Source: Ruminococcus sp.
GTDB taxonomy: Bacteria > Bacillota > Clostridia > Oscillospirales > Acutalibacteraceae
Direction of reading: 5' to 3'
Length of the DNA stretch: 64,000 bases
NCBI GenBank assembly: GCA_024403825.1
Contig: JAKSRB010000001.1
Span: 10,124-74,123, forward strand
Shown here: one piece after another, positions 1 to 64,000 of the stretch
Layout of the letters: each line of letters starts with the position of its first letter
Position numbering within the stretch: the stretch's first letter is position 1
Program-made: the position numbers and the translations under genes
Notes under the pieces: model-generated
The model's input: only the letters and a program-made list of their open reading frames with translations
Told to the model about the DNA's origin: nothing
Databases searched by the model: none

Positions 1-1
1 T

Positions 2-253
2 ACTGAGGGTGCAATTCCATACGCAGCAGGTCATCCACTACAGGTAATTCCAAGCTGTATGGTAGGCTCAGCTGTTGCAGGTGCTTTGTCAGCTCTCTTT
101 GGCTGTACATTAAGAGCACCTCATGGTGGTATATTTGTATTTGCAGTAGTTGGCAACTGGTATTTCTACATTCTCGCACTTGCTGTAGGTGCTGTTGCAG
201 GTATGCTTATGCTTGCAGTTCTTATGAAGAATGTTGCTAAGAATGCTGAATAA
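2..253 (+). CDS. fruA: PTS fructose-specific EIIC component, C-terminal part (5' truncated by window edge)
   Basis: Frame is open from base 2: TEGAIPYAAGHPLQVIPSCMVGSAVAGALS...PHGGIFV. EGAIP and PHGG are hallmark motifs of fructose-family EIIC. Directly upstream of ptsH-ptsI. Confidence 0.85.
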   Translation, partial: TEGAIPYAAGHPLQVIPSCMVGSAVAGALSALFGCTLRAPHGGIFVFAVVGNWYFYILALAVGAVAGMLMLAVLMKNVAKNAE

Positions 254-273
254 AATTAAATATGAAGTTATTT

Positions 274-301
274 TTACTCCCTCTCTGAGCGGAGGGAGTA
301 A
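274..301 (+). other. Intergenic stem-loop between fruA and ptsH, no U-tract
   Basis: TTACTCCCTCT-ctgagc-GGAGGGAGTAA, 11 bp with one G-U pair. Confidence 0.7.
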
Positions 302-351
302 GGTTTATTAAATTATTAAAATAAATAAGTTTTTAAAAGGAGAAATTTATT

Positions 352-615
352 ATGGTATCAAAACAGCTTACACTTGTAAATGCACAGGGTTTTCATATGC
401 GTCCGGCATCAGTTTTTGCAACAGCTATGGGAAAGTATCCTTGTGATGTAACAATTAAATTCAATGGAAATGATGTAAACGCAAAAAGCTTGCTTAATAT
501 CATTGCTGCTTGTATAAAGTGCGGTAGTGAAATAGAGGTTGTATGCAGTGGCGAAAAAGAGGAAGAGGCTCTTGCTGAGGCTGTACAGCTTATCGAAAGC
601 GGACTTGGCGAATAA
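352..615 (+). CDS. ptsH: Phosphocarrier protein HPr
   Basis: GFHMRPA (His15) and AKSLLNI (Ser46) motifs, 87 aa, AGGAG RBS. Confidence 0.97.
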   Translation: MVSKQLTLVNAQGFHMRPASVFATAMGKYPCDVTIKFNGNDVNAKSLLNIIAACIKCGSEIEVVCSGEKEEEALAEAVQLIESGLGE

Positions 616-640
616 CCATAATATTATAAGTTGAGATAGA

Positions 641-675
641 TTTTCCTCATACAATTTTTGTGTGGGGAAAATTTT
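641..675 (+). terminator. Stem-loop between ptsH and ptsI (weak terminator or stabiliser)
   Basis: TTTTCCTCATACA-atttt-TGTGTGGGGAAAA, 13 bp with G-U pairs, followed by a short TTTT. Confidence 0.55.
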
Positions 676-703
676 GCAAAGTGATTAAAACGAGGTGAAT
701 TAT

Positions 704-2404
704 ATGTTAAAAGGTACAGCGGCTTCTGAGGGTATAGGTATTGGAAAGGTTTTGGTAATTGAAGAACATTCACTTGAATATACACCGAAAACAGTTGTTG
801 ATACAGAGTCTGAATTAAGCCGATTTGAGCAGGCGGTTGAAAAATTCTGCGAAAATACAACTGAACAGGCTGAGGCTATCAGAAAATCTACAGGTGACAA
901 GGAAGCTCAGATACTTGAAGGACATATTCAGATAATAAAAGATCCATATCTGATGAGTGAGATTGAAAAGCTTATATCAGGCGGAATGTGTGCAGAGTCT
1001 GCATTGGAGCAGATGTGTGATTTATTTATAACAATGTTTTCTGCCGCAGATGATGAGCTTACAAAACAGCGTGCCGCTGATGTAAAAGATATAAAAACTG
1101 CAATTTTAAGTATATTGCTTGGAATACAGGAACTAAAAATCAGCGATGCACCAAAAGGCACAGTACTTGTTGCGGACGAGCTTACTCCTTCAATGACGGC
1201 AGGAATTGTAAAAGAAAATATTGTAGGTATTGTGACTCAGACAGGAGGAAAAACCTCACATTCCGCAATTCTTGCAAGAGCATTGGAGATACCTGCGGTT
1301 TTAAGCGTTGAAAATGCGGTAGAAATTCTGAAAAATGGTCAGGAAATTGTTGTTGACGGAAGTGACGGTATTGTAATAACAAATCCTGACAGCAATCAGA
1401 TTAAAGAATACACAGCCAAAAGTGAAGCCTTTATACAGGAACGCAGAGAGCTTGAAAAATACAGAGGTCAGAAAACTGTTTCAAAAAGCGGTGAAGAGTA
1501 TGAGTTATTCTGTAATATCGGTAAGCCTGAGGATGCAGTAAAGGCAATGGAAGCAGACGGTGAAGGAGTTGGACTTTTCAGAACGGAATTTTTATTTATG
1601 GATAGAAGTTCAATTCCAACCGAAGATGAGCAGTTTGAGGCATACAAAAAGGCAGCTCTTATCTTAAAAGGCAAGTCACTTATAATCAGAACTCTGGATA
1701 TTGGCGGAGATAAGGATTTACCATATCTTGGACTTGAAAAAGAAGAAAATCCGTTTATGGGATTCAGAGCAATCAGATATTGTCTGAAAAATTCAGAATT
1801 ATTCAAAGCTCAGATAAGAGCAATTCTCAGAGCAAGTGCATTTGGTGATGTAAAAATAATGTTCCCATTAGTTACAACAGTTGATGAAGTGAGAGCAGGC
1901 AAGAAAATAGTTGAAGAGGCAAAGCTTGAACTAAAGGCAGAGAATATTGCTTATGATGAAAATATCAAGGTTGGAGTTATGATGGAAACCTCTTCAGCGG
2001 CAGTAATTGCTGATTTGCTTGCAAAAGAAGCTGACTTTTTCAGTATAGGAACTAATGATTTAACTGGATATACAATGGCTTGTGACAGAGGAAACAGTGA
2101 TGTTTCATATTTGTATTCAGCATTACAGCCAAGTGTACTCAGGTTAATAAAGAATATAATCAAATGTGGAAATGAAAATAATATTCCTGTAGGAATGTGT
2201 GGAGAGGCAGCGGCAAATCCTCAGATGATACCGTTATTGATTTCATTTGGACTTACAGAATTTAGTGTTTCAGCACCGTCAGTATTAAAGGTTAGAAAAA
2301 ATATATCAAAATGGACAAAATCAGATGCAGATGCGGTTGCTGAAAAGGTAATGGCACTAAGTACAGAAAAAGAAATTGATGAATTTTTAAAATCAATGAT
2401 TTGA
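704..2404 (+). CDS. ptsI: PTS enzyme I (PEP-protein phosphotransferase)
   Basis: GGKTSHSAILARA phospho-His motif plus GVGLFRTEFLF, IRTLDIGGDK, SIGTNDL and GMCGE. ATG at 704 follows a GAGGTG RBS (the track start at 695 lies inside the RBS). Confidence 0.98.
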   Translation: MLKGTAASEGIGIGKVLVIEEHSLEYTPKTVVDTESELSRFEQAVEKFCENTTEQAEAIRKSTGDKEAQILEGHIQIIKDPYLMSEIEKLISGGMCAESALEQMCDLFITMFSAADDELTKQRAADVKDIKTAILSILLGIQELKISDAPKGTVLVADELTPSMTAGIVKENIVGIVTQTGGKTSHSAILARALEIPAVLSVENAVEILKNGQEIVVDGSDGIVITNPDSNQIKEYTAKSEAFIQERRELEKYRGQKTVSKSGEEYELFCNIGKPEDAVKAMEADGEGVGLFRTEFLFMDRSSIPTEDEQFEAYKKAALILKGKSLIIRTLDIGGDKDLPYLGLEKEENPFMGFRAIRYCLKNSELFKAQIRAILRASAFGDVKIMFPLVTTVDEVRAGKKIVEEAKLELKAENIAYDENIKVGVMMETSSAAVIADLLAKEADFFSIGTNDLTGYTMACDRGNSDVSYLYSALQPSVLRLIKNIIKCGNENNIPVGMCGEAAANPQMIPLLISFGLTEFSVSAPSVLKVRKNISKWTKSDADAVAEKVMALSTEKEIDEFLKSMI

Positions 2405-2448
2405 CAATTAGATAAAAGGGTATGTGAAAAACAAATCTCACAAATAAT

Positions 2449-2492
2449 AAGGCACTTAACCTCAAGTAATTAATTAAGGTTAAGTGCCTTTT
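2449..2492. terminator. Bidirectional intrinsic terminator between convergent ptsI and transglutaminase genes
   Basis: AAGGCACTTAACCT ... AGGTTAAGTGCCTT inverted repeat followed by TT. Confidence 0.8.
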
Positions 2493-2528
2493 GTAGTATA
2501 AAATAAAATGTAGATTTTTACTGATTTC

Positions 2529-4661
2529 CTAAAGCACAACAATAATTTTATAATATGTCTTACATAAATAATTTTTCTCTGAATAAAAACTATCTCTTTG
2601 CTCTTCAGCATAATTTAGTAATATCGTTACTTCTTCATCTGTTACTTTTTTATTACTAAATCTCGCTTTCTTAGCTATATAAGTTATATCATCAGGAATA
2701 ATATTATGCTTGGTTAATCGTAATATATATCTATAAATATGTATTGCACTTTGGTTTGAATTTTTTGAATAAAATCTCTTTTTGCGAATTTTTAAAATAA
2801 ATTTCATCCTCAAAAATATGGCTGATATTACTACAGCTAAAATCATTAGTATCTTAATTAATGGTACGAGTTTTAAAAATTCTGAATTTTTGCTATCTTT
2901 AGATGAAGTTCCACTTGTTGCAGGTGCAACAGACTCAGGCTGAATTGTAGTTTGTTGTGCCTCAGTAATATCAGCTTGTGTTGGTGTTGTGGTTGAATTT
3001 ACTGTTGTTTCTTCTGTACTATTTTCCTCAGCTACGGTAATGTAGGTAGAGGGCGTTGCTTCGAGTGGTACCCAGCCAGAAGCATCATCATAATATTCAA
3101 CCCATGCGTGTGCATTGTCACTTGTGACGGTTCTCCATTCTCCTGCACCCGTACGAATGGCATAACCGGTTACATATCTTGCAGGAATATTTAAGGCTCG
3201 CAATACAACTGTTGCGGTAGTCGCATAATGCATACAATATCCAATTTGCTCACTTTTCAAAAACCATACCGCAAAATCTTCTCCGTCTGGCATTTTTGGA
3301 GGTGTCAGGCTGTAGCTTGCATTTGAAAATATCTTATTTATAATTTCCTGTGGTTCGTCATCAGAAGTGATTTCGAGTGAATTTAGTGCTTCAATGACAG
3401 CATCTTTTGTCGATTGAGGTAATTGAGTATATGTATTCCTGGCAAAATTTATGTATTCGGAGTTGGGCGATGATGTTAAGCTAATATCATGTTGACTATA
3501 GAGAAGTTCAGCATACGATTGATAGGTTATTTCATAATTTGTAGATTTTTCATTGTTTTTTACGCAAATATCACCCATTATTTCAGTATCATCTGGAAGA
3601 AAAGAAGGATAATATGGGAGATATACTATATTACTTTTTTGCTGTGTAATTATTTTTAATGTGCTTTTTTTAATATGTTGCGAATTAGTTCTTATAAAGC
3701 TGTTAAAATCCTCAGGTAAGTTTTGAAACTCGCTGTTATCAAGAACATTCCATTGATTATCTTTATAATCTGCAAATGCTGTGCCTTTCAGATATAATAA
3801 TTCATCCTTACTTGAATTTACACGCATTACAGGCTGACCTTTTTGAACAAAATCGCCAAGATTAGAAAGATTTTCATTTGTTTGAAGCTTTGATTTGAAG
3901 TCCGATACATTTGATATATCTGAGTTTTTGTTATTAATGCTATCAATTATCAATGAATATATTTTATCCTGCCATTCTGTGCGTTTATAGCCTTCTATGG
4001 GGTTGATTGAATAATTAAATATTGCAGTTAATGCGAAAACTATTACAGTTATTATGCTGACAATTCCAAGCTGTTTGGAGTTATTTTTTCTGACATTATC
4101 TGTAAAATATAGTGATACAAGTAAAATCACAACAAAAATTAAAGCTATGATTGATGGTAGTGTATTGATTAAAACAAAGCAAGGGATAAGCATTATTACT
4201 GAAATTATAATTACCGGTAGGGTAACACGAAAACGCATAAGACAAATTGTAAATATACCACACAATAACGCACAAACATAAATATAAAATACAGTTGCAT
4301 CTGAAGAAATAATTTTTATTCCTGAAAATTTTACAGAGGAGGGGACATTAATATATACAGAGTAAACTGCCAGAATTTTATTTAAAACATAATTTAATTG
4401 TGAAATAACAGTTTTTATATTAATAAAAATTGATAATAGAAATGTTATGAATAAAACAGAAATACTAATCAAAAGTGAAGATACTTTACGAATGTATTTT
4501 GACTAGATAGCGAATATTCCAACAAAAATTGCGGTTGAAAAAATCAATAAAAAATTATTTACATTCAGATTAAAGGATGTAGTCTGACAGCTTACAAGAC
4601 AAAATACAAGCAGAGCTGACAGCAGATAATTAACCGAAAATGACAATTTATTATTTTTCAA
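2529..4661 (-). pseudogene. Membrane transglutaminase-like domain protein interrupted by an in-frame TAG at codon 53 (intact downstream ORF 2529-4472)
   Basis: Catalytic motifs GYCMHYAT, HAWVE and WVPLEATP. The frame continues upstream of 4472 through one TAG (4503-4505) to a TTG at 4661, which has an AGGAGAGGAG RBS just after the DUF58 stop. Confidence 0.7.
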
Positions 4662-4663
4662 AT

Positions 4664-5626
4664 TTAAATTATCTCCTCTCCTGTAGCTGTAATCAAAAAT
4701 TCCATAAAATGATTTTTGTCAATATAATTTTTGTTTATCTGTATATTGTTATACAAATTTATTATGTATTCTGATAGTTCGTTTTTGCTGTTAATAGCTG
4801 TATAAAATGACGAACCAAATTCAGATATATTGCATAATATTCCGCAGTCAAGCATATATTCGGCAACATAAATTAATCTGCCTATAATGTCTGCATTTTC
4901 GACAGGGTTCTTTGTTAAATGAATACTTATTAAAGGCTTTTTTGTAATAGGTTGTGCTGGTTCTCTGACAATGATATTATCTGATTTGGTTGAAAGCTTC
5001 CAATGTATATTTTTGATATTGTCACCGCTTTGATATGAGCGTAACTCATAAAAATCCGAATAACCACCAATTTTGGGTTTATATCCGATTATATCGAGTT
5101 TTTCTATGTTAGGAAGTATGCTTGTTTTTTTAGACTTAGGAATTATCGTTGTGCTGAAATAGTGGTTATTCCTGACAGGAATAAAAAATAATCCCAGCAT
5201 ATCATAAACCCTGCAATGCTTAATATTAAAATTTATATATCCGCATTTTTCGGTAATTTTATCAAAATTTTCCGAAAAAGAATTATTTAGTCTTCCGCTA
5301 AATTTAATTATTAATTTACTTTTATATGAAGAAAATTGATTTTCGACCTTTAGAGTTATATATAAATCAGGACAAAATAAGATAGGATTTTTTAAGAATG
5401 ATACATTAATTTTAAAATCTCTGTTCATTTCTGATTTTTCATTACAATATAAATTGATGCCATTAACCGCAGTATTTATCATAAATGGCAGGCTGAAAAT
5501 AGCTGATATAAAAGGTAATGAGATTATAAAAATCAACAGATACCACGAAAACCAAGCATTATAAAAAATACTGAACATAAAAACTGCACTAAGAACTATT
5601 ATATACATTAACAGATTTTTAATCAT
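4664..5626 (-). CDS. DUF58 domain protein (MoxR partner)
   Basis: YELRSYQSGDNIKNIHWKLSTK DUF58 motif, N-terminal TM segments, lies between MoxR and transglutaminase. Confidence 0.88.
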   Translation of the reverse strand: MIKNLLMYIIVLSAVFMFSIFYNAWFSWYLLIFIISLPFISAIFSLPFMINTAVNGINLYCNEKSEMNRDFKINVSFLKNPILFCPDLYITLKVENQFSSYKSKLIIKFSGRLNNSFSENFDKITEKCGYINFNIKHCRVYDMLGLFFIPVRNNHYFSTTIIPKSKKTSILPNIEKLDIIGYKPKIGGYSDFYELRSYQSGDNIKNIHWKLSTKSDNIIVREPAQPITKKPLISIHLTKNPVENADIIGRLIYVAEYMLDCGILCNISEFGSSFYTAINSKNELSEYIINLYNNIQINKNYIDKNHFMEFLITATGEEII

Positions 5627-5629
5627 AAA

Positions 5630-6556
5630 TTAAATCCTCGGCTTTTTGGTGTGAGCAAGAATATCCTTTAGAACAGCTTTTGTGTTAAGTTTTCTTTTAA
5701 CTGCCTCAGAGCTAAGAATAATTCTATGTCCGATTGTGGATATAAAAATATTATCAATATCATCAGGCGTAACAAAATCTTTGTTTTGGGCATATGCAAA
5801 TGCTTTTGACATATCAGCAAGTGATAGTGATGCTCTTGGACTTGCACCACGCAAAATAAGATTATTGTTTCTTGTTTTGTTTATAAGTTCAACTATATAT
5901 GCTATAACTTCATTGCTTATATATATTTCACGAACCTCCTGCTGAATTTTAATAAGCTCTTCCTTAGTGATTATCTGCTTGATATTATCAAGAGGATTGC
6001 TTGTTGAACGATTTAATATCATTTGACATTCTGCGTTTTTATCTGGGTAACCCATAGAAATCTTTACCATAAATCTGTCAGTTTGGGAATCTGGTAAAAG
6101 CTGAGTTCCTGATGCACCAGAGGGATTTTGAGTTGCAATAACTGAAAATGGATTTTCAAGGGGATAGGTGATACCCTCAATAGTTACTTGATTTTCCTCC
6201 ATAGCCTCAAGTAATGCAGATTGGGTTCTGCTTGAGGTTCTGTTTAACTCATCAGCAAGAAACAGATTGCAAAAAACTGCACCCTTATTAAAATGCATTT
6301 TACCGCTGATTTTATCATAAACTGAAAAGCCTGTTATATCAGAAGGCAAAGTGTCAGGAGTAAATTGCACTCTTTTATATTCAAGTCCTAAAGCTTTTGA
6401 AAATGCAACAGCTAAGGTAGTTTTTCCAACTCCGGGAATATCTTCAATAAGGATATTTCCGTTTGCGATAATGGCAAGCAATACTGTAATTATAGCTCGG
6501 TCCTTTCCATTAACAGCTTTTTTTACTTCATTCACAATATTTTGAAACATATTCAT
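5630..6556 (-). CDS. MoxR family AAA+ ATPase
   Basis: EDIPGVGKT Walker A, RVQFTPDTLPSD, LADELNR, ALLEAMEE, ATQNP and GASPRA motifs. Confidence 0.95.
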   Translation of the reverse strand: MNMFQNIVNEVKKAVNGKDRAIITVLLAIIANGNILIEDIPGVGKTTLAVAFSKALGLEYKRVQFTPDTLPSDITGFSVYDKISGKMHFNKGAVFCNLFLADELNRTSSRTQSALLEAMEENQVTIEGITYPLENPFSVIATQNPSGASGTQLLPDSQTDRFMVKISMGYPDKNAECQMILNRSTSNPLDNIKQIITKEELIKIQQEVREIYISNEVIAYIVELINKTRNNNLILRGASPRASLSLADMSKAFAYAQNKDFVTPDDIDNIFISTIGHRIILSSEAVKRKLNTKAVLKDILAHTKKPRI

Positions 6557-6640
6557 AATTAACCTCGTGGAATAATTAATATCTTGATTTTTAATTGCAC
6601 TAACAAAATTAAAATTTATTATCTGAATTTACTACTTTAT

Positions 6641-6669
6641 ATTATAACAGCAAATTAATGCTTCTGCAA
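6641..6669 (-). promoter_or_regulatory. sigmaA-type promoter for the MoxR operon
   Basis: Minus strand TTGCAG-17-TATAAT with extended -10 TG. Confidence 0.55.
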
Positions 6670-6934
6670 TATATCGGATGATAATTCCAATTTATTAAAA
6701 ATAATACAATTTGTATAAAATGCATCATTGTCACCAAAAATGAATTATACAAAATAATTTTCAACATTCAATTAAAAGTTACAAATGTGTAATAATTTAA
6801 ATATTCAGCTTACTTTCATACTGCTTTTTACATACAAAATGACGAAAACAAGGTGTTTCCCTTTCAAAATAATTCCTTTTTTTATGAAATTGGCATTTTT
6901 TTTGAATTTTTTTGCAAGAAATTCTATAAATATA

Positions 6935-6963
6935 TTGCAAAATTTAAAAAAGTATAGTATTAT
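6935..6963 (+). promoter_or_regulatory. sigmaA-type promoter for gdhA
   Basis: TTGCAA-17-TATTAT, predicted TSS ~6970. Confidence 0.6.
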
Positions 6964-6969
6964 ATATGT

Positions 6970-7030
6970 AGTCGGCGAAGGTGCTGCAACACATCAGACA
7001 GCTTAAGCCTTGCTGATGTGTTATTTTATG
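6970..7030 (+). promoter_or_regulatory. Structured gdhA 5' leader, putative attenuator
   Basis: Terminator-like stem AACACATCAG/CTGATGTGTT (6988-7022) followed by ATTTTAT. A competing helix pairs 6972-6982 with 7007-7016. Confidence 0.5.
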
Positions 7031-7038
7031 TGAATTAA

Positions 7039-8394
<1,356 letters not shown>

Positions 8395-8451
8395 TTATTG
8401 ATTAATGCAGACAGCTATAGAAGCTAAAATTTAAAGTTATATAATATTTAT

Positions 8452-8487
8452 AAACAAGCAATAGTGTTAAGCTGTTGCTTGTTTTTT
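8452..8487 (+). terminator. gdhA intrinsic terminator (near-duplicate at 44607-44638)
   Basis: AAACAAGCAATAG-tgttaag-CTGTTGCTTGTTT followed by TTT. Confidence 0.85.
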
Positions 8488-8590
8488 AGTTTGATAATGT
8501 ATGTAAATATTGTATTCTTGGTTAAATTTGATTAGATATTAAAGAATTTACTTTGAGAATTTACTTGATTATTTAACGCTTTGCTATTGC

Positions 8591-8619
8591 TTGCATATTT
8601 TTAATAATTGTGCTATAAT
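8591..8619 (+). promoter_or_regulatory. sigmaA-type promoter for PPIase-HAD
   Basis: TTGCAT-17-TATAAT with extended TG. Confidence 0.65.
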
Positions 8620-8685
8620 AACTTAATTCATTTATGAATATTGATTTGATGTGTTTTATTATTTCTATCCTGAAAGGAAGTTGTT

Positions 8686-9714
8686 ATGAAATCGTTGAAT
8701 TTTAAAAAATTATTATGTGTACTGTTGTGTGGAGTTGTAAGCTCCGCAATTTTAATTCAGTTTTCAGGCTGTAATAAGTCACCTGTTGCAACTGCTGACG
8801 AGGCTACAAAGGATACTTTGAAAATTTCAACTGCTGACCAGGTAAGTACCGCTGATGAGGCAGTTTCTTCTGCTGAGGTTCTTGAACAGCTTGGATTTAA
8901 TGCTCAGGAGTTAGGTATAAATCCTAATATATATAATGCTGATAACAAAGAAATAGGTTTTCAGCTTGAACAACCTCAAAATGGTGATACTGTTGCAATT
9001 TTACATACTTCTATGGGTGATATTACTATGAGATTTTTCCCTGATGAAGCACCAAAAACTGTTACTAATTTCATAAATCTTGCCAAAGGTGGCGGATATG
9101 ATAATACTACTTTTTACAGAGTTATAAATGATTTTATGATTCAGGGCGGAGATGCTAATCAGGCAAGTTCATATGGTGCAGATTTTAATGATGAATTTTG
9201 CGACAAGCTTTATAATATAAGGGGAGCTGTTGCAATGGCTAATAATTCTGCTGATTCAAACAGTAGTCAGTTTTTTATCAATCAAAAAAATTCAGATTCT
9301 TTTGAAACTGAGGGCGGTTGGTCTGCACTTGAGCTTAACTGGGAAAATATTAAAACTCAGCTTATCAACTATAAAGGAACAAATTTAATTTCTTCTTATC
9401 TTGACCAGTATGGTGCAAGCTGTTACGATACTGACCTTGTTCCTGCAGAGGTAAGGGAGTTATATACAAAGTATGGCGGTAATGCTCATCTTGACGGGGC
9501 ATTTAATATTGCTGACAGAGGTCATACTGTATTTGGTCAGGTAATCAGCGGTATGGAGGTTGTTGACAAGATTGCTGCTGCATCTGATCAGGTGGTAACT
9601 ATAAAAAATGTTGAAATCTCAACATTTTCAGCTCCGACACCTACAGTTGAAACTACAAAGCCTACTGAAACTCAAAAAAGTGAAACAACAGTCGAAACTA
9701 AAAATAATGATTAA
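8686..9714 (+). CDS. Cyclophilin-type peptidyl-prolyl isomerase, probable lipoprotein
   Basis: APKTVTNF, FYRVINDFMIQGGD, GAVAMAN, SQFFINQ and HTVFGQVISGMEVVDKI motifs. Signal peptide with FSGC lipobox. T/P-rich tail. Confidence 0.9.
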   Translation: MKSLNFKKLLCVLLCGVVSSAILIQFSGCNKSPVATADEATKDTLKISTADQVSTADEAVSSAEVLEQLGFNAQELGINPNIYNADNKEIGFQLEQPQNGDTVAILHTSMGDITMRFFPDEAPKTVTNFINLAKGGGYDNTTFYRVINDFMIQGGDANQASSYGADFNDEFCDKLYNIRGAVAMANNSADSNSSQFFINQKNSDSFETEGGWSALELNWENIKTQLINYKGTNLISSYLDQYGASCYDTDLVPAEVRELYTKYGGNAHLDGAFNIADRGHTVFGQVISGMEVVDKIAAASDQVVTIKNVEISTFSAPTPTVETTKPTETQKSETTVETKNND

Positions 9715-9732
9715 TCATACAATGGAGGAGTT

Positions 9733-10578
9733 ATGAACAATCGTCCTATTGTTGCAATAATGTATGATTTTGATAAAACTCTTTGTACTAAGGATATGCA
9801 GGATTATAGTTTTATTCCAAGCCTTGGTATGACAGAAGAAGAGTTCTGGCAATATGCAAACGCTCTTGGAAAAAGTCAGCATATGGATTCTGTACTTGCA
9901 TATATGTATGCAATGGTAAAAATCTCAAATGATAAGAAAATTCCATTCAAAAGGCAACAGCTTGTTGATATGGGAAAGAATGTTGAATTATATTCTGGTC
10001 TTGATAGTTGGTTTGAGCGTATCAATAAGTTCGGTAATTCTCAGGGGCTGCAGGTTGAACATTATGTTATTTCATCTGGTCTTAAAGAGATTATTGAGGG
10101 AACATCAATATGTAATAATTTCAAAAGCATATTTGCCTGCGAATTTCTTTATAATGAAAATGGAAATGCTGTCTGGGCGAAAACAGATGTTAATTATACG
10201 AATAAAACTCAGTTTGTATATAGAATTAACAAGGGCATTCTTGATGTGGCAAATGATACAGACTTAAATCGTTCAATGCCTGATGACAGCAAAAGAGTAC
10301 CTTTTTGTAATATGATTTATATTGGTGATGGATTGTCAGATGTGCCTTGTATGAAGATGATGAAAGCATATGGCGGATATTCGATTGCCGTATATCAGGA
10401 GCTTGACAGCAAGGTTGAAGAATTGCTGAAACGAGGCAGAACAGATTATATTTATCCTGCTGATTACAGAGAGGGAACAGGTCTTGATATAACGATTCAG
10501 AATTTAATCAGGAAAATAGCTATTGGTGAAGTTCTTTATAAAGAAAGCCAGAAACAAAAGAGATTTTTAAATGACTGA
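9733..10578 (+). CDS. HAD family hydrolase
   Basis: YDFDKTL (DxD), ISSG and GDGLSD HAD motifs. Confidence 0.88.
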   Translation: MNNRPIVAIMYDFDKTLCTKDMQDYSFIPSLGMTEEEFWQYANALGKSQHMDSVLAYMYAMVKISNDKKIPFKRQQLVDMGKNVELYSGLDSWFERINKFGNSQGLQVEHYVISSGLKEIIEGTSICNNFKSIFACEFLYNENGNAVWAKTDVNYTNKTQFVYRINKGILDVANDTDLNRSMPDDSKRVPFCNMIYIGDGLSDVPCMKMMKAYGGYSIAVYQELDSKVEELLKRGRTDYIYPADYREGTGLDITIQNLIRKIAIGEVLYKESQKQKRFLND

Positions 10579-10588
10579 AAATTTACAT

Positions 10589-10629
10589 AGTCCGACATAG
10601 AAAAGTAATTCTGTGTCGGATTATTTTTT
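10589..10629 (+). terminator. Intrinsic terminator after HAD gene
   Basis: AGTCCGACATAGAA-aagtaa-TTCTGTGTCGGATT followed by ATTTTTT. Confidence 0.8.
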
Positions 10630-10803
10630 GTTAATAATTGAAATATGGTATTAAACATTGATGATATGGAATAATAATTTTTGTTTTGAATTGATGCGTG
10701 ATAATTTAAAATTTATTTCTTAATTAGCTTTAATAAACTGTAAATTTGTGCTATAATAATTCTGTATAATTTTACATACTATTTTTGAAAGTGAGTTGAA
10801 AAG

Positions 10804-12069
10804 ATGAGTTGTATAAATAGAAATGAAATTGCAAATGGAGTATTTTTCAGTAGTATAAAGGATAGCCGTTTTAAGACTATGAAAATTACTGCAAATATTG
10901 TTGTACCTCTTTCAGAGGATACTGCATCTGAAAATGCTCTGTTATGCGGTGTGCTTTCACATTCCTGTAAAGAATATCCTGATTTTACTGCATTAAGTAA
11001 AAAACTAAGTTCACTATATGGAGCCGACCTTGAAACCTCAGTTCGCAAAGTTGGTGACAGACAACTGCTTAGAATTTCAGCAACAGGACTTGATGACCGT
11101 TATGCTTTTGAGGGTGACAGTATTGCTGAGGAGCTTTCTGAACTTTTATGCAAGGTTATTTTTGAACCTAATGTCAATAACAATGCTTTTAATTCTGAAG
11201 AGGTTGAGCAGGAACGCAGACAGTTACTTGACTTGATTGACTCTGAATTTAATGATAAAAGAATTTATGCTAATGGTCAGCTTATCAAAAATATGTGTGC
11301 TGACGAAGTTTATGGAATTAAGCGTTATGGTACAGCTGAAAAAATAAAGGCTGTTACAACAGAGTCACTTTATAAAAGCTATCAGAATTTATTGAAAACC
11401 GCAAAATTTGAGATTATGTATGTTGGTGACAGCTCACCTGAAAAAGCTGAGAATGTATTCAAATCAGCTTTCAGCAAGGTTGAACGCACACCTGCTGAGC
11501 TTTCAAATGATGTAGTTCGCAAAGCGGTTAAGCCTAAGCATATAAGCGAGGAAATGGAGCTTTCACAATCAAAGCTTGTTATGGGCTTCCGTACCAGTGT
11601 TGCTGTGCCTGACAAAGAAGTAAATGCTGTAAGACTTATGACAGCGGTATTGGGTGGAACTGCTAATTCAAAGCTTTTCTGCAATGTTCGTGAAAAGCAA
11701 AGCCTTTGTTATTACTGTGCTGCCAGATATGACAGATTAAAGGGTATAATGACAGTTGACAGCGGTGTTAATGGCGAAAATATCGAAAAAGCTGAGGCAG
11801 GTATTCTAAAAGAAATTGAAGATATGAAAAATGGTATTATTTCTGATTTTGAAATAGAATCCACAAAGCTTGCTGTTATCAATTCATTCCGTTCAACAAA
11901 TGATACTGTAGGTGGAATTGAGGCATGGTATGTTAATCAGCTGTTTGATGATAAATTTCTGACAGTTGAAGAGCAATCAGAGGCTATAAATGCCATTACA
12001 AAGGAAGAAATAGTTGAGGCGGCAAAGAAAATTACTCTTGATACGGTATATGTATTAAAGAATAAGTAA
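10804..12069 (+). CDS. M16 family peptidase-like protein, non-catalytic subunit (YmfF-like)
   Basis: SKLFCNVREKQSLCYYC C-terminal M16 motif, lacks HxxEH, paired with the next gene. Confidence 0.85.
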   Translation: MSCINRNEIANGVFFSSIKDSRFKTMKITANIVVPLSEDTASENALLCGVLSHSCKEYPDFTALSKKLSSLYGADLETSVRKVGDRQLLRISATGLDDRYAFEGDSIAEELSELLCKVIFEPNVNNNAFNSEEVEQERRQLLDLIDSEFNDKRIYANGQLIKNMCADEVYGIKRYGTAEKIKAVTTESLYKSYQNLLKTAKFEIMYVGDSSPEKAENVFKSAFSKVERTPAELSNDVVRKAVKPKHISEEMELSQSKLVMGFRTSVAVPDKEVNAVRLMTAVLGGTANSKLFCNVREKQSLCYYCAARYDRLKGIMTVDSGVNGENIEKAEAGILKEIEDMKNGIISDFEIESTKLAVINSFRSTNDTVGGIEAWYVNQLFDDKFLTVEEQSEAINAITKEEIVEAAKKITLDTVYVLKNK

Positions 12070-12082
12070 GAGGTGGATTTTT

Positions 12083-13360
12083 ATGAATATTAAAGAAATA
12101 AAGTCAGAGCGTGTTGGTGACAGCTATTATAAAATCAATCATCCATCAGGTCTTACAATTTATGTATATCCAAAGGAAGGTTATAATTCCGCATACGCAA
12201 TATTCGGAACAAAATACGGCAGTATTAATACAAGTTTTTCGCTTGATGGGGGAAACAAAATTACTGTACCTGACGGAATTGCTCATTATCTTGAGCATAA
12301 GCTTTTTGAGTGTGAAGAAGGAGATGCATTTGTAAGATATGCTAAAACAGGAGCAAACGCAAATGCTTATACAAGCTTTGAAAAAACCTGTTACTTATTT
12401 GAATGTACAGAAAAATTTGATGAAAGTCTTGAAATTCTCCTTGACTTTGTACAAGAACCATATTTTACTGCTGAAACTGTTGCCAAAGAGCAGGGCATTA
12501 TTGGTCAGGAAATAAAGATGTATGATGATTCTCCAGAATGGCGAGTAATGTTCAATATGCTTGAGGGTATGTATAAAAACCACCCTGTTAAAATTGATAT
12601 AGCAGGTACTGTTGAATCTATTGCAGAGATTACTGCTGAAAAGCTGTATGAAATATATAATGTGTTTTATAATTTAAATAATATGGTTTTGTGCGTTGCT
12701 GGTAATGTAACTGTGGAGCAGGTTCTTAATACCGCTGACAAAATGCTTAAGAAATGCGAAAAGCACGACATTACAAATTATTTTGAAGCTGAACCGTATG
12801 AAATTTGTGAACCATATGTTGAGCAGAGTTTTTCTGTTTCAATGCCTCTATTTAATCTCGGATTTAAAGAAAAAGCTGATAAATTACTTAATGTTAAACA
12901 GCTTGCTTGTACTGATATTTTGCTTTCAATGATTGCATCTCAGACAAGTACACTTTACAGACAGATGCTTGACGAAAATCTGATAAACAGTTCGTTTTCC
13001 TATGAATTGTTTGAAGGTCCTGGATATTGTTCAGTAATATTTGGTGGTGAGTCAAGAGCACCTAAGCAGGCGGCTGAATGTATTAAGCAGTATATTTCTA
13101 AAATCAAAGCAGAGGGTCTTGATAAGGAAGATTTTGAAATTACTAAAAAAGCTGTTTATGGAGATGCTGTATCATCGCTTAACTCTGTAAGCTCAATAGC
13201 AAATTCAGTAATTAACTATCATTTTAATGATAATGAAATGTTTTCATATATTGATGCCGTTGCAGAGGCAGAATTTGAAGATATAACCAAAAGATTATCA
13301 GAAATGCTTGATGTAAATAATTGTACTTTATCTGTTGTTAAGCAGGCTGAAGAGGAATAA
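12083..13360 (+). CDS. M16 family zinc peptidase (YmfH-like)
   Basis: PDGIAHYLEHKLF (HxxEH), ANAYTS and EQGIIGQEI motifs. Confidence 0.92.
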   Translation: MNIKEIKSERVGDSYYKINHPSGLTIYVYPKEGYNSAYAIFGTKYGSINTSFSLDGGNKITVPDGIAHYLEHKLFECEEGDAFVRYAKTGANANAYTSFEKTCYLFECTEKFDESLEILLDFVQEPYFTAETVAKEQGIIGQEIKMYDDSPEWRVMFNMLEGMYKNHPVKIDIAGTVESIAEITAEKLYEIYNVFYNLNNMVLCVAGNVTVEQVLNTADKMLKKCEKHDITNYFEAEPYEICEPYVEQSFSVSMPLFNLGFKEKADKLLNVKQLACTDILLSMIASQTSTLYRQMLDENLINSSFSYELFEGPGYCSVIFGGESRAPKQAAECIKQYISKIKAEGLDKEDFEITKKAVYGDAVSSLNSVSSIANSVINYHFNDNEMFSYIDAVAEAEFEDITKRLSEMLDVNNCTLSVVKQAEEE

Positions 13361-13363
13361 TGT

Positions 13364-14230
13364 ATGACTTATCATATTAAGTTTCCTGGATTTGGCTGGG
13401 AATTTGACATTAGTCCGGTAGCTTTTTCAATAGGGCAAAGGGAAGTTTATTGGTATGGTATTATTATCGCCTCAGGATTGTTGCTCTGTGTGCTTTATGC
13501 GAGCTTTTCTGCCAAAAGATTTAATGTTGACAGAGATAAGCTGATTAATTGTACTCTTGTTGGTATTGTTACGGCTATTATTGGTGCAAGATTGTATTAT
13601 TGCTTTTTTCAATGGGATTATTACGGAAAAAATCCCATTGAAATTCTGCACATAGATAATGGCGGACTTGCCATTTATGGTGGAATAATCGGTGCATTGC
13701 TTGGTGGACTAACAGTTGCAAAAATTCAGAAAATGAAGATTATGCCTGTGCTTGATATTGCAATGAACAGCTTTTTACTTGGACAGGGTATAGGCAGATG
13801 GGGCAATTTTACTAATCAGGAGGCATTTGGTACTGCTACGGATTTACCTTGGCGAATGGTGAGCGAGGGGACAGACGGAATAGCTGTTCATCCCTGCTTT
13901 TTATATGAATCATTATGGTGTCTGCTTGGGTTTGCGGTTTTATATTTTTACGGAAAATATAAACAGAAATATGCAGGTCAGATTTTCTATTTGTACCTTG
14001 TTTGGTATGGATTTGAAAGAATGATAGTTGAGGGCTTGCGAACTGACAGTCTTATGATTCCTTTTGAATTTGCTGGCTATCAGTTGAGAGTATCTCAGGT
14101 TGTATCGTTCGTAATATTCCTTATTGGAATTATATGCTTAATTGTGAATAAAAACAGAAAGGATTCCTTTTATGAAAATTATAGATGGAAAAATGGTATC
14201 GGCTCAGGTAAAAGAGTCCGTAAAGGCTGA
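13364..14230 (+). CDS. lgt: Prolipoprotein diacylglyceryl transferase
   Basis: WYGII, GARLYY, GGLAIYGG, GRWGNFTNQEAFG, HPCFLYES and EGLRTD motifs. The 3' end overlaps folD by 59 nt. Confidence 0.95.
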   Translation: MTYHIKFPGFGWEFDISPVAFSIGQREVYWYGIIIASGLLLCVLYASFSAKRFNVDRDKLINCTLVGIVTAIIGARLYYCFFQWDYYGKNPIEILHIDNGGLAIYGGIIGALLGGLTVAKIQKMKIMPVLDIAMNSFLLGQGIGRWGNFTNQEAFGTATDLPWRMVSEGTDGIAVHPCFLYESLWCLLGFAVLYFYGKYKQKYAGQIFYLYLVWYGFERMIVEGLRTDSLMIPFEFAGYQLRVSQVVSFVIFLIGIICLIVNKNRKDSFYENYRWKNGIGSGKRVRKG

Positions 14231-15026
14231 AACTGCTGAGCTTATAGAAAAAAATGGAATTGTTCCGGGTCTTGCTGTTGTAATAGTAGGTGATGACCCT
14301 GCATCAAGAGTTTATGTAAATAATAAGAAAAAAGCTTGTGAATTGGTAGGCTTTAAATCAGAAGAGTATGCCTTGCCTGCTGAAACAACTCAGGATGAAC
14401 TGCTGGAGCTTGTACATAAGCTAAATGATAAGGAAGATATTAATGGTATTCTTGTTCAGTTGCCACTTCCTGCTCATCTTGATGATAAGGCTGTAATTGA
14501 AGCAATCAGACCTGATAAGGATGTTGATGCATTTCACGCTGTTAATGTAGGTAAAATAATGCTCGGTGAATATGACTTTCTGCCTTGCACTCCTGCAGGT
14601 GTAATGGAAATGCTGCACGCTTATGAAATTTCTGTAAGCGGTAAAAACTGTGTTGTAATCGGCAGAAGTAATATTGTTGGTAAGCCAATGGCAATGCTTT
14701 TGCTCCATGAAAACGGAACAGTAACAATTTGTCACAGCAGAACAAAGAATTTAGCAGAAATTTGTTCTCAGGCAGATATACTTGTGGCAGCGGTAGGTAA
14801 ACCGAAGTTTGTAACAGCTGATATGGTTAAAGATGGTGCAGTAGTAATTGATGTCGGAATGGATAGAGATGAAAACGGCAAGCTTTGTGGTGATGTTGAC
14901 TTTGAAAATGTAAAAGATAAGTGTTCATATATTACTCCTGTTCCAGGAGGAGTTGGACCAATGACAATTTCAACCTTGATGAAAAATACACTTAAAGCCT
15001 GCAAGCTTCAGAATAATCTGAAATAA
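14172..15026 (+). CDS. folD: Bifunctional methylenetetrahydrofolate dehydrogenase/cyclohydrolase
   Basis: YVNNKKKACE, GILVQLPLP, KDVDAFH, PCTPAG, GRSNIVGKP and TPVPGGVGPMT motifs. Confidence 0.98.
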   Translation: MKIIDGKMVSAQVKESVKAETAELIEKNGIVPGLAVVIVGDDPASRVYVNNKKKACELVGFKSEEYALPAETTQDELLELVHKLNDKEDINGILVQLPLPAHLDDKAVIEAIRPDKDVDAFHAVNVGKIMLGEYDFLPCTPAGVMEMLHAYEISVSGKNCVVIGRSNIVGKPMAMLLLHENGTVTICHSRTKNLAEICSQADILVAAVGKPKFVTADMVKDGAVVIDVGMDRDENGKLCGDVDFENVKDKCSYITPVPGGVGPMTISTLMKNTLKACKLQNNLK

Positions 15027-15045
15027 AATATAATACTTGGAATAA

Positions 15046-15085
15046 AATCACCGACTTTACAAAAAATAAAGTCGGTGATTATTTT
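15046..15085 (+). terminator. folD terminator whose 3' arm contains the RBS of the next gene
   Basis: AATCACCGACTTTA-caaaaaa-TAAAGTCGGTGATT followed by ATTTT. Confidence 0.7.
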
Positions 15086-15467
15086 GAAAAATTTAAAAAA
15101 AGATTTATCAATATTTACATTGGGCGGAGTAGTATATTCATTGATTGAAATATTATGGAGAAGGCGAACACATTGGACAATGGCGATTACCGGAGGAGTT
15201 TGCTTTTTGTCTTTGTATAAATTTTATAAGCATAACAAACTTATGGAGCTTTATAAAAAATGTGTTTGCGGAAGTGTTATAATAACTGCGATAGAGTTTA
15301 TTTGTGGATGTATTGTAAATCTAAAGCTTAAAATGAATGTATGGGATTACAAAAATTGCAAATTTAATGTAAAAGGGCAGATATGTCCGCTTTATAGCTT
15401 TTTATGGGGATTACTTTGCCTTCCTGTAAGTATGCTTTGCAAATATATGAGCAACAATGAGCGATAA
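15084..15467 (+). CDS. Small membrane protein of the putative ABC-transporter type IV (CmpB-like) family
   Basis: YSLIEILWR, THWTM..GG and WDY..FNVKGQICP pattern. TTG at 15084 after GGTGA is preferred over GTG at 15075. Confidence 0.72.
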   Translation: MKNLKKDLSIFTLGGVVYSLIEILWRRRTHWTMAITGGVCFLSLYKFYKHNKLMELYKKCVCGSVIITAIEFICGCIVNLKLKMNVWDYKNCKFNVKGQICPLYSFLWGLLCLPVSMLCKYMSNNER

Positions 15468-15470
15468 AAA

Positions 15471-15500
15471 ACGCAGATTTGAGTTTTATCAAATCTGCGT
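15471..15500. terminator. Bidirectional terminator between convergent genes
   Basis: ACGCAGATTTGA-gtttta-TCAAATCTGCGT perfect 12-bp stem. Confidence 0.75.
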
Positions 15501-15509
15501 CTGAAATTT

Positions 15510-16820
15510 TTAGATATTTTTATCGGTTTTGCTGTTTTTTGATATTTCAGAATTATTCTGTTCGTTGTCAATCTTTTTTACTACTACCTTTATAATTCTT
15601 TGGTCTTTAACCTCCATAATAGTAAACTTAAATCCCTCAAGCTCAATACTTTCTCTCTTATTAGGAATAGTACCAGCATTTTCCAGTATAAATCCACCAA
15701 CGGTGACGCTATCACTTTCAATACTGTCCTCATCCATACCGAACAATTCAAGCAAATCATCAAATTCAATATCGCCATTTACAAGATATTCGTTCTTGCC
15801 GATTTGATAATAATTATGCTCAATTTCTTCGTCCTCGTCCCAGATTTCTCCAACGATTTCTTCAAGTAAATCCTCCATTGTCACAATACCAAGTGTTCCG
15901 CCATATTCATCTGTAACAATCGCCATATGTATTTTTGAGCGTTTAAAATAGCTAAGTATTTTCGATAGCTTTTGTGTTCTGAAAACAAAGTAAGGCGGAG
16001 CCATAATTTCCTTAATATCAGGAGTTCTGCCGTCTATCATACATTCAAGATAATCTCTTGTGTGCAGTACTCCAATTACATGGTCAATGGTATCCTCATA
16101 AACAGGCATTCTTGTATAACGGTTTTCAATTATTGATTCAATAATTTTTTCGTGGGAATCCTCAACATTTATAAATGTAACATCAACTCGTGGTGTTAAA
16201 ATTTCTTCTGCTGTTTTTTCGTCAAAGTCAAGAGCAGAACGAACCATTTTGCTTTCACTTTCCTCAAGAACTCCCTCTTCTTCGATGCTTTCAACGATAT
16301 ATTTAAGTTCATTTTCGGTTACAGATGGTTTATCTCCTGAGCTTCCTGCAATTTTCAATGCTAAGGCTCTCAGCTTAAGAAATACAAAAACAAAAGGTTT
16401 GAAAATAATCATTAAAGCTTTTAGCATTCCAGCTGTTGACATTGAAAAGCTGTCGCAATGCTCCTTTGCAAGGCATTTTGGCACAACCTCACCAAAGGTC
16501 AAAACAAGCAGGGTTGTACTTCCTGTAGCTATAGCAGAGCCGAGGTCACCGAAAAGATTCAGGCACAATACAGTTGCAATAGAAGAACAACTGAGGTTTA
16601 CAACATTGTTGCAAATTAATATTGTTGTCAGGGCATTGTCGAAATTCTCAATTACATATAGCGTAGTTTTTGCCTTTTTAACACCCTCGTCAGCCTTTTG
16701 CTGAATGCGGATTTTATTAACAAATGAAAAAGCTGTTTCAGTTGCTGAGAAAAAAGCAGAAAACGCCACAAGAATGAGTACAATAATGCCCATAATTATG
16801 TCTGATGTCAAAGTTTTCAT
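15510..16820 (-). CDS. Hemolysin-family/CNNM transporter (DUF21-CBS-CorC)
   Basis: SAFFSATETAF, FGEVVPK, tandem CBS (ILTPRVD, YTRMPVY, DEYGGTLGIVTMEDLLEEIVGEI) and CorC domain. Exact start uncertain (16811-16823). Confidence 0.92.
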   Translation of the reverse strand: MKTLTSDIIMGIIVLILVAFSAFFSATETAFSFVNKIRIQQKADEGVKKAKTTLYVIENFDNALTTILICNNVVNLSCSSIATVLCLNLFGDLGSAIATGSTTLLVLTFGEVVPKCLAKEHCDSFSMSTAGMLKALMIIFKPFVFVFLKLRALALKIAGSSGDKPSVTENELKYIVESIEEEGVLEESESKMVRSALDFDEKTAEEILTPRVDVTFINVEDSHEKIIESIIENRYTRMPVYEDTIDHVIGVLHTRDYLECMIDGRTPDIKEIMAPPYFVFRTQKLSKILSYFKRSKIHMAIVTDEYGGTLGIVTMEDLLEEIVGEIWDEDEEIEHNYYQIGKNEYLVNGDIEFDDLLELFGMDEDSIESDSVTVGGFILENAGTIPNKRESIELEGFKFTIMEVKDQRIIKVVVKKIDNEQNNSEISKNSKTDKNI

Positions 16821-16902
16821 CACTCCAAATAATTTTTCAATATTATACTACTATAATTCTTTAATATAATTATTGTTTTTAAGAAATATAAGGATAAAAA
16901 GA

Positions 16903-16931
16903 TTGAAAAATTATTTATTCAATGCTATAAT
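16903..16931 (+). promoter_or_regulatory. sigmaA-type promoter upstream of tepA
   Basis: TTGAAA-17-TATAAT with extended TG. Confidence 0.6.
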
Positions 16932-17068
16932 ATATTATTATGCGTGCGTTGTGTGTCGATTAATGTATATAATCGGATAGCTTGTGTAGCTGTAATATAC
17001 AGTATTTTTCTGAGTTTTGGTTTAATCTGATTTTGTTGGGTTATACTAAATTCGGAGGTGTATGTTTT

Positions 17069-17869
17069 ATGGCACAGAAAAATAAACAGCACAAATCAAA
17101 GGATAATTTTGTAAAAAATCCTAATTCTGATGATAATCCACAGCAGATTGAGAATGACAGTCCGATTAGTGAAGAGCATACAGACCAGATTAATGAAACT
17201 GGTTCTATTCTGACTTCGCATAAGGACAGTACAATTCATTGCCTTACGATTATCGGTCAGATTGAGGGGCATTACATTCTTGCACAGAACAATAAGACAA
17301 CTAAGTATGAGCATGTAATTCCGTTGCTTGTTTCCATTGAAGAGGACGAAAGAATTGACGGCCTGCTGATCTTGTTAAATACGGTTGGCGGTGATGTTGA
17401 GGCAGGACTTGCTATTGCTGAGGTTATATCAGGAATGAAAAAGCCTACAGTTTCCATTGTGCTTGGAGGAGGTCATTCAATAGGAATACCGCTTGCAGTT
17501 GCCGCTAAAAAGAGCTTTATTGCAAAAAGTGCGTCAATGACGGTTCACCCTGTACGCACAACAGGGCTTACACTCGGAGTTCCGCAGACTTTTGAGTATT
17601 TTCGGAAAATGCAGGACAGAATTACAACCTTTGTGTGTGAAAACTCAGGAATTTCTAAGGAGCGTTACAACCAGCTTGTACTTAATACAGGTGAGCTTGT
17701 AACAGATATTGGCACAATTCTTGAGGGTGAGGAAGCAGTTGAAGAAGGACTTATTGACAAGGTAGGAACTGTTTCTGAAGCTATTGATGAATTATATGAA
17801 ATGATTAAGGAGCATAAAGGCTCTAAGAAAAAATCGAAATCTCATTCTAAAAAATCTGTTTCAGAATAA
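17069..17869 (+). CDS. tepA: ClpP-like protease TepA (translocation-enhancing protein)
   Basis: [11 protein letters not shown]...[26 protein letters not shown] and GGGHSIG motifs. ATG 17069 after GGAGGTG (track start 16982 has no RBS). Confidence 0.88.
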
Positions 17870-17890
17870 TTCGGGTGCAGTCACCCGAAT
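17869..17890 (+). other. Perfect 9-bp stem-loop after tepA without U-tract
   Basis: ATTCGGGTG-cagt-CACCCGAAT. Confidence 0.65.
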
Positions 17891-17963
17891 ACATATATAT
17901 TAAAGTTGTTTTGTATTAATAATTTAACAAAGCAATAAAAAATTTTTAAAGGAGTACATATTT

Positions 17964-18926
17964 ATGACAATAATTGATGCTATTATTCAGGGCATTGTCC
18001 AAGGACTTACTGAATTTTTGCCAGTTTCGAGCAGTGGACACCTTGCAATCACTCAGCACATAATAGGTGCAGGCGGTGAGGATAATCTGTTTTTTAATGT
18101 AATGCTTCATGTTGGAACACTTGTAGCTGTTGTAGCATTTTATCACAAATTAATCTGGAGCCTGATTAAAGAATTTTTTGCTTTGGTAAAAGATGTATTT
18201 ACAGGAAAATTCAAATGGAGTGAGATGAATTATGAACGCAATCTCATTATGATGCTTATTATTGGTCTTGTTCCGCTGTTCCTTTTATTTATTCCTGTTC
18301 CTGGAACAGATTTAAAAATAAAAGATGTTGCTGATTTGCTTTCAGCAAATCCTGTTCTTATTATATCTGCATTTTCACTTCTTCTTACAAGTATTCTTCT
18401 TACTGTTGGCATATTCTGCAATAAGAGAAATATTGCAAGAGTAAATAGTAAACATTCAAAGGGCATTGGCAGCGGTGATAAAGAGGGAAGAGAAAGCTAT
18501 ACAATAGTTGATGCAGTTGTAGTTGGTATAACTCAGGTTTGTGCTGCATTGCTTCCTGGACTTTCTCGCTCAGGCTCAACTCTTGCTGTAGCTGAAATGA
18601 GAGGTATTAATAAACAAAAGGCTCTTGACTATACATTTATTCTTGGCATTCCGTCAATTTTAGCAGCGGCTGTGCTTGAGGGTGTTGATGCTTTAAAAGC
18701 TCCTGAGGGAATAAGTACAAGTGTTGGAGTTATTATTGTAGGTATGGTTGTTTCAGCTGTTGTCGGTTATCTCTCAATAGTAATCTTCAAGTGGTTCTTA
18801 ATGACAGATAAAATGGCTGTCTTTGCAATTTATACTGCTTTGATAGGTATTGCATTTATTATCATTTCAATTATTGAAATGACAAGTGGCACCAACCTTT
18901 TTACAGGTGCAGTTCTTAATATATAA
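17964..18926 (+). CDS. uppP: Undecaprenyl-diphosphate phosphatase
   Basis: QGIVQGLTEFLPVSSSGHL, HVGT and PGLSRSGST motifs. Confidence 0.95.
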   Translation: MTIIDAIIQGIVQGLTEFLPVSSSGHLAITQHIIGAGGEDNLFFNVMLHVGTLVAVVAFYHKLIWSLIKEFFALVKDVFTGKFKWSEMNYERNLIMMLIIGLVPLFLLFIPVPGTDLKIKDVADLLSANPVLIISAFSLLLTSILLTVGIFCNKRNIARVNSKHSKGIGSGDKEGRESYTIVDAVVVGITQVCAALLPGLSRSGSTLAVAEMRGINKQKALDYTFILGIPSILAAAVLEGVDALKAPEGISTSVGVIIVGMVVSAVVGYLSIVIFKWFLMTDKMAVFAIYTALIGIAFIIISIIEMTSGTNLFTGAVLNI

Positions 18927-18976
18927 GTTTAATTCATACTAAAATTTGATATTTAGTATATACAGGAGTGATTTTA

Positions 18977-21900
18977 TTGTCAGCCAAAAAGCAGACAGTG
19001 AAAAAAACATCAAAAAATTCAGCAAATTCTAAGGGTAGAAATGTTCAGAAATCTCGCCATACTGCTGTTAGTAACAGCGGTAAAGGTGGCAGATATTCTG
19101 CACCTGAAAAGGGATTTGAGCTTTCACCTCGAATTAAAGCATTAATATATTATTTAATAGCAATAATTTTCGGAATAATAATTGTAATCAGAGGTGAATC
19201 TAATTGGGTTTCAATGCGTAATGCCCTTTTTGGATTCTTTGGAGTATGTATTTTCCTTATACCTATGTTCTTTATTTATCTTGCTGTGATTACAGAAAGA
19301 GAAGAAAAAGTAAACAGGCTTAAAACCAAAATTACCATTTGTTTATTAATAGCCTTGTTTTTTTCATCATTTGTATTTGTAATCTTTGGTGCATATGGTA
19401 AAAATCAGGGATATGGTGAGTGTCTTAGTATGCAGTTTGAAGAAGCAGTCGATTCTGTACACTATTTTCCGTTAGGTCCGGGAATATTTGGCGGATTGCT
19501 TGGATACCCACTTGCAACCAACTGCGGAAATGTTGCCGCAGGTCTGATTAGTTTTATAATGCTTGTGGGCTTGATATTTCTTATTGCAGGAGTGTCTGTC
19601 CATGATGTTGCTGTAGCAGCTTCCAAAAAAGCTAAAAGCGTACATATGGCAAATCGTGAGCGTGCCAGACAGATTAGGGAAAGAAAAATTGCTGAAAGAC
19701 AAAATCTGAATAATCAGAAACCAAAAACAAATTATGATTATGAACAGTATCAGCAATATAATGTAAGCGATATTTCCGAGCAAGAGGTATCTTCTGACAG
19801 TATAGATATTCCGCTTGGTGGCAGAAAGCGAAAATTAGAGGACAAACCGATTATTCAGACAGATATTACTCAGCCACCTGTTAAACGCAGAGCGGATAAT
19901 AATAATAGAATAATTGGTGATGGTGCGAATGTTGATATAGCTGTGACAGATGACGGAAATGCCACAAGCAAGGATTTTCTTGAAGATTTAATGAATATTA
20001 TTCATAGAGCCAATAAGCCACACAATCCGACATCGGATTCTGTGATTGAAGATATTGCAGATAATATTTCAAGTGAAAAGCGAGCTGTTGGAGAGTTTAT
20101 ACCAGATTCAGATATTAGTGCAGACGGTAATGCTGTTGAAGATTTATATGCTGATAATGATACTGAAACTGAAGCTGAAACAGTAAATGCTGAAAGTACA
20201 GATAATACAGAAATATTTGATATTAGCAATGTAAATATCGAGAGCAATAACAGCAATTTTAATTCTGCTAATCATTCAGAAAGAAAAACTGATTATCGAA
20301 GTGATGATTATTCAGAAAGAACTGATAACAAAAGAAGAAATAGTAGAATTGATGATGAAGAAGATGATGATATTGCTGAGCTTGAAAGCAAGGGTTATTC
20401 TGTTGACGGTTCTGATGAAATACATAAAGAAGAGAAGATATATCATTATCCGCCAATTCAGTTGCTGAGATTATCAGAAAATAACAATGACAGGCATGCA
20501 ATGGCTGAAATGCAGAATAATGCTACAAAGCTTATAGAAACTCTCAACAGCTTTGGAGTAAAGGCAAATATTACAAATATTTGCAGAGGTCCGTCTGTAA
20601 CTCGCTATGAATTACAGCCAGCTCCAGGTGTAAAAATCAGCAAGATAACAAATCTTTCAGATGATATTGCCTTAAATCTTGCTGCAAACGGAGTCAGAAT
20701 CGAAGCACCTATTCCAGGTAAAGCCGCTGTGGGTATCGAAGTACCTAACAAGGTTGTTAGTATGGTTTCGCTCAGAGAGCTTATTGATTCTGATAAGTTT
20801 TATGATGCTGACAGCAAGCTGACAGCCGTATTGGGCAGGGATATTTCTGGAGATATAGTAGTTACAGACCTTGCCAAAATGCCTCATTTGCTCATAGCAG
20901 GTACTACAGGTTCAGGTAAATCTGTTTGTGTTAATACTCTGTTAATGAGTATTTTATATAAGGCTCGTCCTGATGAAGTTAAGCTTTTGCTTATTGACCC
21001 TAAAATGGTTGAATTTGCAAAGTACAGAGGTATTCCGCATTTGCTCATACCTGTTGTAAATGATTCCAAAAAGGCGGCAGGTGCTTTGGCTTGGGCTGTT
21101 AATGAAATGGAACAGCGATACAGAATACTTTCTGAATTTGGTTGCAAGGATATAGGTTCATATAATAAGCTTATTGAAAAAAATCTCAGATACATAGAAA
21201 CTCACCCTCCATATGAAAATGAAGAGGGAGAGCTTATACAGCCTACCTTAGAGGTTGAGGGATTGCCTGTATCAAAGGAAAAAATGTGCAGTGTTGTAAT
21301 TGCAATAGATGAGCTTGCAGATTTGATGATGACAGCTCCCGGAGAGGTTGAGGATTCTATTCAGCGACTTGCCCAGAAAGCGAGAGCCGCAGGAATGCAT
21401 CTTATACTTGCAACTCAGCGACCGACTGTAAATGTAATTACAGGTACAATCAAGGCTAATATTCCGAGCCGAATTTCACTAAAAGTAAGCTCAAATATGG
21501 ATTCAAGAACCATACTTGATACAAGTGGCGGTGAAAAGCTTATTGGTAAGGGTGATATGCTCTTTTTACCTGTTGGAGCACCAAAGCCTATGCGTGTTCA
21601 GGGATGCTATGCAACAGATGAAGAGATTGAAGGCGTAACAGCCTTTATTAAGAAGTCATATAAAGCACAGTATAATGCTGAAATTGAAGAAACAATAAGA
21701 AAAATTGCCGAAGAAGAAATAAATGCAGGTAAAAAAGGTTCGGACAAGGATGTTGACAGCGGTTCAGATTTTGATGACCTCATTGATGATGCAATCAAGG
21801 CGGTAATTGACGCAGGACAGGCATCGACTTCACTTGTTCAGAGAAAACTGCGTGTAGGATATGCAAGAGCAGGCAGAATGATTGATGAAATGGAGCAAAT

Positions 21901-22003
21901 CGGAGTTGTAGGACCACATCAGGGTTCAAAACCTCGTGATGTTCTGATGACATATAATGAATGGCTTGAACGCAGGAATATTCTGCAAAACAGAAAAGAA
22001 TAA
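18977..22003 (+). CDS. ftsK: DNA translocase FtsK/SpoIIIE
   Basis: N-terminal TM domain, long acidic linker, [45 protein letters not shown], and gamma domain ([13 protein letters not shown]). TTG 18977 after GGAGTG. Confidence 0.96.
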
Positions 22004-22029
22004 TTATAATTAATTAAAGGGGTGATATT

Positions 22030-23970
22030 GTGGCTTTTTTACCAATGAATGCGACCGAAGTTGCTGAGCGTGGCTGGGACTATGTTGATTTTATATATGT
22101 ATGCGGAGATAGTTATGTTGACCACCCTTCATTTGGAGCCGCAATTATCACCAGAGTTCTTGAAAATTATGGCTATAGAGTAGCTTTTCTTGCACAGCCT
22201 GATTGGCATAGTGATAAGGACTTTTTACAGTTCGGTAAGCCGAGATTAGGATTTTTTGTAAGTGCAGGTAATATTGACAGTATGGTGGCACATTATACTG
22301 TTGCAAAAAGAAAAAGACATGATGATGCATATACCGCAGGCGGAAAAAACGGAAAACGACCTGACAGAGCGGTTACTGTTTATTCAAATATAATCCGCAA
22401 AAATTTTCCTGACAGTCCGATTATAATAGGTGGAATTGAAGCATCATTACGAAGATTTGCTCATTATGATTATTGGAAAAATACTGTAATGCCGTCTGTT
22501 TTATTTGATTCAAAGGCAGATATTATTTCCTATGGTATGGGAGAATTGCAGACTATTGAAATAGCAAAGCGATTAAGCGAGGGCTATCCTGTTGAGGCTT
22601 TATATGATATTCGTGGAATATGCTATAAAATCAGAACTGATGAATATATCCCAAAATCTGTGGTTGAGCTTCCAAGCTATGAAAATGTAAAGGAAAATAA
22701 GCGTGATTATGCTGTTGCCGCACGCAAAGAGCTTGATGAGGCTGATGCAGTCAGAGGAAAAACACTTATCCAACGGCATGGTAATTATATTCTTGTACAA
22801 AATCCACCTATGCCACCTTTGAATACAAAAGAACTTGATTATGTATATTCATTGCCTTATGAGCGGTGGTATCCAAAATGCTATGATAAGCTTGGCGGAG
22901 TGCCTGGAATTGAAGAGGTTTTGTTTTCAATAACTCATAACAGGGGTTGTTTTGGTGCATGTAATTTCTGTTCACTTGCATTTCATCAGGGCAGAGCGGT
23001 AACTGTCAGAAGTGAACAAAGTATCATTGATGAAGCAAAAAGCTTTCTTGATAATCCTCGTTTTAAAGGTTACATAAGCGATGTGGGAGGACCTACAGCA
23101 AATTTCCGTTTGCCTTCTTGTGAAAAGCAGAAAAAGCTTGGACTTTGCAAGGGCAGAAAATGTCTTGCTCCAACTCCTTGCCCAAATATGCAGGTATCGC
23201 ATACTGAATTTCTTGATATTTTGAGGAAGCTAAGAAATTTAGAGGGCATAAAAAAGGTATTTATACGAAGCGGAATCCGTTTTGATTATCTGATTGAAGA
23301 TGAAAATGATGAATTTTTCAGAGAGCTTGTTAATTATCATATAAGCGGTCAATTACGAGTTGCACCTGAGCATTGTTCTGTAGCAGTACTTGACAGAATG
23401 GGTAAGCCACATATCGAGGCATATAAAAGATTTTGCGATAAATTTTATTCGTTTACAGACAGAGTTAATAAAGACCAGTATGTTGTGCCATATCTTATGA
23501 GTTCGCACCCTGGTTCAACTCTCAAAGATGCGGTTGAGCTTGCATTATTCTGTAAGCGTGAAAATATTCACCCTAAACAGGTGCAGGATTTTTATCCTAC
23601 TCCTGGTACTATTTCGACAAGTATGTTTTATACAGGACTTGACCCTTATACATTAAAGGAAGTATATATCCCTAAAGATGAAAGTGAAAAGGCTTTGCAA
23701 AGGGCATTATTACAATGGTTTATACCAGAAAACAAGACACTTGTAACAAAAGCATTGATAAAGGCGGGCAGGCGTGACCTTATTGGAAATGATAAAAAAT
23801 GTTTAGTAACACCAATGGCAGGTCATACAGCAGGTGGTTATCAGAAAAACAGTAATTCATCAAAAGGCGGTAAAGTAAACAGCAACAATAAAAATAAGAA
23901 TAAAAATTCAAACTCAAATAAAAAAGTCGGAAAAGATAAGTATGCCAAGTACAGACGAAACAAAAAATGA
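22030..23970 (+). CDS. YgiQ family radical SAM protein
   Basis: GDSYVDHPSFG N-terminus, CFGACNFC cluster motif, DVGGPTAN, and N/K-rich tail. Confidence 0.93.
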   Translation: MAFLPMNATEVAERGWDYVDFIYVCGDSYVDHPSFGAAIITRVLENYGYRVAFLAQPDWHSDKDFLQFGKPRLGFFVSAGNIDSMVAHYTVAKRKRHDDAYTAGGKNGKRPDRAVTVYSNIIRKNFPDSPIIIGGIEASLRRFAHYDYWKNTVMPSVLFDSKADIISYGMGELQTIEIAKRLSEGYPVEALYDIRGICYKIRTDEYIPKSVVELPSYENVKENKRDYAVAARKELDEADAVRGKTLIQRHGNYILVQNPPMPPLNTKELDYVYSLPYERWYPKCYDKLGGVPGIEEVLFSITHNRGCFGACNFCSLAFHQGRAVTVRSEQSIIDEAKSFLDNPRFKGYISDVGGPTANFRLPSCEKQKKLGLCKGRKCLAPTPCPNMQVSHTEFLDILRKLRNLEGIKKVFIRSGIRFDYLIEDENDEFFRELVNYHISGQLRVAPEHCSVAVLDRMGKPHIEAYKRFCDKFYSFTDRVNKDQYVVPYLMSSHPGSTLKDAVELALFCKRENIHPKQVQDFYPTPGTISTSMFYTGLDPYTLKEVYIPKDESEKALQRALLQWFIPENKTLVTKALIKAGRRDLIGNDKKCLVTPMAGHTAGGYQKNSNSSKGGKVNSNNKNKNKNSNSNKKVGKDKYAKYRRNKK

Positions 23971-24874
23971 CAGCTTAAGAAAAATTATTTCAGTCAGCCT
24001 GAGTGTATTATTTATTTCTCTGATACTTGTAGTAAGCTTTTTTGGAGGGAAATCTTTTATTCTTAATTGGCAAAATATTTATTCTTTTTTTGGTTTATCT
24101 GCTGGTTTGAGTGAGGATTTTTCAATCAGTTTTATAAATGTCGGTTCGGCTGATGCCTGTTACATAAAATCAGCTGATACTGAATTTTTGATTGATACAG
24201 GCTCGGATTTTAGCTGTAATAAGGTTGTTGACTATTTAAAAAGATATGATTGCAGTCATCTTGATTTTATTGTTATTTCACATTTTGATAATGACCATTC
24301 AGGTGGATTATCTGATATTTTGTCTGAATTTGATGTTGATAAAATATATATGCCTAAGGTTGCAGATAAGCTTTTGCCTGATATAGAGGATTATTATAAT
24401 TTATTGAAAAAAGCTGAAAGCAATAATATCGAATTAATTTATCCTGATATTCCTTTGACGGTGAATTATAATGATATGATGTTGAAATTTATTGCACCAT
24501 TAAATGAGTATGAGGACAGAAACAATTCATCACTTGTATTAAAAATTGAATATCTGGAAATATCAGCTTTATTTACAGGTGATATTGAAAGTGAAGCTGA
24601 ATTTGATTTGCTTGCTTCAAATGAAGATTTAAATGCTGATATATTAAAGGTTGCACATCATGGAAGTGCCTCGTCATCAACAGAAGAGTTTTTGGAGGCT
24701 GTAAACCCTGAGATTTCAGTTGTTTCCGTTAGTCCGTCTGACGATACCTTGCCTGATTTTAATACTATTTCGAGAATTAATCATTATTCCGAAAAGCTTT
24801 TTAGAACTGATATTGACGGTTCAATAGTAATTAATTCAGACGGAAAGAAATTTGATATTTTTGTTAATAACTAA
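23942..24874 (+). CDS. ComEC/Rec2-type metallo-beta-lactamase fold protein (stand-alone MBL domain)
   Basis: FINVGSAD, SHFDNDHSGG, NNSSLV, LFTGD and LKVAHHGS motifs, with an N-terminal TM anchor. Confidence 0.88.
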   Translation: MPSTDETKNDSLRKIISVSLSVLFISLILVVSFFGGKSFILNWQNIYSFFGLSAGLSEDFSISFINVGSADACYIKSADTEFLIDTGSDFSCNKVVDYLKRYDCSHLDFIVISHFDNDHSGGLSDILSEFDVDKIYMPKVADKLLPDIEDYYNLLKKAESNNIELIYPDIPLTVNYNDMMLKFIAPLNEYEDRNNSSLVLKIEYLEISALFTGDIESEAEFDLLASNEDLNADILKVAHHGSASSSTEEFLEAVNPEISVVSVSPSDDTLPDFNTISRINHYSEKLFRTDIDGSIVINSDGKKFDIFVNN

Positions 24875-24890
24875 GATTTTTGTGCAACAC

Positions 24891-24919
24891 TTGACGAATT
24901 AAGGCTTTTAGTATATACT
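24891..24919 (+). promoter_or_regulatory. sigmaA-type promoter for tyrS
   Basis: TTGACG-17-TATACT, ~40 nt upstream of the start after the predicted TSS. Confidence 0.7.
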
Positions 24920-24965
24920 AAAATTAGTTAAAATTATTTTATATTTTTGAAAGGAATTTAGAATA

Positions 24966-26189
24966 ATGGGAGTTTATGAAGAACTTATTGAGCGTGGTCT
25001 GATAGCTCAGGTAACAGATGAAGAAGAAATAAGAGAGCTTGTCAATAATGGCAAAGCTGTATTTTATATAGGTTTTGACCCAACAGCAGACAGCCTGCAT
25101 GTTGGACATTTTATGGCACTCAGTTTGATGAAAAGACTTCAAATGGCAGGAAACAAGCCAATAGCACTTATTGGCGGTGGTACTGCAATGATTGGTGACC
25201 CATCAGGCAGAACTGATATGCGTCAGATGATGACTAAGGAAACAATAAATCATAATGTTGAGTGTTTTAAAAAGCAGATGAGCCGTTTTATTGACTTTTC
25301 AGATGATAAGGCTTTGCTCGTAAATAACGCTGACTGGTTGCTTGACCTTAATTATGTTGAAGTTTTAAGAGATGTTGGTGCTTGTTTTTCAGTAAATAAT
25401 ATGCTGAGAGCAGAGTGCTACAAGCAGAGAATGGAAAAGGGCTTGTCATTCTTAGAATTTAACTATATGATTATGCAAAGCTATGATTTTTATGCTCTTT
25501 ATCAGAAATATGGTTGTAATATGCAGTTTGGCGGAGATGACCAGTGGAGCAATATGCTTGGTGGTACTGAGCTTATCAGAAGAAAGCTTGGCAAGGATGC
25601 CTTTGCAATGACAATAAATCTTTTGCTTAATTCTGAGGGCAAGAAAATGGGAAAAACCCAGTCTGGTGCGGTATGGCTTTCAGCTGAAAAGACTTCACCT
25701 TATGATTTTTACCAGTATTGGAGAAATGTTGATGACGGAGATGTTATCAAATGCTTAAAAATGCTTACATTTGTTTCAATGGAAGAAATCAACGAGCTTG
25801 CAAAGCTTGAAGGCAGCGAAATCAATAAGGCAAAAGAGGTGCTTGCTCACTCTCTTACTGAACTGGTACATGGCAAGGAAGAGGCTGACAAGGCACAGGA
25901 GGCTGCAAGAGCTTTGTTTGGAAGTAAATCTGATACAGATAATATGCCGTCAACTGAACTTACTGATGATGATTTTTCAGACGGAAAAATTAAGATTCTT
26001 GATTTGCTCAAAAAATGTGGTCTTATTCCTTCAAATGGTGAAGGCAGAAGACTTATTCAGCAGGGCGGTGTATCAGTTGATGATGAAAAAATTACTGATG
26101 TATATGCTGAAATTTCAGTTGAGCAGTTTGAAAAGGGATATGTAATCATTAAAAAGGGCAAGAAAGTATTCCATAAGGCTGTAAAATAA
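24966..26189 (+). CDS. tyrS: Tyrosine--tRNA ligase
   Basis: [15 protein letters not shown] (HIGH), [15 protein letters not shown] (KMSKS), and C-terminal S4 domain. Confidence 0.98.
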
Positions 26190-26227
26190 CGAGAAGTTTA
26201 TTATATCTTTTGAAAGGGCGGTAAAAA

Positions 26228-28014
<1,787 letters not shown>

Positions 28015-28023
28015 ATAATTAGC

Positions 28024-28057
28024 AAATCCCGACTTCTGAAAAATGATGTCGGGATTT
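28024..28057 (+). terminator. Terminator after eno
   Basis: AAATCCCGAC ... GTCGGGATTT 10-bp stem. Confidence 0.7.
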
Positions 28058-28275
28058 ACATTAATTGGAATTTTAACAGAATTTTATTTGCAAATAAAAA
28101 TTATATTAGCAAATTGCACATAAATATAATGAAAATTTCTACACTAAAATGACTTTTAATAAACAAATAATTCATATTCGGAATTAAAATTGCTTGCCTG
28201 ATATGTTAAAATATTTTAAATAAGATTACTTATTTTGTCTTAATAAATTATGACATAAACGGGAGGCAGTTTTAG

Positions 28276-31161
28276 TTGCTTTTCAAAAGATTAAAAAGAC
28301 TTATAATAGGAGTATTGACAATAATTATGGTTACAGGTATGTGCGTTTCAGGTGCTTTGGCGGCAGAAGAAAACAAGGAAACCGAAAAATCCAAGAGTGT
28401 TAATTATCAGGAATATGCGGCTAACCTTGATAAAACTGTATATAATGGAAATGACCTTGGTGCTGTTTATTCAAAGGATAGTACAACATTTAAGGTTTGG
28501 TCGCCTACAGCTTCAGGTATTAAGGTTAATATTTATGAGTATGGAAGCGATGAAGAGGGTGATGCAGGCTTTATTGAAAGCAAGAATTTAGAATTTAATA
28601 AAAAAACTGGTGTATGGGCTGTAAAGCTTGACGGAGATTATGCCGGTAAATATTACACTTATACAATAAAGCAGGGTAAAGAAACCTTTGAAACCTATGA
28701 TATTTACGCTAAGGGTTGTGGTGTAAACGGCAAAAGGAGTATGGTGGTTGATTTCAGTAAGACTAATCCTGAGGGTTGGGAAAATGATTCACACATACTT
28801 GTTTCAAACGCAACTAAGGCTTCTGTCTGGGAGGTTTCAGTAGCTGACTTTTCTTCTTCTGAATCAAGTGGTGTAACTGAAAAAAACAGAGGAAAATTCC
28901 TTGCGTTTACTGAAAATGGTACAACTGTTAATAATATTGACGGCGGAAGTCCAACCTGTATTGACTATCTTAAAAAGCTCGGTGTAAAGTATGTACAGAT
29001 TATGCCGTTTTATGATTTTGGTTCAGTTGATGAGTCAAAGGATATAATGTCGCAGTATAACTGGGGTTATGACCCTGTTAATTATAATTGTCCTGAGGGT
29101 TCTTATTCTTCTGACCCTTATAATGGTTATGCCCGTATTCTTGAATGTAAGCAGATGATTCAGGCTTTGCATAATGCAGGTATCGGAGTAATTATGGATG
29201 TTGTATATAATCACACATATTCAACTGATTCTGCTTTCCAATATACTGTGCCAAACTACTATTATAGAATGAATGAGGACGGTACTTTCTCAAATGGTTC
29301 AGGCTGTAGTAATGATACAGCATCTGAGCATCTGATGTATCGTAAATATATGATTGATTCTGTGACATACTGGGCAAAGGAATATCATATTGACGGTTTC
29401 AGATTTGACCTTATGGGATTGCACGATGTAACAACATTAAATGAAATCCGTTCTTCACTTGATAAATTATATGAAGATGAGAGCGGTAAAAAGATAATAA
29501 TGTATGGTGAAGCCTGGGATATGGCTACAAATTGTGATGCTGGAACGGTTCTTGCAACTCAGGCAAACCTTAAACAGCTTGACAGCAGAATTGGTGCATT
29601 TGATGATACAATCAGAGATGCAATAAAAGGCAGTACCTTTGGTACAGGCGGAGGTTTTGTTCAAGACGGTTCTGAGCGTTCAAGGCTGAAAATTGGTATA
29701 GCAGGTCAGTCGGATAGTATTACAGGTTGGGCAGCTTCACCTACTCAGTGTGTGACATATTCTTCCTGCCATGATAACTTGTGCTTATATGATAAGCTTG
29801 TAGATACAATTTGCGGACAGGGAAGTGAATACCGTAAAAGATATGAAAATCTGGTTGCTATGAACAAGCTTGCCGGTGCAATTACAATTACCTCACAGGG
29901 CATACCATTTATGCTTGCAGGCGAAGAATTTGCACGCTCTAAGGATGGTGATGAAAATTCATATGCATCATCAAGAGAAGAAAATATGCTCGATTGGAAT
30001 AATCTTAACGAGTTCAGCGATATAGCAGAGTATTACAGAGGCTTATATAAAATTCGTGAGAATTTTGCGGCATTGTCTGACTGTACAGCTATGACAGCCA
30101 ATAATCTGATTTTCCTTGACAAGCTTCCAAAGGGTGTTGTCGGATATAAGGTTAATAATACTGAAACAGGAAAATGGATGACAATGTGTATTCTTTTCAA
30201 TGGTACCGAAAATGCAAGTGATGTTGAATTATCTGGAGAATGGGTTGTTATTGCTGATAATGAAACGGCAGGTTTAAGAAATCTGGGTGAAACAGATGAA
30301 AGTGTTACAGTTCAGGCTCATTCAGCGTTAATTCTTGTTGATAAGGATAGTTATTATTCAGCAAAGCTTGATGTTGAAGAAGGTGCAGTAACTATTGATT
30401 ATTACGATAATGATTCCAAGGAGCTTATTAAAAAGCAGACAGTAACAGGAAGTCTTGGCTCAGCCTTTGATGTTACAAAGCTTGCACAGGCAAACAGCTT
30501 TGAAATAATAGAGCATAATGGCAATATTCAAGGCGAGTTTACCGATAGTGTAGTGCATTCTGTAGTGTATGTAAAAAGCTATGCAGATGAGTTATCAACT
30601 GTAACCTTTAAGTTTATAGATGAGGAAACTGAGGAAGAGCTTACTGAGGCAATTCGTATCAGCAACCGAATTGGTGAACAGTATTTTACACCAGAAATTC
30701 CATCAGTATCAGGATATAGACTTGATATGGATAAATTGCCAACAAATGGTGCAGGAAAACTAAAAAAGGCTGATATAGTAGTTGTATATAAATATAAGCA
30801 TATAACAGATGAAACCGAATTAGCACAGGGAATTGTTAATGCCATATATATGGACGATAAAGGTAGAATTATCGAAAAGAATACAATAAAAGGTTTTGTT
30901 GGTGAGGAATACTATATTAATCAGAATGAGTACGAGGAAATGACATTGATTTCCACCCCTGAAAATTTTGCTGGCTTCTTTACAGAGGGCGAAATAAATG
31001 TTATATTGAATTATACCTCTACACCTGATGTTCTTGAACAGGTAATGGTGTATGTATATATTGGCACAGGACTTATATTGGCGATGTGCCTTGCATCTGT
31101 ATTATATTCAGATATCAGCCGAAAAAAGAAGTATATGGCTGAAATGGATATTGAAGATTAA
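28276..31161 (+). CDS. pulA: Secreted type I pullulanase (CBM48 + GH13), MucBP-like repeats, C-terminal membrane anchor
   Basis: Signal peptide, DLGAVYS..TTFKVWSP CBM48, YNWGYDPVNY pullulanase motif, catalytic FRFDLMG / YGEAW / CHDN, then MucBP-like repeats and a hydrophobic segment followed by RKKK. Confidence 0.92.
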   Translation: MLFKRLKRLIIGVLTIIMVTGMCVSGALAAEENKETEKSKSVNYQEYAANLDKTVYNGNDLGAVYSKDSTTFKVWSPTASGIKVNIYEYGSDEEGDAGFIESKNLEFNKKTGVWAVKLDGDYAGKYYTYTIKQGKETFETYDIYAKGCGVNGKRSMVVDFSKTNPEGWENDSHILVSNATKASVWEVSVADFSSSESSGVTEKNRGKFLAFTENGTTVNNIDGGSPTCIDYLKKLGVKYVQIMPFYDFGSVDESKDIMSQYNWGYDPVNYNCPEGSYSSDPYNGYARILECKQMIQALHNAGIGVIMDVVYNHTYSTDSAFQYTVPNYYYRMNEDGTFSNGSGCSNDTASEHLMYRKYMIDSVTYWAKEYHIDGFRFDLMGLHDVTTLNEIRSSLDKLYEDESGKKIIMYGEAWDMATNCDAGTVLATQANLKQLDSRIGAFDDTIRDAIKGSTFGTGGGFVQDGSERSRLKIGIAGQSDSITGWAASPTQCVTYSSCHDNLCLYDKLVDTICGQGSEYRKRYENLVAMNKLAGAITITSQGIPFMLAGEEFARSKDGDENSYASSREENMLDWNNLNEFSDIAEYYRGLYKIRENFAALSDCTAMTANNLIFLDKLPKGVVGYKVNNTETGKWMTMCILFNGTENASDVELSGEWVVIADNETAGLRNLGETDESVTVQAHSALILVDKDSYYSAKLDVEEGAVTIDYYDNDSKELIKKQTVTGSLGSAFDVTKLAQANSFEIIEHNGNIQGEFTDSVVHSVVYVKSYADELSTVTFKFIDEETEEELTEAIRISNRIGEQYFTPEIPSVSGYRLDMDKLPTNGAGKLKKADIVVVYKYKHITDETELAQGIVNAIYMDDKGRIIEKNTIKGFVGEEYYINQNEYEEMTLISTPENFAGFFTEGEINVILNYTSTPDVLEQVMVYVYIGTGLILAMCLASVLYSDISRKKKYMAEMDIED

Positions 31162-31184
31162 ATTTATTTAATTAAGGTAGTTTT

Positions 31185-31197
31185 TCGCAAATTGCGA
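31185..31197. promoter_or_regulatory. Palindrome TCGCAA-A-TTGCGA upstream of pullulanase 2 (core GCAAATTGC also at 28109-28117)
   Basis: Perfect 6-bp arms in a 70-nt intergenic gap. The same 9-nt core lies upstream of pullulanase 1. Confidence 0.35.
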
Positions 31198-31231
31198 TTG
31201 ATGTATTGAATTTTATAAGGAGGACTAATTA

Positions 31232-34200
31232 ATGAGAACTACAAACAAAATAGTTTCCGCTATTCTTGCTGTATGTATGCTCGGCTCAACAAGTGCAATG
31301 ACAAGCTTTGCTGCAAATAATAGTTCTGAACCTGTATCAGGTGATAGAGCACTTGATACAAATTATTCAGCAGCTTGTCAGCAGCTTGATGATACCTATG
31401 GATATAACGGAAATGATCTTGGTGCTACATACACCAAGGAAAAAACAACATTTAAGGTATGGTCACCAAATGCTACTAAGGTAGTGCTTAACCTGTATGC
31501 AACTGGTTCTGATGAAGAGGATGGAGCAGAGAAGCTTGGAAATTATGATATGACCAAGAATGATGCAACAGGTGTATGGAGTGTAGAAGTTAAGCAGGAT
31601 TTAAAGAATGTTTATTACACATATTCTGTAACAGCTGTTCCTACAACAGGCGGAGCTGCTGTAACAAAGGAAACTCAGGATGTTTATTCTGTTGCAACTG
31701 GTGTAAATGGTAATCGTTCAATGGTCTGCGACCTTGATTCAACAGACCCTCAGGGCTGGGAAAATGATAAGCACATTTTGCTTAACCATAGCACAGAGTC
31801 AAGCGTATGGGAAATCCATGTAAAGGACTTTTCATATGATGAGGCTTCTGGTGTAAGCGAAGCTAACAGAGGTAAATATCTTGCATTCACAGAAACAGGC
31901 ACAACTCTCAACGGTGAAGAGGGCGGAGTTTCAACAGGTATTGATTATCTCAAAAATCTTGGAATTACAACAGTTCAGATAAATCCTTTCTATGATTTCC
32001 AGTCAGTAGATGAAGCTGGCGATGATGCTCAGTTCAACTGGGGTTATGACCCACAGAACTATAATGTTCCTGAAGGCTCATTCTCTACAAACCCTTATGA
32101 CGGTAATGTCAGAATTAAGGAATGTAAAGAAATGATTCAGGCACTTCACAATGCTGGAATTTCAGTTGTAATGGATGTTGTTTACAACCATACATATTCA
32201 ACAGATTCATGCTTCCAGAATACTGTACCAAACTATTACTACAGAATGGATGCTAATAGTAATTTTACAAATGGTTCAGGTTGTGGTAATGAAACTGCTA
32301 CAGAAAGACTTATGTTTAGAAATTATATTATCCAGTCATGCTTGTATTGGGTAAATGAATATCATGTTGACGGCTTCCGTTTTGACCTTATGGGTATTAT
32401 GGATGTTGAAACAATGAACCTCGTAAGAGATGCACTTGATACAGTTGATACAAGAATCACAACCTGGGGCGAAGGCTGGTCAGGCGGTGATTCAGTTCAT
32501 CCAAAGAATACTTGTGCAGGTACAACATTCTATCCTGCATTACAGGCAAATGCTTCAAAATTAAGCGACAGAATTGCATTCTTTAATGACGGTATCAGAG
32601 ATGGTATCAAGGGTAGTGCAATGGGCATTACAAATAAGGGCTTTGTTCAGGGATTTGCTACACTTGCAGGTGCTGTAGTATGCGGTATCAGAGCAAATAC
32701 AGTAAGCAGATATAACTGGAAATCATCTGCACCTACACAGACAGTAACTTATGATGCATGTCACGATAATGCTACACTTTATGACCAGATAATTGGTTCA
32801 ACAAGATTAGCAGCTTACGGTGAGCGTAATGCTGAGGCTGTAAAGATGAATAAGCTTGCCGCTGCAATCCTTTATACATCACAGGGTATTAACTTCACAC
32901 TTGCAGGTGAAGAAATGTGCCGTAGTAAAGATGGTGACACAAACAGCTATAAGTCAGCAGCTACTCTCAATATGATTAAGTGGCAGAATATTGTTGATTA
33001 TGCTGATGTAGTTTCTTATTACAAGGGACTTAGCGAAATCAGAAAGAATTTCTCAACATTTACTGTTGCTGATACATCATGTAAGAATAATTATGTTATG
33101 AATAATGCAGGTAATGCAGTTGGCACTAACATTGCTTACACAGTAACTAATGATGTTGAGGGCGAATGGAACAAGCTTGCTGTACTTTTCAACGCTGACG
33201 AAAATGAAGCTACAATTAAGTTAAAGGATACAGCAGTAACAGAAGACACAGAATGGGTAATTGTTGCTAATGCTGAAACTGCTGGTGTTGAAAGCCTTGG
33301 CGAAGTTAAGGGCAACGAGATTACTGTTCCTGCAAAAACTGCTTATATTCTTGTTGAGAAAAACAGCTTTAATAATACAGCTATCGACTCTAACACAGGT
33401 AAAGTAAAAGTTAATTATGTTTATGCAAACAACAAAACTGAGCTTACAGATTCTGTAATCCTCAAGGGCAATGTTGGTTCTGTATATCAGACAACAAAGA
33501 GTGCTGCTATTCCTGATACCTATGTACTTTCAAGCGTTGCAGGCAATGCAAAGGGTACATATTCAAAAGATACTCAGGAAGTAACATACTTCTACAAGGA
33601 TTATATTCCTGAATCAGTTAAGAATGCAGACTTTAACAATGACGGTATTGTTAATATATCTGATATTACTGCAATGCAGCAGCAGATTATTGGTTTAATT
33701 CAGTTTACAGATGAACAGCTTGCAAGATTTGACCTTAACTATGACGGCTGTAATGATGTAAATGATATTACAATGCTTCAGAAATATCTTGTTGAAATTC
33801 CTGTATCAACAGGTACAGTAGTAACAAATTACTACTATACAGATGACCAGGGTAACCTTAAAAATCTTAAAGAGTCTGTAAAGGTTACAGGCAGAGTTGG
33901 TTCTGATTTTAAAACAGAAGGTTTCCAGGTTGTAGGCTACAGCCTTGACCAGTCAAAGCTTCCTGAGAAAACTGAGGGTAAGATTCCTTATGGTGGAGTA
34001 TTAGAAGTTAATTACTACTATGTAAAGATTTCTCCGGAAATTAACCTCCACTTTATGCATAATTCATCTGCAACATGGAACCCAAGTATCTGGGTATGGG
34101 GTTCTGATACAAGCGGAAATGATACCTATAACTTCACACATTCAGGTACATGGCCTGGCGATGTAATTACTGATGAAGATGGCGATGGTTGGTATGACTA

Positions 34201-34417
34201 TACCTTTACCTATAAGGGTTCAGGTACATACAATGTAATCATTTCTCAGGACAGTGCATATCAGACTTGTGACTATAAGGGTGCTGCTTATAATGAAATG
34301 TGGGTAGTAATTGATGATTCAAACCTTTCATCAAAGACATATCTTACATTCTACCTTGATAACCCTGTTACAAATCCAAATGCACCTATTGCTGACAGAG
34401 TATATCCTGTAGTCTGA
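31232..34417 (+). CDS. pulA: Secreted type I pullulanase with MucBP-like domains, dockerin and C-terminal CBM26 (amylosome-type)
   Basis: Signal peptide, FNWGYDPQNY, FRFDLMG / WGEGW / CHDN, duplicated dockerin loops DFNNDGIVNISD and DLNYDGCNDVND, and CBM26-like W..P..W.W...WPG...GWY. Confidence 0.93.
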   Translation: MRTTNKIVSAILAVCMLGSTSAMTSFAANNSSEPVSGDRALDTNYSAACQQLDDTYGYNGNDLGATYTKEKTTFKVWSPNATKVVLNLYATGSDEEDGAEKLGNYDMTKNDATGVWSVEVKQDLKNVYYTYSVTAVPTTGGAAVTKETQDVYSVATGVNGNRSMVCDLDSTDPQGWENDKHILLNHSTESSVWEIHVKDFSYDEASGVSEANRGKYLAFTETGTTLNGEEGGVSTGIDYLKNLGITTVQINPFYDFQSVDEAGDDAQFNWGYDPQNYNVPEGSFSTNPYDGNVRIKECKEMIQALHNAGISVVMDVVYNHTYSTDSCFQNTVPNYYYRMDANSNFTNGSGCGNETATERLMFRNYIIQSCLYWVNEYHVDGFRFDLMGIMDVETMNLVRDALDTVDTRITTWGEGWSGGDSVHPKNTCAGTTFYPALQANASKLSDRIAFFNDGIRDGIKGSAMGITNKGFVQGFATLAGAVVCGIRANTVSRYNWKSSAPTQTVTYDACHDNATLYDQIIGSTRLAAYGERNAEAVKMNKLAAAILYTSQGINFTLAGEEMCRSKDGDTNSYKSAATLNMIKWQNIVDYADVVSYYKGLSEIRKNFSTFTVADTSCKNNYVMNNAGNAVGTNIAYTVTNDVEGEWNKLAVLFNADENEATIKLKDTAVTEDTEWVIVANAETAGVESLGEVKGNEITVPAKTAYILVEKNSFNNTAIDSNTGKVKVNYVYANNKTELTDSVILKGNVGSVYQTTKSAAIPDTYVLSSVAGNAKGTYSKDTQEVTYFYKDYIPESVKNADFNNDGIVNISDITAMQQQIIGLIQFTDEQLARFDLNYDGCNDVNDITMLQKYLVEIPVSTGTVVTNYYYTDDQGNLKNLKESVKVTGRVGSDFKTEGFQVVGYSLDQSKLPEKTEGKIPYGGVLEVNYYYVKISPEINLHFMHNSSATWNPSIWVWGSDTSGNDTYNFTHSGTWPGDVITDEDGDGWYDYTFTYKGSGTYNVIISQDSAYQTCDYKGAAYNEMWVVIDDSNLSSKTYLTFYLDNPVTNPNAPIADRVYPVV

Positions 34418-34490
34418 TTAAAATTAAAAATGTAATTTGATAAAACTGCTCATTTTATTGAATGGTAGTTGAATTTAATTAAAATTTTTG

Positions 34491-34520
34491 ACTGCTCCAC
34501 TTATTGTGGGGCAGTTTTTT
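34491..34520 (+). terminator. Terminator of the pullulanase genes
   Basis: ACTGCTCCAC-ttatt-GTGGGGCAGT followed by TTTTT. Confidence 0.85.
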
Positions 34521-34588
34521 ATCATAGAAATCAATTTTACAAATAACAAGAAAAATGATATAAGAATGATGCAAAGCTAAAAAAAGAG

Positions 34589-34627
34589 TTAAGGCAACAC
34601 CGTTGCATATATATGGTGTTGCCTTAA
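34589..34627. terminator. Second long hairpin in the convergent gap (terminator for the minus-strand operon and/or a small RNA)
   Basis: TTAAGGCAACACCGT-9nt-ATGGTGTTGCCTTAA, 15 bp. Confidence 0.7.
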
Positions 34628-34645
34628 TTGGTTAGTGTATTTATA

Positions 34646-36232
34646 TTAATTGGATAATATAATTTTTTCTGCACATTTAATTCCGTCAACCGCTGCCGAG
34701 ATTATTCCTCCTGCATATCCTGCACCTTCGCCACATGGATACAAACCCTGTACCAATACACTTTGCAAGGTTTCAGTATTACGCAAAATTCGGATTGGCG
34801 ATGAGCTTCTACTTTCAACAGCAGTAAGTACCGCATCTCCGCTGTCAAAGCCTTTCAGCTTTTTACCCATTGCTGTAATACCGCTCTTCATTGATTCAAC
34901 AATGAAATCAGGAAATATTGTGCTGATATTTGTCAATGTGAAATCAGGTGAAATACTTGGATAAACTTCTCCAAGTGAGGTGCTTTTGTTTCCTGCAAGA
35001 AAATCACATACACGCTGAACAGGTGCGTTATAATTTTCGCCACCAAGTCTGAATGCTTTTTCTTCAATTTCTCTTTGAAAATACATACCTTTTAATGGAC
35101 TTTCACTTTTAAAATCATCTGGATTTACACCAATAAGCAAAGCTGAATTTGAATTAACCTCATTTCTTGCAAATTCGCTCATTCCGTTTGTCACAAGTCT
35201 GTTTTCCTCACTTGATGCATTTACTACCTTACCGCCTGGACACATACAAAATGTATATATGCCTCGTCCGTTCTCTAAATGTACATTCATTTTATAGCTT
35301 GATGCACCAAGATTTTTGTCACCTGCAAATTTTCCGTACTGGGCTTTATCAATGTTTTCTCTTAAATGCTCAATTCTTGCCCCAACAGAAAATGGCTTAG
35401 GCTCAATAGGTAATTGCATTTCTTCGAGCATTTCAAATGTATCTCTGGCACTATGTCCGATTGCAAGTACTATATTATTGGTTTCTATAATTTCCGTTTT
35501 ACCGTTTTGGTCAACGACTGCGGATATTACTTTATTATTTTCAGTATTGATTTTAATAAGCTGTGTTTCAAATAATACTGTACCACCAAGCGATATGATT
35601 TCTTCTCGGATTCCTTTTACAGTGATTTTTAATTTATCTGTTCCTATGTGTGGCTTTGCATTATATAGAATTTCCTGTGGTGCACCATGCTTTACAAATT
35701 CTGTTAAAACCTTTCTTTGTCGTGTATCCTTTGTGCCAGTATTTAGCTTACCATCTGAAAATGTTCCTGCACCGCCCTCACCAAACTGTACATTTGACTT
35801 TGTATCAAGCTTTCCGTCTGCCCAAAACTTATTTACATCAGCGGTTCTTCTGTCAACATCTCTGCCACGCTCAATAAGAATTGGTTTTGCTCCGCTTTGT
35901 GCGAGAATTAATGCCGCAAATAGTCCTGCTGGACCTGCTCCAACAACAAGAGGTGATACATCACCTTTCCATTCTGGAACATCATAAGAATACGGCTGTA
36001 CAACAGATGCATCCTTACACTTTTTGCAGATTTTTTCTTCATTTGCATTTAGTGTTACATCAACCGCTGTCAGAAAATATATATTATCCTTTTTTCGTGC
36101 ATCAACCGACCTTCTGAAAATTGTACAACTGTTTATTGCATTTTCTTCTACTCTGAGAAGCTTTGCAACCTTTTTTCTTACAGTATTGTCTGTATAATCC
36201 AGAGGTAAATGTATATTGTTTATTCTTATCAT
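34646..36232 (-). CDS. Uncharacterised FAD-dependent oxidoreductase (dehydrogenase-like, ~530 aa family)
   Basis: VGAGPAGLFAA, IERG, NVQFGEGGAGTFSDGKL, YTFCMCPGG and GEGAGYAGGI motifs. Confidence 0.9.
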   Translation of the reverse strand: MIRINNIHLPLDYTDNTVRKKVAKLLRVEENAINSCTIFRRSVDARKKDNIYFLTAVDVTLNANEEKICKKCKDASVVQPYSYDVPEWKGDVSPLVVGAGPAGLFAALILAQSGAKPILIERGRDVDRRTADVNKFWADGKLDTKSNVQFGEGGAGTFSDGKLNTGTKDTRQRKVLTEFVKHGAPQEILYNAKPHIGTDKLKITVKGIREEIISLGGTVLFETQLIKINTENNKVISAVVDQNGKTEIIETNNIVLAIGHSARDTFEMLEEMQLPIEPKPFSVGARIEHLRENIDKAQYGKFAGDKNLGASSYKMNVHLENGRGIYTFCMCPGGKVVNASSEENRLVTNGMSEFARNEVNSNSALLIGVNPDDFKSESPLKGMYFQREIEEKAFRLGGENYNAPVQRVCDFLAGNKSTSLGEVYPSISPDFTLTNISTIFPDFIVESMKSGITAMGKKLKGFDSGDAVLTAVESRSSSPIRILRNTETLQSVLVQGLYPCGEGAGYAGGIISAAVDGIKCAEKIILSN

Positions 36233-37449
36233 AAATTTTCTCCTATAAGATGTCCGCTTGCAAATGCAAAGTGCAGATTATAGCCTCCACATTCTCCGCA
36301 TATATCAACTGCCTCACCTGCAATATACAGATTTTTAACTTTTTTACTCTCCATAGTTTTGCAGTCAATTTCTGAGCCTTTTACTCCGCCTGAAGCACAT
36401 TGTGCCTGCTCAAAACCTGCATTTTCAATTATAGTGAAGCTGAAATTTTTAATTGATTTAGCTATTGTTTTTAACTCGTTCTCGGATAACTCAGAGCATT
36501 TACCTGAAAAATCCTTTATGTTTGAATATTTCAGAATAGCCTGAGCAATTCTTTTTTGTAATATACCTGTTAATATATTCTCTTTTGATAAATTTGAAAA
36601 TAACTTTTTCTGATTTTTTAATATGAAAAATAAATCATTAAATGAACTGTCAGGTAAAAGGTCAAGTGAAATTACATTGTTTTTCAAAGAATATAAAGAA
36701 AGATTAAATATACATATACCTGATATATTATTTTCATTGAACTGCACTTCGCCACTTTCAGTTTTTATAGAATTTCCTTTGCTGTCAATTAAGGTTGCTG
36801 TACACAAAGAACGCAGTCCCTTAATTGATTTAAGAATATCCGACTTAACCTTAATCGGACAAAGTGTGGGGGAGAATGGAACGAAAGTATGACCAAAATT
36901 TTTAAGATAATCAACAGCACTTGCATTTCCACCAAGTTTAGGAGATGCTTTTGAACCGCAGGCAATAACAATTTTTTTTGAATTAAAGGTATTTTGCTGG
37001 GTGGTAATATTAAAATTATTATTTAGTTTTTTTATGCTTTTAATTGTTTCACCGCAAAAAATATCAATTTCATATCTTTCACAAGCAAACCTCAGCACAT
37101 CAAGAACAGAGCTTGCCTGTCTTGAAACAGGATAATATCTGCCATCACTGTCTGCAAATGAAAGCAAGCCTATTTCTTTGAAAATCTGAAGAATTTTATC
37201 GCAGGAGTATTTTTCAAATATGTATTTACTACTATTAACAAAGCTTCCTTTGTATTTTTTCAGACCAACATTTCTGTTTGTAAGGTTACATCTGCCATTG
37301 CCTGTTGCAAGTAGTTTTTTGCCAACACGCTCATTTTTTTCTATTATTGCAATTTTTAAATATTTATTATTTTGTTTGGCAGAAATTGCACACATTAATC
37401 CTGAGGCTCCACCGCCAACTATCACTACATCATAAATATAATTTTTCAT
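36229..37449 (-). CDS. HI0933/YhiN family NAD(P)/FAD-dependent flavoprotein
   Basis: IVGGGASG, GKKLLATGNGRCNLTN and GECGGYNLHFAFASG motifs. ATG 37449 after GGGG RBS. Confidence 0.92.
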   Translation of the reverse strand: MKNYIYDVVIVGGGASGLMCAISAKQNNKYLKIAIIEKNERVGKKLLATGNGRCNLTNRNVGLKKYKGSFVNSSKYIFEKYSCDKILQIFKEIGLLSFADSDGRYYPVSRQASSVLDVLRFACERYEIDIFCGETIKSIKKLNNNFNITTQQNTFNSKKIVIACGSKASPKLGGNASAVDYLKNFGHTFVPFSPTLCPIKVKSDILKSIKGLRSLCTATLIDSKGNSIKTESGEVQFNENNISGICIFNLSLYSLKNNVISLDLLPDSSFNDLFFILKNQKKLFSNLSKENILTGILQKRIAQAILKYSNIKDFSGKCSELSENELKTIAKSIKNFSFTIIENAGFEQAQCASGGVKGSEIDCKTMESKKVKNLYIAGEAVDICGECGGYNLHFAFASGHLIGENL

Positions 37450-37467
37450 AAATCTATTACGCCCCAT

Positions 37468-37495
37468 AAAATAAGGGACGATATAAACCGTCCCT
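37468..37495 (-). terminator. Terminator after COG2426 gene
   Basis: Minus strand AGGGACG-8nt-CGTCCCT followed by TATTTT. Confidence 0.6.
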
Positions 37496-37500
37496 GTTGA

Positions 37501-37971
37501 TTAAAAGATTGAACTGATACCCATTGCTACGAGCATTGAACCTGTACCCATAATTATTCCTGCAAGCAATACACCCAGCATTACAGCTAAAACACTTCTC
37601 TTAAATCCCATATCAAGAATACTTGCGGCAAGTGTACCTGTCCATGCACCTGTTCCTGGAAGAGGAATACCTACAAAAAGTAATAGTGCAAAAAATAATC
37701 CTCTGCCTGCCTTTTCTTCAAGTTTTTTACCGCCCTTTTCACCCTTTTCAAGACAGAACTTGAAAAATCTGCCGATTACCTTTTTATCACTACCCCATAC
37801 AAGAATTTTTCTTGCGAATAAGTAAATAAACGGAACCGGAATCATATTTCCAACAATACAAATTATGTATGAAACAAAAATATTAAGATTATTTGCAACA
37901 GCAACAGGAATTGCACCTCTAAGTTCTACAATCGGAACCATTGAAATAAGAAAAATAATTAGATATTGCAT
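37501..37971 (-). CDS. COG2426 small multidrug export-like membrane protein
   Basis: SMVPIVELRGAIP and FVGIPLPGTGAWTG motifs. Confidence 0.9.
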   Translation of the reverse strand: MQYLIIFLISMVPIVELRGAIPVAVANNLNIFVSYIICIVGNMIPVPFIYLFARKILVWGSDKKVIGRFFKFCLEKGEKGGKKLEEKAGRGLFFALLLFVGIPLPGTGAWTGTLAASILDMGFKRSVLAVMLGVLLAGIIMGTGSMLVAMGISSIF

Positions 37972-38005
37972 TGCTTACTCCTTTGACATTGATTTTAACT
38001 TCAAT

Positions 38006-38034
38006 ATTATAACAGAAAAACTCGGGTATTTCAA
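38006..38034 (-). promoter_or_regulatory. sigmaA-type promoter for COG2426 gene
   Basis: Minus strand TTGAAA-17-TATAAT with extended TG. Confidence 0.65.
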
Positions 38035-38118
38035 TAAAAAGGCAAGATAAAATCTAATCATTTTTCAGTAGCTGTAAGATAATTATTTATACATATTGAT
38101 ATAAAATCTGGCTTGATA

Positions 38119-38146
38119 TTGACATGAAGATATTTTATAGTAAAAT
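38119..38146 (+). promoter_or_regulatory. sigmaA-type promoter for VanZ gene
   Basis: TTGACA-16-TAAAAT. Confidence 0.55.
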
Positions 38147-38161
38147 ATAGTTGGTGATTTT

Positions 38162-38641
38162 ATGAATAACGAAAAAACTTCAATAAAATTTAAAATATTT
38201 GTTTTCAGTCTGACTGTTGCATTTATTCTATTTGCGTTTATACATTCTTCAATGCCGTCTGATATGTCAGATGAAGAAAGTATTAGCTTTATGTTTAGTT
38301 TGCAGGATATACTAAATGCTTTAGGTATCAATGCTGAGCTTTCAAACCATATAGTAAGAAAGGTGGCACATTTTACTGAATATACTGCTATTGGTATTAT
38401 GCTAATGGCTGATGCATATTCATTTAACCGATTAAAGCCTTATAAATATTATTTACAGATTTTATTTTTTGGCTTGTTAGTTCCTGTTTTAGATGAAACA
38501 ATTCAGCTGAATGTTGAGGGAAGGTCAGGGCAGATTACAGATGTTTTGCTTGATTTTTCTGGTGTAATTACAGGAACATTGTTAATGCTTGCTTTTCTTA
38601 CTATTTATGTGAGAATTAAGAAAATTAATAAGCTGCCGTAA
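38162..38641 (+). CDS. VanZ family membrane protein
   Basis: VRKVAHFTEY, DETIQL and GRSGQITDVLLDFSG motifs. Confidence 0.9.
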   Translation: MNNEKTSIKFKIFVFSLTVAFILFAFIHSSMPSDMSDEESISFMFSLQDILNALGINAELSNHIVRKVAHFTEYTAIGIMLMADAYSFNRLKPYKYYLQILFFGLLVPVLDETIQLNVEGRSGQITDVLLDFSGVITGTLLMLAFLTIYVRIKKINKLP

Positions 38642-38667
38642 AAAACAGTTATATAATTATAATTGTC

Positions 38668-38705
38668 CACCTTGACACATATAAATGTGTTGAGGTGATT
38701 TTTTT
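38668..38705 (+). terminator. VanZ terminator overlapping the RBS and a sigmaE-like promoter of the next gene
   Basis: CACCTTGACACAT-ataa-ATGTGTTGAGGTG followed by ATTTTTTT. Confidence 0.7.
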
Positions 38706-39084
38706 GAGTGAAGAAAACAGAAGTACAATTACATATGATGATAATTGGAAAAATGTCTCAGAAACTGAATATGCAAATACATATGATTATAGTGAAGAAA
38801 AATCAGAATTATACGAAAATAATTTTGACAAAAGCAACTGGGAACAGGAACCACAAAAATTCAAAAAGCCAAAAGATGATACTCACCAGTATTTAATTAC
38901 AATTCAGCTGATTATATGTATATTGATTGCAATTATTGCTTTTTTTCTGAAAAACTCTGATAGTGAAGTATATCATACCGCAAAAGAATGGTATTTTTCA
39001 AATCTTAATAACTCTGTTATTTTTGAGAACAACAATTTTGATTTAAAATCAATGCTTGGATTATCCACAAAAGATGAAGGTTAG
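38704..39084 (+). CDS. Hypothetical single-TM protein in the spoIVFA position
   Basis: Acidic N-terminus, one TM segment (LITIQLIICILIAIIAFFL), overlaps an M50 gene. TTG 38704 after GAGGTG. Confidence 0.65.
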   Translation: MSEENRSTITYDDNWKNVSETEYANTYDYSEEKSELYENNFDKSNWEQEPQKFKKPKDDTHQYLITIQLIICILIAIIAFFLKNSDSEVYHTAKEWYFSNLNNSVIFENNNFDLKSMLGLSTKDEG

Positions 39085-39679
39085 AGCTTTTAACATAAAA
39101 TTTGAAATATCATATACATTGATTTGTATTTTTGCAATATGTATTATTCTAAATCAGTTTAAAAACTTTTTGTTTTGTATTCTTGCAGTTATAATTCACG
39201 AAAGCGGACATATTGCATTAATGTGTTTTTTTAACAGCAAACCGCAAAAAATCAAAATTAAGCCTTTTGAAATAATAATTTCTGACGATAAAAGACATCT
39301 CAGAACGACAAAGGAAAATGTATTTATAATTTTTTTCGGACCATTTGCTAATTTTATTTGTGTTATTCTGTTTTATCTGTTATACTTACTATGTAATACA
39401 TATTTTTTAAATTTTGCCCTTATAAATTTATTTGTAGGTGTTTTTAATTCATTGCCTGTTATATCGCTTGACGGAGGACAGCTTTTGTATATTTTTCTTT
39501 GCAGATATATAAGTGGCAATATGGCTCATAAGATAGTTAATATTATATCATTTATGTTTATTTTTCCGTTATCAGCACTTGGATTTATTTTGCTTTTTAA
39601 TTCTGCATATAATTTTTCTTTGCTCGCTGTAAGCTTGTATCTTATGTTGTCATTGGTTTTAAAAAAGGATAGTTTCTGA
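39074..39679 (+). CDS. M50 site-2 protease, SpoIVFB-like
   Basis: HESGH (HExxH), GPFAN and FNSLPVISLDGG (NPDG) motifs, located before TIGR03960. ATG 39074 overlaps the upstream stop. Confidence 0.85.
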   Translation: MKVRAFNIKFEISYTLICIFAICIILNQFKNFLFCILAVIIHESGHIALMCFFNSKPQKIKIKPFEIIISDDKRHLRTTKENVFIIFFGPFANFICVILFYLLYLLCNTYFLNFALINLFVGVFNSLPVISLDGGQLLYIFLCRYISGNMAHKIVNIISFMFIFPLSALGFILLFNSAYNFSLLAVSLYLMLSLVLKKDSF

Positions 39680-39696
39680 TAAGGACGGTTAATTTT

Positions 39697-41553
39697 ATGG
39701 TAAGTAAGGAAGTTGAAAAACTGCTTCTAAAGGTTCAGAAGCCAGGAAGATATGTTGGTGGTGAGCTTAACGAAGTAATTAAAGATAAAAAGGATGTTGA
39801 TGTAAGATTTGCATTTTGTTTTCCAGATACATATGAAGTCGGAATGTCACATCTTGGAATGAAGATTTTATACAGTCTGTTTAATAAAGTTCCGTATATC
39901 TGGTGTGAACGAGTTTTTGCTCCATGGATAGATATGGAAGATTTAATGCTTGAAAATAATATTCCTCTTTATGCTCTTGAAAGTGGCGACCCACTTACTG
40001 ATTTTGATTTTATCGGTTTTACTCTCCAATATGAATTGAGCTTTACAAATATGCTTAATATGCTAAAGCTGGCAAATATACCAATTAAAACAGAGGACAG
40101 AAAAGAATTAAAAAATATTGTATGTGCAGGCGGTCCTTGTGCGTGCAATCCAGAGCCAATAGCTGACTTTGTTGATTTGTTTTTTATTGGCGAGGGCGAA
40201 GAAGTAGATTTGGAAGTAATTGAGCTTTACAGAAAATGCAGAAATGAAAACAAATCTAAACAAGAATTTCTTGAGCTTGCGGCTCAGATTGAGGGTGTAT
40301 ATGTTCCATCACTTTATGAGGTGACTTATAATGATGACGGCACTATAAAGGCATTTACACCAAAAGGAAATGCACCGTCAGTTATTCATAAAAGAATTAT
40401 GCTTGAAATGGACAATGTTTATTATCCTGATAACTTCGTAGTTCCGAATATTGAAATAGTACATGACAGAGCGGTTCAGGAAATTTTCAGAGGTTGTATT
40501 CGTGGATGTCGTTTTTGTCAGGCTGGATTTATTTATCGTCCTGTAAGGGAAAAATCTCCTGACACTATTAATGCTCAATGCAAGGCTTTGTGTGCAAATA
40601 CCGGTTATGACGAGGTTTCTCTTTCGTCCTTGAGTTCAAGCGATTATAGCCAGATAGTTCCATTGCTTGAAAAGCTTACGGAGTGGAGCAAAGATGAAAA
40701 AGTAAGTATCTCATTACCGTCACTCAGAGTTGACGGATTTACCGATGAAATTATGAACAGAATAAAAACAGTACGAAAAAGCGGACTTACCTTTGCTCCT
40801 GAGGCAGGAAGTCAGAGAATGAGAGATGTTATCAACAAAAATGTAATGGAAGACGAGCTTTTAAAAACCTGTACTACAGCTTTTGAGGGTGGTTGGACAA
40901 CTGTAAAATTGTATTTTATGATAGGTTTGCCAACAGAAACCTTTGAGGATTGTGCGGCAATAGCAGAGCTTGGACAAAAGGTAGTTGATGCATATTATAA
41001 TTGTCCGTCAAAACAAAAGGGTAAATCTGTAAAGGTTACTGTATCAGCATCATGCTTTGTACCAAAGCCGTTTACACCGTTTCAATGGGAACCTCAGGAT
41101 ACTGCTCAGATGTTTGTTGATAAACAAAATCATATTAAGGATACTATTAAAACAAGAAAAATTCAATTTAATTACCACGATTCAAGTACAAGTTATCTTG
41201 AGGCAGTTTTTGCAAGAGGTGACAGAAGGCTTTGCAAAGCAATGGAAATAGCTTGTGAGCGAGGATTTCATTTTGATGGTTGGGGTGATTGCTTCGATTT
41301 ACAGAAATGGCTTGATATTTTTGAGGAATGTGGTATTGACCCAACATTTTATGCAAACAGACGAAGGGATTTTGACGAGATTTTACCTTGGGACCATATT
41401 GATTATGGTGTTACAAAAAAATATTTATTAAAGGAATGTCAGAAAGCATATGAAAACACCACAACTCCACATTGCCGATTAAAATGCAATAACTGTGGTG
41501 CAGCAAAATACGGAAGGGGTGTATGCTTTGAAAAGCGTGAGAATATGGTTTAA
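39697..41553 (+). CDS. TIGR03960 family B12-binding radical SAM protein
   Basis: VQKPGRYVGGE, FPDTYEVGMSHLG, RGCIRGCRFCQAG and LPSLR motifs. Confidence 0.92.
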   Translation: MVSKEVEKLLLKVQKPGRYVGGELNEVIKDKKDVDVRFAFCFPDTYEVGMSHLGMKILYSLFNKVPYIWCERVFAPWIDMEDLMLENNIPLYALESGDPLTDFDFIGFTLQYELSFTNMLNMLKLANIPIKTEDRKELKNIVCAGGPCACNPEPIADFVDLFFIGEGEEVDLEVIELYRKCRNENKSKQEFLELAAQIEGVYVPSLYEVTYNDDGTIKAFTPKGNAPSVIHKRIMLEMDNVYYPDNFVVPNIEIVHDRAVQEIFRGCIRGCRFCQAGFIYRPVREKSPDTINAQCKALCANTGYDEVSLSSLSSSDYSQIVPLLEKLTEWSKDEKVSISLPSLRVDGFTDEIMNRIKTVRKSGLTFAPEAGSQRMRDVINKNVMEDELLKTCTTAFEGGWTTVKLYFMIGLPTETFEDCAAIAELGQKVVDAYYNCPSKQKGKSVKVTVSASCFVPKPFTPFQWEPQDTAQMFVDKQNHIKDTIKTRKIQFNYHDSSTSYLEAVFARGDRRLCKAMEIACERGFHFDGWGDCFDLQKWLDIFEECGIDPTFYANRRRDFDEILPWDHIDYGVTKKYLLKECQKAYENTTTPHCRLKCNNCGAAKYGRGVCFEKRENMV

Positions 41554-42187
41554 AAAAGATAATGAGTGCAGATATATTTCACATTTGGATTTAAATCGCT
41601 GTATGCTCAGAGCATTACATAAAAGTAAAATACCGATTTGGCATACTGAGGGATTTAATCCACATCCTTTTGCAACATTTCCGTTGCCTCTTTCATTAGG
41701 CTTCAGAGGGATAAATGAATGTATGGATGTAAAGCTCGAAGATGATAATTATTCATATCAGGATATTATTAATAAAATGAATGATTGTCTGCCACGAGGA
41801 ATAAGGGTATTTAATGTTACTGAACCACAAATGAAAGCAGGAAAAATTGCATATGCTGAATTTAAGATGATTTTTGAAGACAGCAGGACAAGCTCGCATA
41901 CCATTTGTAATCAGTTAGCTGAATTATTGAACCTTGAAAAGATTGAAATTGAAAAGAAATCTAAAAAAGGTATGAAATTAGTTGACATTAAGCCTGCGAT
42001 AAAAAGCTACAAAATCATAGAAAATTTTGATAATGCTGAATTAAACATAATATTATCGGCAGGCAGTACAGAAAATGTGAATCCGAATTTACTTGTAACA
42101 TCATTAAATAACAGATTTGAGGTTGAATATCAGGTTGATATAACAAAAATTGACCTATATGATTCTGAAATGAAAAAATTTAGATAG
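41528..42187 (+). CDS. TIGR03936 radical SAM-linked protein (DUF2344)
   Basis: RYISHLDL.R...RA and GFNPHP motifs, coupled to TIGR03960. TTG 41528 after GGGGTG. Confidence 0.9.
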   Translation: MKSVRIWFKKDNECRYISHLDLNRCMLRALHKSKIPIWHTEGFNPHPFATFPLPLSLGFRGINECMDVKLEDDNYSYQDIINKMNDCLPRGIRVFNVTEPQMKAGKIAYAEFKMIFEDSRTSSHTICNQLAELLNLEKIEIEKKSKKGMKLVDIKPAIKSYKIIENFDNAELNIILSAGSTENVNPNLLVTSLNNRFEVEYQVDITKIDLYDSEMKKFR

Positions 42188-42240
42188 AATTGTTAGATTT
42201 TTAAAAAACTTCTATAAATTTTCACTTTGATTTGTTGTTT

Positions 42241-42274
42241 TTGTCATATAACTGTCACATAAAATCAGTATTAT
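42241..42274 (+). promoter_or_regulatory. OmpR/PhoB-type direct-repeat box plus -10 element
   Basis: TTGTCATATAACTGTCAC (TGTCAT-N5-TGTCAC, 11-nt period), 10 nt upstream of TATTAT. Confidence 0.65.
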
Positions 42275-42280
42275 ATAGTC

Positions 42281-42375
42281 ACAATATAAATACAAGTTCA
42301 TTTTTGGTGAATTTTTTCATAGATTTTCCTCTCAGAATTAAAGACCGACAGGCTGAGTCGGTCTTTAATCATTTT
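42281..42375 (+). ncRNA. Candidate ~95-nt small RNA with anti-SD/anti-start tract and terminator
   Basis: Predicted promoter upstream, TTTTTTCATAGATTTTCCTCTC at 42312-42333, and a perfect 13-bp hairpin ATTAAAGACCGAC/GTCGGTCTTTAAT (42337-42369) followed by CATTTT. Confidence 0.45.
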
Positions 42376-42387
42376 CAGGTGGTTTTT

Positions 42388-43299
42388 ATGTATTACTATT
42401 ATTCGTTAAATGAATATTTAAAAAATACCTTTGGTGAGAAGGTTTATAAAATTTCTCTTGACGGTGGTATGACCTGTCCAAACAGAGATGGAACATTAGG
42501 GAATAAGGGTTGTATTTTTTGCAGTAGTGGAGGTTCAGGCGAGTTTGCCACCAGTAGAAATTTATCAGTTGCAGAACAGCTTGAACAGGCTAAAAACAGA
42601 ATAAAAAGTAAAACTAAATGCCAAAAATTTATTGCATATTTCCAGCCGTTCACCAATACATATGCAGATATAGAATATCTAAGAAAAATTTATATGCAGG
42701 CGATTGAGAATGATGAAGTAGTTGCATTGTCTATTGCAACTCGTCCTGATTGTCTTGGTGAAGATGTACTTGGATTGCTTAAAAATATCAATAAAATCAA
42801 ACCAGTATGGATTGAGCTTGGCTTGCAGACAATTCATAAATCAAGTGCTGATTACATACGGAGAGGCTATGAGCTTGATGTCTATGATAGGGCAGTTGAA
42901 AATTTAAGAAAAATAAACATAAATGTAATAACACATATTATTCTGGGTTTGCCTTATGAAACCAAAGAAATGATGCTTGAAACCGTTAAATATGTAGGTG
43001 AGAGGACAGACGGAATTAAGCTGCAGTTATTGCATATTCTAAAGGATACAGATTTACTTGAGGAGTATGAAAAACAGAAATTTCAAACTTTGTCACTTGA
43101 AGAATACATAGATATTTTGTGTGATTGCATTGAAGTTTTGCCAAAAAATGTTGTAATTCACCGCTTAACAGGTGACGGTGATAAAAAAATACTTGTTGCA
43201 CCGTTATGGAGCGGAGATAAAAAAAGAGTATTGAATACAATAAATAAAGCTTTTAATGATAGAAATATTATTCAAGGAAAAAATGTTCATATAGATTAA
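42388..43299 (+). CDS. TIGR01212 (YhcC/YtqA) family radical SAM protein
   Basis: SLDGGMTCPNRDG...GCIFC, YFQPFTNTY, SIATRPDCL, ELGLQT and HRLTGD motifs. ATG 42388 after AGGTGG (track start 42232 is spurious). Confidence 0.92.
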   Translation: MYYYYSLNEYLKNTFGEKVYKISLDGGMTCPNRDGTLGNKGCIFCSSGGSGEFATSRNLSVAEQLEQAKNRIKSKTKCQKFIAYFQPFTNTYADIEYLRKIYMQAIENDEVVALSIATRPDCLGEDVLGLLKNINKIKPVWIELGLQTIHKSSADYIRRGYELDVYDRAVENLRKININVITHIILGLPYETKEMMLETVKYVGERTDGIKLQLLHILKDTDLLEEYEKQKFQTLSLEEYIDILCDCIEVLPKNVVIHRLTGDGDKKILVAPLWSGDKKRVLNTINKAFNDRNIIQGKNVHID

Positions 43300-43418
43300 T
43301 AAATAGCATAATAATAAAATCTCAAAAAATTATTAAAAAATATTCAAAATTGCGTGATTTTTTAGAGATAATATGTTATACTAAAAGAAAATAAATCAAT
43401 TATAATGAGGTGTTTAAA

Positions 43419-43778
43419 ATGAAAATGGATAAAAAAGTGCTTTTTACTACAGCTTTTGCTGCTGCAGCAATTACAGCAGGAGTGGCTGCTGTAATTACAA
43501 ATAAATTATTAAAGTCAAGGTGTCAGCCAATGTATTTACCTGCTCCACCTGAGAATGATGAAAAGTGTGAAGCTGTAAAAAACAATAAAGCTGAGGAAAG
43601 CTGTATTACAGAGCCTGAGGATATTATAATTGCCGAAGTTACAAATGATGATTCACTTTCATTTGAATATGAGGACAGTCCTTCTTCAAGTATTACTGCT
43701 GAAAATGATGATGAAATTAATGTTTCAGAATCCTTAAATTATGTTGAAGCTGAAGATACACAAAATATAGAGTTTTGA
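43419..43778 (+). CDS. Hypothetical protein with N-terminal membrane anchor and acidic tail
   Basis: GAGGTG RBS, Ala-rich hydrophobic segment, E/D-rich C-terminus, own terminator. Confidence 0.7.
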   Translation: MKMDKKVLFTTAFAAAAITAGVAAVITNKLLKSRCQPMYLPAPPENDEKCEAVKNNKAEESCITEPEDIIIAEVTNDDSLSFEYEDSPSSSITAENDDEINVSESLNYVEAEDTQNIEF

Positions 43779-43820
43779 TTTGAATGATACAGAAACAATG
43801 CTCTAATTAACAAATCTTTG

Positions 43821-43856
43821 AAAATCAGGAGGAATAATTAATTTCCTCCTGATTTT
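43821..43856. terminator. Intrinsic terminator
   Basis: AAAATCAGGAGGAA ... TTCCTCCTGATTTT 14-bp stem. Confidence 0.8.
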
Positions 43857-43903
43857 GTATAAACTGTATAATTATATGTTATGATGTTCTAACAGTTTTT
43901 TAG

Positions 43904-43931
43904 TTGACAAATTTTCAAAAAATGATATTCT
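43904..43931 (+). promoter_or_regulatory. sigmaA-type promoter for the 43997 gene
   Basis: TTGACA-16-TATTCT with extended TG. Confidence 0.5.
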
Positions 43932-43996
43932 ATATAGTAGGAAGTTTTTATTTTCTTCAAAATATTATTCAAATGTGGGGAGCGTAATAATATATT

Positions 43997-44512
43997 ATGA
44001 AAAAATTTCTGATTTTTGTTTTGATTATCGCAATACTTGGTGGAGGATATTTCCTTTACACAAATCCAGCCTATGTTGATGCAGTAAAGCGTGTTACAGA
44101 AAAATCTGAGGATCAGAAAGAGTTGGATGGAGAATATGTGTTTTTAATGGGTAAAAAGGTTTTAAATGTACAGGAACACCTAAAGGAAATCTCAGTGGGT
44201 AAGAAAATTATGGTAGATTCTCAGGCGTCAGTATCTTTTAAGATTGTTATACCAAAGTCAAATACAATTCTATCACAATATGCTAAAAATCTTTCTGATG
44301 AATTTAATGATTGTGGATTTTCTACTACAGTATCTTCATCAAATGATACACCACTAAGATTTTCAATTTTAACAGGAAATTACGATTTTGCGATAATTCC
44401 ATCGAATTTTATAGATTACTCAGGAGTAACACCTGGTACATATTTCCAGTTATCCGCAGATAATATGGCTTGGGCAACAGCATATGCGGCTACTTATGAT
44501 GATTATTATTAA
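43997..44512 (+). CDS. Hypothetical membrane-anchored extracellular protein
   Basis: MKKFLIFVLIIAILGGG anchor, own promoter and terminator. C-terminal half resembles a lobe of family-5 solute-binding proteins. Confidence 0.75.
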   Translation: MKKFLIFVLIIAILGGGYFLYTNPAYVDAVKRVTEKSEDQKELDGEYVFLMGKKVLNVQEHLKEISVGKKIMVDSQASVSFKIVIPKSNTILSQYAKNLSDEFNDCGFSTTVSSSNDTPLRFSILTGNYDFAIIPSNFIDYSGVTPGTYFQLSADNMAWATAYAATYDDYY

Positions 44513-44519
44513 TTAGTAC

Positions 44520-44555
44520 AAAAACAACTCTGCAAATATTTGCAGAGTTGTTTTT
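44520..44555. terminator. 36-bp perfect palindrome, bidirectional terminator
   Basis: AAAAACAACTCTGCAAAT|ATTTGCAGAGTTGTTTTT. Confidence 0.85.
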
Positions 44556-44606
44556 TAATATAGACACTTTATCAATAGTTGGGTAACAACAAAATGGAAG
44601 AAAATG

Positions 44607-44638
44607 CAAGCGATGGTGTTAAGCTGTCGCTTGTTTTT
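44607..44638 (+). repeat. Hairpin 29/32 identical to the gdhA terminator
   Basis: CAAGCGATGG-tgttaag-CTGTCGCTTG-TTTTT versus CAAGCAATAG-tgttaag-CTGTTGCTTG-TTTTT at 8455-8486. Confidence 0.75.
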
Positions 44639-45086
44639 ATCTCAGTTTTTTAAAAAAATCTTTCAGGAGCTGAGAACATTCGTCAGCCATAATTCCACCA
44701 CAATATTCTGGTTTGAAATTATATGGCATTTCAAACAGATTTGTTATTGTTCCGCAAGAGCCGTTTTTAAAATCATATGCTCCAAAATATACCTTAGGAA
44801 TATGTGCATTTATTATTGCACCGGCACACATTGGACAGGGTTCAAGTGTTACATATATTTCACAGTTCCATAATCTCCAGCCTCCAAGCTTTTGGCACGC
44901 TTGATTTATAGCATCAATTTCAGCATGCAGCAAGGCATTTTTTTCGGTTTCTCTTTTATTTCTGCCAATGGATATAATTTCACTGTTTCTTACAATTACT
45001 GCTCCCACAGGTACTTCCTTTTCTTCTGCTGCCTGTCTGGCTGCCTGAATTGCTTTTTTCATAAATTCTTCGTTGTAGTTTTGCAT
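44637..45086 (-). CDS. tadA: tRNA adenosine(34) deaminase
   Basis: EVPVGAVIV, HAEIDAI, YVTLEPCPMCAGAI and FGAYD motifs. Confidence 0.93.
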   Translation of the reverse strand: MQNYNEEFMKKAIQAARQAAEEKEVPVGAVIVRNSEIISIGRNKRETEKNALLHAEIDAINQACQKLGGWRLWNCEIYVTLEPCPMCAGAIINAHIPKVYFGAYDFKNGSCGTITNLFEMPYNFKPEYCGGIMADECSQLLKDFFKKLR

Positions 45087-45110
45087 TTTATCCTCTTTAT
45101 CTTAATTTTT

Positions 45111-45150
45111 AACCCCGTACAAGTTTAGGTTTATACGGGGTTGATTTTTT
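45111..45150 (+). terminator. Hairpin between CPBP gene and tadA with the U-tract on the + strand
   Basis: AACCCCGTA ... TACGGGGTT followed by GATTTTTT on +. The minus strand has only A-runs. Confidence 0.55.
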
Positions 45151-45154
45151 ATAT

Positions 45155-46213
45155 TTAATTTGTTGTAATATTTCCGAAAATTCCAAGTGAATATAAAGTA
45201 GTAACAAAAAATATACTTAACGATATTAATACACCGAAAGTGGAAAAACATTCAATTATTTTTTCCTTTAATGAAAATTCAGAAATTATCTGATAATTAG
45301 TTCCAGACTTATTATCCATTTTGAAAAAATACTTATAATTATTACTTAGATATATAAATGAAATGATTCCCAGTAGGCAAAATACTATAACTACAATAAT
45401 ATATACAATGTTTAATATTTTGTCATTTACAATATTGCTTGTATTGAGAATATCAATCATAACAGCATAGAAATTATTAATAAAGTGAATTGTGATTGAT
45501 GGAAGTAACGAGTTTGTTTTGCAGTCTATATATGCGAAAATCAGACCTAATATAAATGCAAATGGTATCTGAGAAATATTGCCATGCATTGCTCCGAAAA
45601 GAATCGCAGAGGTAATTATTGCAAAGACATCTCCGTATTTTCTTAATGTTCCCATTACCACTCCTCTGAAAGCAAATTCTTCGGCAAAGGCAGGAACAAT
45701 GGCTGTTGATATTATATAAAGTATGTTGCCAAATAATGTTGGAGCAGAGTTTTCAAAACTAATTTGATTTTCAAGTCCAAATAGCGAAAAGTTGTTGCTT
45801 ACAATTTCTGATGCATAATTTGCAATCATTGCAGCTGCCATTCCTATTGCGATAATAGGAAAAAATAAATCTGCTTTTACCTTATGTACAGGTATAGTTT
45901 CAAAAATATTGTTTCCTGAAAACAAGAAATAAAATAATCCGGGAATAAATGCGGATAATGTGCTTACAAATATAGTCAGCAAAAACATTGGTACTGTATT
46001 GGAGCTTGATAGGAGTGAGGAATCTCCAGTAACAGCAAGCAGGATGATTTCTATGATAATAGCACTTACTATCATAAATAAGTTATAGCTAAGCACAAAA
46101 AATCCTAAACCGTTTGATGTTTTTCTAAGTTTTTTCCGTTCTAATTGTTTTATGTTATTTTTCAGTATTTCGTCTGAATTGACATAATTACTGTAATTTG
46201 GTGTATTATTCAA
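45155..46213 (-). CDS. CPBP/Abi (CAAX-type) intramembrane metalloprotease
   Basis: EEFAFRG, FGAMH and HFINN motifs, many TM segments. TTG 46213 after GGGGAG. Confidence 0.9.
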   Translation of the reverse strand: MNNTPNYSNYVNSDEILKNNIKQLERKKLRKTSNGLGFFVLSYNLFMIVSAIIIEIILLAVTGDSSLLSSSNTVPMFLLTIFVSTLSAFIPGLFYFLFSGNNIFETIPVHKVKADLFFPIIAIGMAAAMIANYASEIVSNNFSLFGLENQISFENSAPTLFGNILYIISTAIVPAFAEEFAFRGVVMGTLRKYGDVFAIITSAILFGAMHGNISQIPFAFILGLIFAYIDCKTNSLLPSITIHFINNFYAVMIDILNTSNIVNDKILNIVYIIVVIVFCLLGIISFIYLSNNYKYFFKMDNKSGTNYQIISEFSLKEKIIECFSTFGVLISLSIFFVTTLYSLGIFGNITTN

Positions 46214-46393
46214 ATTTAATCTCCCCAAAAAATGTTAATGTAATAATCTTTATAATATCATATATATAATTCTTTTTCAAGAAATATATCAGAGTTGTTA
46301 TACTTAAATTACAGTTGCTCAATTCTATTGACAAAAACGGATTTATTGTGATAACATATATTTATTATATAGATATAGAAAGGATGTTCAGTC

Positions 46394-47134
46394 GTGATAA
46401 CTGCTATGCTTTTTGCCGGTGGAAGCGGTGTGAGAATGAAGGATTCTGATATTCCAAAGCAATTTCTTGAAATCGGCGGTAAACCGATTATTATTCATAC
46501 TATTGAACATTTTGCAAATCATCCATTGGTAGATGCCATTGTGGTTGCTTGCAAAGCAGATTGGATTGAATATCTTAATAATTTAATAAAAGAATTTAAT
46601 GTTCCAAAGTTTCGTGCTGTAGTTCCAGGAGGTAAAACTGGATTTGACTCAATTCATAATGGTGTAGTTGCGGTTGCTGGATTTTCCAAAAATCCTGATG
46701 ATATTATACTTATTTGTGACGGTGTTCGTCCTATGCTGTCTGAAAAACTAATCACAAACTGTATTAATGATACTATTAAATATAAATCGGCTGTTCCTGT
46801 TACTCCGAGCATTGATTCATTGCTTTATAGCGAGGACGGTATATCTTGTGGAAAAAGCTATCAAAGAAGTACAATGTATATTACTCAAGCACCTCAGGGT
46901 TATACTATGGAGCGGATTTTATGGGCTCATAACGAGGCTTATAAAAGAGGAATTACTAATCCTGTTTCTTCAAGTGAGCTTTTTATTGAGTTGGGTGAAA
47001 AGGTGCATATTTTCCTTGGTGAAAGATTTAATATTAAAGTCACCACTTCGGAGGATTTAACTACGCTCAGAGCACAGTTTTATTATAATAATTACAAACA
47101 ATTTGCTAAGGAAGAATTAAAATATGGATTGTAA
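46394..47134 (+). CDS. IspD/TarI-family cytidylyltransferase (copy 1)
   Basis: FAGGSGVRM...PKQF, CDGVRP, QAPQ and NIKVTTSEDL motifs. Confidence 0.9.
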   Translation: MITAMLFAGGSGVRMKDSDIPKQFLEIGGKPIIIHTIEHFANHPLVDAIVVACKADWIEYLNNLIKEFNVPKFRAVVPGGKTGFDSIHNGVVAVAGFSKNPDDIILICDGVRPMLSEKLITNCINDTIKYKSAVPVTPSIDSLLYSEDGISCGKSYQRSTMYITQAPQGYTMERILWAHNEAYKRGITNPVSSSELFIELGEKVHIFLGERFNIKVTTSEDLTTLRAQFYYNNYKQFAKEELKYGL

Positions 47135-48203
47135 GGTTAAAGCTCTTATAAAAAATTCTGTATATCAGGATATTTTGGAAATAGTATCCTCTGATATAGA
47201 TTGGAAAAAATTTTCAGGCAAAACTATTTTAATTACAGGTGCAGGCGGTTTTATCGGATATTACTTATCACTTGCATTTCTTTTGAGAAATGATTTATAT
47301 TCTGAGAATATTAAGGTAATTGCCCTTGTAAGAAATAAAAGCAAGGCTCAGAATAAATTCGGCTATTTACTAAATCGTGATGATTTGGTTCTTTGTGTAC
47401 AAGATGTAAATGAAAGTATTAGTTGCCAGAAAGCTGATTATGTTATACATATGGCAAGTCAGGCAAGTAATATTCAGTTTGAAAATGACCCTGTAGGTAC
47501 TATTAATGCAAATCTCTCTGGAACTGCAAATGTTTTGGATTTTGCCAAAAAATCCTGTAGTGAGGCTGTTTTAATTGTATCGAGTCTTAAGGTTTATGGA
47601 ACTGTTTTCAAGGGTGATGAAAAAATTAAAGAGGAAGATTTGGGATATATAGATTTTACATCATATAAAAATTGCTATGCAATGGGCAAGAGAGCTTCTG
47701 AAACTCTTGCGGCAAGCTATGTAAAGCAATACGGTATGAATATTAAAATCGCAAGGCCAAGCTATATTTATGGTGCAAGCAGTCTTGATGATGACAGAGT
47801 GTGGGCTCAGTTTATTGCTAATGTTGTAAAAAACGAGGATATACTTCTTAAAAGCAACGGAGTCGCAAATCGTTCCTTCTGTTATGTTTCAGATACAGCA
47901 TCGGCTTTGCTTTATATTATGCTTAATGGTGTAGATTCTGTGCCGTATAATATTTCAAATGAAAAGTCAGATACTACTATCAGAAATTTTGCTAAGACTG
48001 CCTGTGAGGTATTTCCTGAGCGAAATATCAAGCTGTCATTTGCTAATAAGGAAGATGAATTTTACGATACTTCTCAGAAATCTGTGCTTGCTCCAACGGC
48101 AGAAATTCTTGATAATTCTAAAATTCTGGCTCTTGGCTGGATTCCAAAGGTTGATTTAGCTGAGGGAATAAAGCGTTCTGTAAAAATTCTTGAGGAGAAA
48201 TAA
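47124..48203 (+). CDS. Extended SDR NAD-dependent epimerase/dehydratase/reductase
   Basis: ITGAGGFIG, SSLKVYG, YAMGK (YxxxK) and RSFCYVSD motifs, coupled to the cytidylyltransferase. Confidence 0.88.
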   Translation: MDCKVKALIKNSVYQDILEIVSSDIDWKKFSGKTILITGAGGFIGYYLSLAFLLRNDLYSENIKVIALVRNKSKAQNKFGYLLNRDDLVLCVQDVNESISCQKADYVIHMASQASNIQFENDPVGTINANLSGTANVLDFAKKSCSEAVLIVSSLKVYGTVFKGDEKIKEEDLGYIDFTSYKNCYAMGKRASETLAASYVKQYGMNIKIARPSYIYGASSLDDDRVWAQFIANVVKNEDILLKSNGVANRSFCYVSDTASALLYIMLNGVDSVPYNISNEKSDTTIRNFAKTACEVFPERNIKLSFANKEDEFYDTSQKSVLAPTAEILDNSKILALGWIPKVDLAEGIKRSVKILEEK

Positions 48204-48208
48204 TGCTT

Positions 48209-48229
48209 AGGAGCCTTTTGGCTCCTTTT
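48209..48229 (+). terminator. Terminator after SDR gene
   Basis: AGGAGCC-tttt-GGCTCCT followed by TTT. Confidence 0.7.
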
Positions 48230-48322
48230 ACATTTTACATTCATTAATTCTGTATTATTGTCTTAAATTTTATCTTATTTTGTTTTTATTTCTATCTTAT
48301 CATACAATATGTTATACCTCTA

Positions 48323-48352
48323 TTGACAAAAAAGCTGGAAATGTGGTATTAT
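48323..48352 (+). promoter_or_regulatory. sigmaA-type promoter for the second polyol unit
   Basis: TTGACA-18-TATTAT with extended TG. Confidence 0.55.
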
Positions 48353-48424
48353 AAATTAGTTTATAGATGTATAATTTTGTAAATTGAATTTTAGTTATAT
48401 TTATTTTTCTACGGAGGAAGAGTA

Positions 48425-49120
48425 ATGAATACTGCAATTATACTTGCCGGCGGTGTTGGAAGCAGAATGGGTGCTGACAGACCTAAGCAGTTTCTTATGG
48501 TTGAGGATAAACCTATAATTTCCTATTGTCTTAAAATATTTCAGAATCATAGTGAAATTGATAATATTGTTATAGTTGTCAGCGAGGAATGGCAGAGCTT
48601 TGTTGAAGAAAATGCTAAAGAATGTGGTATCACAAAGATATGTGGCTATGCTCCAGCAGGTAAAACAAGACAACATTCGATTTATAACGGTCTTAAATGC
48701 ATTGATAAAAATGCAGGAGATACTGATGTTGTTATAGTTCATGATGCGGCTCGTCCTCTTGTTTCTGACCAGATTATTTCTGATTGTATTAAGGGTGCTA
48801 CTGAATTTGACGGTGCAATGCCTGTTATTTCAGTCAAGGATACTGTATATCAGAGTGCTGACGGAAAGAAAATAGGCTGTCTTTTAAAACGCTCTGAGCT
48901 TTTTGCAGGACAAGCTCCTGAAAGCTTTAACTTTAAGAAATATTATAAAATCCATAACGAAGTTTCTGATGAGGAAATTGGTCTTACAGCAGGTAGTAGT
49001 GAGATTGCTTACAGACATGGTATGGAAATTACAATGGTAAAAGGCAGCGAACGCAATTTAAAAATTACTACTCAGGAGGATCTCAAAACATTTGAGACGA
49101 TTTTGAAAGGTGTGAATTAA
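48425..49120 (+). CDS. IspD/TarI-family cytidylyltransferase (copy 2)
   Basis: ILAGGVGSRM...PKQF, VHDAARP, QAPE and NLKITTQEDL motifs. Confidence 0.92.
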   Translation: MNTAIILAGGVGSRMGADRPKQFLMVEDKPIISYCLKIFQNHSEIDNIVIVVSEEWQSFVEENAKECGITKICGYAPAGKTRQHSIYNGLKCIDKNAGDTDVVIVHDAARPLVSDQIISDCIKGATEFDGAMPVISVKDTVYQSADGKKIGCLLKRSELFAGQAPESFNFKKYYKIHNEVSDEEIGLTAGSSEIAYRHGMEITMVKGSERNLKITTQEDLKTFETILKGVN

Positions 49121-49121
49121 T

Positions 49122-50174
49122 ATGGATACTATGAAAGCAAGAGTTTTAAAGGCTGTTGGAAATCTTGAATATTGCGATTATCCAATGCCTGAGGTTGCAG
49201 AGGATGAGGTTCTGTTTCGTGTAAGAGCTTGTGGAATCTGCGGTTCAGATATTCCAAGAATTTTTGTTAATGGTACTTATCATTTTCCAACAATTCCGGG
49301 ACACGAATTTTCTGGTGAGGTTGTTGCTGCTGGCAGCAGTAAATATGAAAATCTTGTTGGAATGAGAGCTACAGTATTTCCTCTTATTCCTTGCAAGACC
49401 TGTGAAAGCTGTAATAAGGGCAGCTATGAAATGTGCAAAAGCTATGATTATCTTGGCTCAAGAAGTGACGGTGCGTTTGCAGAATATGTAAGAGTTCCTG
49501 TATGGAATTTAGTTCCAATTCCTGATAATCTCTCATTTGAAGAGGCTGCAATGACCGAGCCTTGTGCTGTTGGTTTGCACGCATTGAGAAGAGCACAGAT
49601 TGAGGTTGGCGATACTGTAGCAATTTTCGGACCTGGTACAATAGGTATGCTTGTTGCACAGTGGGCAAGAGCTTGGGGTGCAAAGGTGCTTTTAATTGGT
49701 ACTGATATAAATAACTGGGATTTCATTGAAAGCCTTGGTTTTTATGATTACTGCAACTCCTCACACGAGGATGCTATAGAGTGGGTAAAAAAGATGACAA
49801 ACGGTATTGGTGCTGATATTACAATTGAGGCAGTTGGTGCAAATATTACCGCTTGCAACTGTCTTGAGGCTGTAGCAGCAGGCGGAAAGGTTTTATTTAT
49901 CGGAAATCCGCATAGTGACTTTACTTTCCCACAAAATAATTACTGGCAGATTTTAAGAAAACAGCTTACACTTTATGGTACATGGAATTCAAGCTACAGT
50001 GATACACATAAGAGTGACTGGAATCTTGTTGTTGATGCTATGGCAACAGGTAAAATTGATGTTAAGAAGTTGATTACTCATAAATTCGACCTTGAGCATA
50101 TGGACGAGGGTCTTGAAATTATGAGAGATAATAAAGAGTTTTTTGCAAAAATTATGGTAGTCAACGAGGACTGA
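49122..50174 (+). CDS. Zinc-dependent sugar-alcohol(-phosphate) dehydrogenase (galactitol-1-P dehydrogenase/TarJ-like MDR)
   Basis: GICGSD, GHE, structural Zn CKTCESC...C, EPCAV, GPGTIG and GTWNS motifs. Confidence 0.88.
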   Translation: MDTMKARVLKAVGNLEYCDYPMPEVAEDEVLFRVRACGICGSDIPRIFVNGTYHFPTIPGHEFSGEVVAAGSSKYENLVGMRATVFPLIPCKTCESCNKGSYEMCKSYDYLGSRSDGAFAEYVRVPVWNLVPIPDNLSFEEAAMTEPCAVGLHALRRAQIEVGDTVAIFGPGTIGMLVAQWARAWGAKVLLIGTDINNWDFIESLGFYDYCNSSHEDAIEWVKKMTNGIGADITIEAVGANITACNCLEAVAAGGKVLFIGNPHSDFTFPQNNYWQILRKQLTLYGTWNSSYSDTHKSDWNLVVDAMATGKIDVKKLITHKFDLEHMDEGLEIMRDNKEFFAKIMVVNED

Positions 50175-50188
50175 GAGGTTATTGTATA

Positions 50189-50854
50189 ATGAATGGCTTG
50201 CTTTCACCGTCACTAATGTGTGCTGATATGTTAAACTTAGAGTCTGAGCTAAAGACTTTAGATAATCTTGGCGTAGAATATATACATCTTGATTTTATGG
50301 ATAATAAGTTTGTACCAAACATAACTTTGGATACTAATTTGATTAAGTCCGTAAAGTCAGTTTTAAAGGATATGAAGAGAGATATTCATATAATGGCATT
50401 CGAGCCTCAGCAATATTTTGATAAAATGGAGATTTGTGAGGGTGATATAGTATCTGTTCATTATGAGGCTTGTGAGGATTTACATTCGGTTATAGGTGCT
50501 ATTCGTGATAAGGGTGCATCTCCGTTTGTTGCAATAAGTCCTGATACATCAGTTGATGTTCTTGAAGATTATCTTGCTGAAATTGATGGTGTGCTTGTTA
50601 TGACGGTTTATCCCGGATTTGCAGGTCAGCCTATTGTTGAGGGCAGTTTTGAAAAAATTCAGGCTGTCAGAAAGCTGATTGACGAAAAAGCTCCTGAGCT
50701 GTTGCTTGAGGTTGACGGTCATGTAAGTTGGGATTTGTGCAGTAAAATGCGTGAATGTGGTGCAGATATTTTTGTTGCTGGTTCTTCATCTGTATATTCC
50801 GGTGAAGATACAATGGAAAACTCTGTTAATAGAATGTATGAATTAATAAAATAA
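50189..50854 (+). CDS. Ribulose-phosphate 3-epimerase family protein, AlsE-like
   Basis: SPSLMC, HLDFMDNKFVPN, DIHIM, VMTVYPGFAGQ and EVDG motifs. Confidence 0.85.
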   Translation: MNGLLSPSLMCADMLNLESELKTLDNLGVEYIHLDFMDNKFVPNITLDTNLIKSVKSVLKDMKRDIHIMAFEPQQYFDKMEICEGDIVSVHYEACEDLHSVIGAIRDKGASPFVAISPDTSVDVLEDYLAEIDGVLVMTVYPGFAGQPIVEGSFEKIQAVRKLIDEKAPELLLEVDGHVSWDLCSKMRECGADIFVAGSSSVYSGEDTMENSVNRMYELIK

Positions 50855-50884
50855 AATTATATCTAATATTTTAAATTTAGCGTT

Positions 50885-50926
50885 AAAGATAACCTTGAAT
50901 GATATTTATCGTACAAGGTTATCTTT
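50885..50926 (+). other. Long intergenic hairpin between epimerase and TagF-like gene
   Basis: AAAGATAACCTTG ... CAAGGTTATCTTT 13-bp stem plus inner ATGAT/ATCGT. Confidence 0.65.
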
Positions 50927-50952
50927 GAATATATCTATGTGGGGTGTAATGT

Positions 50953-52725
50953 TTGGAATATAAAATTCAAGTCAAATCATTGAGAATTAAGGACCGAAGT
51001 ATGTACCTTAATATTATGGGTGAGGTTGCTGACGAAAGTATTAATACTCATTTTCTTTCAAAGCCTAAAATAGTATTACATTTTTTTGATGGAACTGAGG
51101 ACAGAAGAATTCCATTTATTCTTACAAATGTTACATATGTTGACGGAAAATGCTATTTTTCAGGTAAATACAGATACAGACTTGATTTGCTTTTCTGGAA
51201 AACAAGAAAAGACTGTCTGCCGTTTGATATGTATCTGAATTTTAGTTTTGCAGATTATTACGAAGAAAAAATCCCTGTTGACTTAACTCCTGAGGAGTTT
51301 GAAACAGATGATAAATGCTATGGTTACATACTTGAGGGCAATCATTTCAGATTTTTGCCTAACAAGAAGAAAATTTACCATACAAGATTTTCAAGAACCT
51401 TTGTTGGTGTTGTAGATTTTATCGTAAGAGCGATTGAATATATTATTGCTATTCTGATGATACCGTTATTTATGATTGACGGTTTGCTGAGATTTACAGA
51501 AGTAAAAAGGTTCCCTGCAAAATTCAATGACCCAAATCCGATTAAAAGATACATAGCATTTGTATTCTCACGCTTTTCAAGTGTAGCTACATATAAAGTA
51601 TCTATCTGGACAGTTAAGCGATACATATTCAGAAAATGTTATAATTTCTACAAGCTTAGAAAAATTCAGGATAACAAAATTACTTTTATTTCACTAAGAA
51701 GAGATGATTTGTCAGGAAACTTTGCTTTTGTATATGACAAGCTTAAGGATGACAAGAATCTTGATATTAATTTTATTCTTAATGAACACACTATTGCTTA
51801 TATGTCTTTTAAGGAAATTAAGGCATTTACAAAGGCTTGTGCAACAAGTAAGACCGTAATTCTTGATGAATTTACACCAATGATTCATTATATAGATTTA
51901 AGACCTGAAACAAAGCTTATTCAGCTTTGGCATGCCTGCGGTGCATTCAAAACCTTTGGCTTTACAAGACTTTCAAAGCCTCATGGCTCACCACAGACAA
52001 CACGCAACCACAGAAGCTATGATTATGTTACAGTAAGCTCAACCTACTGCAAAAAATGTCATTCTGAGGGATTTGGTATTCCTACCGATAATGTTGTAGC
52101 AACAGGTATTCCAAGAACCGATGTATTCTTTGATGAAGAGTATAAAAAGCAGGTTAGAGAAAAATTTTACACTGATTATCCTCACTTCAGAAACAAGAAG
52201 ATTGTTATGTTTGCTCCTACATTCAGAGGAATGGTAAAGGAAACTGCATTTTATCCAACTGAGATGTTTGATTTGGAAACAGTATGCAAAAAGCTTCCTG
52301 ATGACTATGTGTTTATAATCAAGCATCACCCATTTGTAAAAGATGAACAGCCAATTCCTGAGAAGTATAAGAACAGAATTATTGACTTGTCTGAAAACAG
52401 CGAGCTTAATGATTTGCTCTTCGTTACAGATGTTATAATTACCGACTATTCATCACTTGTATTCGAGGCATCATTACTTAATATTCCAATGGTATTCTAT
52501 GTATTTGACCTCGAAAAATATATTAATGAGCGTGATTTCTACTTTGATTTCAAGCTTTATGCACCAGGTAAAATTGTGTATTCTCAGGAAACACTTATTG
52601 ATTGTATTGCAAAGCGTGATTTCTGTGAGGAAAGAATTGCTCCTTTTGCAGATATGTTCTTTGATTATCGTGACGGAAAGTCAACTGACCGAGTTGTAAA
52701 ACTTATTTACGATTCTTTAAAATAA
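50953..52725 (+). CDS. CDP-glycerol/ribitol:poly(polyol-phosphate) phosphotransferase, TagB/TagF/TarL family
   Basis: IQLWHACGAFKTFG, GIPRTD, FAPTFRG, KHHP and ITDYSS motifs, plus a ~200-aa N-terminal extension with a hydrophobic segment. Confidence 0.92.
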   Translation: MEYKIQVKSLRIKDRSMYLNIMGEVADESINTHFLSKPKIVLHFFDGTEDRRIPFILTNVTYVDGKCYFSGKYRYRLDLLFWKTRKDCLPFDMYLNFSFADYYEEKIPVDLTPEEFETDDKCYGYILEGNHFRFLPNKKKIYHTRFSRTFVGVVDFIVRAIEYIIAILMIPLFMIDGLLRFTEVKRFPAKFNDPNPIKRYIAFVFSRFSSVATYKVSIWTVKRYIFRKCYNFYKLRKIQDNKITFISLRRDDLSGNFAFVYDKLKDDKNLDINFILNEHTIAYMSFKEIKAFTKACATSKTVILDEFTPMIHYIDLRPETKLIQLWHACGAFKTFGFTRLSKPHGSPQTTRNHRSYDYVTVSSTYCKKCHSEGFGIPTDNVVATGIPRTDVFFDEEYKKQVREKFYTDYPHFRNKKIVMFAPTFRGMVKETAFYPTEMFDLETVCKKLPDDYVFIIKHHPFVKDEQPIPEKYKNRIIDLSENSELNDLLFVTDVIITDYSSLVFEASLLNIPMVFYVFDLEKYINERDFYFDFKLYAPGKIVYSQETLIDCIAKRDFCEERIAPFADMFFDYRDGKSTDRVVKLIYDSLK

Positions 52726-52728
52726 TGC

Positions 52729-52757
52729 TTGACAAATAGAAAAATTAGTATTATAAT
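52729..52757 (+). promoter_or_regulatory. Consensus sigmaA promoter of the infC operon
   Basis: Perfect TTGACA-17-TATAAT. Confidence 0.9.
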
Positions 52758-52771
52758 ATGTAGGTAAAATA

Positions 52772-52897
52772 AAGCAAAGCAGAAATGCTTTCACCTGTGG
52801 GGTGTCGTCTGCACGGGTCAATACCTTAATTTATTATTTCTTTATTTTGTGTATTGCTATGCGGACGGATGTATTTCTGTCCGCATTATTTATTTCT
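52772..52897 (+). ncRNA. L20 leader (ribosomal protein autoregulatory element) with terminator hairpin
   Basis: AAGCAGAA..GCTTTCACCTG..CGGG resembles the Firmicute L20 leader. Hairpin ATGCGGACGGA/TCTGTCCGCAT (52859-52886) with U-rich tail, upstream of infC-rpmI-rplT. Confidence 0.75.
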
Positions 52898-52922
52898 ATT
52901 GGTACTTTGGAGGTGCTTAACC

Positions 52923-53441
52923 ATCGGCAAGAAAGATATTCAGATCAACGAAGAAATTCGTGATAAAGAACTAAGAGTAATTGGACCTGACGGTCAACAG
53001 CTTGGAATAATGTCTTCAAAAGAGGCACTTAATCTTGCAGAACAGAAAAATCTCGATTTGGTTAAAATTGCTCCGCAGAGCAATCCGCCTGTTTGTAAGA
53101 TTATGGACTATGGTAAATATCGTTTTGAACAGGCTAAAAGAGAGAAAGAAGCAAGAAAAAATCAACATATTGTTGATATTAAAGAGGTAAGATTATCACT
53201 TAATATTGACACTCATGATTTTAATACTAAGCTTAATAATGCTCTTAAATTCATCAAACATGGCGACAAGGTCAAGGTTTCTATCAGATTCAGAGGTCGT
53301 GAAATGGGTCATCCTGAGATAGGTCTGGATACTATGAAGCGTTTTGCCGAGGCTTGCAGTGAAACAGCAGTTATTGAAAAACCAGCTAAGCTTGAAGGAA
53401 GAAATATGCTGATGTTTCTTGCACCAAAGTCAAGTAAGTAA
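52923..53441 (+). CDS. infC: Translation initiation factor IF-3 (non-canonical ATC start)
   Basis: INEEIR, LDLVKIAP..PPVCKIMDYGKY and KVSIRFRGRE motifs. GGAGGTG RBS is 7 nt before ATC at 52923. Confidence 0.95.
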   Translation: MGKKDIQINEEIRDKELRVIGPDGQQLGIMSSKEALNLAEQKNLDLVKIAPQSNPPVCKIMDYGKYRFEQAKREKEARKNQHIVDIKEVRLSLNIDTHDFNTKLNNALKFIKHGDKVKVSIRFRGREMGHPEIGLDTMKRFAEACSETAVIEKPAKLEGRNMLMFLAPKSSK

Positions 53442-53466
53442 TTAAAGCTAAGGAGGATATTAAATT

Positions 53467-53664
53467 ATGCCTAAGATTAAAACACACAGCGGTGCTAAAA
53501 AGCGTTTTAAGATTTCTAAGAATGGTAAGGTTATCCGTGCACACGCTAACAAAAGACATATCTTAAACAAGAAAACTACTAAGCGTAAAAGAGGTCTTCG
53601 TCAGACAGTTGCTACTGATAAGACAAATACAGCTCAGATCAAGCGTTTGATTCCTTACAAGTAA
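53467..53664 (+). CDS. rpmI: 50S ribosomal protein L35
   Basis: [14 protein letters not shown]...HILNKK motif. Confidence 0.98.
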
Positions 53665-53713
53665 TCGCTTATCGTTGAACTTACTAATATAGAATTTATC
53701 GGAGGTAACATAA

Positions 53714-54064
53714 ATGGCACGAGTAAAAGGTGCGATGATGACTCGCAAAAGAAGAAAAAAGACTTTAAAGCTCGCTAAGGGCTACTGGGGTTCAAAATCA
53801 AGACATTTCAAAATGGCTAAACAGGCTGTTATGAAATCAGGCAATTATGCATACATTGGTCGTAAGCAGAGAAAGAGAGATTTCCGTCGTCTTTGGATTA
53901 CTCGTATTTCAGCAGCTTGCAAGGCTAACAATACTAACTATTCAACATTTATGAATGGTCTTAAAAAGGCTGGTATCACATTAAACCGTAAGATGCTTTC
54001 TGAAATTGCTATTTCAGACCCTGCTGCTTTTACATCACTTGTTGAACAGGCTAAAAACGCTTAA
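53714..54064 (+). CDS. rplT: 50S ribosomal protein L20
   Basis: [23 protein letters not shown] and [10 protein letters not shown] motifs. Confidence 0.98.
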
Positions 54065-54079
54065 TTTTTAATTGTAATT

Positions 54080-54106
54080 GCGTTTGGGGTTTCCCCAAAC
54101 GCTTTT
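54080..54106 (+). terminator. Terminator of infC-rpmI-rplT
   Basis: GCGTTTGGGG-ttt-CCCCAAACGC followed by TTTT. Confidence 0.88.
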
Positions 54107-54133
54107 GCTGTTTATAGGGTATTTGGTGATTTT

Positions 54134-54913
54134 ATGCTTACTATTACAAGCAAAGATAATGCAAATATTAAAAATACTGTTAAATTGAAAAACAGTTCCA
54201 AATTCAGAAAAAAATCAGGTGCGTTCATTGCTGAGGGTGTCAGACTTTGTATGGATGCAATGTACAGCGGAGCAAAAATTGAAATTTTATTCGCAACCGA
54301 AAATGCTGTTCAAAAGTATGAACAGGATTTTGAAAAGCTTAGTAATTATGCGGACAAAACCTTTATCGTAACTGCACCGATTTTTGCTATTATGAGCGAT
54401 ACCGAAACTCCTCAGGGATTTCTTTGCGTAATAAAGGCACTTGACAAAATTCCTGAGTTTGATACAATAAAAAGAAATAGTAAATTTATTGCACTTGAAA
54501 ATTTACAGGATCCGTCAAATCTTGGAACGATACTGCGTACAGCAGAGGCTTTTGCACTTGACGGCATTGTGCTGTCAGCTGATTGCTGTGATATTTACAG
54601 TCCTAAGGTTGTTCGTGGAAGTATGGGAGCTGTTTTCAGAATCCCATTTTTAATCTGCAATAATATTGTCGATTTTCTTAGAGAAAATCAATCTCTTGTT
54701 TCATATGCCGCTGTTGTGTCTGATGCTGAAAATATAACTGAGGTTTCATTTAATAATCCAAGCATTGCTGTTATCGGCAATGAGGGTAATGGGTTGCGAA
54801 AAGAAACCATTGATTACTGTAATCACAGAATTACAATACCAATGTCAGGAAAGGCTGAATCTCTTAATGCCTCAACGGCTGCATCAATAATTATGTGGGA
54901 AATGGTAAAATGA
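54134..54913 (+). CDS. TrmH/SpoU family RNA methyltransferase
   Basis: LQDPSNLGTILRTA, KVVRGSMGA, GNEGNG and ESLNAS motifs. Confidence 0.93.
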   Translation: MLTITSKDNANIKNTVKLKNSSKFRKKSGAFIAEGVRLCMDAMYSGAKIEILFATENAVQKYEQDFEKLSNYADKTFIVTAPIFAIMSDTETPQGFLCVIKALDKIPEFDTIKRNSKFIALENLQDPSNLGTILRTAEAFALDGIVLSADCCDIYSPKVVRGSMGAVFRIPFLICNNIVDFLRENQSLVSYAAVVSDAENITEVSFNNPSIAVIGNEGNGLRKETIDYCNHRITIPMSGKAESLNASTAASIIMWEMVK

Positions 54914-56367
54914 TTTCTTCAAATGCTAAAATCTGGATATGGCTTGCCTCCGCTTTAGGATTTGCTAATCCTAAAATCAGAAGATTATATGAATTATACC
55001 CTGATATATCTGATTTCTATAATGGCGGTGCTAAGGAATGGCGACTTAGTGGTATATTTAATCAGCGTGACCTTAATAAGCTTGAGGCGACGCAATTAAA
55101 TTCTGCTGATAAAATTCTTGACAGATGTATGCAGTTGAATTATTCTGTAATTTCAATAGATGATGAAAGCTTTCCTGCTTGTCTGAGGAATATTGAAGCT
55201 CCTCCTGCGGTAATTTATGTCAGTGGTCATTTGCCAGATATAGATAACAGATTATCTATTGGAATTGTAGGAACAAGACGAGCTACAGATTACGGCATAA
55301 CTAATTCCTACAAAATAGGTTACGCATTATCAAAATACGGTGTAACCATTGTAAGTGGCGGTGCGTTAGGTGTGGATTGTGCATCTCATCGTGGAACGCT
55401 TGCAACGGACGGAGTTACTATTTGTGTGCTTGGTTGCGGAATTAATTATAACTATCTTAATGAAAATGCGATGATGCGTCAGGCTATTACAAAGCGTGGA
55501 GCTGTAATTTCTGAATATCCGCCTGATTCAGCTCCAAGAAATTTTCATTTTCCAGCAAGAAACAGAATAATATCTGCATTATCTGACGGAGTTCTGATAA
55601 TAGAAGCAGGAATAAAAAGTGGTTCGCTGATTACAGCTAACTATGCAGGAGAGCAGGGTAAAAAGGTTTTTGCGTTGCTTGGAAATAACTCTCCGCAGAA
55701 TGAGGGTTCTAACGAAAGAATAAAAGAGGGTACAGCCATACCTATTACAGATTTTTTAGATATTCTTAATGAATTTGACGGTCTGTATGCTACAAATGGC
55801 GATATTGATTTTAATTTTATATCTGAAAATGATTTGAATGAAGTACCGACAAAAGGTAAATCAAAAAAATCAGCTAAGAGCAGAAATGCAAAATCAAATT
55901 TAAATAATTGTGTGTTAAATATAGATGAATTGAAAAATTCTGTTATTTCAAAGGATATTAGTAATAAAAGTAAAAAGAAATCTGATAATAACAGAAGTAA
56001 ATCAAAAACTGAAGAAATTTTAGATGCTGAAAAATCAGTTGCACAGAAAAATAGTTTTAAAGTGCAGACTGAAATAAGTGAACATCAAAAAAGCAAAAGC
56101 ATTGCAGAGCCAGAAAAATCAGATAGTACGGATACTATGATTGAAAAAGCTGATAATAATGATGTTCGCATAAAAAATAAAGAAAATCTGAATTTGAATA
56201 CAACGGTTCAGGCAGTTTATGATTACATAAATTGCGAACCTGTACATATAGATAAGATAGCAAATGATTTAAATATTCCAATCTTTAAGGTGCTTGTTGC
56301 ATTGACTACTCTTGAAATGAAGGGTCTTGTTACAGCGTTACAAGGGCGGAGATATATTTTAAAATAA
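54910..56367 (+). CDS. dprA: DNA-processing protein DprA with long low-complexity linker
   Basis: IVGTRRAT, SGGALGVD, FPARNRIISALS, SGSLITA and C-terminal winged helix. ATG 54910 overlaps the trmH TGA. Confidence 0.95.
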   Translation: MISSNAKIWIWLASALGFANPKIRRLYELYPDISDFYNGGAKEWRLSGIFNQRDLNKLEATQLNSADKILDRCMQLNYSVISIDDESFPACLRNIEAPPAVIYVSGHLPDIDNRLSIGIVGTRRATDYGITNSYKIGYALSKYGVTIVSGGALGVDCASHRGTLATDGVTICVLGCGINYNYLNENAMMRQAITKRGAVISEYPPDSAPRNFHFPARNRIISALSDGVLIIEAGIKSGSLITANYAGEQGKKVFALLGNNSPQNEGSNERIKEGTAIPITDFLDILNEFDGLYATNGDIDFNFISENDLNEVPTKGKSKKSAKSRNAKSNLNNCVLNIDELKNSVISKDISNKSKKKSDNNRSKSKTEEILDAEKSVAQKNSFKVQTEISEHQKSKSIAEPEKSDSTDTMIEKADNNDVRIKNKENLNLNTTVQAVYDYINCEPVHIDKIANDLNIPIFKVLVALTTLEMKGLVTALQGRRYILK

Positions 56368-56379
56368 CGGAGGAATTAA

Positions 56380-58470
56380 ATGTCAGATTTGGTAATTGTG
56401 GAGTCGCCCGCAAAAGCTAAAACAATCAAAAAGTACCTTGGAAGTGGCTATGAAGTAGTTGCATCTATGGGTCATGTCAGGGATTTGCCAAAAGCCCGAC
56501 TTAGTGTTGATATAAAGCATAAGTTTACTCCAAAATATGAAATAATCAAGGGCAAAGAAAAGCTTGTAAAGGAATTAAAGGCACTTGCAGATAAGAGTGA
56601 TAATATTTATCTTGCAACCGACCCTGATAGAGAGGGAGAAGCTATTTCATGGCATCTTGCATATATTCTTGGATTGCCTGACGGTTATGATAAGCGTGTT
56701 GAATTTAATGAAATTACAAAATCAGGTGTACAGAATGGTATGAGCAATCCTCGTTCAATAAACCTTGACCTTGTAAATGCACAGCAGGCAAGACGAGTAC
56801 TGGACAGACTTGTTGGTTATAAGCTTAGTCCTTTTATTTCTCAGAAAATCAGAAGAGGTTTATCGGCAGGCAGAGTTCAGTCCGTAGCTTTGAGAATAAT
56901 AGTTGACAGAGAAGAAGAAATCAGAAAATTCAAGCCTGAGGAATACTGGACAATAGATGCAAAGTTTATTCCAAAGGGCAGCAGAAAGCAGTTTACAGCA
57001 AGTCTGTATTCTGATGCAAATGGTAAAATCAAAATTCAGAATCAGGAACAGGCTGATAAAATTGAGGCAGACCTAAAGGATGCCGAATATATGATTACAA
57101 AGGTAAGACATGGCACAAGGAAAAGAACACCAGCACCACCGTTTATTACCTCTACATTACAGCAGGAAGCATCAAGAAAGCTTGGTTTCCAGTCAAGAAG
57201 AACAATGAAGGTTGCTCAGGAGCTGTATGAGGGTGTTGATGTTCAGGGAATGGGTGCTACAGGTCTTATAACATATATGAGAACTGACTCGTTGAGAATT
57301 TCTGAGGTTGCAATAGATGAAGTTACAAAATATATTGCATCAGAATTTGGCAGTGAATATCTGCCTGACAAACCACGAGTATTCAAGTCAAGAGGAAATG
57401 CACAGGATGGTCACGAAGCAATAAGACCTTCAATGCCACATCTTGCACCTGATATGATAAAGGACAGCCTTACATCTGACCAGTATAAATTATATAAACT
57501 AATTTGGAACAGATTTACAGCCTCTCAGATGTCTGATTGTATTCATAAAACTACTCAGGCAGATATTGAGGCAAATGGATATACCTTTAAAGCCTCAGGT
57601 TATTATGTAAGTTTTGACGGATTTACAAAGCTGTATGTTGAAAGTAAGGATGAGAGTGAAGAAAAGTCCTCAGAATTACCTTCACTTGAAAAGGATACTC
57701 CTGTAAAGTGCAAGGAATTGCAGAAAAATCAGCATTTCACACAACCGCCTGCACGATACACCGAAGCATCACTTATCAAAGCACTTGAAGAGTACGGAAT
57801 AGGAAGACCTTCAACCTATGCATCAATTATCACAACAATAACAAGCAGAGAGTATGTAAAGCGTGAGGCAAAAAGTCTGATACCTACTGAGCTTGGTGAA
57901 GTTATTACAGGATTAATGAAGGAAAGATTTCCAAAAATTGTAAATCTTAAATTCACAGCACAAATGGAAGAAGAGCTTGACACCGTTGAACATGGAAATG
58001 AAGAATGGGTAGAGGTACTTGACGGATTCTATACAGAGTTTTGGGAAACCATTAAGAAAGCCAAAGCTGATATGGAGGGCGTAAAGCTAAAGCTTAAAGA
58101 AGATGAAACAGACCTTGTTTGTGATAAGTGCGGTAAGCCAATGGTAGTAAAATTCGGCAGATTCGGAAAGTTTATAGCTTGCTCAGGTTATCCTGACTGT
58201 AAAAATGTAATGAAGTTTGTACAGAAAACAGGTGTTAAATGTCCGAAGTGTGACGGAGATGTAATTGTAAAGCATACAAAGACAAAAAGGATTTTTTATG
58301 GTTGTTCCAATTATCCTGAATGTGATTTTGTAAGCTGGAATGAACCAACAAATGAAAAATGTCCGCAATGTGGTGGAATTTTATACAGAAAAAAAGGTAA
58401 AAAGCCTGTTTTATTCTGTTCTGCCGAGGGTTGCGGTTACAGTAAAACCGATAATCAGGAAGATAGCTAA
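56380..58470 (+). CDS. topA: DNA topoisomerase I
   Basis: IVESPAKAKTI, ATDPDREGE, SAGRVQS, ITYMRTDS, GIGRPSTY and three C-terminal Zn ribbons. Confidence 0.98.
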   Translation: MSDLVIVESPAKAKTIKKYLGSGYEVVASMGHVRDLPKARLSVDIKHKFTPKYEIIKGKEKLVKELKALADKSDNIYLATDPDREGEAISWHLAYILGLPDGYDKRVEFNEITKSGVQNGMSNPRSINLDLVNAQQARRVLDRLVGYKLSPFISQKIRRGLSAGRVQSVALRIIVDREEEIRKFKPEEYWTIDAKFIPKGSRKQFTASLYSDANGKIKIQNQEQADKIEADLKDAEYMITKVRHGTRKRTPAPPFITSTLQQEASRKLGFQSRRTMKVAQELYEGVDVQGMGATGLITYMRTDSLRISEVAIDEVTKYIASEFGSEYLPDKPRVFKSRGNAQDGHEAIRPSMPHLAPDMIKDSLTSDQYKLYKLIWNRFTASQMSDCIHKTTQADIEANGYTFKASGYYVSFDGFTKLYVESKDESEEKSSELPSLEKDTPVKCKELQKNQHFTQPPARYTEASLIKALEEYGIGRPSTYASIITTITSREYVKREAKSLIPTELGEVITGLMKERFPKIVNLKFTAQMEEELDTVEHGNEEWVEVLDGFYTEFWETIKKAKADMEGVKLKLKEDETDLVCDKCGKPMVVKFGRFGKFIACSGYPDCKNVMKFVQKTGVKCPKCDGDVIVKHTKTKRIFYGCSNYPECDFVSWNEPTNEKCPQCGGILYRKKGKKPVLFCSAEGCGYSKTDNQEDS

Positions 58471-59780
58471 TGTATATTAATGTTATAGGAGCAGGACTTG
58501 CAGGCTGTGAGGCGGCAATGCAAATTGCAAATCAGGGTATCAAAGTAAAATTGTACGAAATGAAGCCTCAAAAGCGAACACCTGCACATCATACCGATAT
58601 GTTTGCAGAGCTTGTATGCTCAAACTCTTTAAAAGCAATGCGAACTGAAAGTGCGGCAGGACTTTTAAAGGAAGAAATGCGTAGGCTTAATTCATTTCTT
58701 ATGAAATGTGCAGACAGCTGCAAGGTTCCGGCAGGTGGAGCTTTGGCTGTTGACAGAGATATTTTTTCAAGGCTTGCTACCAAGGAAATTTATGATAATC
58801 CGAATATTGAAGTTATAAATGGTGAGGTTACGGATATTCCTGATGATGCAATAACAGTTGTTGCTACAGGACCTCTAACCTCAGAACCACTCGCAAATGC
58901 TGTTCAAAAAATGTTTGGTGATTCACTTTCATTTTTTGATGCGGCAGCTCCTATTGTTACCGCAGATAGCATTGATATGGACTATGCTTTTTCAGCATCA
59001 AGATACGGCAAGGGTGACGGTGATGATTATATTAACTGTCCTATGAATAAAGCTGAATATGAAAGCTTTTACAATGAGCTTGTTTCTGCTGAAAGGGCCG
59101 CCTTACATGATTTTGATGTTAATAATCCAAAGGTATATGAGGGTTGTATGCCTGTTGAAGTAATGGCACAGCGTGGCGAGGGTACATTAAGATTTGGACC
59201 AATGAAACCAGTTGGTTTGACTGATCCGAGAACTGGTCACAGACCATGGGCAGTTTTACAGTTAAGAAAAGAAAATTCAGCAGGAACAATGTATAATCTT
59301 GTTGGATTTCAGACTAACCTCAAATTTCCAGAACAGAAAAGAGTATTTTCACTTATTCCTGCTTTGCATAAGGCAGAATTTGTAAGATATGGTGTAATGC
59401 ACAGAAATACCTTTATATGTTCGCCAAAGGTACTTAATGCCGATTATTCTGTTAAGGGTAACAAAAATCTGTTTTTTGCAGGTCAGATTACAGGTGTTGA
59501 GGGATATATGGAATCTGCTGGTTCTGGCATTATTGCAGGAATAAATGCAGTAAGAACCTTACAAAATAAGAAAACCTTGATTTTTCCAAAGAATACAATG
59601 CTTGGAGCATTGTCAGGATACATTGCAGATCCGACAGTTGTAAAATTTCAGCCAATGGGTGCTAATTTTGGTATATTACCAGAGCTTACAAATCGTCCGA
59701 GAGATAAACGAGAACGAGGTGTAGCTTATTCCGAAAGAGCATTGGAAAGTTTAAAATGCTTTATTGAAAGCGAGGATTAA
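58470..59780 (+). CDS. trmFO: FAD/folate-dependent tRNA (uracil-54) methyltransferase TrmFO (Gid)
   Basis: IGAGLAGCEAA, AELVCSNS, YNLVGFQT, RYGVMHRN and GQITGVEGY motifs. TAATG coupling to topA. Confidence 0.96.
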   Translation: MYINVIGAGLAGCEAAMQIANQGIKVKLYEMKPQKRTPAHHTDMFAELVCSNSLKAMRTESAAGLLKEEMRRLNSFLMKCADSCKVPAGGALAVDRDIFSRLATKEIYDNPNIEVINGEVTDIPDDAITVVATGPLTSEPLANAVQKMFGDSLSFFDAAAPIVTADSIDMDYAFSASRYGKGDGDDYINCPMNKAEYESFYNELVSAERAALHDFDVNNPKVYEGCMPVEVMAQRGEGTLRFGPMKPVGLTDPRTGHRPWAVLQLRKENSAGTMYNLVGFQTNLKFPEQKRVFSLIPALHKAEFVRYGVMHRNTFICSPKVLNADYSVKGNKNLFFAGQITGVEGYMESAGSGIIAGINAVRTLQNKKTLIFPKNTMLGALSGYIADPTVVKFQPMGANFGILPELTNRPRDKRERGVAYSERALESLKCFIESED

Positions 59781-59785
59781 AACAA

Positions 59786-60766
59786 ATGAAAATAATTATT
59801 GATGCTTTTGGCGGTGACAATGCACCACTTGAAATTTTAAAGGGGTGTGCTGAGGCTGTAAAAAAGTTTGGAATAAATATTATCCTTACAGGAAATGAAA
59901 ACGAAATCAAAAAGACTGCAAGTGAAAATGAAATTTCTCTTGAAAATATGGAAATAGAGCATTGCACTGAGGTTGTAACAATGCACGATACAGCGGACGC
60001 AGTTCTTAAATCTAAAAAAGACAGCTCTATGGCTGTTGGTCTTAAGCTTCTTAGTGAGGGTAAGGGTGATGCTTTTATAAGTGCCGGAAACAGCGGTGCA
60101 TTATGTATGGGAGCAACACTTGGTATCCGCAGAATCAAGGGCATTAAAAGACCTGCATTTGCTCCTGTTATGCCAACTAAAAAAGGATTTTTTATGCTTA
60201 TGGACGGTGGAGCAAATATTGAATGTCGTCCTGAGATGCTTTATCAGTTTGCACTTATGGGTTCAATTTATATGAATAAGGTTATGGGTGTTGAAAATCC
60301 AAGAATCGGTCTTTGTAATGTTGGAACAGAGGAGCATAAGGGTACTGAGCTTTATCAGACTACATATGAGATGCTTAAAAACAGTAATCTTAATTTCATA
60401 GGTAATGTTGAGGGCAGGGATTTACCTGACGGTGTTTGTGATGTTGCAGTATGTGACGGATTCACTGGTAATCTTATATTAAAAACCTATGAGGGCGTTG
60501 CAATGGTTCTTTTAAACCAGATAAAAAATGTTTTCAAGAGCAGTACCAGAGGTAAGCTTGCAGCGGCACTTACTATGAAGGAGCTTAAGGATTTTAAATA
60601 CAGATTTGATTATAATTCATATGGTGGTGCTCCAATACTCGGAACCTCAAGACCTGTGTTTAAGGCTCATGGAGATTCAAAAGCAAATACTCTTGTTAAT
60701 GCAATTAAGCTTAGTGTTGATTATGTCAGAGCTAAAGCTATTGACGAAATTTCTGCGGCAATTTAA
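59786..60766 (+). CDS. plsX: Phosphate acyltransferase PlsX
   Basis: IDAFGGDNAP, SAGNSGA, DGGAN, GNVEGRD, VCDGFTGN and KAHG motifs. Confidence 0.96.
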   Translation: MKIIIDAFGGDNAPLEILKGCAEAVKKFGINIILTGNENEIKKTASENEISLENMEIEHCTEVVTMHDTADAVLKSKKDSSMAVGLKLLSEGKGDAFISAGNSGALCMGATLGIRRIKGIKRPAFAPVMPTKKGFFMLMDGGANIECRPEMLYQFALMGSIYMNKVMGVENPRIGLCNVGTEEHKGTELYQTTYEMLKNSNLNFIGNVEGRDLPDGVCDVAVCDGFTGNLILKTYEGVAMVLLNQIKNVFKSSTRGKLAAALTMKELKDFKYRFDYNSYGGAPILGTSRPVFKAHGDSKANTLVNAIKLSVDYVRAKAIDEISAAI

Positions 60767-60802
60767 AAATTTGTTGCAATTTTAGATATTTGGAGTTCTG
60801 AA

Positions 60803-61480
60803 ATGGAAGATTTACAAAAAAAGATTGGTTATCAATTTAAAAATACAGATTTGCTTAAAGAGGCTTTGACTCATTCGTCCTATGCGAATGAGCATAAGTC
60901 CAAGCATATCAAATATAACGAAAGACTTGAATTTCTCGGAGATGCTGTACTGTCAATAGTGGTTTCAGATTATATATTTAAGAACTGCCCTGAGCTTCCT
61001 GAGGGAGAGCTTACAAAACTCAGAGCATCACTTGTTTGTGAAAAAACTCTATATGATTTTGCAAAAACAATAAATCTTGGAAAATATCTGATATTAAGCA
61101 AGGGCGAAAGAAATAATGGTGGTGCAGACCGTCCGTCAATATTATCAGATGCGTTTGAGGCATTAATTGCGGCAATATACATTGACGGAGGATTTACTCC
61201 TGCATCAAAGCATATTTTGAATTTTATAATTCCAGCTGTTAAAAATTCCAAGAAAAAACGCATAAATGATTATAAAACCACCTTGCAGGAAATTATCCAG
61301 AAAAATCCTGGTGAACAGATTGAATATGTACTTGTAGGAGAAAGTGGTCCTGACCATAACAAGCACTTTGTCGTAGAAGTACATCTCAACAGCAATGTTA
61401 TTGGAAAAGGCGGAGGTCGCAGCAAAAAAGAAGCTGAACAGCAGGCGGCAAGACAGGCTTTGGAGTTGATGGGTTATTAA
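60803..61480 (+). CDS. rnc: Ribonuclease III
   Basis: ALTHSSY, NERLEFLGDAVL, SDAFEALIAAIYID and dsRBD (DYKTTLQE, GPDHNK, SKKEAEQ). Confidence 0.98.
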   Translation: MEDLQKKIGYQFKNTDLLKEALTHSSYANEHKSKHIKYNERLEFLGDAVLSIVVSDYIFKNCPELPEGELTKLRASLVCEKTLYDFAKTINLGKYLILSKGERNNGGADRPSILSDAFEALIAAIYIDGGFTPASKHILNFIIPAVKNSKKKRINDYKTTLQEIIQKNPGEQIEYVLVGESGPDHNKHFVVEVHLNSNVIGKGGGRSKKEAEQQAARQALELMGY

Positions 61481-62477
61481 ACATAGTAATATATCAATTT
61501 TTATACCGCATAACGGCTGTCCAAATCAATGCAGTTTCTGTAATCAGAAAAATATAACAGGACAGGTCTGCCAGCCTGATGCTGAAGATATTAAGAATAC
61601 TCTTGAAAAAGCATTAATTGATTTGGGAGATAAATCTCATAATGCTGAAATTGCTTTTTTTGGCGGTAGCTTTACAGCGATTGACAGGAATTATATGCTC
61701 AGCCTGTTAGAGGCTACTGTACCATATATTTCAGAGTTTGAGGGTATAAGAATTTCAACTCGTCCGGACTGTATTGATAATGAAGTTCTTGAAATTCTGA
61801 AAAAATACAAGGTAAGCTCAATAGAGCTTGGGGCACAGTCAATGGATGATGAGGTGCTTTTGGCTAACCGTAGAGGACATACTTCTGATGATGTTATAAA
61901 TGCAAGCAGAAAAATTTCTGAGTATGGTTTTTCTTTAGGCTTGCAGATGATGACAGGGCTTTATAAATCCTCATATGAAAAGGATTTAGCTACAGCAAAG
62001 GAATTTATCAGGCTTAAGCCCGATACTGTCAGGATATATCCTACAGTAATTATGAAGGATACTGAGCTTGCAGGTTATTATCTGAGCGGAGATTTTGTAC
62101 CATATACACTTGAAAAATCTGTTGAGCTTTGTTCTGAACTGATTACTCTTTTTGAAGAAAATAATATAAATATTATCCGACTTGGACTACATTATTCTGA
62201 CAGCTTGATTAATAACAGCTATGGTAATAATTATCATCCTGCATTTAAGGAATTATGTGAAAGCAGAATTTTTTATAATAAATTTATTAGTATGGCAAAT
62301 AATGTTGCTTCAAAAAATATTACTGTTACGATTAATCCGAAATCCGTATCTAAATTTCTTGGACAGAAAAAAAGCAACTTGAATTTACTTAATAATATTG
62401 GCTATAATATTAAGCTTGAATATGATAATAACCTTTCAAAATACGATTTAATACTGAAACAGGGAGCTATTGAATGA
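61476..62477 (+). CDS. Radical SAM protein (rnc-smc associated family), probable ATT start
   Basis: The frame of track ORF 61623 extends upstream: IKHSNISIFIPHNGCPNQCSFC. The CxxxCxxC motif lies before the first canonical start, and an in-frame TGA sits at 61467. Confidence 0.85.
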   Translation: MKHSNISIFIPHNGCPNQCSFCNQKNITGQVCQPDAEDIKNTLEKALIDLGDKSHNAEIAFFGGSFTAIDRNYMLSLLEATVPYISEFEGIRISTRPDCIDNEVLEILKKYKVSSIELGAQSMDDEVLLANRRGHTSDDVINASRKISEYGFSLGLQMMTGLYKSSYEKDLATAKEFIRLKPDTVRIYPTVIMKDTELAGYYLSGDFVPYTLEKSVELCSELITLFEENNINIIRLGLHYSDSLINNSYGNNYHPAFKELCESRIFYNKFISMANNVASKNITVTINPKSVSKFLGQKKSNLNLLNNIGYNIKLEYDNNLSKYDLILKQGAIE

Positions 62478-64000
62478 GATTAAAATCATTGGAAATACAC
62501 GGATTTAAAACCTTTCCAGATAAAACAAAATTATCCTTTGAACAGGGCATAACTTCTGTTGTAGGTCCTAATGGTTCAGGCAAGAGCAACATAAGCGATG
62601 CCATAAGGTGGGTACTTGGCGAGCAATCACCAAAAAGCCTGAGATGCTCAAAAATGGAAGATGTTGTGTTCAATGGAACTGATAAAAGAAAACGGCTTGG
62701 ATATGCAGAAGTTACGCTGAATATAGAAAACAAGGACAGAGTGTTAAATTTTGACGGTGATGAAATTGCAATTACAAGGCGATTTTACAGAAGTGGTGAA
62801 AGCGAATATCTGATAAATAAGGCATCCGTAAGATTAAAGGATATAAATGAGCTGTTTATGGATACTGGTCTTGGTCGTGACGGATATTCGATGATAGGTC
62901 AGGGAAAAATTGACAGTATTGTATCTTCAAAGGGTGAGGACAGACGAGAAATTTTTGAAGAGGCGGCAGGTATATCTCGTTACAGATACCGAAAAATTGA
63001 AGCAGAACGCAAGCTGAAAGCTACAGAAGAAAATTTGCTAAGACTGCGTGATATTGTAACAGAGCTTGAAGAACGAGTAGGACCTTTGCAGAGACAGTCA
63101 GAAAAGGCACAAAGCTTTCTTACATATTCAGAGGAAAAGCGTGGACTTGAAATTGCCTTGTGGCTCAGAACCTTGGATAAGTCGCAAAATGAACTTAAAA
63201 CACAGGATGAAAAAATTTCTATAGCAAAATCACAGTATAAGGATGCTGTACAGGCACTTGAAAATGTTCAGGCTGAAACCGAAGAGATTTATCGTAAAAA
63301 TGGTGAATTATCATCAAAAATCGAATTATTCAGAGGTCAGATTTCAGAGCTTGAAGGTCAGATTTCTGACAAGCGTTCAATATTGTCAGTTGCAAAAAAT
63401 GATATTTTGCATAATAATGAGAATATTAATAGATTGCAGGAAGAAATAATTCAGGTTGATAAAAACGCAGACGGTCTTGAAAAGAAAATCGCTGAAAAAC
63501 AGGAAAAGATTGCAGAGCTTGACTCAGTTATAATAAATAAGCAAAAGCAATATACTGAAATTTCTGAAAAACTAAACCTTGTAAATCTTGATTCAAGCAA
63601 AAGTGGAGATGCATTACAGGAGCTTACCTCAGAGCTATCCTTCTTAACCTCAAAATCGGCAGATGCAAAGGTTATTGATATGACCTCTGAAGGCACAATA
63701 AAAGAGCTTACATCAAGAATGGAAAATCTTACTTTATCAAATGACGAAAGACAGCAACAGCTTTCAGCTATGGAAGAAATGCTTGAAAAGTATAATTCTG
63801 ATATAAATTTATATTCAGATGAAATTAATGCTCTTACTAATTCCGTACAGGGACTTGACATAAAGCTTAATACAAAAAATAACAGACGAAATGAGCTTAG
63901 AGAAACAAGCGAAAAGCTGTCACTTGATGTAAAAGAGCATTTGCGTAAAATTTCCTTTCTTGAAAATCTCGAAAGAAATCTTGAAGGCTTTTCAAAGAGT
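62474..64000 (+). CDS. smc: Chromosome segregation protein SMC (3' truncated by window, absent from ORF track)
   Basis: Manual translation: MRLKSLEIHGFKTF...VVGPNGSGKSNISDAIRWVLGEQ...IGQGKID...FEEAAGI followed by coiled coil, open to the window end. Confidence 0.97.
   Translation, partial: MRLKSLEIHGFKTFPDKTKLSFEQGITSVVGPNGSGKSNISDAIRWVLGEQSPKSLRCSKMEDVVFNGTDKRKRLGYAEVTLNIENKDRVLNFDGDEIAITRRFYRSGESEYLINKASVRLKDINELFMDTGLGRDGYSMIGQGKIDSIVSSKGEDRREIFEEAAGISRYRYRKIEAERKLKATEENLLRLRDIVTELEERVGPLQRQSEKAQSFLTYSEEKRGLEIALWLRTLDKSQNELKTQDEKISIAKSQYKDAVQALENVQAETEEIYRKNGELSSKIELFRGQISELEGQISDKRSILSVAKNDILHNNENINRLQEEIIQVDKNADGLEKKIAEKQEKIAELDSVIINKQKQYTEISEKLNLVNLDSSKSGDALQELTSELSFLTSKSADAKVIDMTSEGTIKELTSRMENLTLSNDERQQQLSAMEEMLEKYNSDINLYSDEINALTNSVQGLDIKLNTKNNRRNELRETSEKLSLDVKEHLRKISFLENLERNLEGFSKS

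What the first reader, a model, noticed from the sequence alone, without database searches (positions are those of the whole stretch)
6970..7030. Candidate two-state attenuator or riboswitch in the gdhA leader
Seen: the leader starts ~7 nt after TTGCAA-17-TATTAT. Fold A is a terminator, AACACAUCAG(6988-97)/CUGAUGUGUU(7013-22) plus AUUUUAU. Fold B pairs the extreme 5' UCGGC(G)AAGGU (6972-82) with GCCUUGCUGA (7007-16) over 10 bp, plus GCUG/CAGC (6983-86/6999-7002), and consumes the terminator's 3' arm. The folds are mutually exclusive. I recognise no known riboswitch class here, and the glutamine riboswitches I know (glnA, Downstream-peptide) look different. Inference: a possibly undescribed nitrogen-, glutamate- or 2-oxoglutarate-responsive switch, or a protein-bound antiterminator.
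Basis: partly seen in the sequence, partly recalled or inferred. Interest (0 to 1): 0.62.

Follow-up and report, generated by a model that had tools for sequence, protein, structure and literature searches.

The report
Three-state attenuator before glutamate dehydrogenase gene
The short untranslated leader of the glutamate dehydrogenase gene of this gut Ruminococcus-like bacterium can fold into a terminator or a competing anti-terminator, and it looks like a protein-operated stop/go switch for nitrogen metabolism, not a metabolite-sensing riboswitch.

Summary
The promoter, the terminator (6988-97/7013-22 plus AUUUUAU) and the competing Fold B are all in the sequence. Fold B is stronger than about 98-99% of shuffled controls.

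A 5' hairpin P1, CGGC-GAAGGU-GCUG (6973-86), coexists with the terminator and is destroyed by Fold B. The leader therefore has three parts: anti-antiterminator, antiterminator and terminator.

A riboswitch is unlikely:
- The element spans about 50 nt.
- Rfam gives no match.
- Sister species with 90-95% identical GdhA keep the promoter and ribosome site but have a different leader core.

P1 resembles the hexaloop hairpins bound by ANTAR antiterminator proteins, but only weakly. It scores 9.2 bits with a model of 16 published sites. Canonical versions (12-20 bits) precede gdhA and glutamine synthetase genes in many gut Clostridia. Relatives L084, L085 and L174 combine a canonical hairpin with the same three-part design.

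In this design a protein holding P1 would promote termination. That is the reverse of normal ANTAR logic.

Verdict: a probable protein-controlled attenuator, a variant of a known kind, of moderate interest.

The parts
6912..6917 (+). Upstream TTGCAA box, 23 bp before the -35 hexamer. It is conserved in relatives. It may be a regulator-binding site or an UP-like element.
   Evidence: Sequence. The block TTGCA(A/G)GAAA..TTGCAAAA is conserved in the alignment of six related promoters.
6935..6963 (+). Sigma-70-type promoter: TTGCAA, 17-nt spacer, TATTAT.
   Evidence: Both hexamers are invariant or nearly so in relatives.
6970..6971 (+). Predicted transcription start. The initial sequence (A)GUCGG is shared with relatives.
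   Evidence: The position is 7-8 nt after the -10 hexamer. The RNA contig of run X1 begins at 6980 with no RNA coverage upstream. GUYG is conserved at this position. The start itself is inferred, not mapped.
6973..6986 (+). P1: a 5' hairpin CGGC-GAAGGU-GCUG with 4 bp and a hexaloop (G1, A2, G4, closing C-G pair). It is the candidate protein-binding site and acts as the anti-antiterminator.
   Evidence: It is part of the minimum-energy fold. It scores 9.2 bits with a covariance model of 16 published ANTAR hairpins, E 0.029 within the leader. It is not among the 11 best hits of the whole window.
6972..7016 (+). Fold B, the antiterminator: 6972-76 pairs with 7012-16, 6978-82 with 7007-11, and 6983-86 with 6999-7002. 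It consumes all of P1 and the first four bases of the terminator's 3' arm.
   Evidence: Energy -14.4 to -16.0 kcal/mol. It is the minimum-energy fold of nascent RNA ending at 7016-7020. p about 0.008-0.018 against shuffles.
6988..7029 (+). Fold A, the intrinsic terminator: stem 6988-97/7013-22, inner pairs 6999-7002 with 7007-7012, and U-tract AUUUUAU at 7023-29.
   Evidence: -14.7 kcal/mol. The simple scanner missed it because the loop exceeds 8 nt. Termination in vivo has not been shown.
7049..7054 (+). Ribosome-binding site AGGAGG, unpaired in the predicted folds.
7063..8394 (+). gdhA, NADP-type glutamate dehydrogenase (443 aa).
   Evidence: Sources name close homologues NADP-specific glutamate dehydrogenase.
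8452..8484 (+). Terminator at the 3' end of gdhA.

Best explanation
The gdhA leader is a transcription attenuator built from three mutually exclusive RNA helices.

P1 (6973-86), a small 5' hexaloop hairpin, forms first. As the RNA grows, the P1 loop (AAGGU) and its 5' arm can pair with GCCUUGCUG(A) at 7007-16, and the released 3' arm GCUG pairs with CAGC at 6999-7002. This gives Fold B, which holds part of the terminator's 3' arm before the terminator can form. The unassisted outcome is therefore expected to be substantial read-through into gdhA.

A trans-acting factor that clamps P1 would block Fold B and let the terminator (6988-7022 plus U-tract) form, switching gdhA down. The leading candidate for that factor is an ANTAR-domain nitrogen regulator of the NitR/GnfR type, because P1 resembles its binding hairpin and the gene is a nitrogen-assimilation gene.

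Shown: the three helices, their energies, their order of appearance, their non-randomness, and the recurrence of the design.

Inferred: that termination happens, that P1 is bound, by which protein, and in which direction the switch works.
For: 1. Fold B is the minimum-energy fold until 7020, and P1 plus terminator afterwards.
2. Fold B complementarity is rare by chance: 0.8-1.8% of shuffles and 0.2% of random 18-mers.
3. P1 has the features that define published ANTAR hairpins, read from the Ramesh 2012 seed alignment and the Geobacter GnfR site CAGGCAANGGCGCC. It is a hexaloop with G4 and A2 and a closing C-G pair. G at position 1 has one precedent, L. monocytogenes eutA P2 (GAUGAA). Only 5 hairpins of this pattern with stems of 4 bp or more occur in the window's 128 kb of two-strand sequence. 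This one alone lies in a leader before a terminator.
4. ANTAR-type hairpins are strongly enriched in gdhA leaders of other Clostridia. 30 of 89 canonical hits in 777 kb of loci fall in the 260 nt before gdhA. They score 12-20.5 bits. Their stem covaries: score 0.58 against 0.22 in shuffles, 0 of 500 reaching it. The same hairpin-plus-terminator unit precedes glutamine synthetase type I (L053, twice) and type III (L124).
5. Relatives L084, L085, L174 and L175 (GdhA 88-91% identical) carry a canonical hairpin CAGC-AACGGG-GCUG (15.5 bits) with almost the same stem as P1. It is followed by a non-overlapping 14-bp terminator and a Fold-B-like alternative, which is the best fold just before the terminator is complete.
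6. The leader is invariant across strains in four DNA metagenomes from different hosts. One RNA contig starts at 6980 and reads through.
Against: 1. P1 scores only 9.2 bits. That is below every bona fide site and below at least 11 background hits in the window. Position 1 is G, not A.
2. There is no second hexaloop hairpin, so the classical dual-hairpin ANTAR definition is not met.
3. The nearest relatives conserve neither P1 nor the terminator. In L168-170 the closing pair of the homologous hairpin is broken.
4. Whether this genome has an ANTAR gene is unknown. None of 10 small ORFs scanned in the window has the domain.
5. No 3'-end data exist. The U-tract is modest, and one strain carries T7024A, which weakens it.
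6. The support for the alternative fold in L084 and L174 is only p 0.08-0.10 when the whole 5' arm is blocked.
7. No ANTAR protein is known to promote termination.
Confidence: 0.4

Rival explanations
1. No regulation. Fold B is simply the lineage's usual 5'-terminal stem-loop, which protects the mRNA 5' end from decay. The terminator-like hairpin is a leaky, constitutive attenuator or mere UTR structure. P1 resembles an ANTAR hairpin by coincidence.
For: All close relatives pair their conserved 5' end (GUYGGYGAAAG) with a downstream segment next to a conserved YYUGCA motif, but in different ways and mostly without a strong terminator. The leader core turns over rapidly between species with 90-95% identical GdhA. 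P1 scores at background level in a whole-window search. RNA reads through.
Against: P1 and the strong terminator appear together, both here and in the L084/L174 group, as expected if P1 is needed only when a terminator is present. A -14.7 kcal/mol hairpin followed by Us, directly in front of a highly expressed gene, is costly if it serves no purpose. Fold B is non-random. The leader is invariant among strains.
Confidence: 0.3
2. Canonical ANTAR antitermination. An ANTAR regulator binds P1 and prevents the terminator, switching gdhA on, as in the eut, nasF and Lachnospiraceae gdhA/glnA leaders. It would act through a second, unrecognised hairpin or by steric hindrance, since P1 ends one base before the terminator stem.
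For: This is the known direction of action of all characterised ANTAR proteins (PMC3369931, PMC8934654). In 15 of 25 gdhA-leader examples from other Clostridia the hairpin overlaps the 5' arm of the terminator and would act this way. P1 abuts the terminator.
Against: P1 and the terminator coexist in the minimum-energy fold. No second hexaloop exists anywhere in 6965-7035. The only hairpin overlapping the terminator has a 9-nt loop without the consensus and scores 2.1 bits.
Confidence: 0.1
3. A factor-independent kinetic attenuator. The choice between Fold B and the terminator depends on RNA polymerase speed, pausing, NTP pools or temperature, or on another trans-factor such as a small RNA or a different RNA-binding protein that targets the conserved 5' segment.
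For: Fold B and P1 plus terminator differ by only 2-3 kcal/mol, and the winner changes within the last 2 nt of the stem. The 5' segment GUYGGYGAARG is conserved in relatives that lack P1.
Against: No specific signal can be named, and no partner sequence was found in the window. The idea does not explain the ANTAR-like shape of P1 or the canonical hairpin in L084 and L174.
Confidence: 0.1
4. A new metabolite riboswitch sensing glutamine, glutamate, 2-oxoglutarate or ammonium.
For: There are two mutually exclusive folds in front of a nitrogen gene, and no known class matches.
Against: The whole switch is about 50 nt of simple helices with no conserved internal loop or junction that could form a pocket. 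The sequence is not conserved in sister species. No related sequence occurs in any of the gdhA loci fetched by then. Rfam scans of the window and of 12 related loci are empty.
Confidence: 0.04

Closest known systems
ANTAR-target leader RNAs: EutV with the eutP/G/S/A leaders of Enterococcus faecalis, NasR with nasF of Klebsiella oxytoca, AmiR with amiE (Ramesh et al. 2012, PMC3369931; Walshe et al. 2022, PMC8934654)
   Same: A small hairpin with a hexaloop carrying G at position 4 and a closing C-G pair sits at the 5' end of a leader that contains an intrinsic terminator. It lies in front of a nitrogen-metabolism gene. The hairpin also coexists with the terminator, as P1 does in the eutP leader.
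   Different: Loop position 1 is G instead of A. There is no second hairpin overlapping the terminator. The hairpin competes with an antiterminator, not with the terminator, so binding would favour termination. The covariance-model score is 9.2 bits, against 12-20 for good sites.
GnfK/GnfR of Geobacter sulfurreducens (ANTAR response regulator; proposed RNA site CAGGCAANGGCGCC in nif-gene leaders; Ueki and Lovley 2010, PMC2995071), and NitR encoded next to glnA in clostridia (cited in PMC4676874)
   Same: These are nitrogen-status regulators acting on leader terminators. The site GGC-AANGGC-GCC has the same hairpin type as the gdhA and glnA leader hairpins found here in Clostridia.
   Different: In Geobacter, gdhA itself is controlled at the promoter by GnfM, not by GnfR. 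The window's loop GAAGGU departs from AANGGC.
Single-hairpin ANTAR-type attenuators of gdhA and glnA in gut Lachnospiraceae and other Clostridia (seen here in L010, L023, L053, L079, L124, L144, L162 and others; not characterised experimentally)
   Same: The target gene and the hairpin type are the same. The hexaloop has a complementary 'anti-loop' downstream: GCCUUU there, GCCUU at 7007-11 here.
   Different: In those leaders the anti-loop is the 3' arm of the terminator, so the hairpin is the antiterminator. In the window the anti-loop belongs to the antiterminator, so the hairpin is the anti-antiterminator.
PyrR with the pyr leaders of Bacillus subtilis, and S-box-type designs: anti-antiterminator, antiterminator and terminator (from my own knowledge, not checked here)
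   Same: There are three competing helices. An effector that stabilises the 5' anti-antiterminator hairpin causes termination.
   Different: The hairpin sequences and the protein family are unrelated. This is a resemblance in working principle only.
Glutamine riboswitches (glnA RNA and Downstream-peptide motif, Rfam)
   Same: The nitrogen-gene context.
   Different: No Rfam family matches at E<=10. There is no E-loop or pseudoknot architecture and no conservation.

Membership tests
ANTAR-target RNA (Ramesh 2012 definition) | Hairpin capped by a hexanucleotide loop with G at position 4 | tested here: met
   The loop GAAGGU (6977-82) has G6980 at position 4.
ANTAR-target RNA (Ramesh 2012 definition) | A at loop position 1 | tested here: not met
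   Position 1 is G6977. 15 of the 16 published hairpins used here have A; the exception is L. monocytogenes eutA P2.
ANTAR-target RNA (Ramesh 2012 definition) | Conserved closing base pair C-G at the top of the stem | tested here: met
   C6976-G6983. In the alignment of published sites, G at the 3' side of the closing pair is invariant and C at the 5' side is present in at least 90%. In the family alignment the C-G pair is present in 26 of 26.
ANTAR-target RNA (Ramesh 2012 definition) | Two tandem hexaloop hairpins separated by a short linker (5-12 nt in the E. faecalis eut leaders), the second overlapping the terminator stem | tested here: not met
   An exhaustive list of hairpins with 5-9-nt loops in 6965-7035 shows no second hexaloop of this type. 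The best second hit on the + strand scores 2.1 bits.
ANTAR-target RNA (Ramesh 2012 definition) | Significant score with a model of known sites | tested here: inconclusive
   Model R1 was built from 16 published hairpins. P1 scores 9.2 bits, E 0.029 within the 106-nt leader, but ranks below 11 background hits in the 64-kb window. Canonical gdhA-leader sites score 12-20.5 bits.
ANTAR-target RNA (Ramesh 2012 definition) | An ANTAR-domain protein (PF03861) encoded in the same genome | not testable with these tools
10 small ORFs of the window have no ANTAR domain. A crude motif scan of all loci found none next to gdhA.
Single-hairpin ANTAR attenuator (gut Clostridia nitrogen genes) | Hexaloop and 3' arm of the hairpin form the 5' arm of the terminator (hairpin and terminator mutually exclusive) | tested here: not met
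   P1 and the terminator coexist in the minimum-energy fold. 15 of 25 family examples do overlap.
Three-helix attenuator (anti-antiterminator / antiterminator / terminator) | Three helices in which the first excludes the second and the second excludes the third, with the second able to form before the third is transcribed | tested here: met
   Energies and growing-transcript folds. Shuffle tests. The same behaviour is seen in L084, L174 and L168.
Three-helix attenuator (anti-antiterminator / antiterminator / terminator) | Condition-dependent 3' ends at the terminator | not testable with these tools
   Only assembled contigs of one metatranscriptome cover the leader. These carry no 3'-end information.
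Riboswitch (any Rfam class, or a new one) | Match to a known aptamer family | tested here: not met
   cmscan of 6000-8000 at E<=10 gave only two chance hits elsewhere. Scans of 12 related loci found nothing at the leaders.
Riboswitch (any Rfam class, or a new one) | Aptamer conserved, with covariation, across orthologous leaders | tested here: not met
   Leaders of relatives with 90-95% identical GdhA share the promoter, the +1 region and the RBS but not the core. The core has no match in any of the gdhA loci fetched by then.
Intrinsic terminator | Stable stem-loop directly followed by a U-rich tract | tested here: met
   A 10-bp stem plus 4 inner pairs, -14.7 kcal/mol, then AUUUUAU. The U-tract is modest, and T7024A occurs in one strain.

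The most novel reading that the evidence does not exclude
An ANTAR-type nitrogen regulator is used here in reverse. In this window, and more clearly in L084, L085 and L174, its hexaloop hairpin is wired as an anti-antiterminator. Protein binding would therefore cause termination of gdhA. The same kind of protein antiterminates glutamine synthetase and other nitrogen genes elsewhere. One RNA-binding regulator would then give reciprocal control of the two ammonium-assimilation routes: GDH off and GS on under nitrogen limitation. The result depends only on where the sequence complementary to the hexaloop is placed, in the terminator or in the antiterminator.
Probability: 0.2. Interest if true: 0.7.

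Novelty: new variant of a known kind. Interest (0 to 1): 0.45.

Why it matters
Glutamate dehydrogenase is a main entry point of ammonium into biomass in gut and rumen Clostridia. How these organisms sense nitrogen is largely unknown.

If the leader works as proposed, it would show that the small ANTAR hairpin can be rewired from an 'on' switch to an 'off' switch. The only change needed is moving its complementary partner from the terminator to an antiterminator. This would extend the known repertoire of a widespread regulator family. It would also supply a compact, testable RNA part of about 55 nt.

If it does not work this way, the result is still useful. It removes a riboswitch candidate. 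It also documents how fast gdhA leaders turn over between closely related gut species while the promoter stays fixed.

Tried and rejected
- **Genome search.** The genome could therefore not be searched for an ANTAR gene or for further copies of the hairpin before glnA, amtB or gltBD. This remains the main gap.
- **Rfam.** An E-value-mode scan of the leader and of 12 related loci found no family.
- **Second ANTAR hairpin.** None exists. The hairpin CAGC-UUAAGCCUU-GCUG has a 9-nt loop and scores 2.1 bits.
- **Repeat or mobile element.** The leader core is not one. It has no other copy in the window or in any of the loci fetched by then.
- **Strain variation for covariation.** Four DNA metagenomes hold the leader unchanged, apart from T6945C and two insertions after the terminator. 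They give no covariation signal.
- **Terminated transcripts.** Three further RNA runs do not hold the leader. Contigs cannot show 3' ends.
- **ANTAR gene beside gdhA.** None was found in the window's small ORFs or in the fetched loci.
- **Fold-B-like alternatives in Lachnospiraceae.** Leaders whose hairpin does not overlap the terminator (L102, L035, L095, L111, L098) were tested. None is significant, p 0.3-0.5. How those leaders work is unexplained.
- **Leader peptide.** Only a 5-codon ORF without an SD starts at 7017. This idea was rejected.
- **More relatives.** L172 (Acutalibacter muris), L176 and L178 were fetched. They have yet other leaders without the hairpin.

Full report
**What is there.**
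The window's 6557-7062 gap lies between a divergently oriented MoxR-type ATPase gene and gdhA (7063-8394).
- Promoter: TTGCAA (6935-40), 17 nt, TATTAT (6958-63).
- Terminator: stem AACACAUCAG (6988-97) with CUGAUGUGUU (7013-22), followed by AUUUUAU.
- Alternative Fold B: 6972-82 with 7007-16, plus 6983-86 with 6999-7002.

This is a 5' hairpin, P1, CGGC-GAAGGU-GCUG (6973-86), which coexists with the terminator.

**Energetics and chance.**

| Fold | Energy (kcal/mol) |
|---|---|
| P1 plus terminator | -18.2 to -18.8 |
| Fold B | -14.4 to -16.0 |
| P1 alone | -3.5 |

Folding transcripts of growing length shows that Fold B is the best structure for every 3' end from 7016 to 7020. P1 plus terminator wins only when 7022 is present. 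Because the last 10-14 nt of a nascent RNA are inside the polymerase, Fold B has time to form before the terminator can. I infer this; it was not measured.

With the terminator's 5' arm blocked, an alternative fold as stable as Fold B arises in 0.8-1.8% of shuffles of the 18 upstream bases. It arises in 0.2% of random 18-mers from the window.

The strand exchange looks designed. The P1 loop AAGGU is complementary to GCCUU (7007-11). The tetramer GCUG occurs twice (6983-86 and 7012-15), and either copy can pair with CGGC (6973-76). CAGC (6999-7002) takes up the displaced copy.

**Not a riboswitch.**
- Rfam has no match at E<=10.
- The element is about 50 nt of plain helices.
- The decisive test was comparative. 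I collected 181 gdhA loci.
- Relatives whose GdhA is 90-95% identical (L081-83, L086-89, L166, L167) share four things: the promoter including an upstream TTGCAA box, the first transcribed bases (GUYGGYGAARG), a YYUGCA motif and the RBS region. Their leader core is different in each lineage.
- The window's core has no match in any locus fetched by then.
- Within the species it is invariant across four metagenomes from different hosts.

**The ANTAR lead.**
Many gdhA leaders of Lachnospiraceae and other Clostridia begin with a hairpin of the form stem-C[AANGGY]G-stem followed by a terminator. This is the published binding hairpin of ANTAR antiterminator proteins.
- The seed alignment of Ramesh et al. 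2012 lists loops AAAGGC, AAUGGC, AACGGC, AAAGAC, AACGGG and GAUGAA, all closed by C-G.
- Ueki and Lovley 2010 give CAGGCAANGGCGCC as the site of the Geobacter ANTAR regulator GnfR.

I built a covariance model from 16 published hairpins only.

| Hairpin | Score (bits) |
|---|---|
| Clostridial gdhA-leader hairpins | 12-20.5, usually the best hit of their locus |
| Relatives L084, L085, L174 | 15.5 |
| Window P1 | 9.2 (E 0.029 within the leader) |
| Eleven background hits in the whole window | 10.1-15.8, all above P1 |

Further support for the family:
- Canonical hairpins are about 12-fold enriched in the 260 nt before gdhA, with 30 of 89 hits in 777 kb.
- Their stem covaries: score 0.58 against 0.22 ± 0.04 in shuffles, and 0.05-0.12 for slid controls.
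- The same unit precedes glutamine synthetase type I (twice, in L053), glutamine synthetase type III (L124) and purA (L045).

A nitrogen regulon of ANTAR-type attenuators in gut Clostridia is thus well supported. The window's own hairpin is only a marginal member. It has G4, A2 and the closing C-G pair, but G instead of A at position 1.

**Geometry.**
In 15 of 25 family examples the hexaloop and 3' arm are the 5' arm of the terminator, so the hairpin is the antiterminator. The window is different. P1 does not overlap the terminator, and there is no second hexaloop hairpin. What P1 excludes is Fold B.

The closest parallel is the L084/L085/L174/L168 group (GdhA 88-91% identical to the window's).
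- It has a canonical hairpin CAGC-AACGGG-GCUG, almost the same stem as P1.
- A non-overlapping 14-bp terminator follows it.
- An alternative fold pairs the hairpin's 5' arm and loop (CAACGGG) with CCUGUUG of the terminator's 3' arm.
- That alternative is the minimum-energy fold just before the terminator is complete. In L168 it stays so even afterwards.
- Its statistical support is moderate: p 0.005 in one set-up; p 0.08, 0.10 and 0.014 for L084, L174 and L168 in a stricter one.

In such a design a protein that holds the hairpin closed blocks the antiterminator and so promotes termination. This is the working principle of PyrR-type attenuators (from my own knowledge). It is the reverse of every characterised ANTAR system.

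**Weighing.**
For a functional attenuator:
- The folds are non-random.
- P1 and a strong terminator occur together here and in the L084 group.
- The hexaloop has a dedicated complementary partner.
- The gene context fits.
- The leader is constant within the species.

Against:
- P1's weak score.
- The lack of conservation in the nearest relatives. Their 5' ends are also paired, but in ways that look like ordinary 5'-terminal stem-loops.
- The modest U-tract, and one strain with T7024A.
- No 3'-end data.
- No knowledge of whether the genome encodes an ANTAR protein.

The only RNA evidence is one metatranscriptome contig from 6980 to 7305. It fits the predicted start and shows read-through.

My estimates:

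| Reading | Probability |
|---|---|
| Three-helix attenuator operated through P1 | about 0.4 |
| ...of which ANTAR-operated and reversed in sign | about 0.2 |
| Unregulated structure | about 0.3 |
| Canonical ANTAR antitermination | about 0.1 |
| Other kinetic or trans-acting control | about 0.1 |
| Riboswitch | about 0.04 |

**Earlier notes of this scan.**
Searches returned earlier notes that describe single-hairpin ANTAR attenuators on nitrogen genes in gut Clostridia and rumen Ruminococcus-like genomes. They agree with what I found independently for the family. None concerns this leader or the reversed geometry. I used them only as leads.

Noticed in passing
L053:2090-2182 (- strand) and L053:2432-2445 (+): In this Clostridiales MAG a divergent gene pair is fully wired with ANTAR-type units. 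Two tandem hairpin-terminator units (AUGAAC-AAAGGC-GUUCAU) precede a type I glutamine synthetase, and one unit precedes gdhA on the other strand.
   Followed up: partly
L124:949-1044 and L124:2470-2483: Two tandem hairpin-terminator units lie before gdhA. A further one lies between gdhA and a type III glutamine synthetase gene (GSIII_N domain).
   Followed up: partly
L045:2187 (- strand): A canonical ANTAR-type hairpin (GUGAAC-AAAGGC-GUUCAU) lies upstream of adenylosuccinate synthetase (purA), divergent from gdhA, in Clostridium sp. N3C. This suggests purine genes may belong to the same regulon.
   Followed up: partly
window 6912-6917 and 6935-6940: Two TTGCAA boxes lie 23 bp apart; the second is the -35 hexamer. 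The pair, or more copies, is conserved in front of gdhA in the relatives (L081, L084, L166-168) while the leader changes. This hints at an additional DNA-level regulator site.
   Followed up: no
L009, L102, L035, L095, L111, L098 (gdhA leaders): These Lachnospiraceae leaders have a canonical ANTAR hairpin that does not overlap the terminator. They also lack both a recognisable second hexaloop and a significant alternative fold (p 0.3-0.5). How binding would affect termination there is unexplained.
   Followed up: partly
window 16458-16471 (- strand): This is the best hit of the ANTAR hairpin model in the window (UUGC-AAAGGA-GCAU, 15.8 bits). It lies inside the 437-aa ORF 15510-16823, so it is most likely chance.
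   Followed up: no
window 7024; and after 7039 and 7046: Strain variants: T7024A weakens the terminator's U-tract in the bovine metatranscriptome strain. One-base insertions after 7039 and 7046 occur in several metagenome strains. T6945C lies in the promoter spacer.
   Followed up: partly
L081-L083, L086-L088 (gdhA leaders of the commonest R. bromii-like lineage): These carry a different leader: a hairpin UGUAGUGC-UUUACU-GUGCUACA, then CGGAA-loop-UUCCG followed by UAUAAUUUAU. L088 carries changes that strengthen pairs in the first stem and a different loop in the second. This is a separate structured leader worth its own look.
   Followed up: no

What the first reader, a model, noticed from the sequence alone, without database searches (positions are those of the whole stretch)
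46394..52725. Two parallel CDP-polyol pathways feeding one TagF-family polymerase: possible novel teichoic-acid-like polymer
Seen: unit 1 is a cytidylyltransferase plus an extended SDR, then a terminator. Unit 2 has its own promoter and carries a second cytidylyltransferase, a Zn-MDR polyol-phosphate dehydrogenase, an epimerase with the AlsE-type SPSLMC N-terminus, and a TagF/TarL-like transferase. Known: TarI+TarJ make CDP-ribitol. In pneumococcal capsules, IspD-like + SDR pairs (AbpA/AbpB, Mnp1/Mnp2) make CDP-arabinitol or CDP-mannitol via CDP-ketoses. E. coli AlsE interconverts allulose-6-P and fructose-6-P. Inference: unit 2 could route fructose-6-P to allulose-6-P to a rare hexitol-phosphate (allitol/altritol), or Ru5P/Xu5P to arabitol-phosphate. 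The cell would then make two different CDP-polyols for a mixed or switchable wall polymer.
Basis: partly seen in the sequence, partly recalled or inferred. Interest (0 to 1): 0.62.

Follow-up and report, generated by a model that had tools for sequence, protein, structure and literature searches.

The report
Two CDP-alditol units, one TarL polymerase
A gut Ruminococcus bromii-group bacterium carries, at a variable cell-wall locus, two separate gene sets for activated sugar-alcohol phosphates beside one ribitol-type teichoic acid polymerase; every part belongs to a known enzyme family, but the combination and one of the routes are unusual.

Summary
The six genes are real, intact and at the stated coordinates. 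The same six-gene order recurs in independent assemblies and in other species of the R. bromii group.

- **Unit 1:** an IspD/TarI-family cytidylyltransferase plus an extended SDR. The SDR's best solved relative is the C. jejuni CDP-6-D-fructose reductase HS5.17.
- **Unit 2:** a TarI-like cytidylyltransferase, a Zn-MDR, an Rpe-family epimerase and a polymerase. The polymerase is closest to S. aureus TarL and carries its ribitol-binding GAF loop.
- **The MDR is not a TarJ orthologue.** It is 21-24% identical to TarJ and 33-44% identical to GatD-type and pentitol-phosphate dehydrogenases.
- **The epimerase is neither canonical Rpe nor AlsE.** It sits in a separate non-canonical branch.
- **Unit 2 is a conserved four-gene module** that also occurs inside a classical teichoic acid locus with TagGH.
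- **The site is variable.** Relatives carry unit 1 plus a LicD transferase, unit 2 alone, or both units.

My reading is that unit 2 makes a CDP-pentitol, probably CDP-ribitol, for a TarL-made chain. Unit 1 makes a second CDP-alditol whose user is not in this locus.

The hexitol idea is disfavoured but not excluded. "Both feed one polymerase" is unproven.

The parts
45155..46228 (-). CPBP/Rce1-like intramembrane protease. It marks the conserved left border of the variable site.
   Evidence: PF02517, E 3e-21. Its orthologue sits in the same position in type A, B and AB loci.
46328..46357 (+). Promoter-like site of unit 1 (TTGACA, 18 nt, TG-n-TAACAT).
   Evidence: 10 of 12 matches with an extended -10 TG. 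It shares the 'TATTGACAAAAA' architecture with the unit 2 promoter. Function is inferred.
46394..47134 (+). CT1: IspD/TarI-family cytidylyltransferase of unit 1. The GTG start is homologous to the ATG used in relatives.
   Evidence: PF01128, E 2e-37. NF001183 scores 167.5 against a cut-off of 166. It falls below the ispD equivalog cut-offs. It is 84-86% identical to CT1 of type A loci. It is 31-33% identical to TarI, HS5.18 and CT2 alike.
47124..48203 (+). Extended SDR of unit 1, a putative NADPH-dependent CDP-ketose reductase.
   Evidence: The best solved relative is 8V4G/8V4H, C. jejuni HS5.17 CDP-6-D-fructose reductase (E 2e-40). The next best hit is at 6e-30 (paper PMC10918830). YxxxK, Arg56, Lys60, Arg208 and Arg233 are conserved. 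The polyol contacts Glu140, Gln196 and Arg164 are changed to Lys, Tyr and Lys.
48209..48226 (+). Terminator-like hairpin (AGGAGCC-TTTT-GGCTCCT) plus T-run, just after the SDR stop.
   Evidence: It is specific to this species and is not aligned in L030 or L031. Function is inferred.
48323..48352 (+). Promoter-like site of unit 2 (TTGACA, 18 nt, TGgTATTAT).
   Evidence: 11 of 12 matches with an extended -10. It is conserved in sequence and position in type B and AB loci. Nucleotide homology to type B loci starts at 48266-48321.
48425..49120 (+). CT2: TarI-like cytidylyltransferase of unit 2.
   Evidence: NF001183 (D-ribitol-5-phosphate cytidylyltransferase subfamily) scores 181.1 against a cut-off of 166. 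The best solved relatives are the TarI structures 6XHP and 4JIS. It is 61% identical to the CT of L041 and 50% identical to a P. distasonis capsule-locus CT.
49122..50174 (+). Zn-dependent MDR polyol-phosphate dehydrogenase or ketose-phosphate reductase. It fills the TarJ position but is not a TarJ orthologue.
   Evidence: ADH_N plus ADH_zinc_N. The best model is GatD, at 229 bits against a cut-off of 550. The best PDB hit is GatD 4A2C. It is 21-24% identical to TarJ of S. epidermidis and Listeria. It is 44% identical to an E. raffinosus catabolic MDR, 36% to a Listeria PTS-locus MDR and 33% to E. coli GatD.
50189..50854 (+). Non-canonical Rpe-family ketose-phosphate 3-epimerase.
   Evidence: PF00834, E 1e-54. 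It is below the rpe equivalog cut-off (200.6 against 212.6) and below the AlsE cut-off (165.8 against 271). It is 30-31% identical to both E. coli Rpe and AlsE. In the tree it lies in the S-x-S-x-M-C / GFAGQ group, outside both the canonical Rpe clade and the AlsE clade.
50953..52725 (+). TarL-like polyol-phosphate polymerase (TagF family).
   Evidence: The best solved relative is S. aureus TarL 8VA1 (E 2e-80), against TagF at 5e-26. Its donor loop WHACGAFK contains the ribitol 'GAF' motif. The equivalents of His300, His433, Pro395 and Glu497 are conserved.
52854..53441 (+). infC (IF-3). It marks the conserved right border of the variable site.
   Evidence: TIGR00168, E 8e-68. It holds the same position in all locus types.

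Best explanation
This is one allele of a variable wall-polymer locus of teichoic acid type in the Ruminococcus bromii group. The locus lies between a CPBP protease gene and infC.

**Unit 2 (CT2, MDR, RPE, TarL-like)** is a self-contained module.
1. The non-canonical Rpe-family epimerase supplies a ketose phosphate, most likely by interconverting xylulose-5-P and ribulose-5-P.
2. The GatD/pentitol-phosphate-dehydrogenase-type MDR reduces that ketose phosphate to an alditol phosphate, most likely ribitol-5-P.
3. CT2 activates the alditol phosphate with CTP.
4. The TarL orthologue polymerises pentitol phosphate onto a lipid-linked primer made by genes elsewhere in the genome.

Unit 2 is therefore a non-orthologous equivalent of TarI-TarJ-TarL.

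**Unit 1 (CT1, SDR)** works the other way round, as in HS5.18/HS5.17, Mnp1/Mnp2 and AbpA/AbpB.
1. The cytidylyltransferase first makes a CDP-ketose.
2. The extended SDR reduces it with NADPH to a second CDP-alditol.

In sister genomes a LicD-family phosphotransferase encoded immediately downstream uses that product. Here the gene is absent, so the user is either an unlinked transferase or, less likely, the TarL-like enzyme.

**Shown:** gene content, family placement, motif conservation, locus variability and purifying selection.
**Inferred:** every substrate and product.
For: **Polymerase**
- TarL 8VA1 is by far the best solved relative: E 2e-80, against TagF at 5e-26.
- The TarL paper defines the GAF loop as the ribitol-size determinant and PL as the glycerol determinant.
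- The window has WHACGAFK. S. epidermidis TarL has WHAVGAFK, Listeria has WHAAGAFK, and TagB-like enzymes have GAL.

**Unit 2 as a module**
- L041 carries IspD (61% identical), MDR (58%), Rpe (48%) and TarL-like (52%, full length, same loop).
- Two further TagF-family genes and a TagG/TagH-like ABC pair follow them there.
- Type B loci carry unit 2 alone at the same site.

**CT2**
- It passes the ribitol-5-P cytidylyltransferase subfamily cut-off.

**MDR plus Rpe pairing**
- MDR and Rpe paralogues are adjacent in a Listeria galactitol-class PTS locus (L037).
- An Rpe fused to an Fe-ADH_2 domain exists among the relatives.

**Unit 1**
- HS5.17 is the best solved relative, and the NADP-binding and diphosphate-binding residues are conserved.
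- The CT1 and SDR genes overlap.
- The pair is followed by a LicD fusion gene in nine relatives: L001-L008 are inferred from synteny and ORF length and confirmed by Pfam for L001, L002 and L004; L010 and L011 are confirmed by Pfam.
- The pair stands alone in Lachnospiraceae.

**Both units functional**
- Non-synonymous divergence is far below saturated synonymous divergence for all six genes in A, B and AB contexts.
- Within the species, pN/pS is 0-0.5.
- A bovine gut metatranscriptome holds small contigs on the SDR, the MDR and the polymerase.
Against: - **No enzyme was assayed,** so all substrates are inferred.
- **The MDR is not TarJ** (21-24% identity). Its nearest relative, at 44%, sits in an E. 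raffinosus locus with a true AlsE-clade epimerase and a mannose-class PTS. That context hints at hexose chemistry.
- **The epimerase has hexose-linked relatives.** It shares AlsE-like motifs, and its wider branch holds ROK-kinase fusions.
- **A dedicated epimerase is not obviously needed** if the substrate is a central pentose phosphate. A P. distasonis capsule cassette also pairs such an epimerase with a CT and an extended SDR.
- **Three of the residues that contact glucitol in HS5.17 differ in the SDR,** so its product is unknown.
- **The polymerase falls short of full TarL membership.** It scores 326 bits against the TarL equivalog cut-off of 1000, and its first 213 residues match nothing solved.
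- **The rest of the pathway was not seen.** No primase, TagGH, TagO or LCP gene is in the 64 kb window, and the genome could not be searched.
Confidence: 0.55

Rival explanations
1. One reading: both CDP-alditols are donors for the single TarL-like polymerase, which builds a mixed or alternating poly(alditol phosphate).
For: The two-unit (AB) form, with no LicD, is kept in at least three species-level lineages with all six genes under purifying selection. No LicD lies within the 64 kb window. If unit 1 made another pentitol, such as arabinitol by an AbpA/B-like route, it could fit a pentitol-sized pocket.
Against: The donor loop and flanking residues of the polymerase are identical in loci with and without unit 1. 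In type A loci unit 1 is coupled to LicD instead. The CT1-SDR pair also occurs with no neighbouring transferase at all, so an unlinked user is normal for it.
Confidence: 0.22
2. Unit 2 makes a polyol other than ribitol. It could be another pentitol (arabinitol-P or xylitol-P, through APDH/XPDH-like chemistry). It could also be a rare hexitol made through allulose-6-P (allitol or altritol).
For: The MDR groups with GatD and the pentitol-phosphate dehydrogenases, not with TarJ. The epimerase lies in the non-canonical branch that also contains AlsE and ROK-kinase fusions, and it shares SPSLMC, GFAGQ and the extra residue in the beta-8 loop with AlsE. The nearest MDR relative is encoded beside a true AlsE-clade enzyme.
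Against: The GAF donor loop is the same as in proven ribitol-phosphate polymerases. CT2 passes the ribitol-5-P cytidylyltransferase subfamily cut-off. The epimerase is outside the AlsE clade: its marker residues read D/Y/L/Y against S/Y/T/D for AlsE, and it fails the AlsE model. A hexitol would need a larger pocket than TarL's.
Confidence: 0.2
3. Redundancy: both units make CDP-ribitol by different orders of reaction (reduce then activate, or activate then reduce). The two-unit form is a recombination by-product of the other two forms, with no chemical consequence.
For: Both cytidylyltransferases pass the same ribitol-5-P CT subfamily cut-off. The promoter region is duplicated before each unit, which suggests cassette joining. 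The nucleotide homology breakpoints are clean.
Against: Redundant genes should decay, yet the two-unit form persists across lineages whose synonymous sites are saturated, with dN/dS well below 0.2 wherever dS was measurable. CT1 is only 33% identical to CT2.
Confidence: 0.13
4. The epimerase is simply the cell's only (housekeeping) ribulose-phosphate 3-epimerase and happens to lie in this operon.
For: It passes the rpe subfamily model NF004076, at 190.5 against a cut-off of 165. All four catalytic His/Asp residues are present. No other Rpe-family gene was found among the window ORFs scanned.
Against: It lacks the canonical APSILS / GFGGQ / VDGG signature and falls outside the canonical clade. 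Type A relatives, including R. bromii ATCC 27255, lack it at this site, so the clade must obtain Rpe activity elsewhere or do without it. The same epimerase travels with the module in L041, and a related one travels in a P. distasonis capsule locus.
Confidence: 0.1

Closest known systems
TarI-TarJ-TarL (CDP-ribitol synthesis and ribitol-phosphate polymerisation in S. aureus, S. epidermidis tarIJLM plasmids and Listeria)
   Same: The gene order is cytidylyltransferase, dehydrogenase, polymerase. CT2 is TarI-like. The polymerase is the closest solved relative of TarL and has the catalytic histidines and the GAF ribitol loop.
   Different: The dehydrogenase is not a TarJ orthologue (21-24% identity). 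An extra Rpe-family epimerase is inserted between the dehydrogenase and the polymerase. The N-terminal domain of the polymerase is unrelated to any solved TarL/TarK N-terminal domain.
HS5.18/HS5.17 of C. jejuni HS:5 (CDP-6-D-glucitol), and the analogous Mnp1/Mnp2 and AbpA/AbpB of pneumococcal capsules
   Same: An IspD-family cytidylyltransferase is paired with an extended SDR. HS5.17 is the SDR's best solved relative, with a conserved N-terminal helix, YxxxK, and NADP- and diphosphate-binding residues.
   Different: Identity is only about 32%. Three polyol-contact residues differ. CT1 is no closer to HS5.18 (32%) than to TarI, whereas Mnp1 is 45% identical to HS5.18 according to the paper. Here the pair lies in a Gram-positive wall-polymer site rather than a capsule locus.
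E. coli AlsE (D-allulose-6-phosphate 3-epimerase) and canonical Rpe
   Same: It has the same fold family and the same catalytic His/Asp set. It shares SPSLMC, GFAGQ and a one-residue-longer beta-8 loop with AlsE.
   Different: It is 30-31% identical to each. It fails both equivalog cut-offs. It has its own marker residues and a separate, well-supported small clade with P0259 and P0260.
GatD and the pentitol-phosphate dehydrogenases (arabitol-phosphate and xylitol-phosphate dehydrogenases; Listeria PTS-locus MDRs)
   Same: It belongs to the same MDR branch (33-44% identity). It also sits next to an Rpe paralogue, as in the Listeria locus L037.
   Different: Those enzymes are catabolic and linked to PTS transporters. 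Here the enzyme sits between a cytidylyltransferase and a polymerase, so it would run in the reductive, biosynthetic direction.
LicD-family phosphotransferases (which transfer phospho-alcohols from CDP donors)
   Same: In type A sister loci a LicD-domain protein directly follows the CT1-SDR pair, which implies transfer of a phospho-alditol.
   Different: No LicD is present in this window. The sister-locus LicD is fused to an N-terminal SDR-like domain of unknown role.

Membership tests
TarL (teichoic acid ribitol-phosphate polymerase, TagF-like) | GT-B Glyphos_transf catalytic domain closest to TarL | tested here: met
   PF04464, E 5e-82. 8VA1 TarL scores E 2e-80, against TagF at 5e-26.
TarL (teichoic acid ribitol-phosphate polymerase, TagF-like) | Two catalytic histidines (TarL H300, H433) and the ribitol-binding GAF loop (residues 299-308) | tested here: met
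   WHACGAFK and HPF are aligned to the TarL positions. P395 and E497 are also conserved.
TarL (teichoic acid ribitol-phosphate polymerase, TagF-like) | Reaches the curated equivalog score | tested here: not met
   NF041713 scores 325.9 bits against a cut-off of 1000. The match covers the C-terminal domain only.
TarL (teichoic acid ribitol-phosphate polymerase, TagF-like) | Uses CDP-ribitol and makes long chains | not testable with these tools
   Needs an enzyme assay.
TarI (ribitol-5-phosphate cytidylyltransferase) | Reaches the curated subfamily score | tested here: met
   On NF001183 (cut-off 166), CT2 scores 181.1 and CT1 scores 167.5. Both are below the ispD equivalog cut-offs.
TarI (ribitol-5-phosphate cytidylyltransferase) | Substrate is ribitol-5-P | not testable with these tools
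   CT1, CT2, TarI and HS5.18 are all about 30-35% identical to one another, so sequence does not decide.
TarJ (ribulose-5-phosphate reductase) | Orthology to characterised TarJ | tested here: not met
   It is 24% identical to S. epidermidis TarJ and 21% to Listeria TarJ. It is 33-44% identical to GatD-type enzymes.
CDP-ketose reductases (HS5.17 / Mnp2 / AbpB type) | Extended SDR with an N-terminal helix, YxxxK, NADP-binding Arg/Lys and diphosphate-binding Arg, encoded beside an IspD-family CT | tested here: met
   Alignment to 8V4G was read against the residue roles given in the paper. The genes overlap.
CDP-ketose reductases (HS5.17 / Mnp2 / AbpB type) | Conserved polyol-contact residues, which would point to the same product | tested here: not met
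   The changes are Glu140 to Lys, Gln196 to Tyr and Arg164 to Lys. The product is therefore probably not glucitol.
CDP-ketose reductases (HS5.17 / Mnp2 / AbpB type) | Phylogenetic placement with AbpB or Mnp2 | not tested
   Their sequences were not obtainable with the tools at hand.
AlsE (D-allulose-6-phosphate 3-epimerase) | Curated equivalog score and clade membership | tested here: not met
   NF007266 scores 165.8 against a cut-off of 271. The protein lies outside the AlsE clade in the tree.
AlsE (D-allulose-6-phosphate 3-epimerase) | Clade-marker residues S52, Y134, T142, D147 (PMC12216980) | tested here: not met
   The window has D, Y, L and Y at these positions.
Canonical Rpe (housekeeping ribulose-phosphate 3-epimerase) | Equivalog score and the APSILS / GFGGQ / VDGG signature | tested here: not met
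   TIGR01163 scores 200.6 against a cut-off of 212.6. The signature reads SPSLMC / GFAGQ / VDGH, and the protein lies outside the canonical clade. It does pass the looser subfamily model NF004076.
Canonical Rpe (housekeeping ribulose-phosphate 3-epimerase) | It is the only Rpe-family gene of the genome | not testable with these tools

The most novel reading that the evidence does not exclude
The four-gene module (TarI-like CT, GatD-type MDR, non-canonical Rpe-family epimerase, TarL-like polymerase) makes a poly(alditol phosphate) whose alditol is not ribitol. The dedicated epimerase would create a ketose phosphate absent from central metabolism, for example allulose-6-P, and the MDR would reduce it. 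Combined with unit 1's second CDP-alditol, R. bromii-group bacteria would then carry wall polymers of a chemistry not yet described. The three locus forms would act as serotype-like variants in a keystone gut starch degrader.
Probability: 0.1. Interest if true: 0.8.

Novelty: new variant of a known kind. Interest (0 to 1): 0.45.

Why it matters
Ruminococcus bromii and its relatives are keystone degraders of resistant starch in human and animal guts. I found nothing in the searched literature on their wall polymers.

This locus shows three things about the group:
- It has a variable, cassette-like site for alditol-phosphate polymers, with three forms.
- A widespread module replaces TarJ with a GatD-type reductase plus a dedicated non-canonical epimerase.
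- A CDP-ketose-route enzyme pair, known so far from capsules, also sits in a Gram-positive wall-polymer site.

Such surface variation is likely to bear on phage and host-antibody recognition and on strain typing. The module also offers a concrete enzyme set for testing what the large non-canonical branch of the Rpe family does.

Tried and rejected
1. **Whole-genome check** for a second rpe, ispD, licD, tagB, tagO, tagGH or LCP. The scan's own notes held nothing for this genome.
2. **Rfam scan of the window.** No hit.
3. **Exact look-up of the 590-aa polymerase.** It is not on record, because gene callers use the 574-aa start.
4. **LicD remnant in the window.** None found; the best tblastn E-value was 0.32.
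5. **Reading polyol size from the 917-aa TagF-like proteins of type A loci.** Their donor loop is too divergent to map.
6. **Conserved palindrome ACACAATnTATTGTGT upstream of the -35 in relatives.** It is degenerate in the window, and such patterns are no more frequent than chance there.
7. **CT1 against HS5.18.** At 32% it is no closer than TarI, so this is uninformative.
8. **The Chan et al. 2008 AlsE structure paper.** It is not held.
9. **Literature on R. bromii teichoic acids or pentose metabolism.** Nothing relevant was found.
10. **'Unit 1 is a decaying remnant'.** Rejected because of purifying selection across lineages.
11. **'The window's two-unit form is a recent chimera'.** Not supported. 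The higher identity of unit 1 to type A loci and of unit 2 to type B loci simply follows the flank-gene tree. In that tree the other two-unit loci (L030, L031) branch outside, though with weak support.

Full report
**Observation.**
The stretch 46394-52725 holds six co-directional ORFs. The families are these.
- CT1 (46394-47134): IspD family.
- SDR (47124-48203): extended SDR, overlapping CT1 by 11 bases.
- CT2 (48425-49120): IspD family.
- MDR (49122-50174): zinc MDR.
- RPE (50189-50854): Ribul_P_3_epim.
- Polymerase (50953-52725): Glyphos_transf.

A hairpin with a T-run lies at 48209-48226, and a near-consensus extended -10 promoter lies at 48323-48352. Together they separate the two units.

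It is not an assembly artefact. Seven independent Logan contigs of the same species show the same order. Two further lineages (L030; L031/L032) carry the same six genes at the same site.

**Organism and setting.**
The relatives found with the SDR are Ruminococcus bromii ATCC 27255, Ruminococcoides intestinale and many Ruminococcus MAGs. The window also encodes dockerin- and MucBP-bearing pullulanase-type amylases typical of that group. A bovine gut metatranscriptome holds pieces of the locus.

**A variable site with three forms.**
The site lies between a CPBP protease gene with a cytidine deaminase-like gene on one side and infC-rpmI-rplT on the other. Relatives carry one of three forms.
- **Type A:** CT1, SDR, then a protein of about 620 aa with a weak SDR-like N-terminal half and a LicD domain. 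Sometimes a 917-aa TagF-like protein and an acyltransferase follow.
- **Type B:** CT2, MDR, RPE and polymerase only.
- **Type AB:** both units without LicD, as in the window.

Nucleotide homology to type A loci covers 46356-48203. Homology to type B loci begins at 48266-48321, which includes the promoter, and runs through infC. The promoter architecture is repeated before each unit.

A tree of flanking genes is star-like. The other AB loci branch outside the window plus the A and B loci, with weak support. The AB form may therefore be old, and the A and B forms may be derived from it. All six genes show non-synonymous divergence far below saturated synonymous divergence in every context. Within-species differences are mostly synonymous. 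Neither unit is a relic.

**Unit 2.**
*The polymerase.* Its best solved relative is S. aureus TarL (8VA1, E 2e-80). TagF scores 5e-26. The TarL cryo-EM paper assigns the catalytic roles to H300 and H433. It identifies a G303-A304-F305 loop as what enlarges the donor pocket for ribitol, whereas glycerol enzymes have Pro-Leu there. The window protein reads WHACGAFK, and it keeps the HPF histidine, P395 and E497. S. epidermidis TarL and the Listeria polymerase also have GAF, while TagB-like enzymes have GAL. The loop is identical in type B and AB loci.

*CT2.* It passes the ribitol-5-P cytidylyltransferase subfamily cut-off and not the ispD ones.

*The MDR.* It is not TarJ. I took genuine TarJ sequences from an S. 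epidermidis tarIJL plasmid and from Listeria, and the window MDR is only 21-24% identical to them. It is 44% identical to an E. raffinosus MDR, 36% to a Listeria PTS-locus MDR that lies next to an Rpe paralogue, and 33% to E. coli GatD.

*The epimerase.* It is 30-31% identical to both E. coli Rpe and E. coli AlsE, and it fails both equivalog cut-offs. I built a tree from 139 family representatives plus references.
- Canonical Rpe proteins (APSILS, GFGGQ, VDGG) form one group.
- The window enzyme lies in the diverse non-canonical group (S-x-S-x-M-C, GFAGQ, VDG-N/S/H).
- That group also contains the AlsE clade, a Listeria paralogue and a P. distasonis capsule-locus enzyme.
- It further contains ROK-kinase fusions and an Fe-ADH_2 fusion.
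- The window enzyme is not inside the AlsE clade. Its marker residues are D/Y/L/Y, against S/Y/T/D for AlsE and G/V/L/N for Rpe.

*A conserved module.* The epimerase's sister, P0259, sits in L041. That locus carries IspD (61% identical), MDR (58%), Rpe (48%) and a full-length TarL-like gene (52%, same loop). Two more TagF-family genes follow (WHSTGAFK and WHALGLLK), then a TagG/TagH-like ABC pair. Unit 2 is therefore a conserved four-gene module that belongs to classical teichoic acid-type loci.

*Most likely chemistry.* Xu5P and Ru5P are interconverted by the epimerase. The MDR reduces Ru5P to ribitol-5-P, CT2 activates it, and the TarL-like enzyme polymerises it. The pentitol size rests on the GAF loop. 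The choice of ribitol over arabinitol or xylitol is inference.

**Unit 1.**
The SDR's best solved relative is HS5.17 of C. jejuni HS:5 (8V4G/8V4H, E 2e-40; the next hit is 6e-30). HS5.17 reduces CDP-6-D-fructose to CDP-6-D-glucitol, after HS5.18 has made the CDP-ketose. The same logic holds for Mnp1/Mnp2.

Conserved residues are the N-terminal extension, YxxxK, the NADP 2'-phosphate binders Arg56 and Lys60, Arg208 and the diphosphate binder Arg233. The glucitol contacts Glu140 and Gln196, and Arg164, are Lys, Tyr and Lys. The family assignment is good, but the product is unlikely to be glucitol.

CT1 is about 32% identical to HS5.18, TarI and CT2 alike. Mnp1 is 45% identical to HS5.18. CT1 is therefore probably not a fructose-6-P enzyme, though that is only a weak hint.

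In type A loci and in L010 and L011 a LicD-domain protein follows the pair. In Lachnospiraceae the pair stands alone between an aminotransferase gene and yceG. The user of unit 1's product is thus normally a LicD-type transferase or an unlinked enzyme. There is no LicD in the window.

**Weighing the readings.**
- *The specific claim that both feed the single polymerase* has no positive evidence. It is weakened by the LicD coupling in sister loci and by the unchanged donor loop.
- *The hexitol proposal* is disfavoured by the TarL-type pocket and by the epimerase lying outside the AlsE clade. It is not excluded. The MDR's nearest relative sits beside a true AlsE-clade enzyme with a mannose-class PTS. 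The epimerase's wider branch includes hexokinase-type fusions. A Bacteroidales capsule cassette also couples such an epimerase with a cytidylyltransferase and an extended SDR, where supplying a central pentose phosphate would seem unnecessary.
- *An earlier scan note* on another genome (e1-3832585) describes TarI-like, Rpe-like, TagF-like and LicD genes without a TarJ. That fits the pattern, but I did not test it.

**Novelty.**
Every protein belongs to a known family, and the overall function, activated alditol phosphates for a wall polymer, is a known kind. Three things appear undescribed in what I could search.
- The TarJ-less module with a dedicated non-canonical epimerase.
- Its pairing at one site with a CDP-ketose-route unit.
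- The three-form variability of that site in the R. bromii group.

I rate the finding a new variant of a known kind, of moderate interest.

Noticed in passing
window 28276-31161 and 31232-34417: Two large pullulanase/amylase-type proteins carry CBM48 and MucBP domains. The second also has a type I dockerin. They are amylosome-style enzymes typical of the R. bromii group.
   Followed up: no
L001:9067-10962, L002:9098-10945, L004:9111-10979, L011:5288-7150: In type A sister loci the gene after CT1-SDR encodes a fusion of about 620 aa. Its N-terminal half gives a weak Epimerase/SDR match in two of the four copies and has no known role. Its C-terminal half is a LicD phosphotransferase domain.
   Followed up: partly
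L025:6123-6234, L028:6052-6237, L001 upstream of 7271: A palindrome, ACACAATnTATTGTGT, lies directly upstream of the -35 box of the locus promoter in several relatives and could be an operator. It is degenerate in the window (48300-48320).
   Followed up: partly
P0270, P0276, P0282, P0268 (representatives): Non-canonical Rpe-family domains occur fused to ROK-family sugar kinases and to an Fe-ADH_2 (glycerol-1-phosphate dehydrogenase-like) domain. These fusions hint at the substrates of this poorly characterised branch.
   Followed up: partly
L040:8001-12952 (Parabacteroides distasonis NZ_OY725754.1): A capsule-type locus carries an IspD/TarI-family CT (50% identical to CT2), an extended SDR (31% identical to the window SDR), a non-canonical Rpe and two TagF-family transferases. 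It looks like a hybrid of the window's two units.
   Followed up: partly
L036:752-9073 (Enterococcus raffinosus megaplasmid NZ_CP104765.1): A catabolic locus carries a LevR-like sigma-54 activator, a mannose-class PTS, the MDR most similar to the window's (44%), a SIS-domain protein, a classical SDR and a true AlsE-clade epimerase. Its substrate is unknown.
   Followed up: no
PLSDB record NZ_CP030101.1: This record is filed as a Listeria monocytogenes 'plasmid' but is 2.9 Mb long, so it is evidently a chromosome. That made Listeria reference genes reachable.
   Followed up: no
window 52859-52886: A strong hairpin (11 pairs) overlaps the first codons of the infC ORF as listed. The real infC start, or a leader structure, may differ from the listed TTG at 52854.
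   Followed up: no
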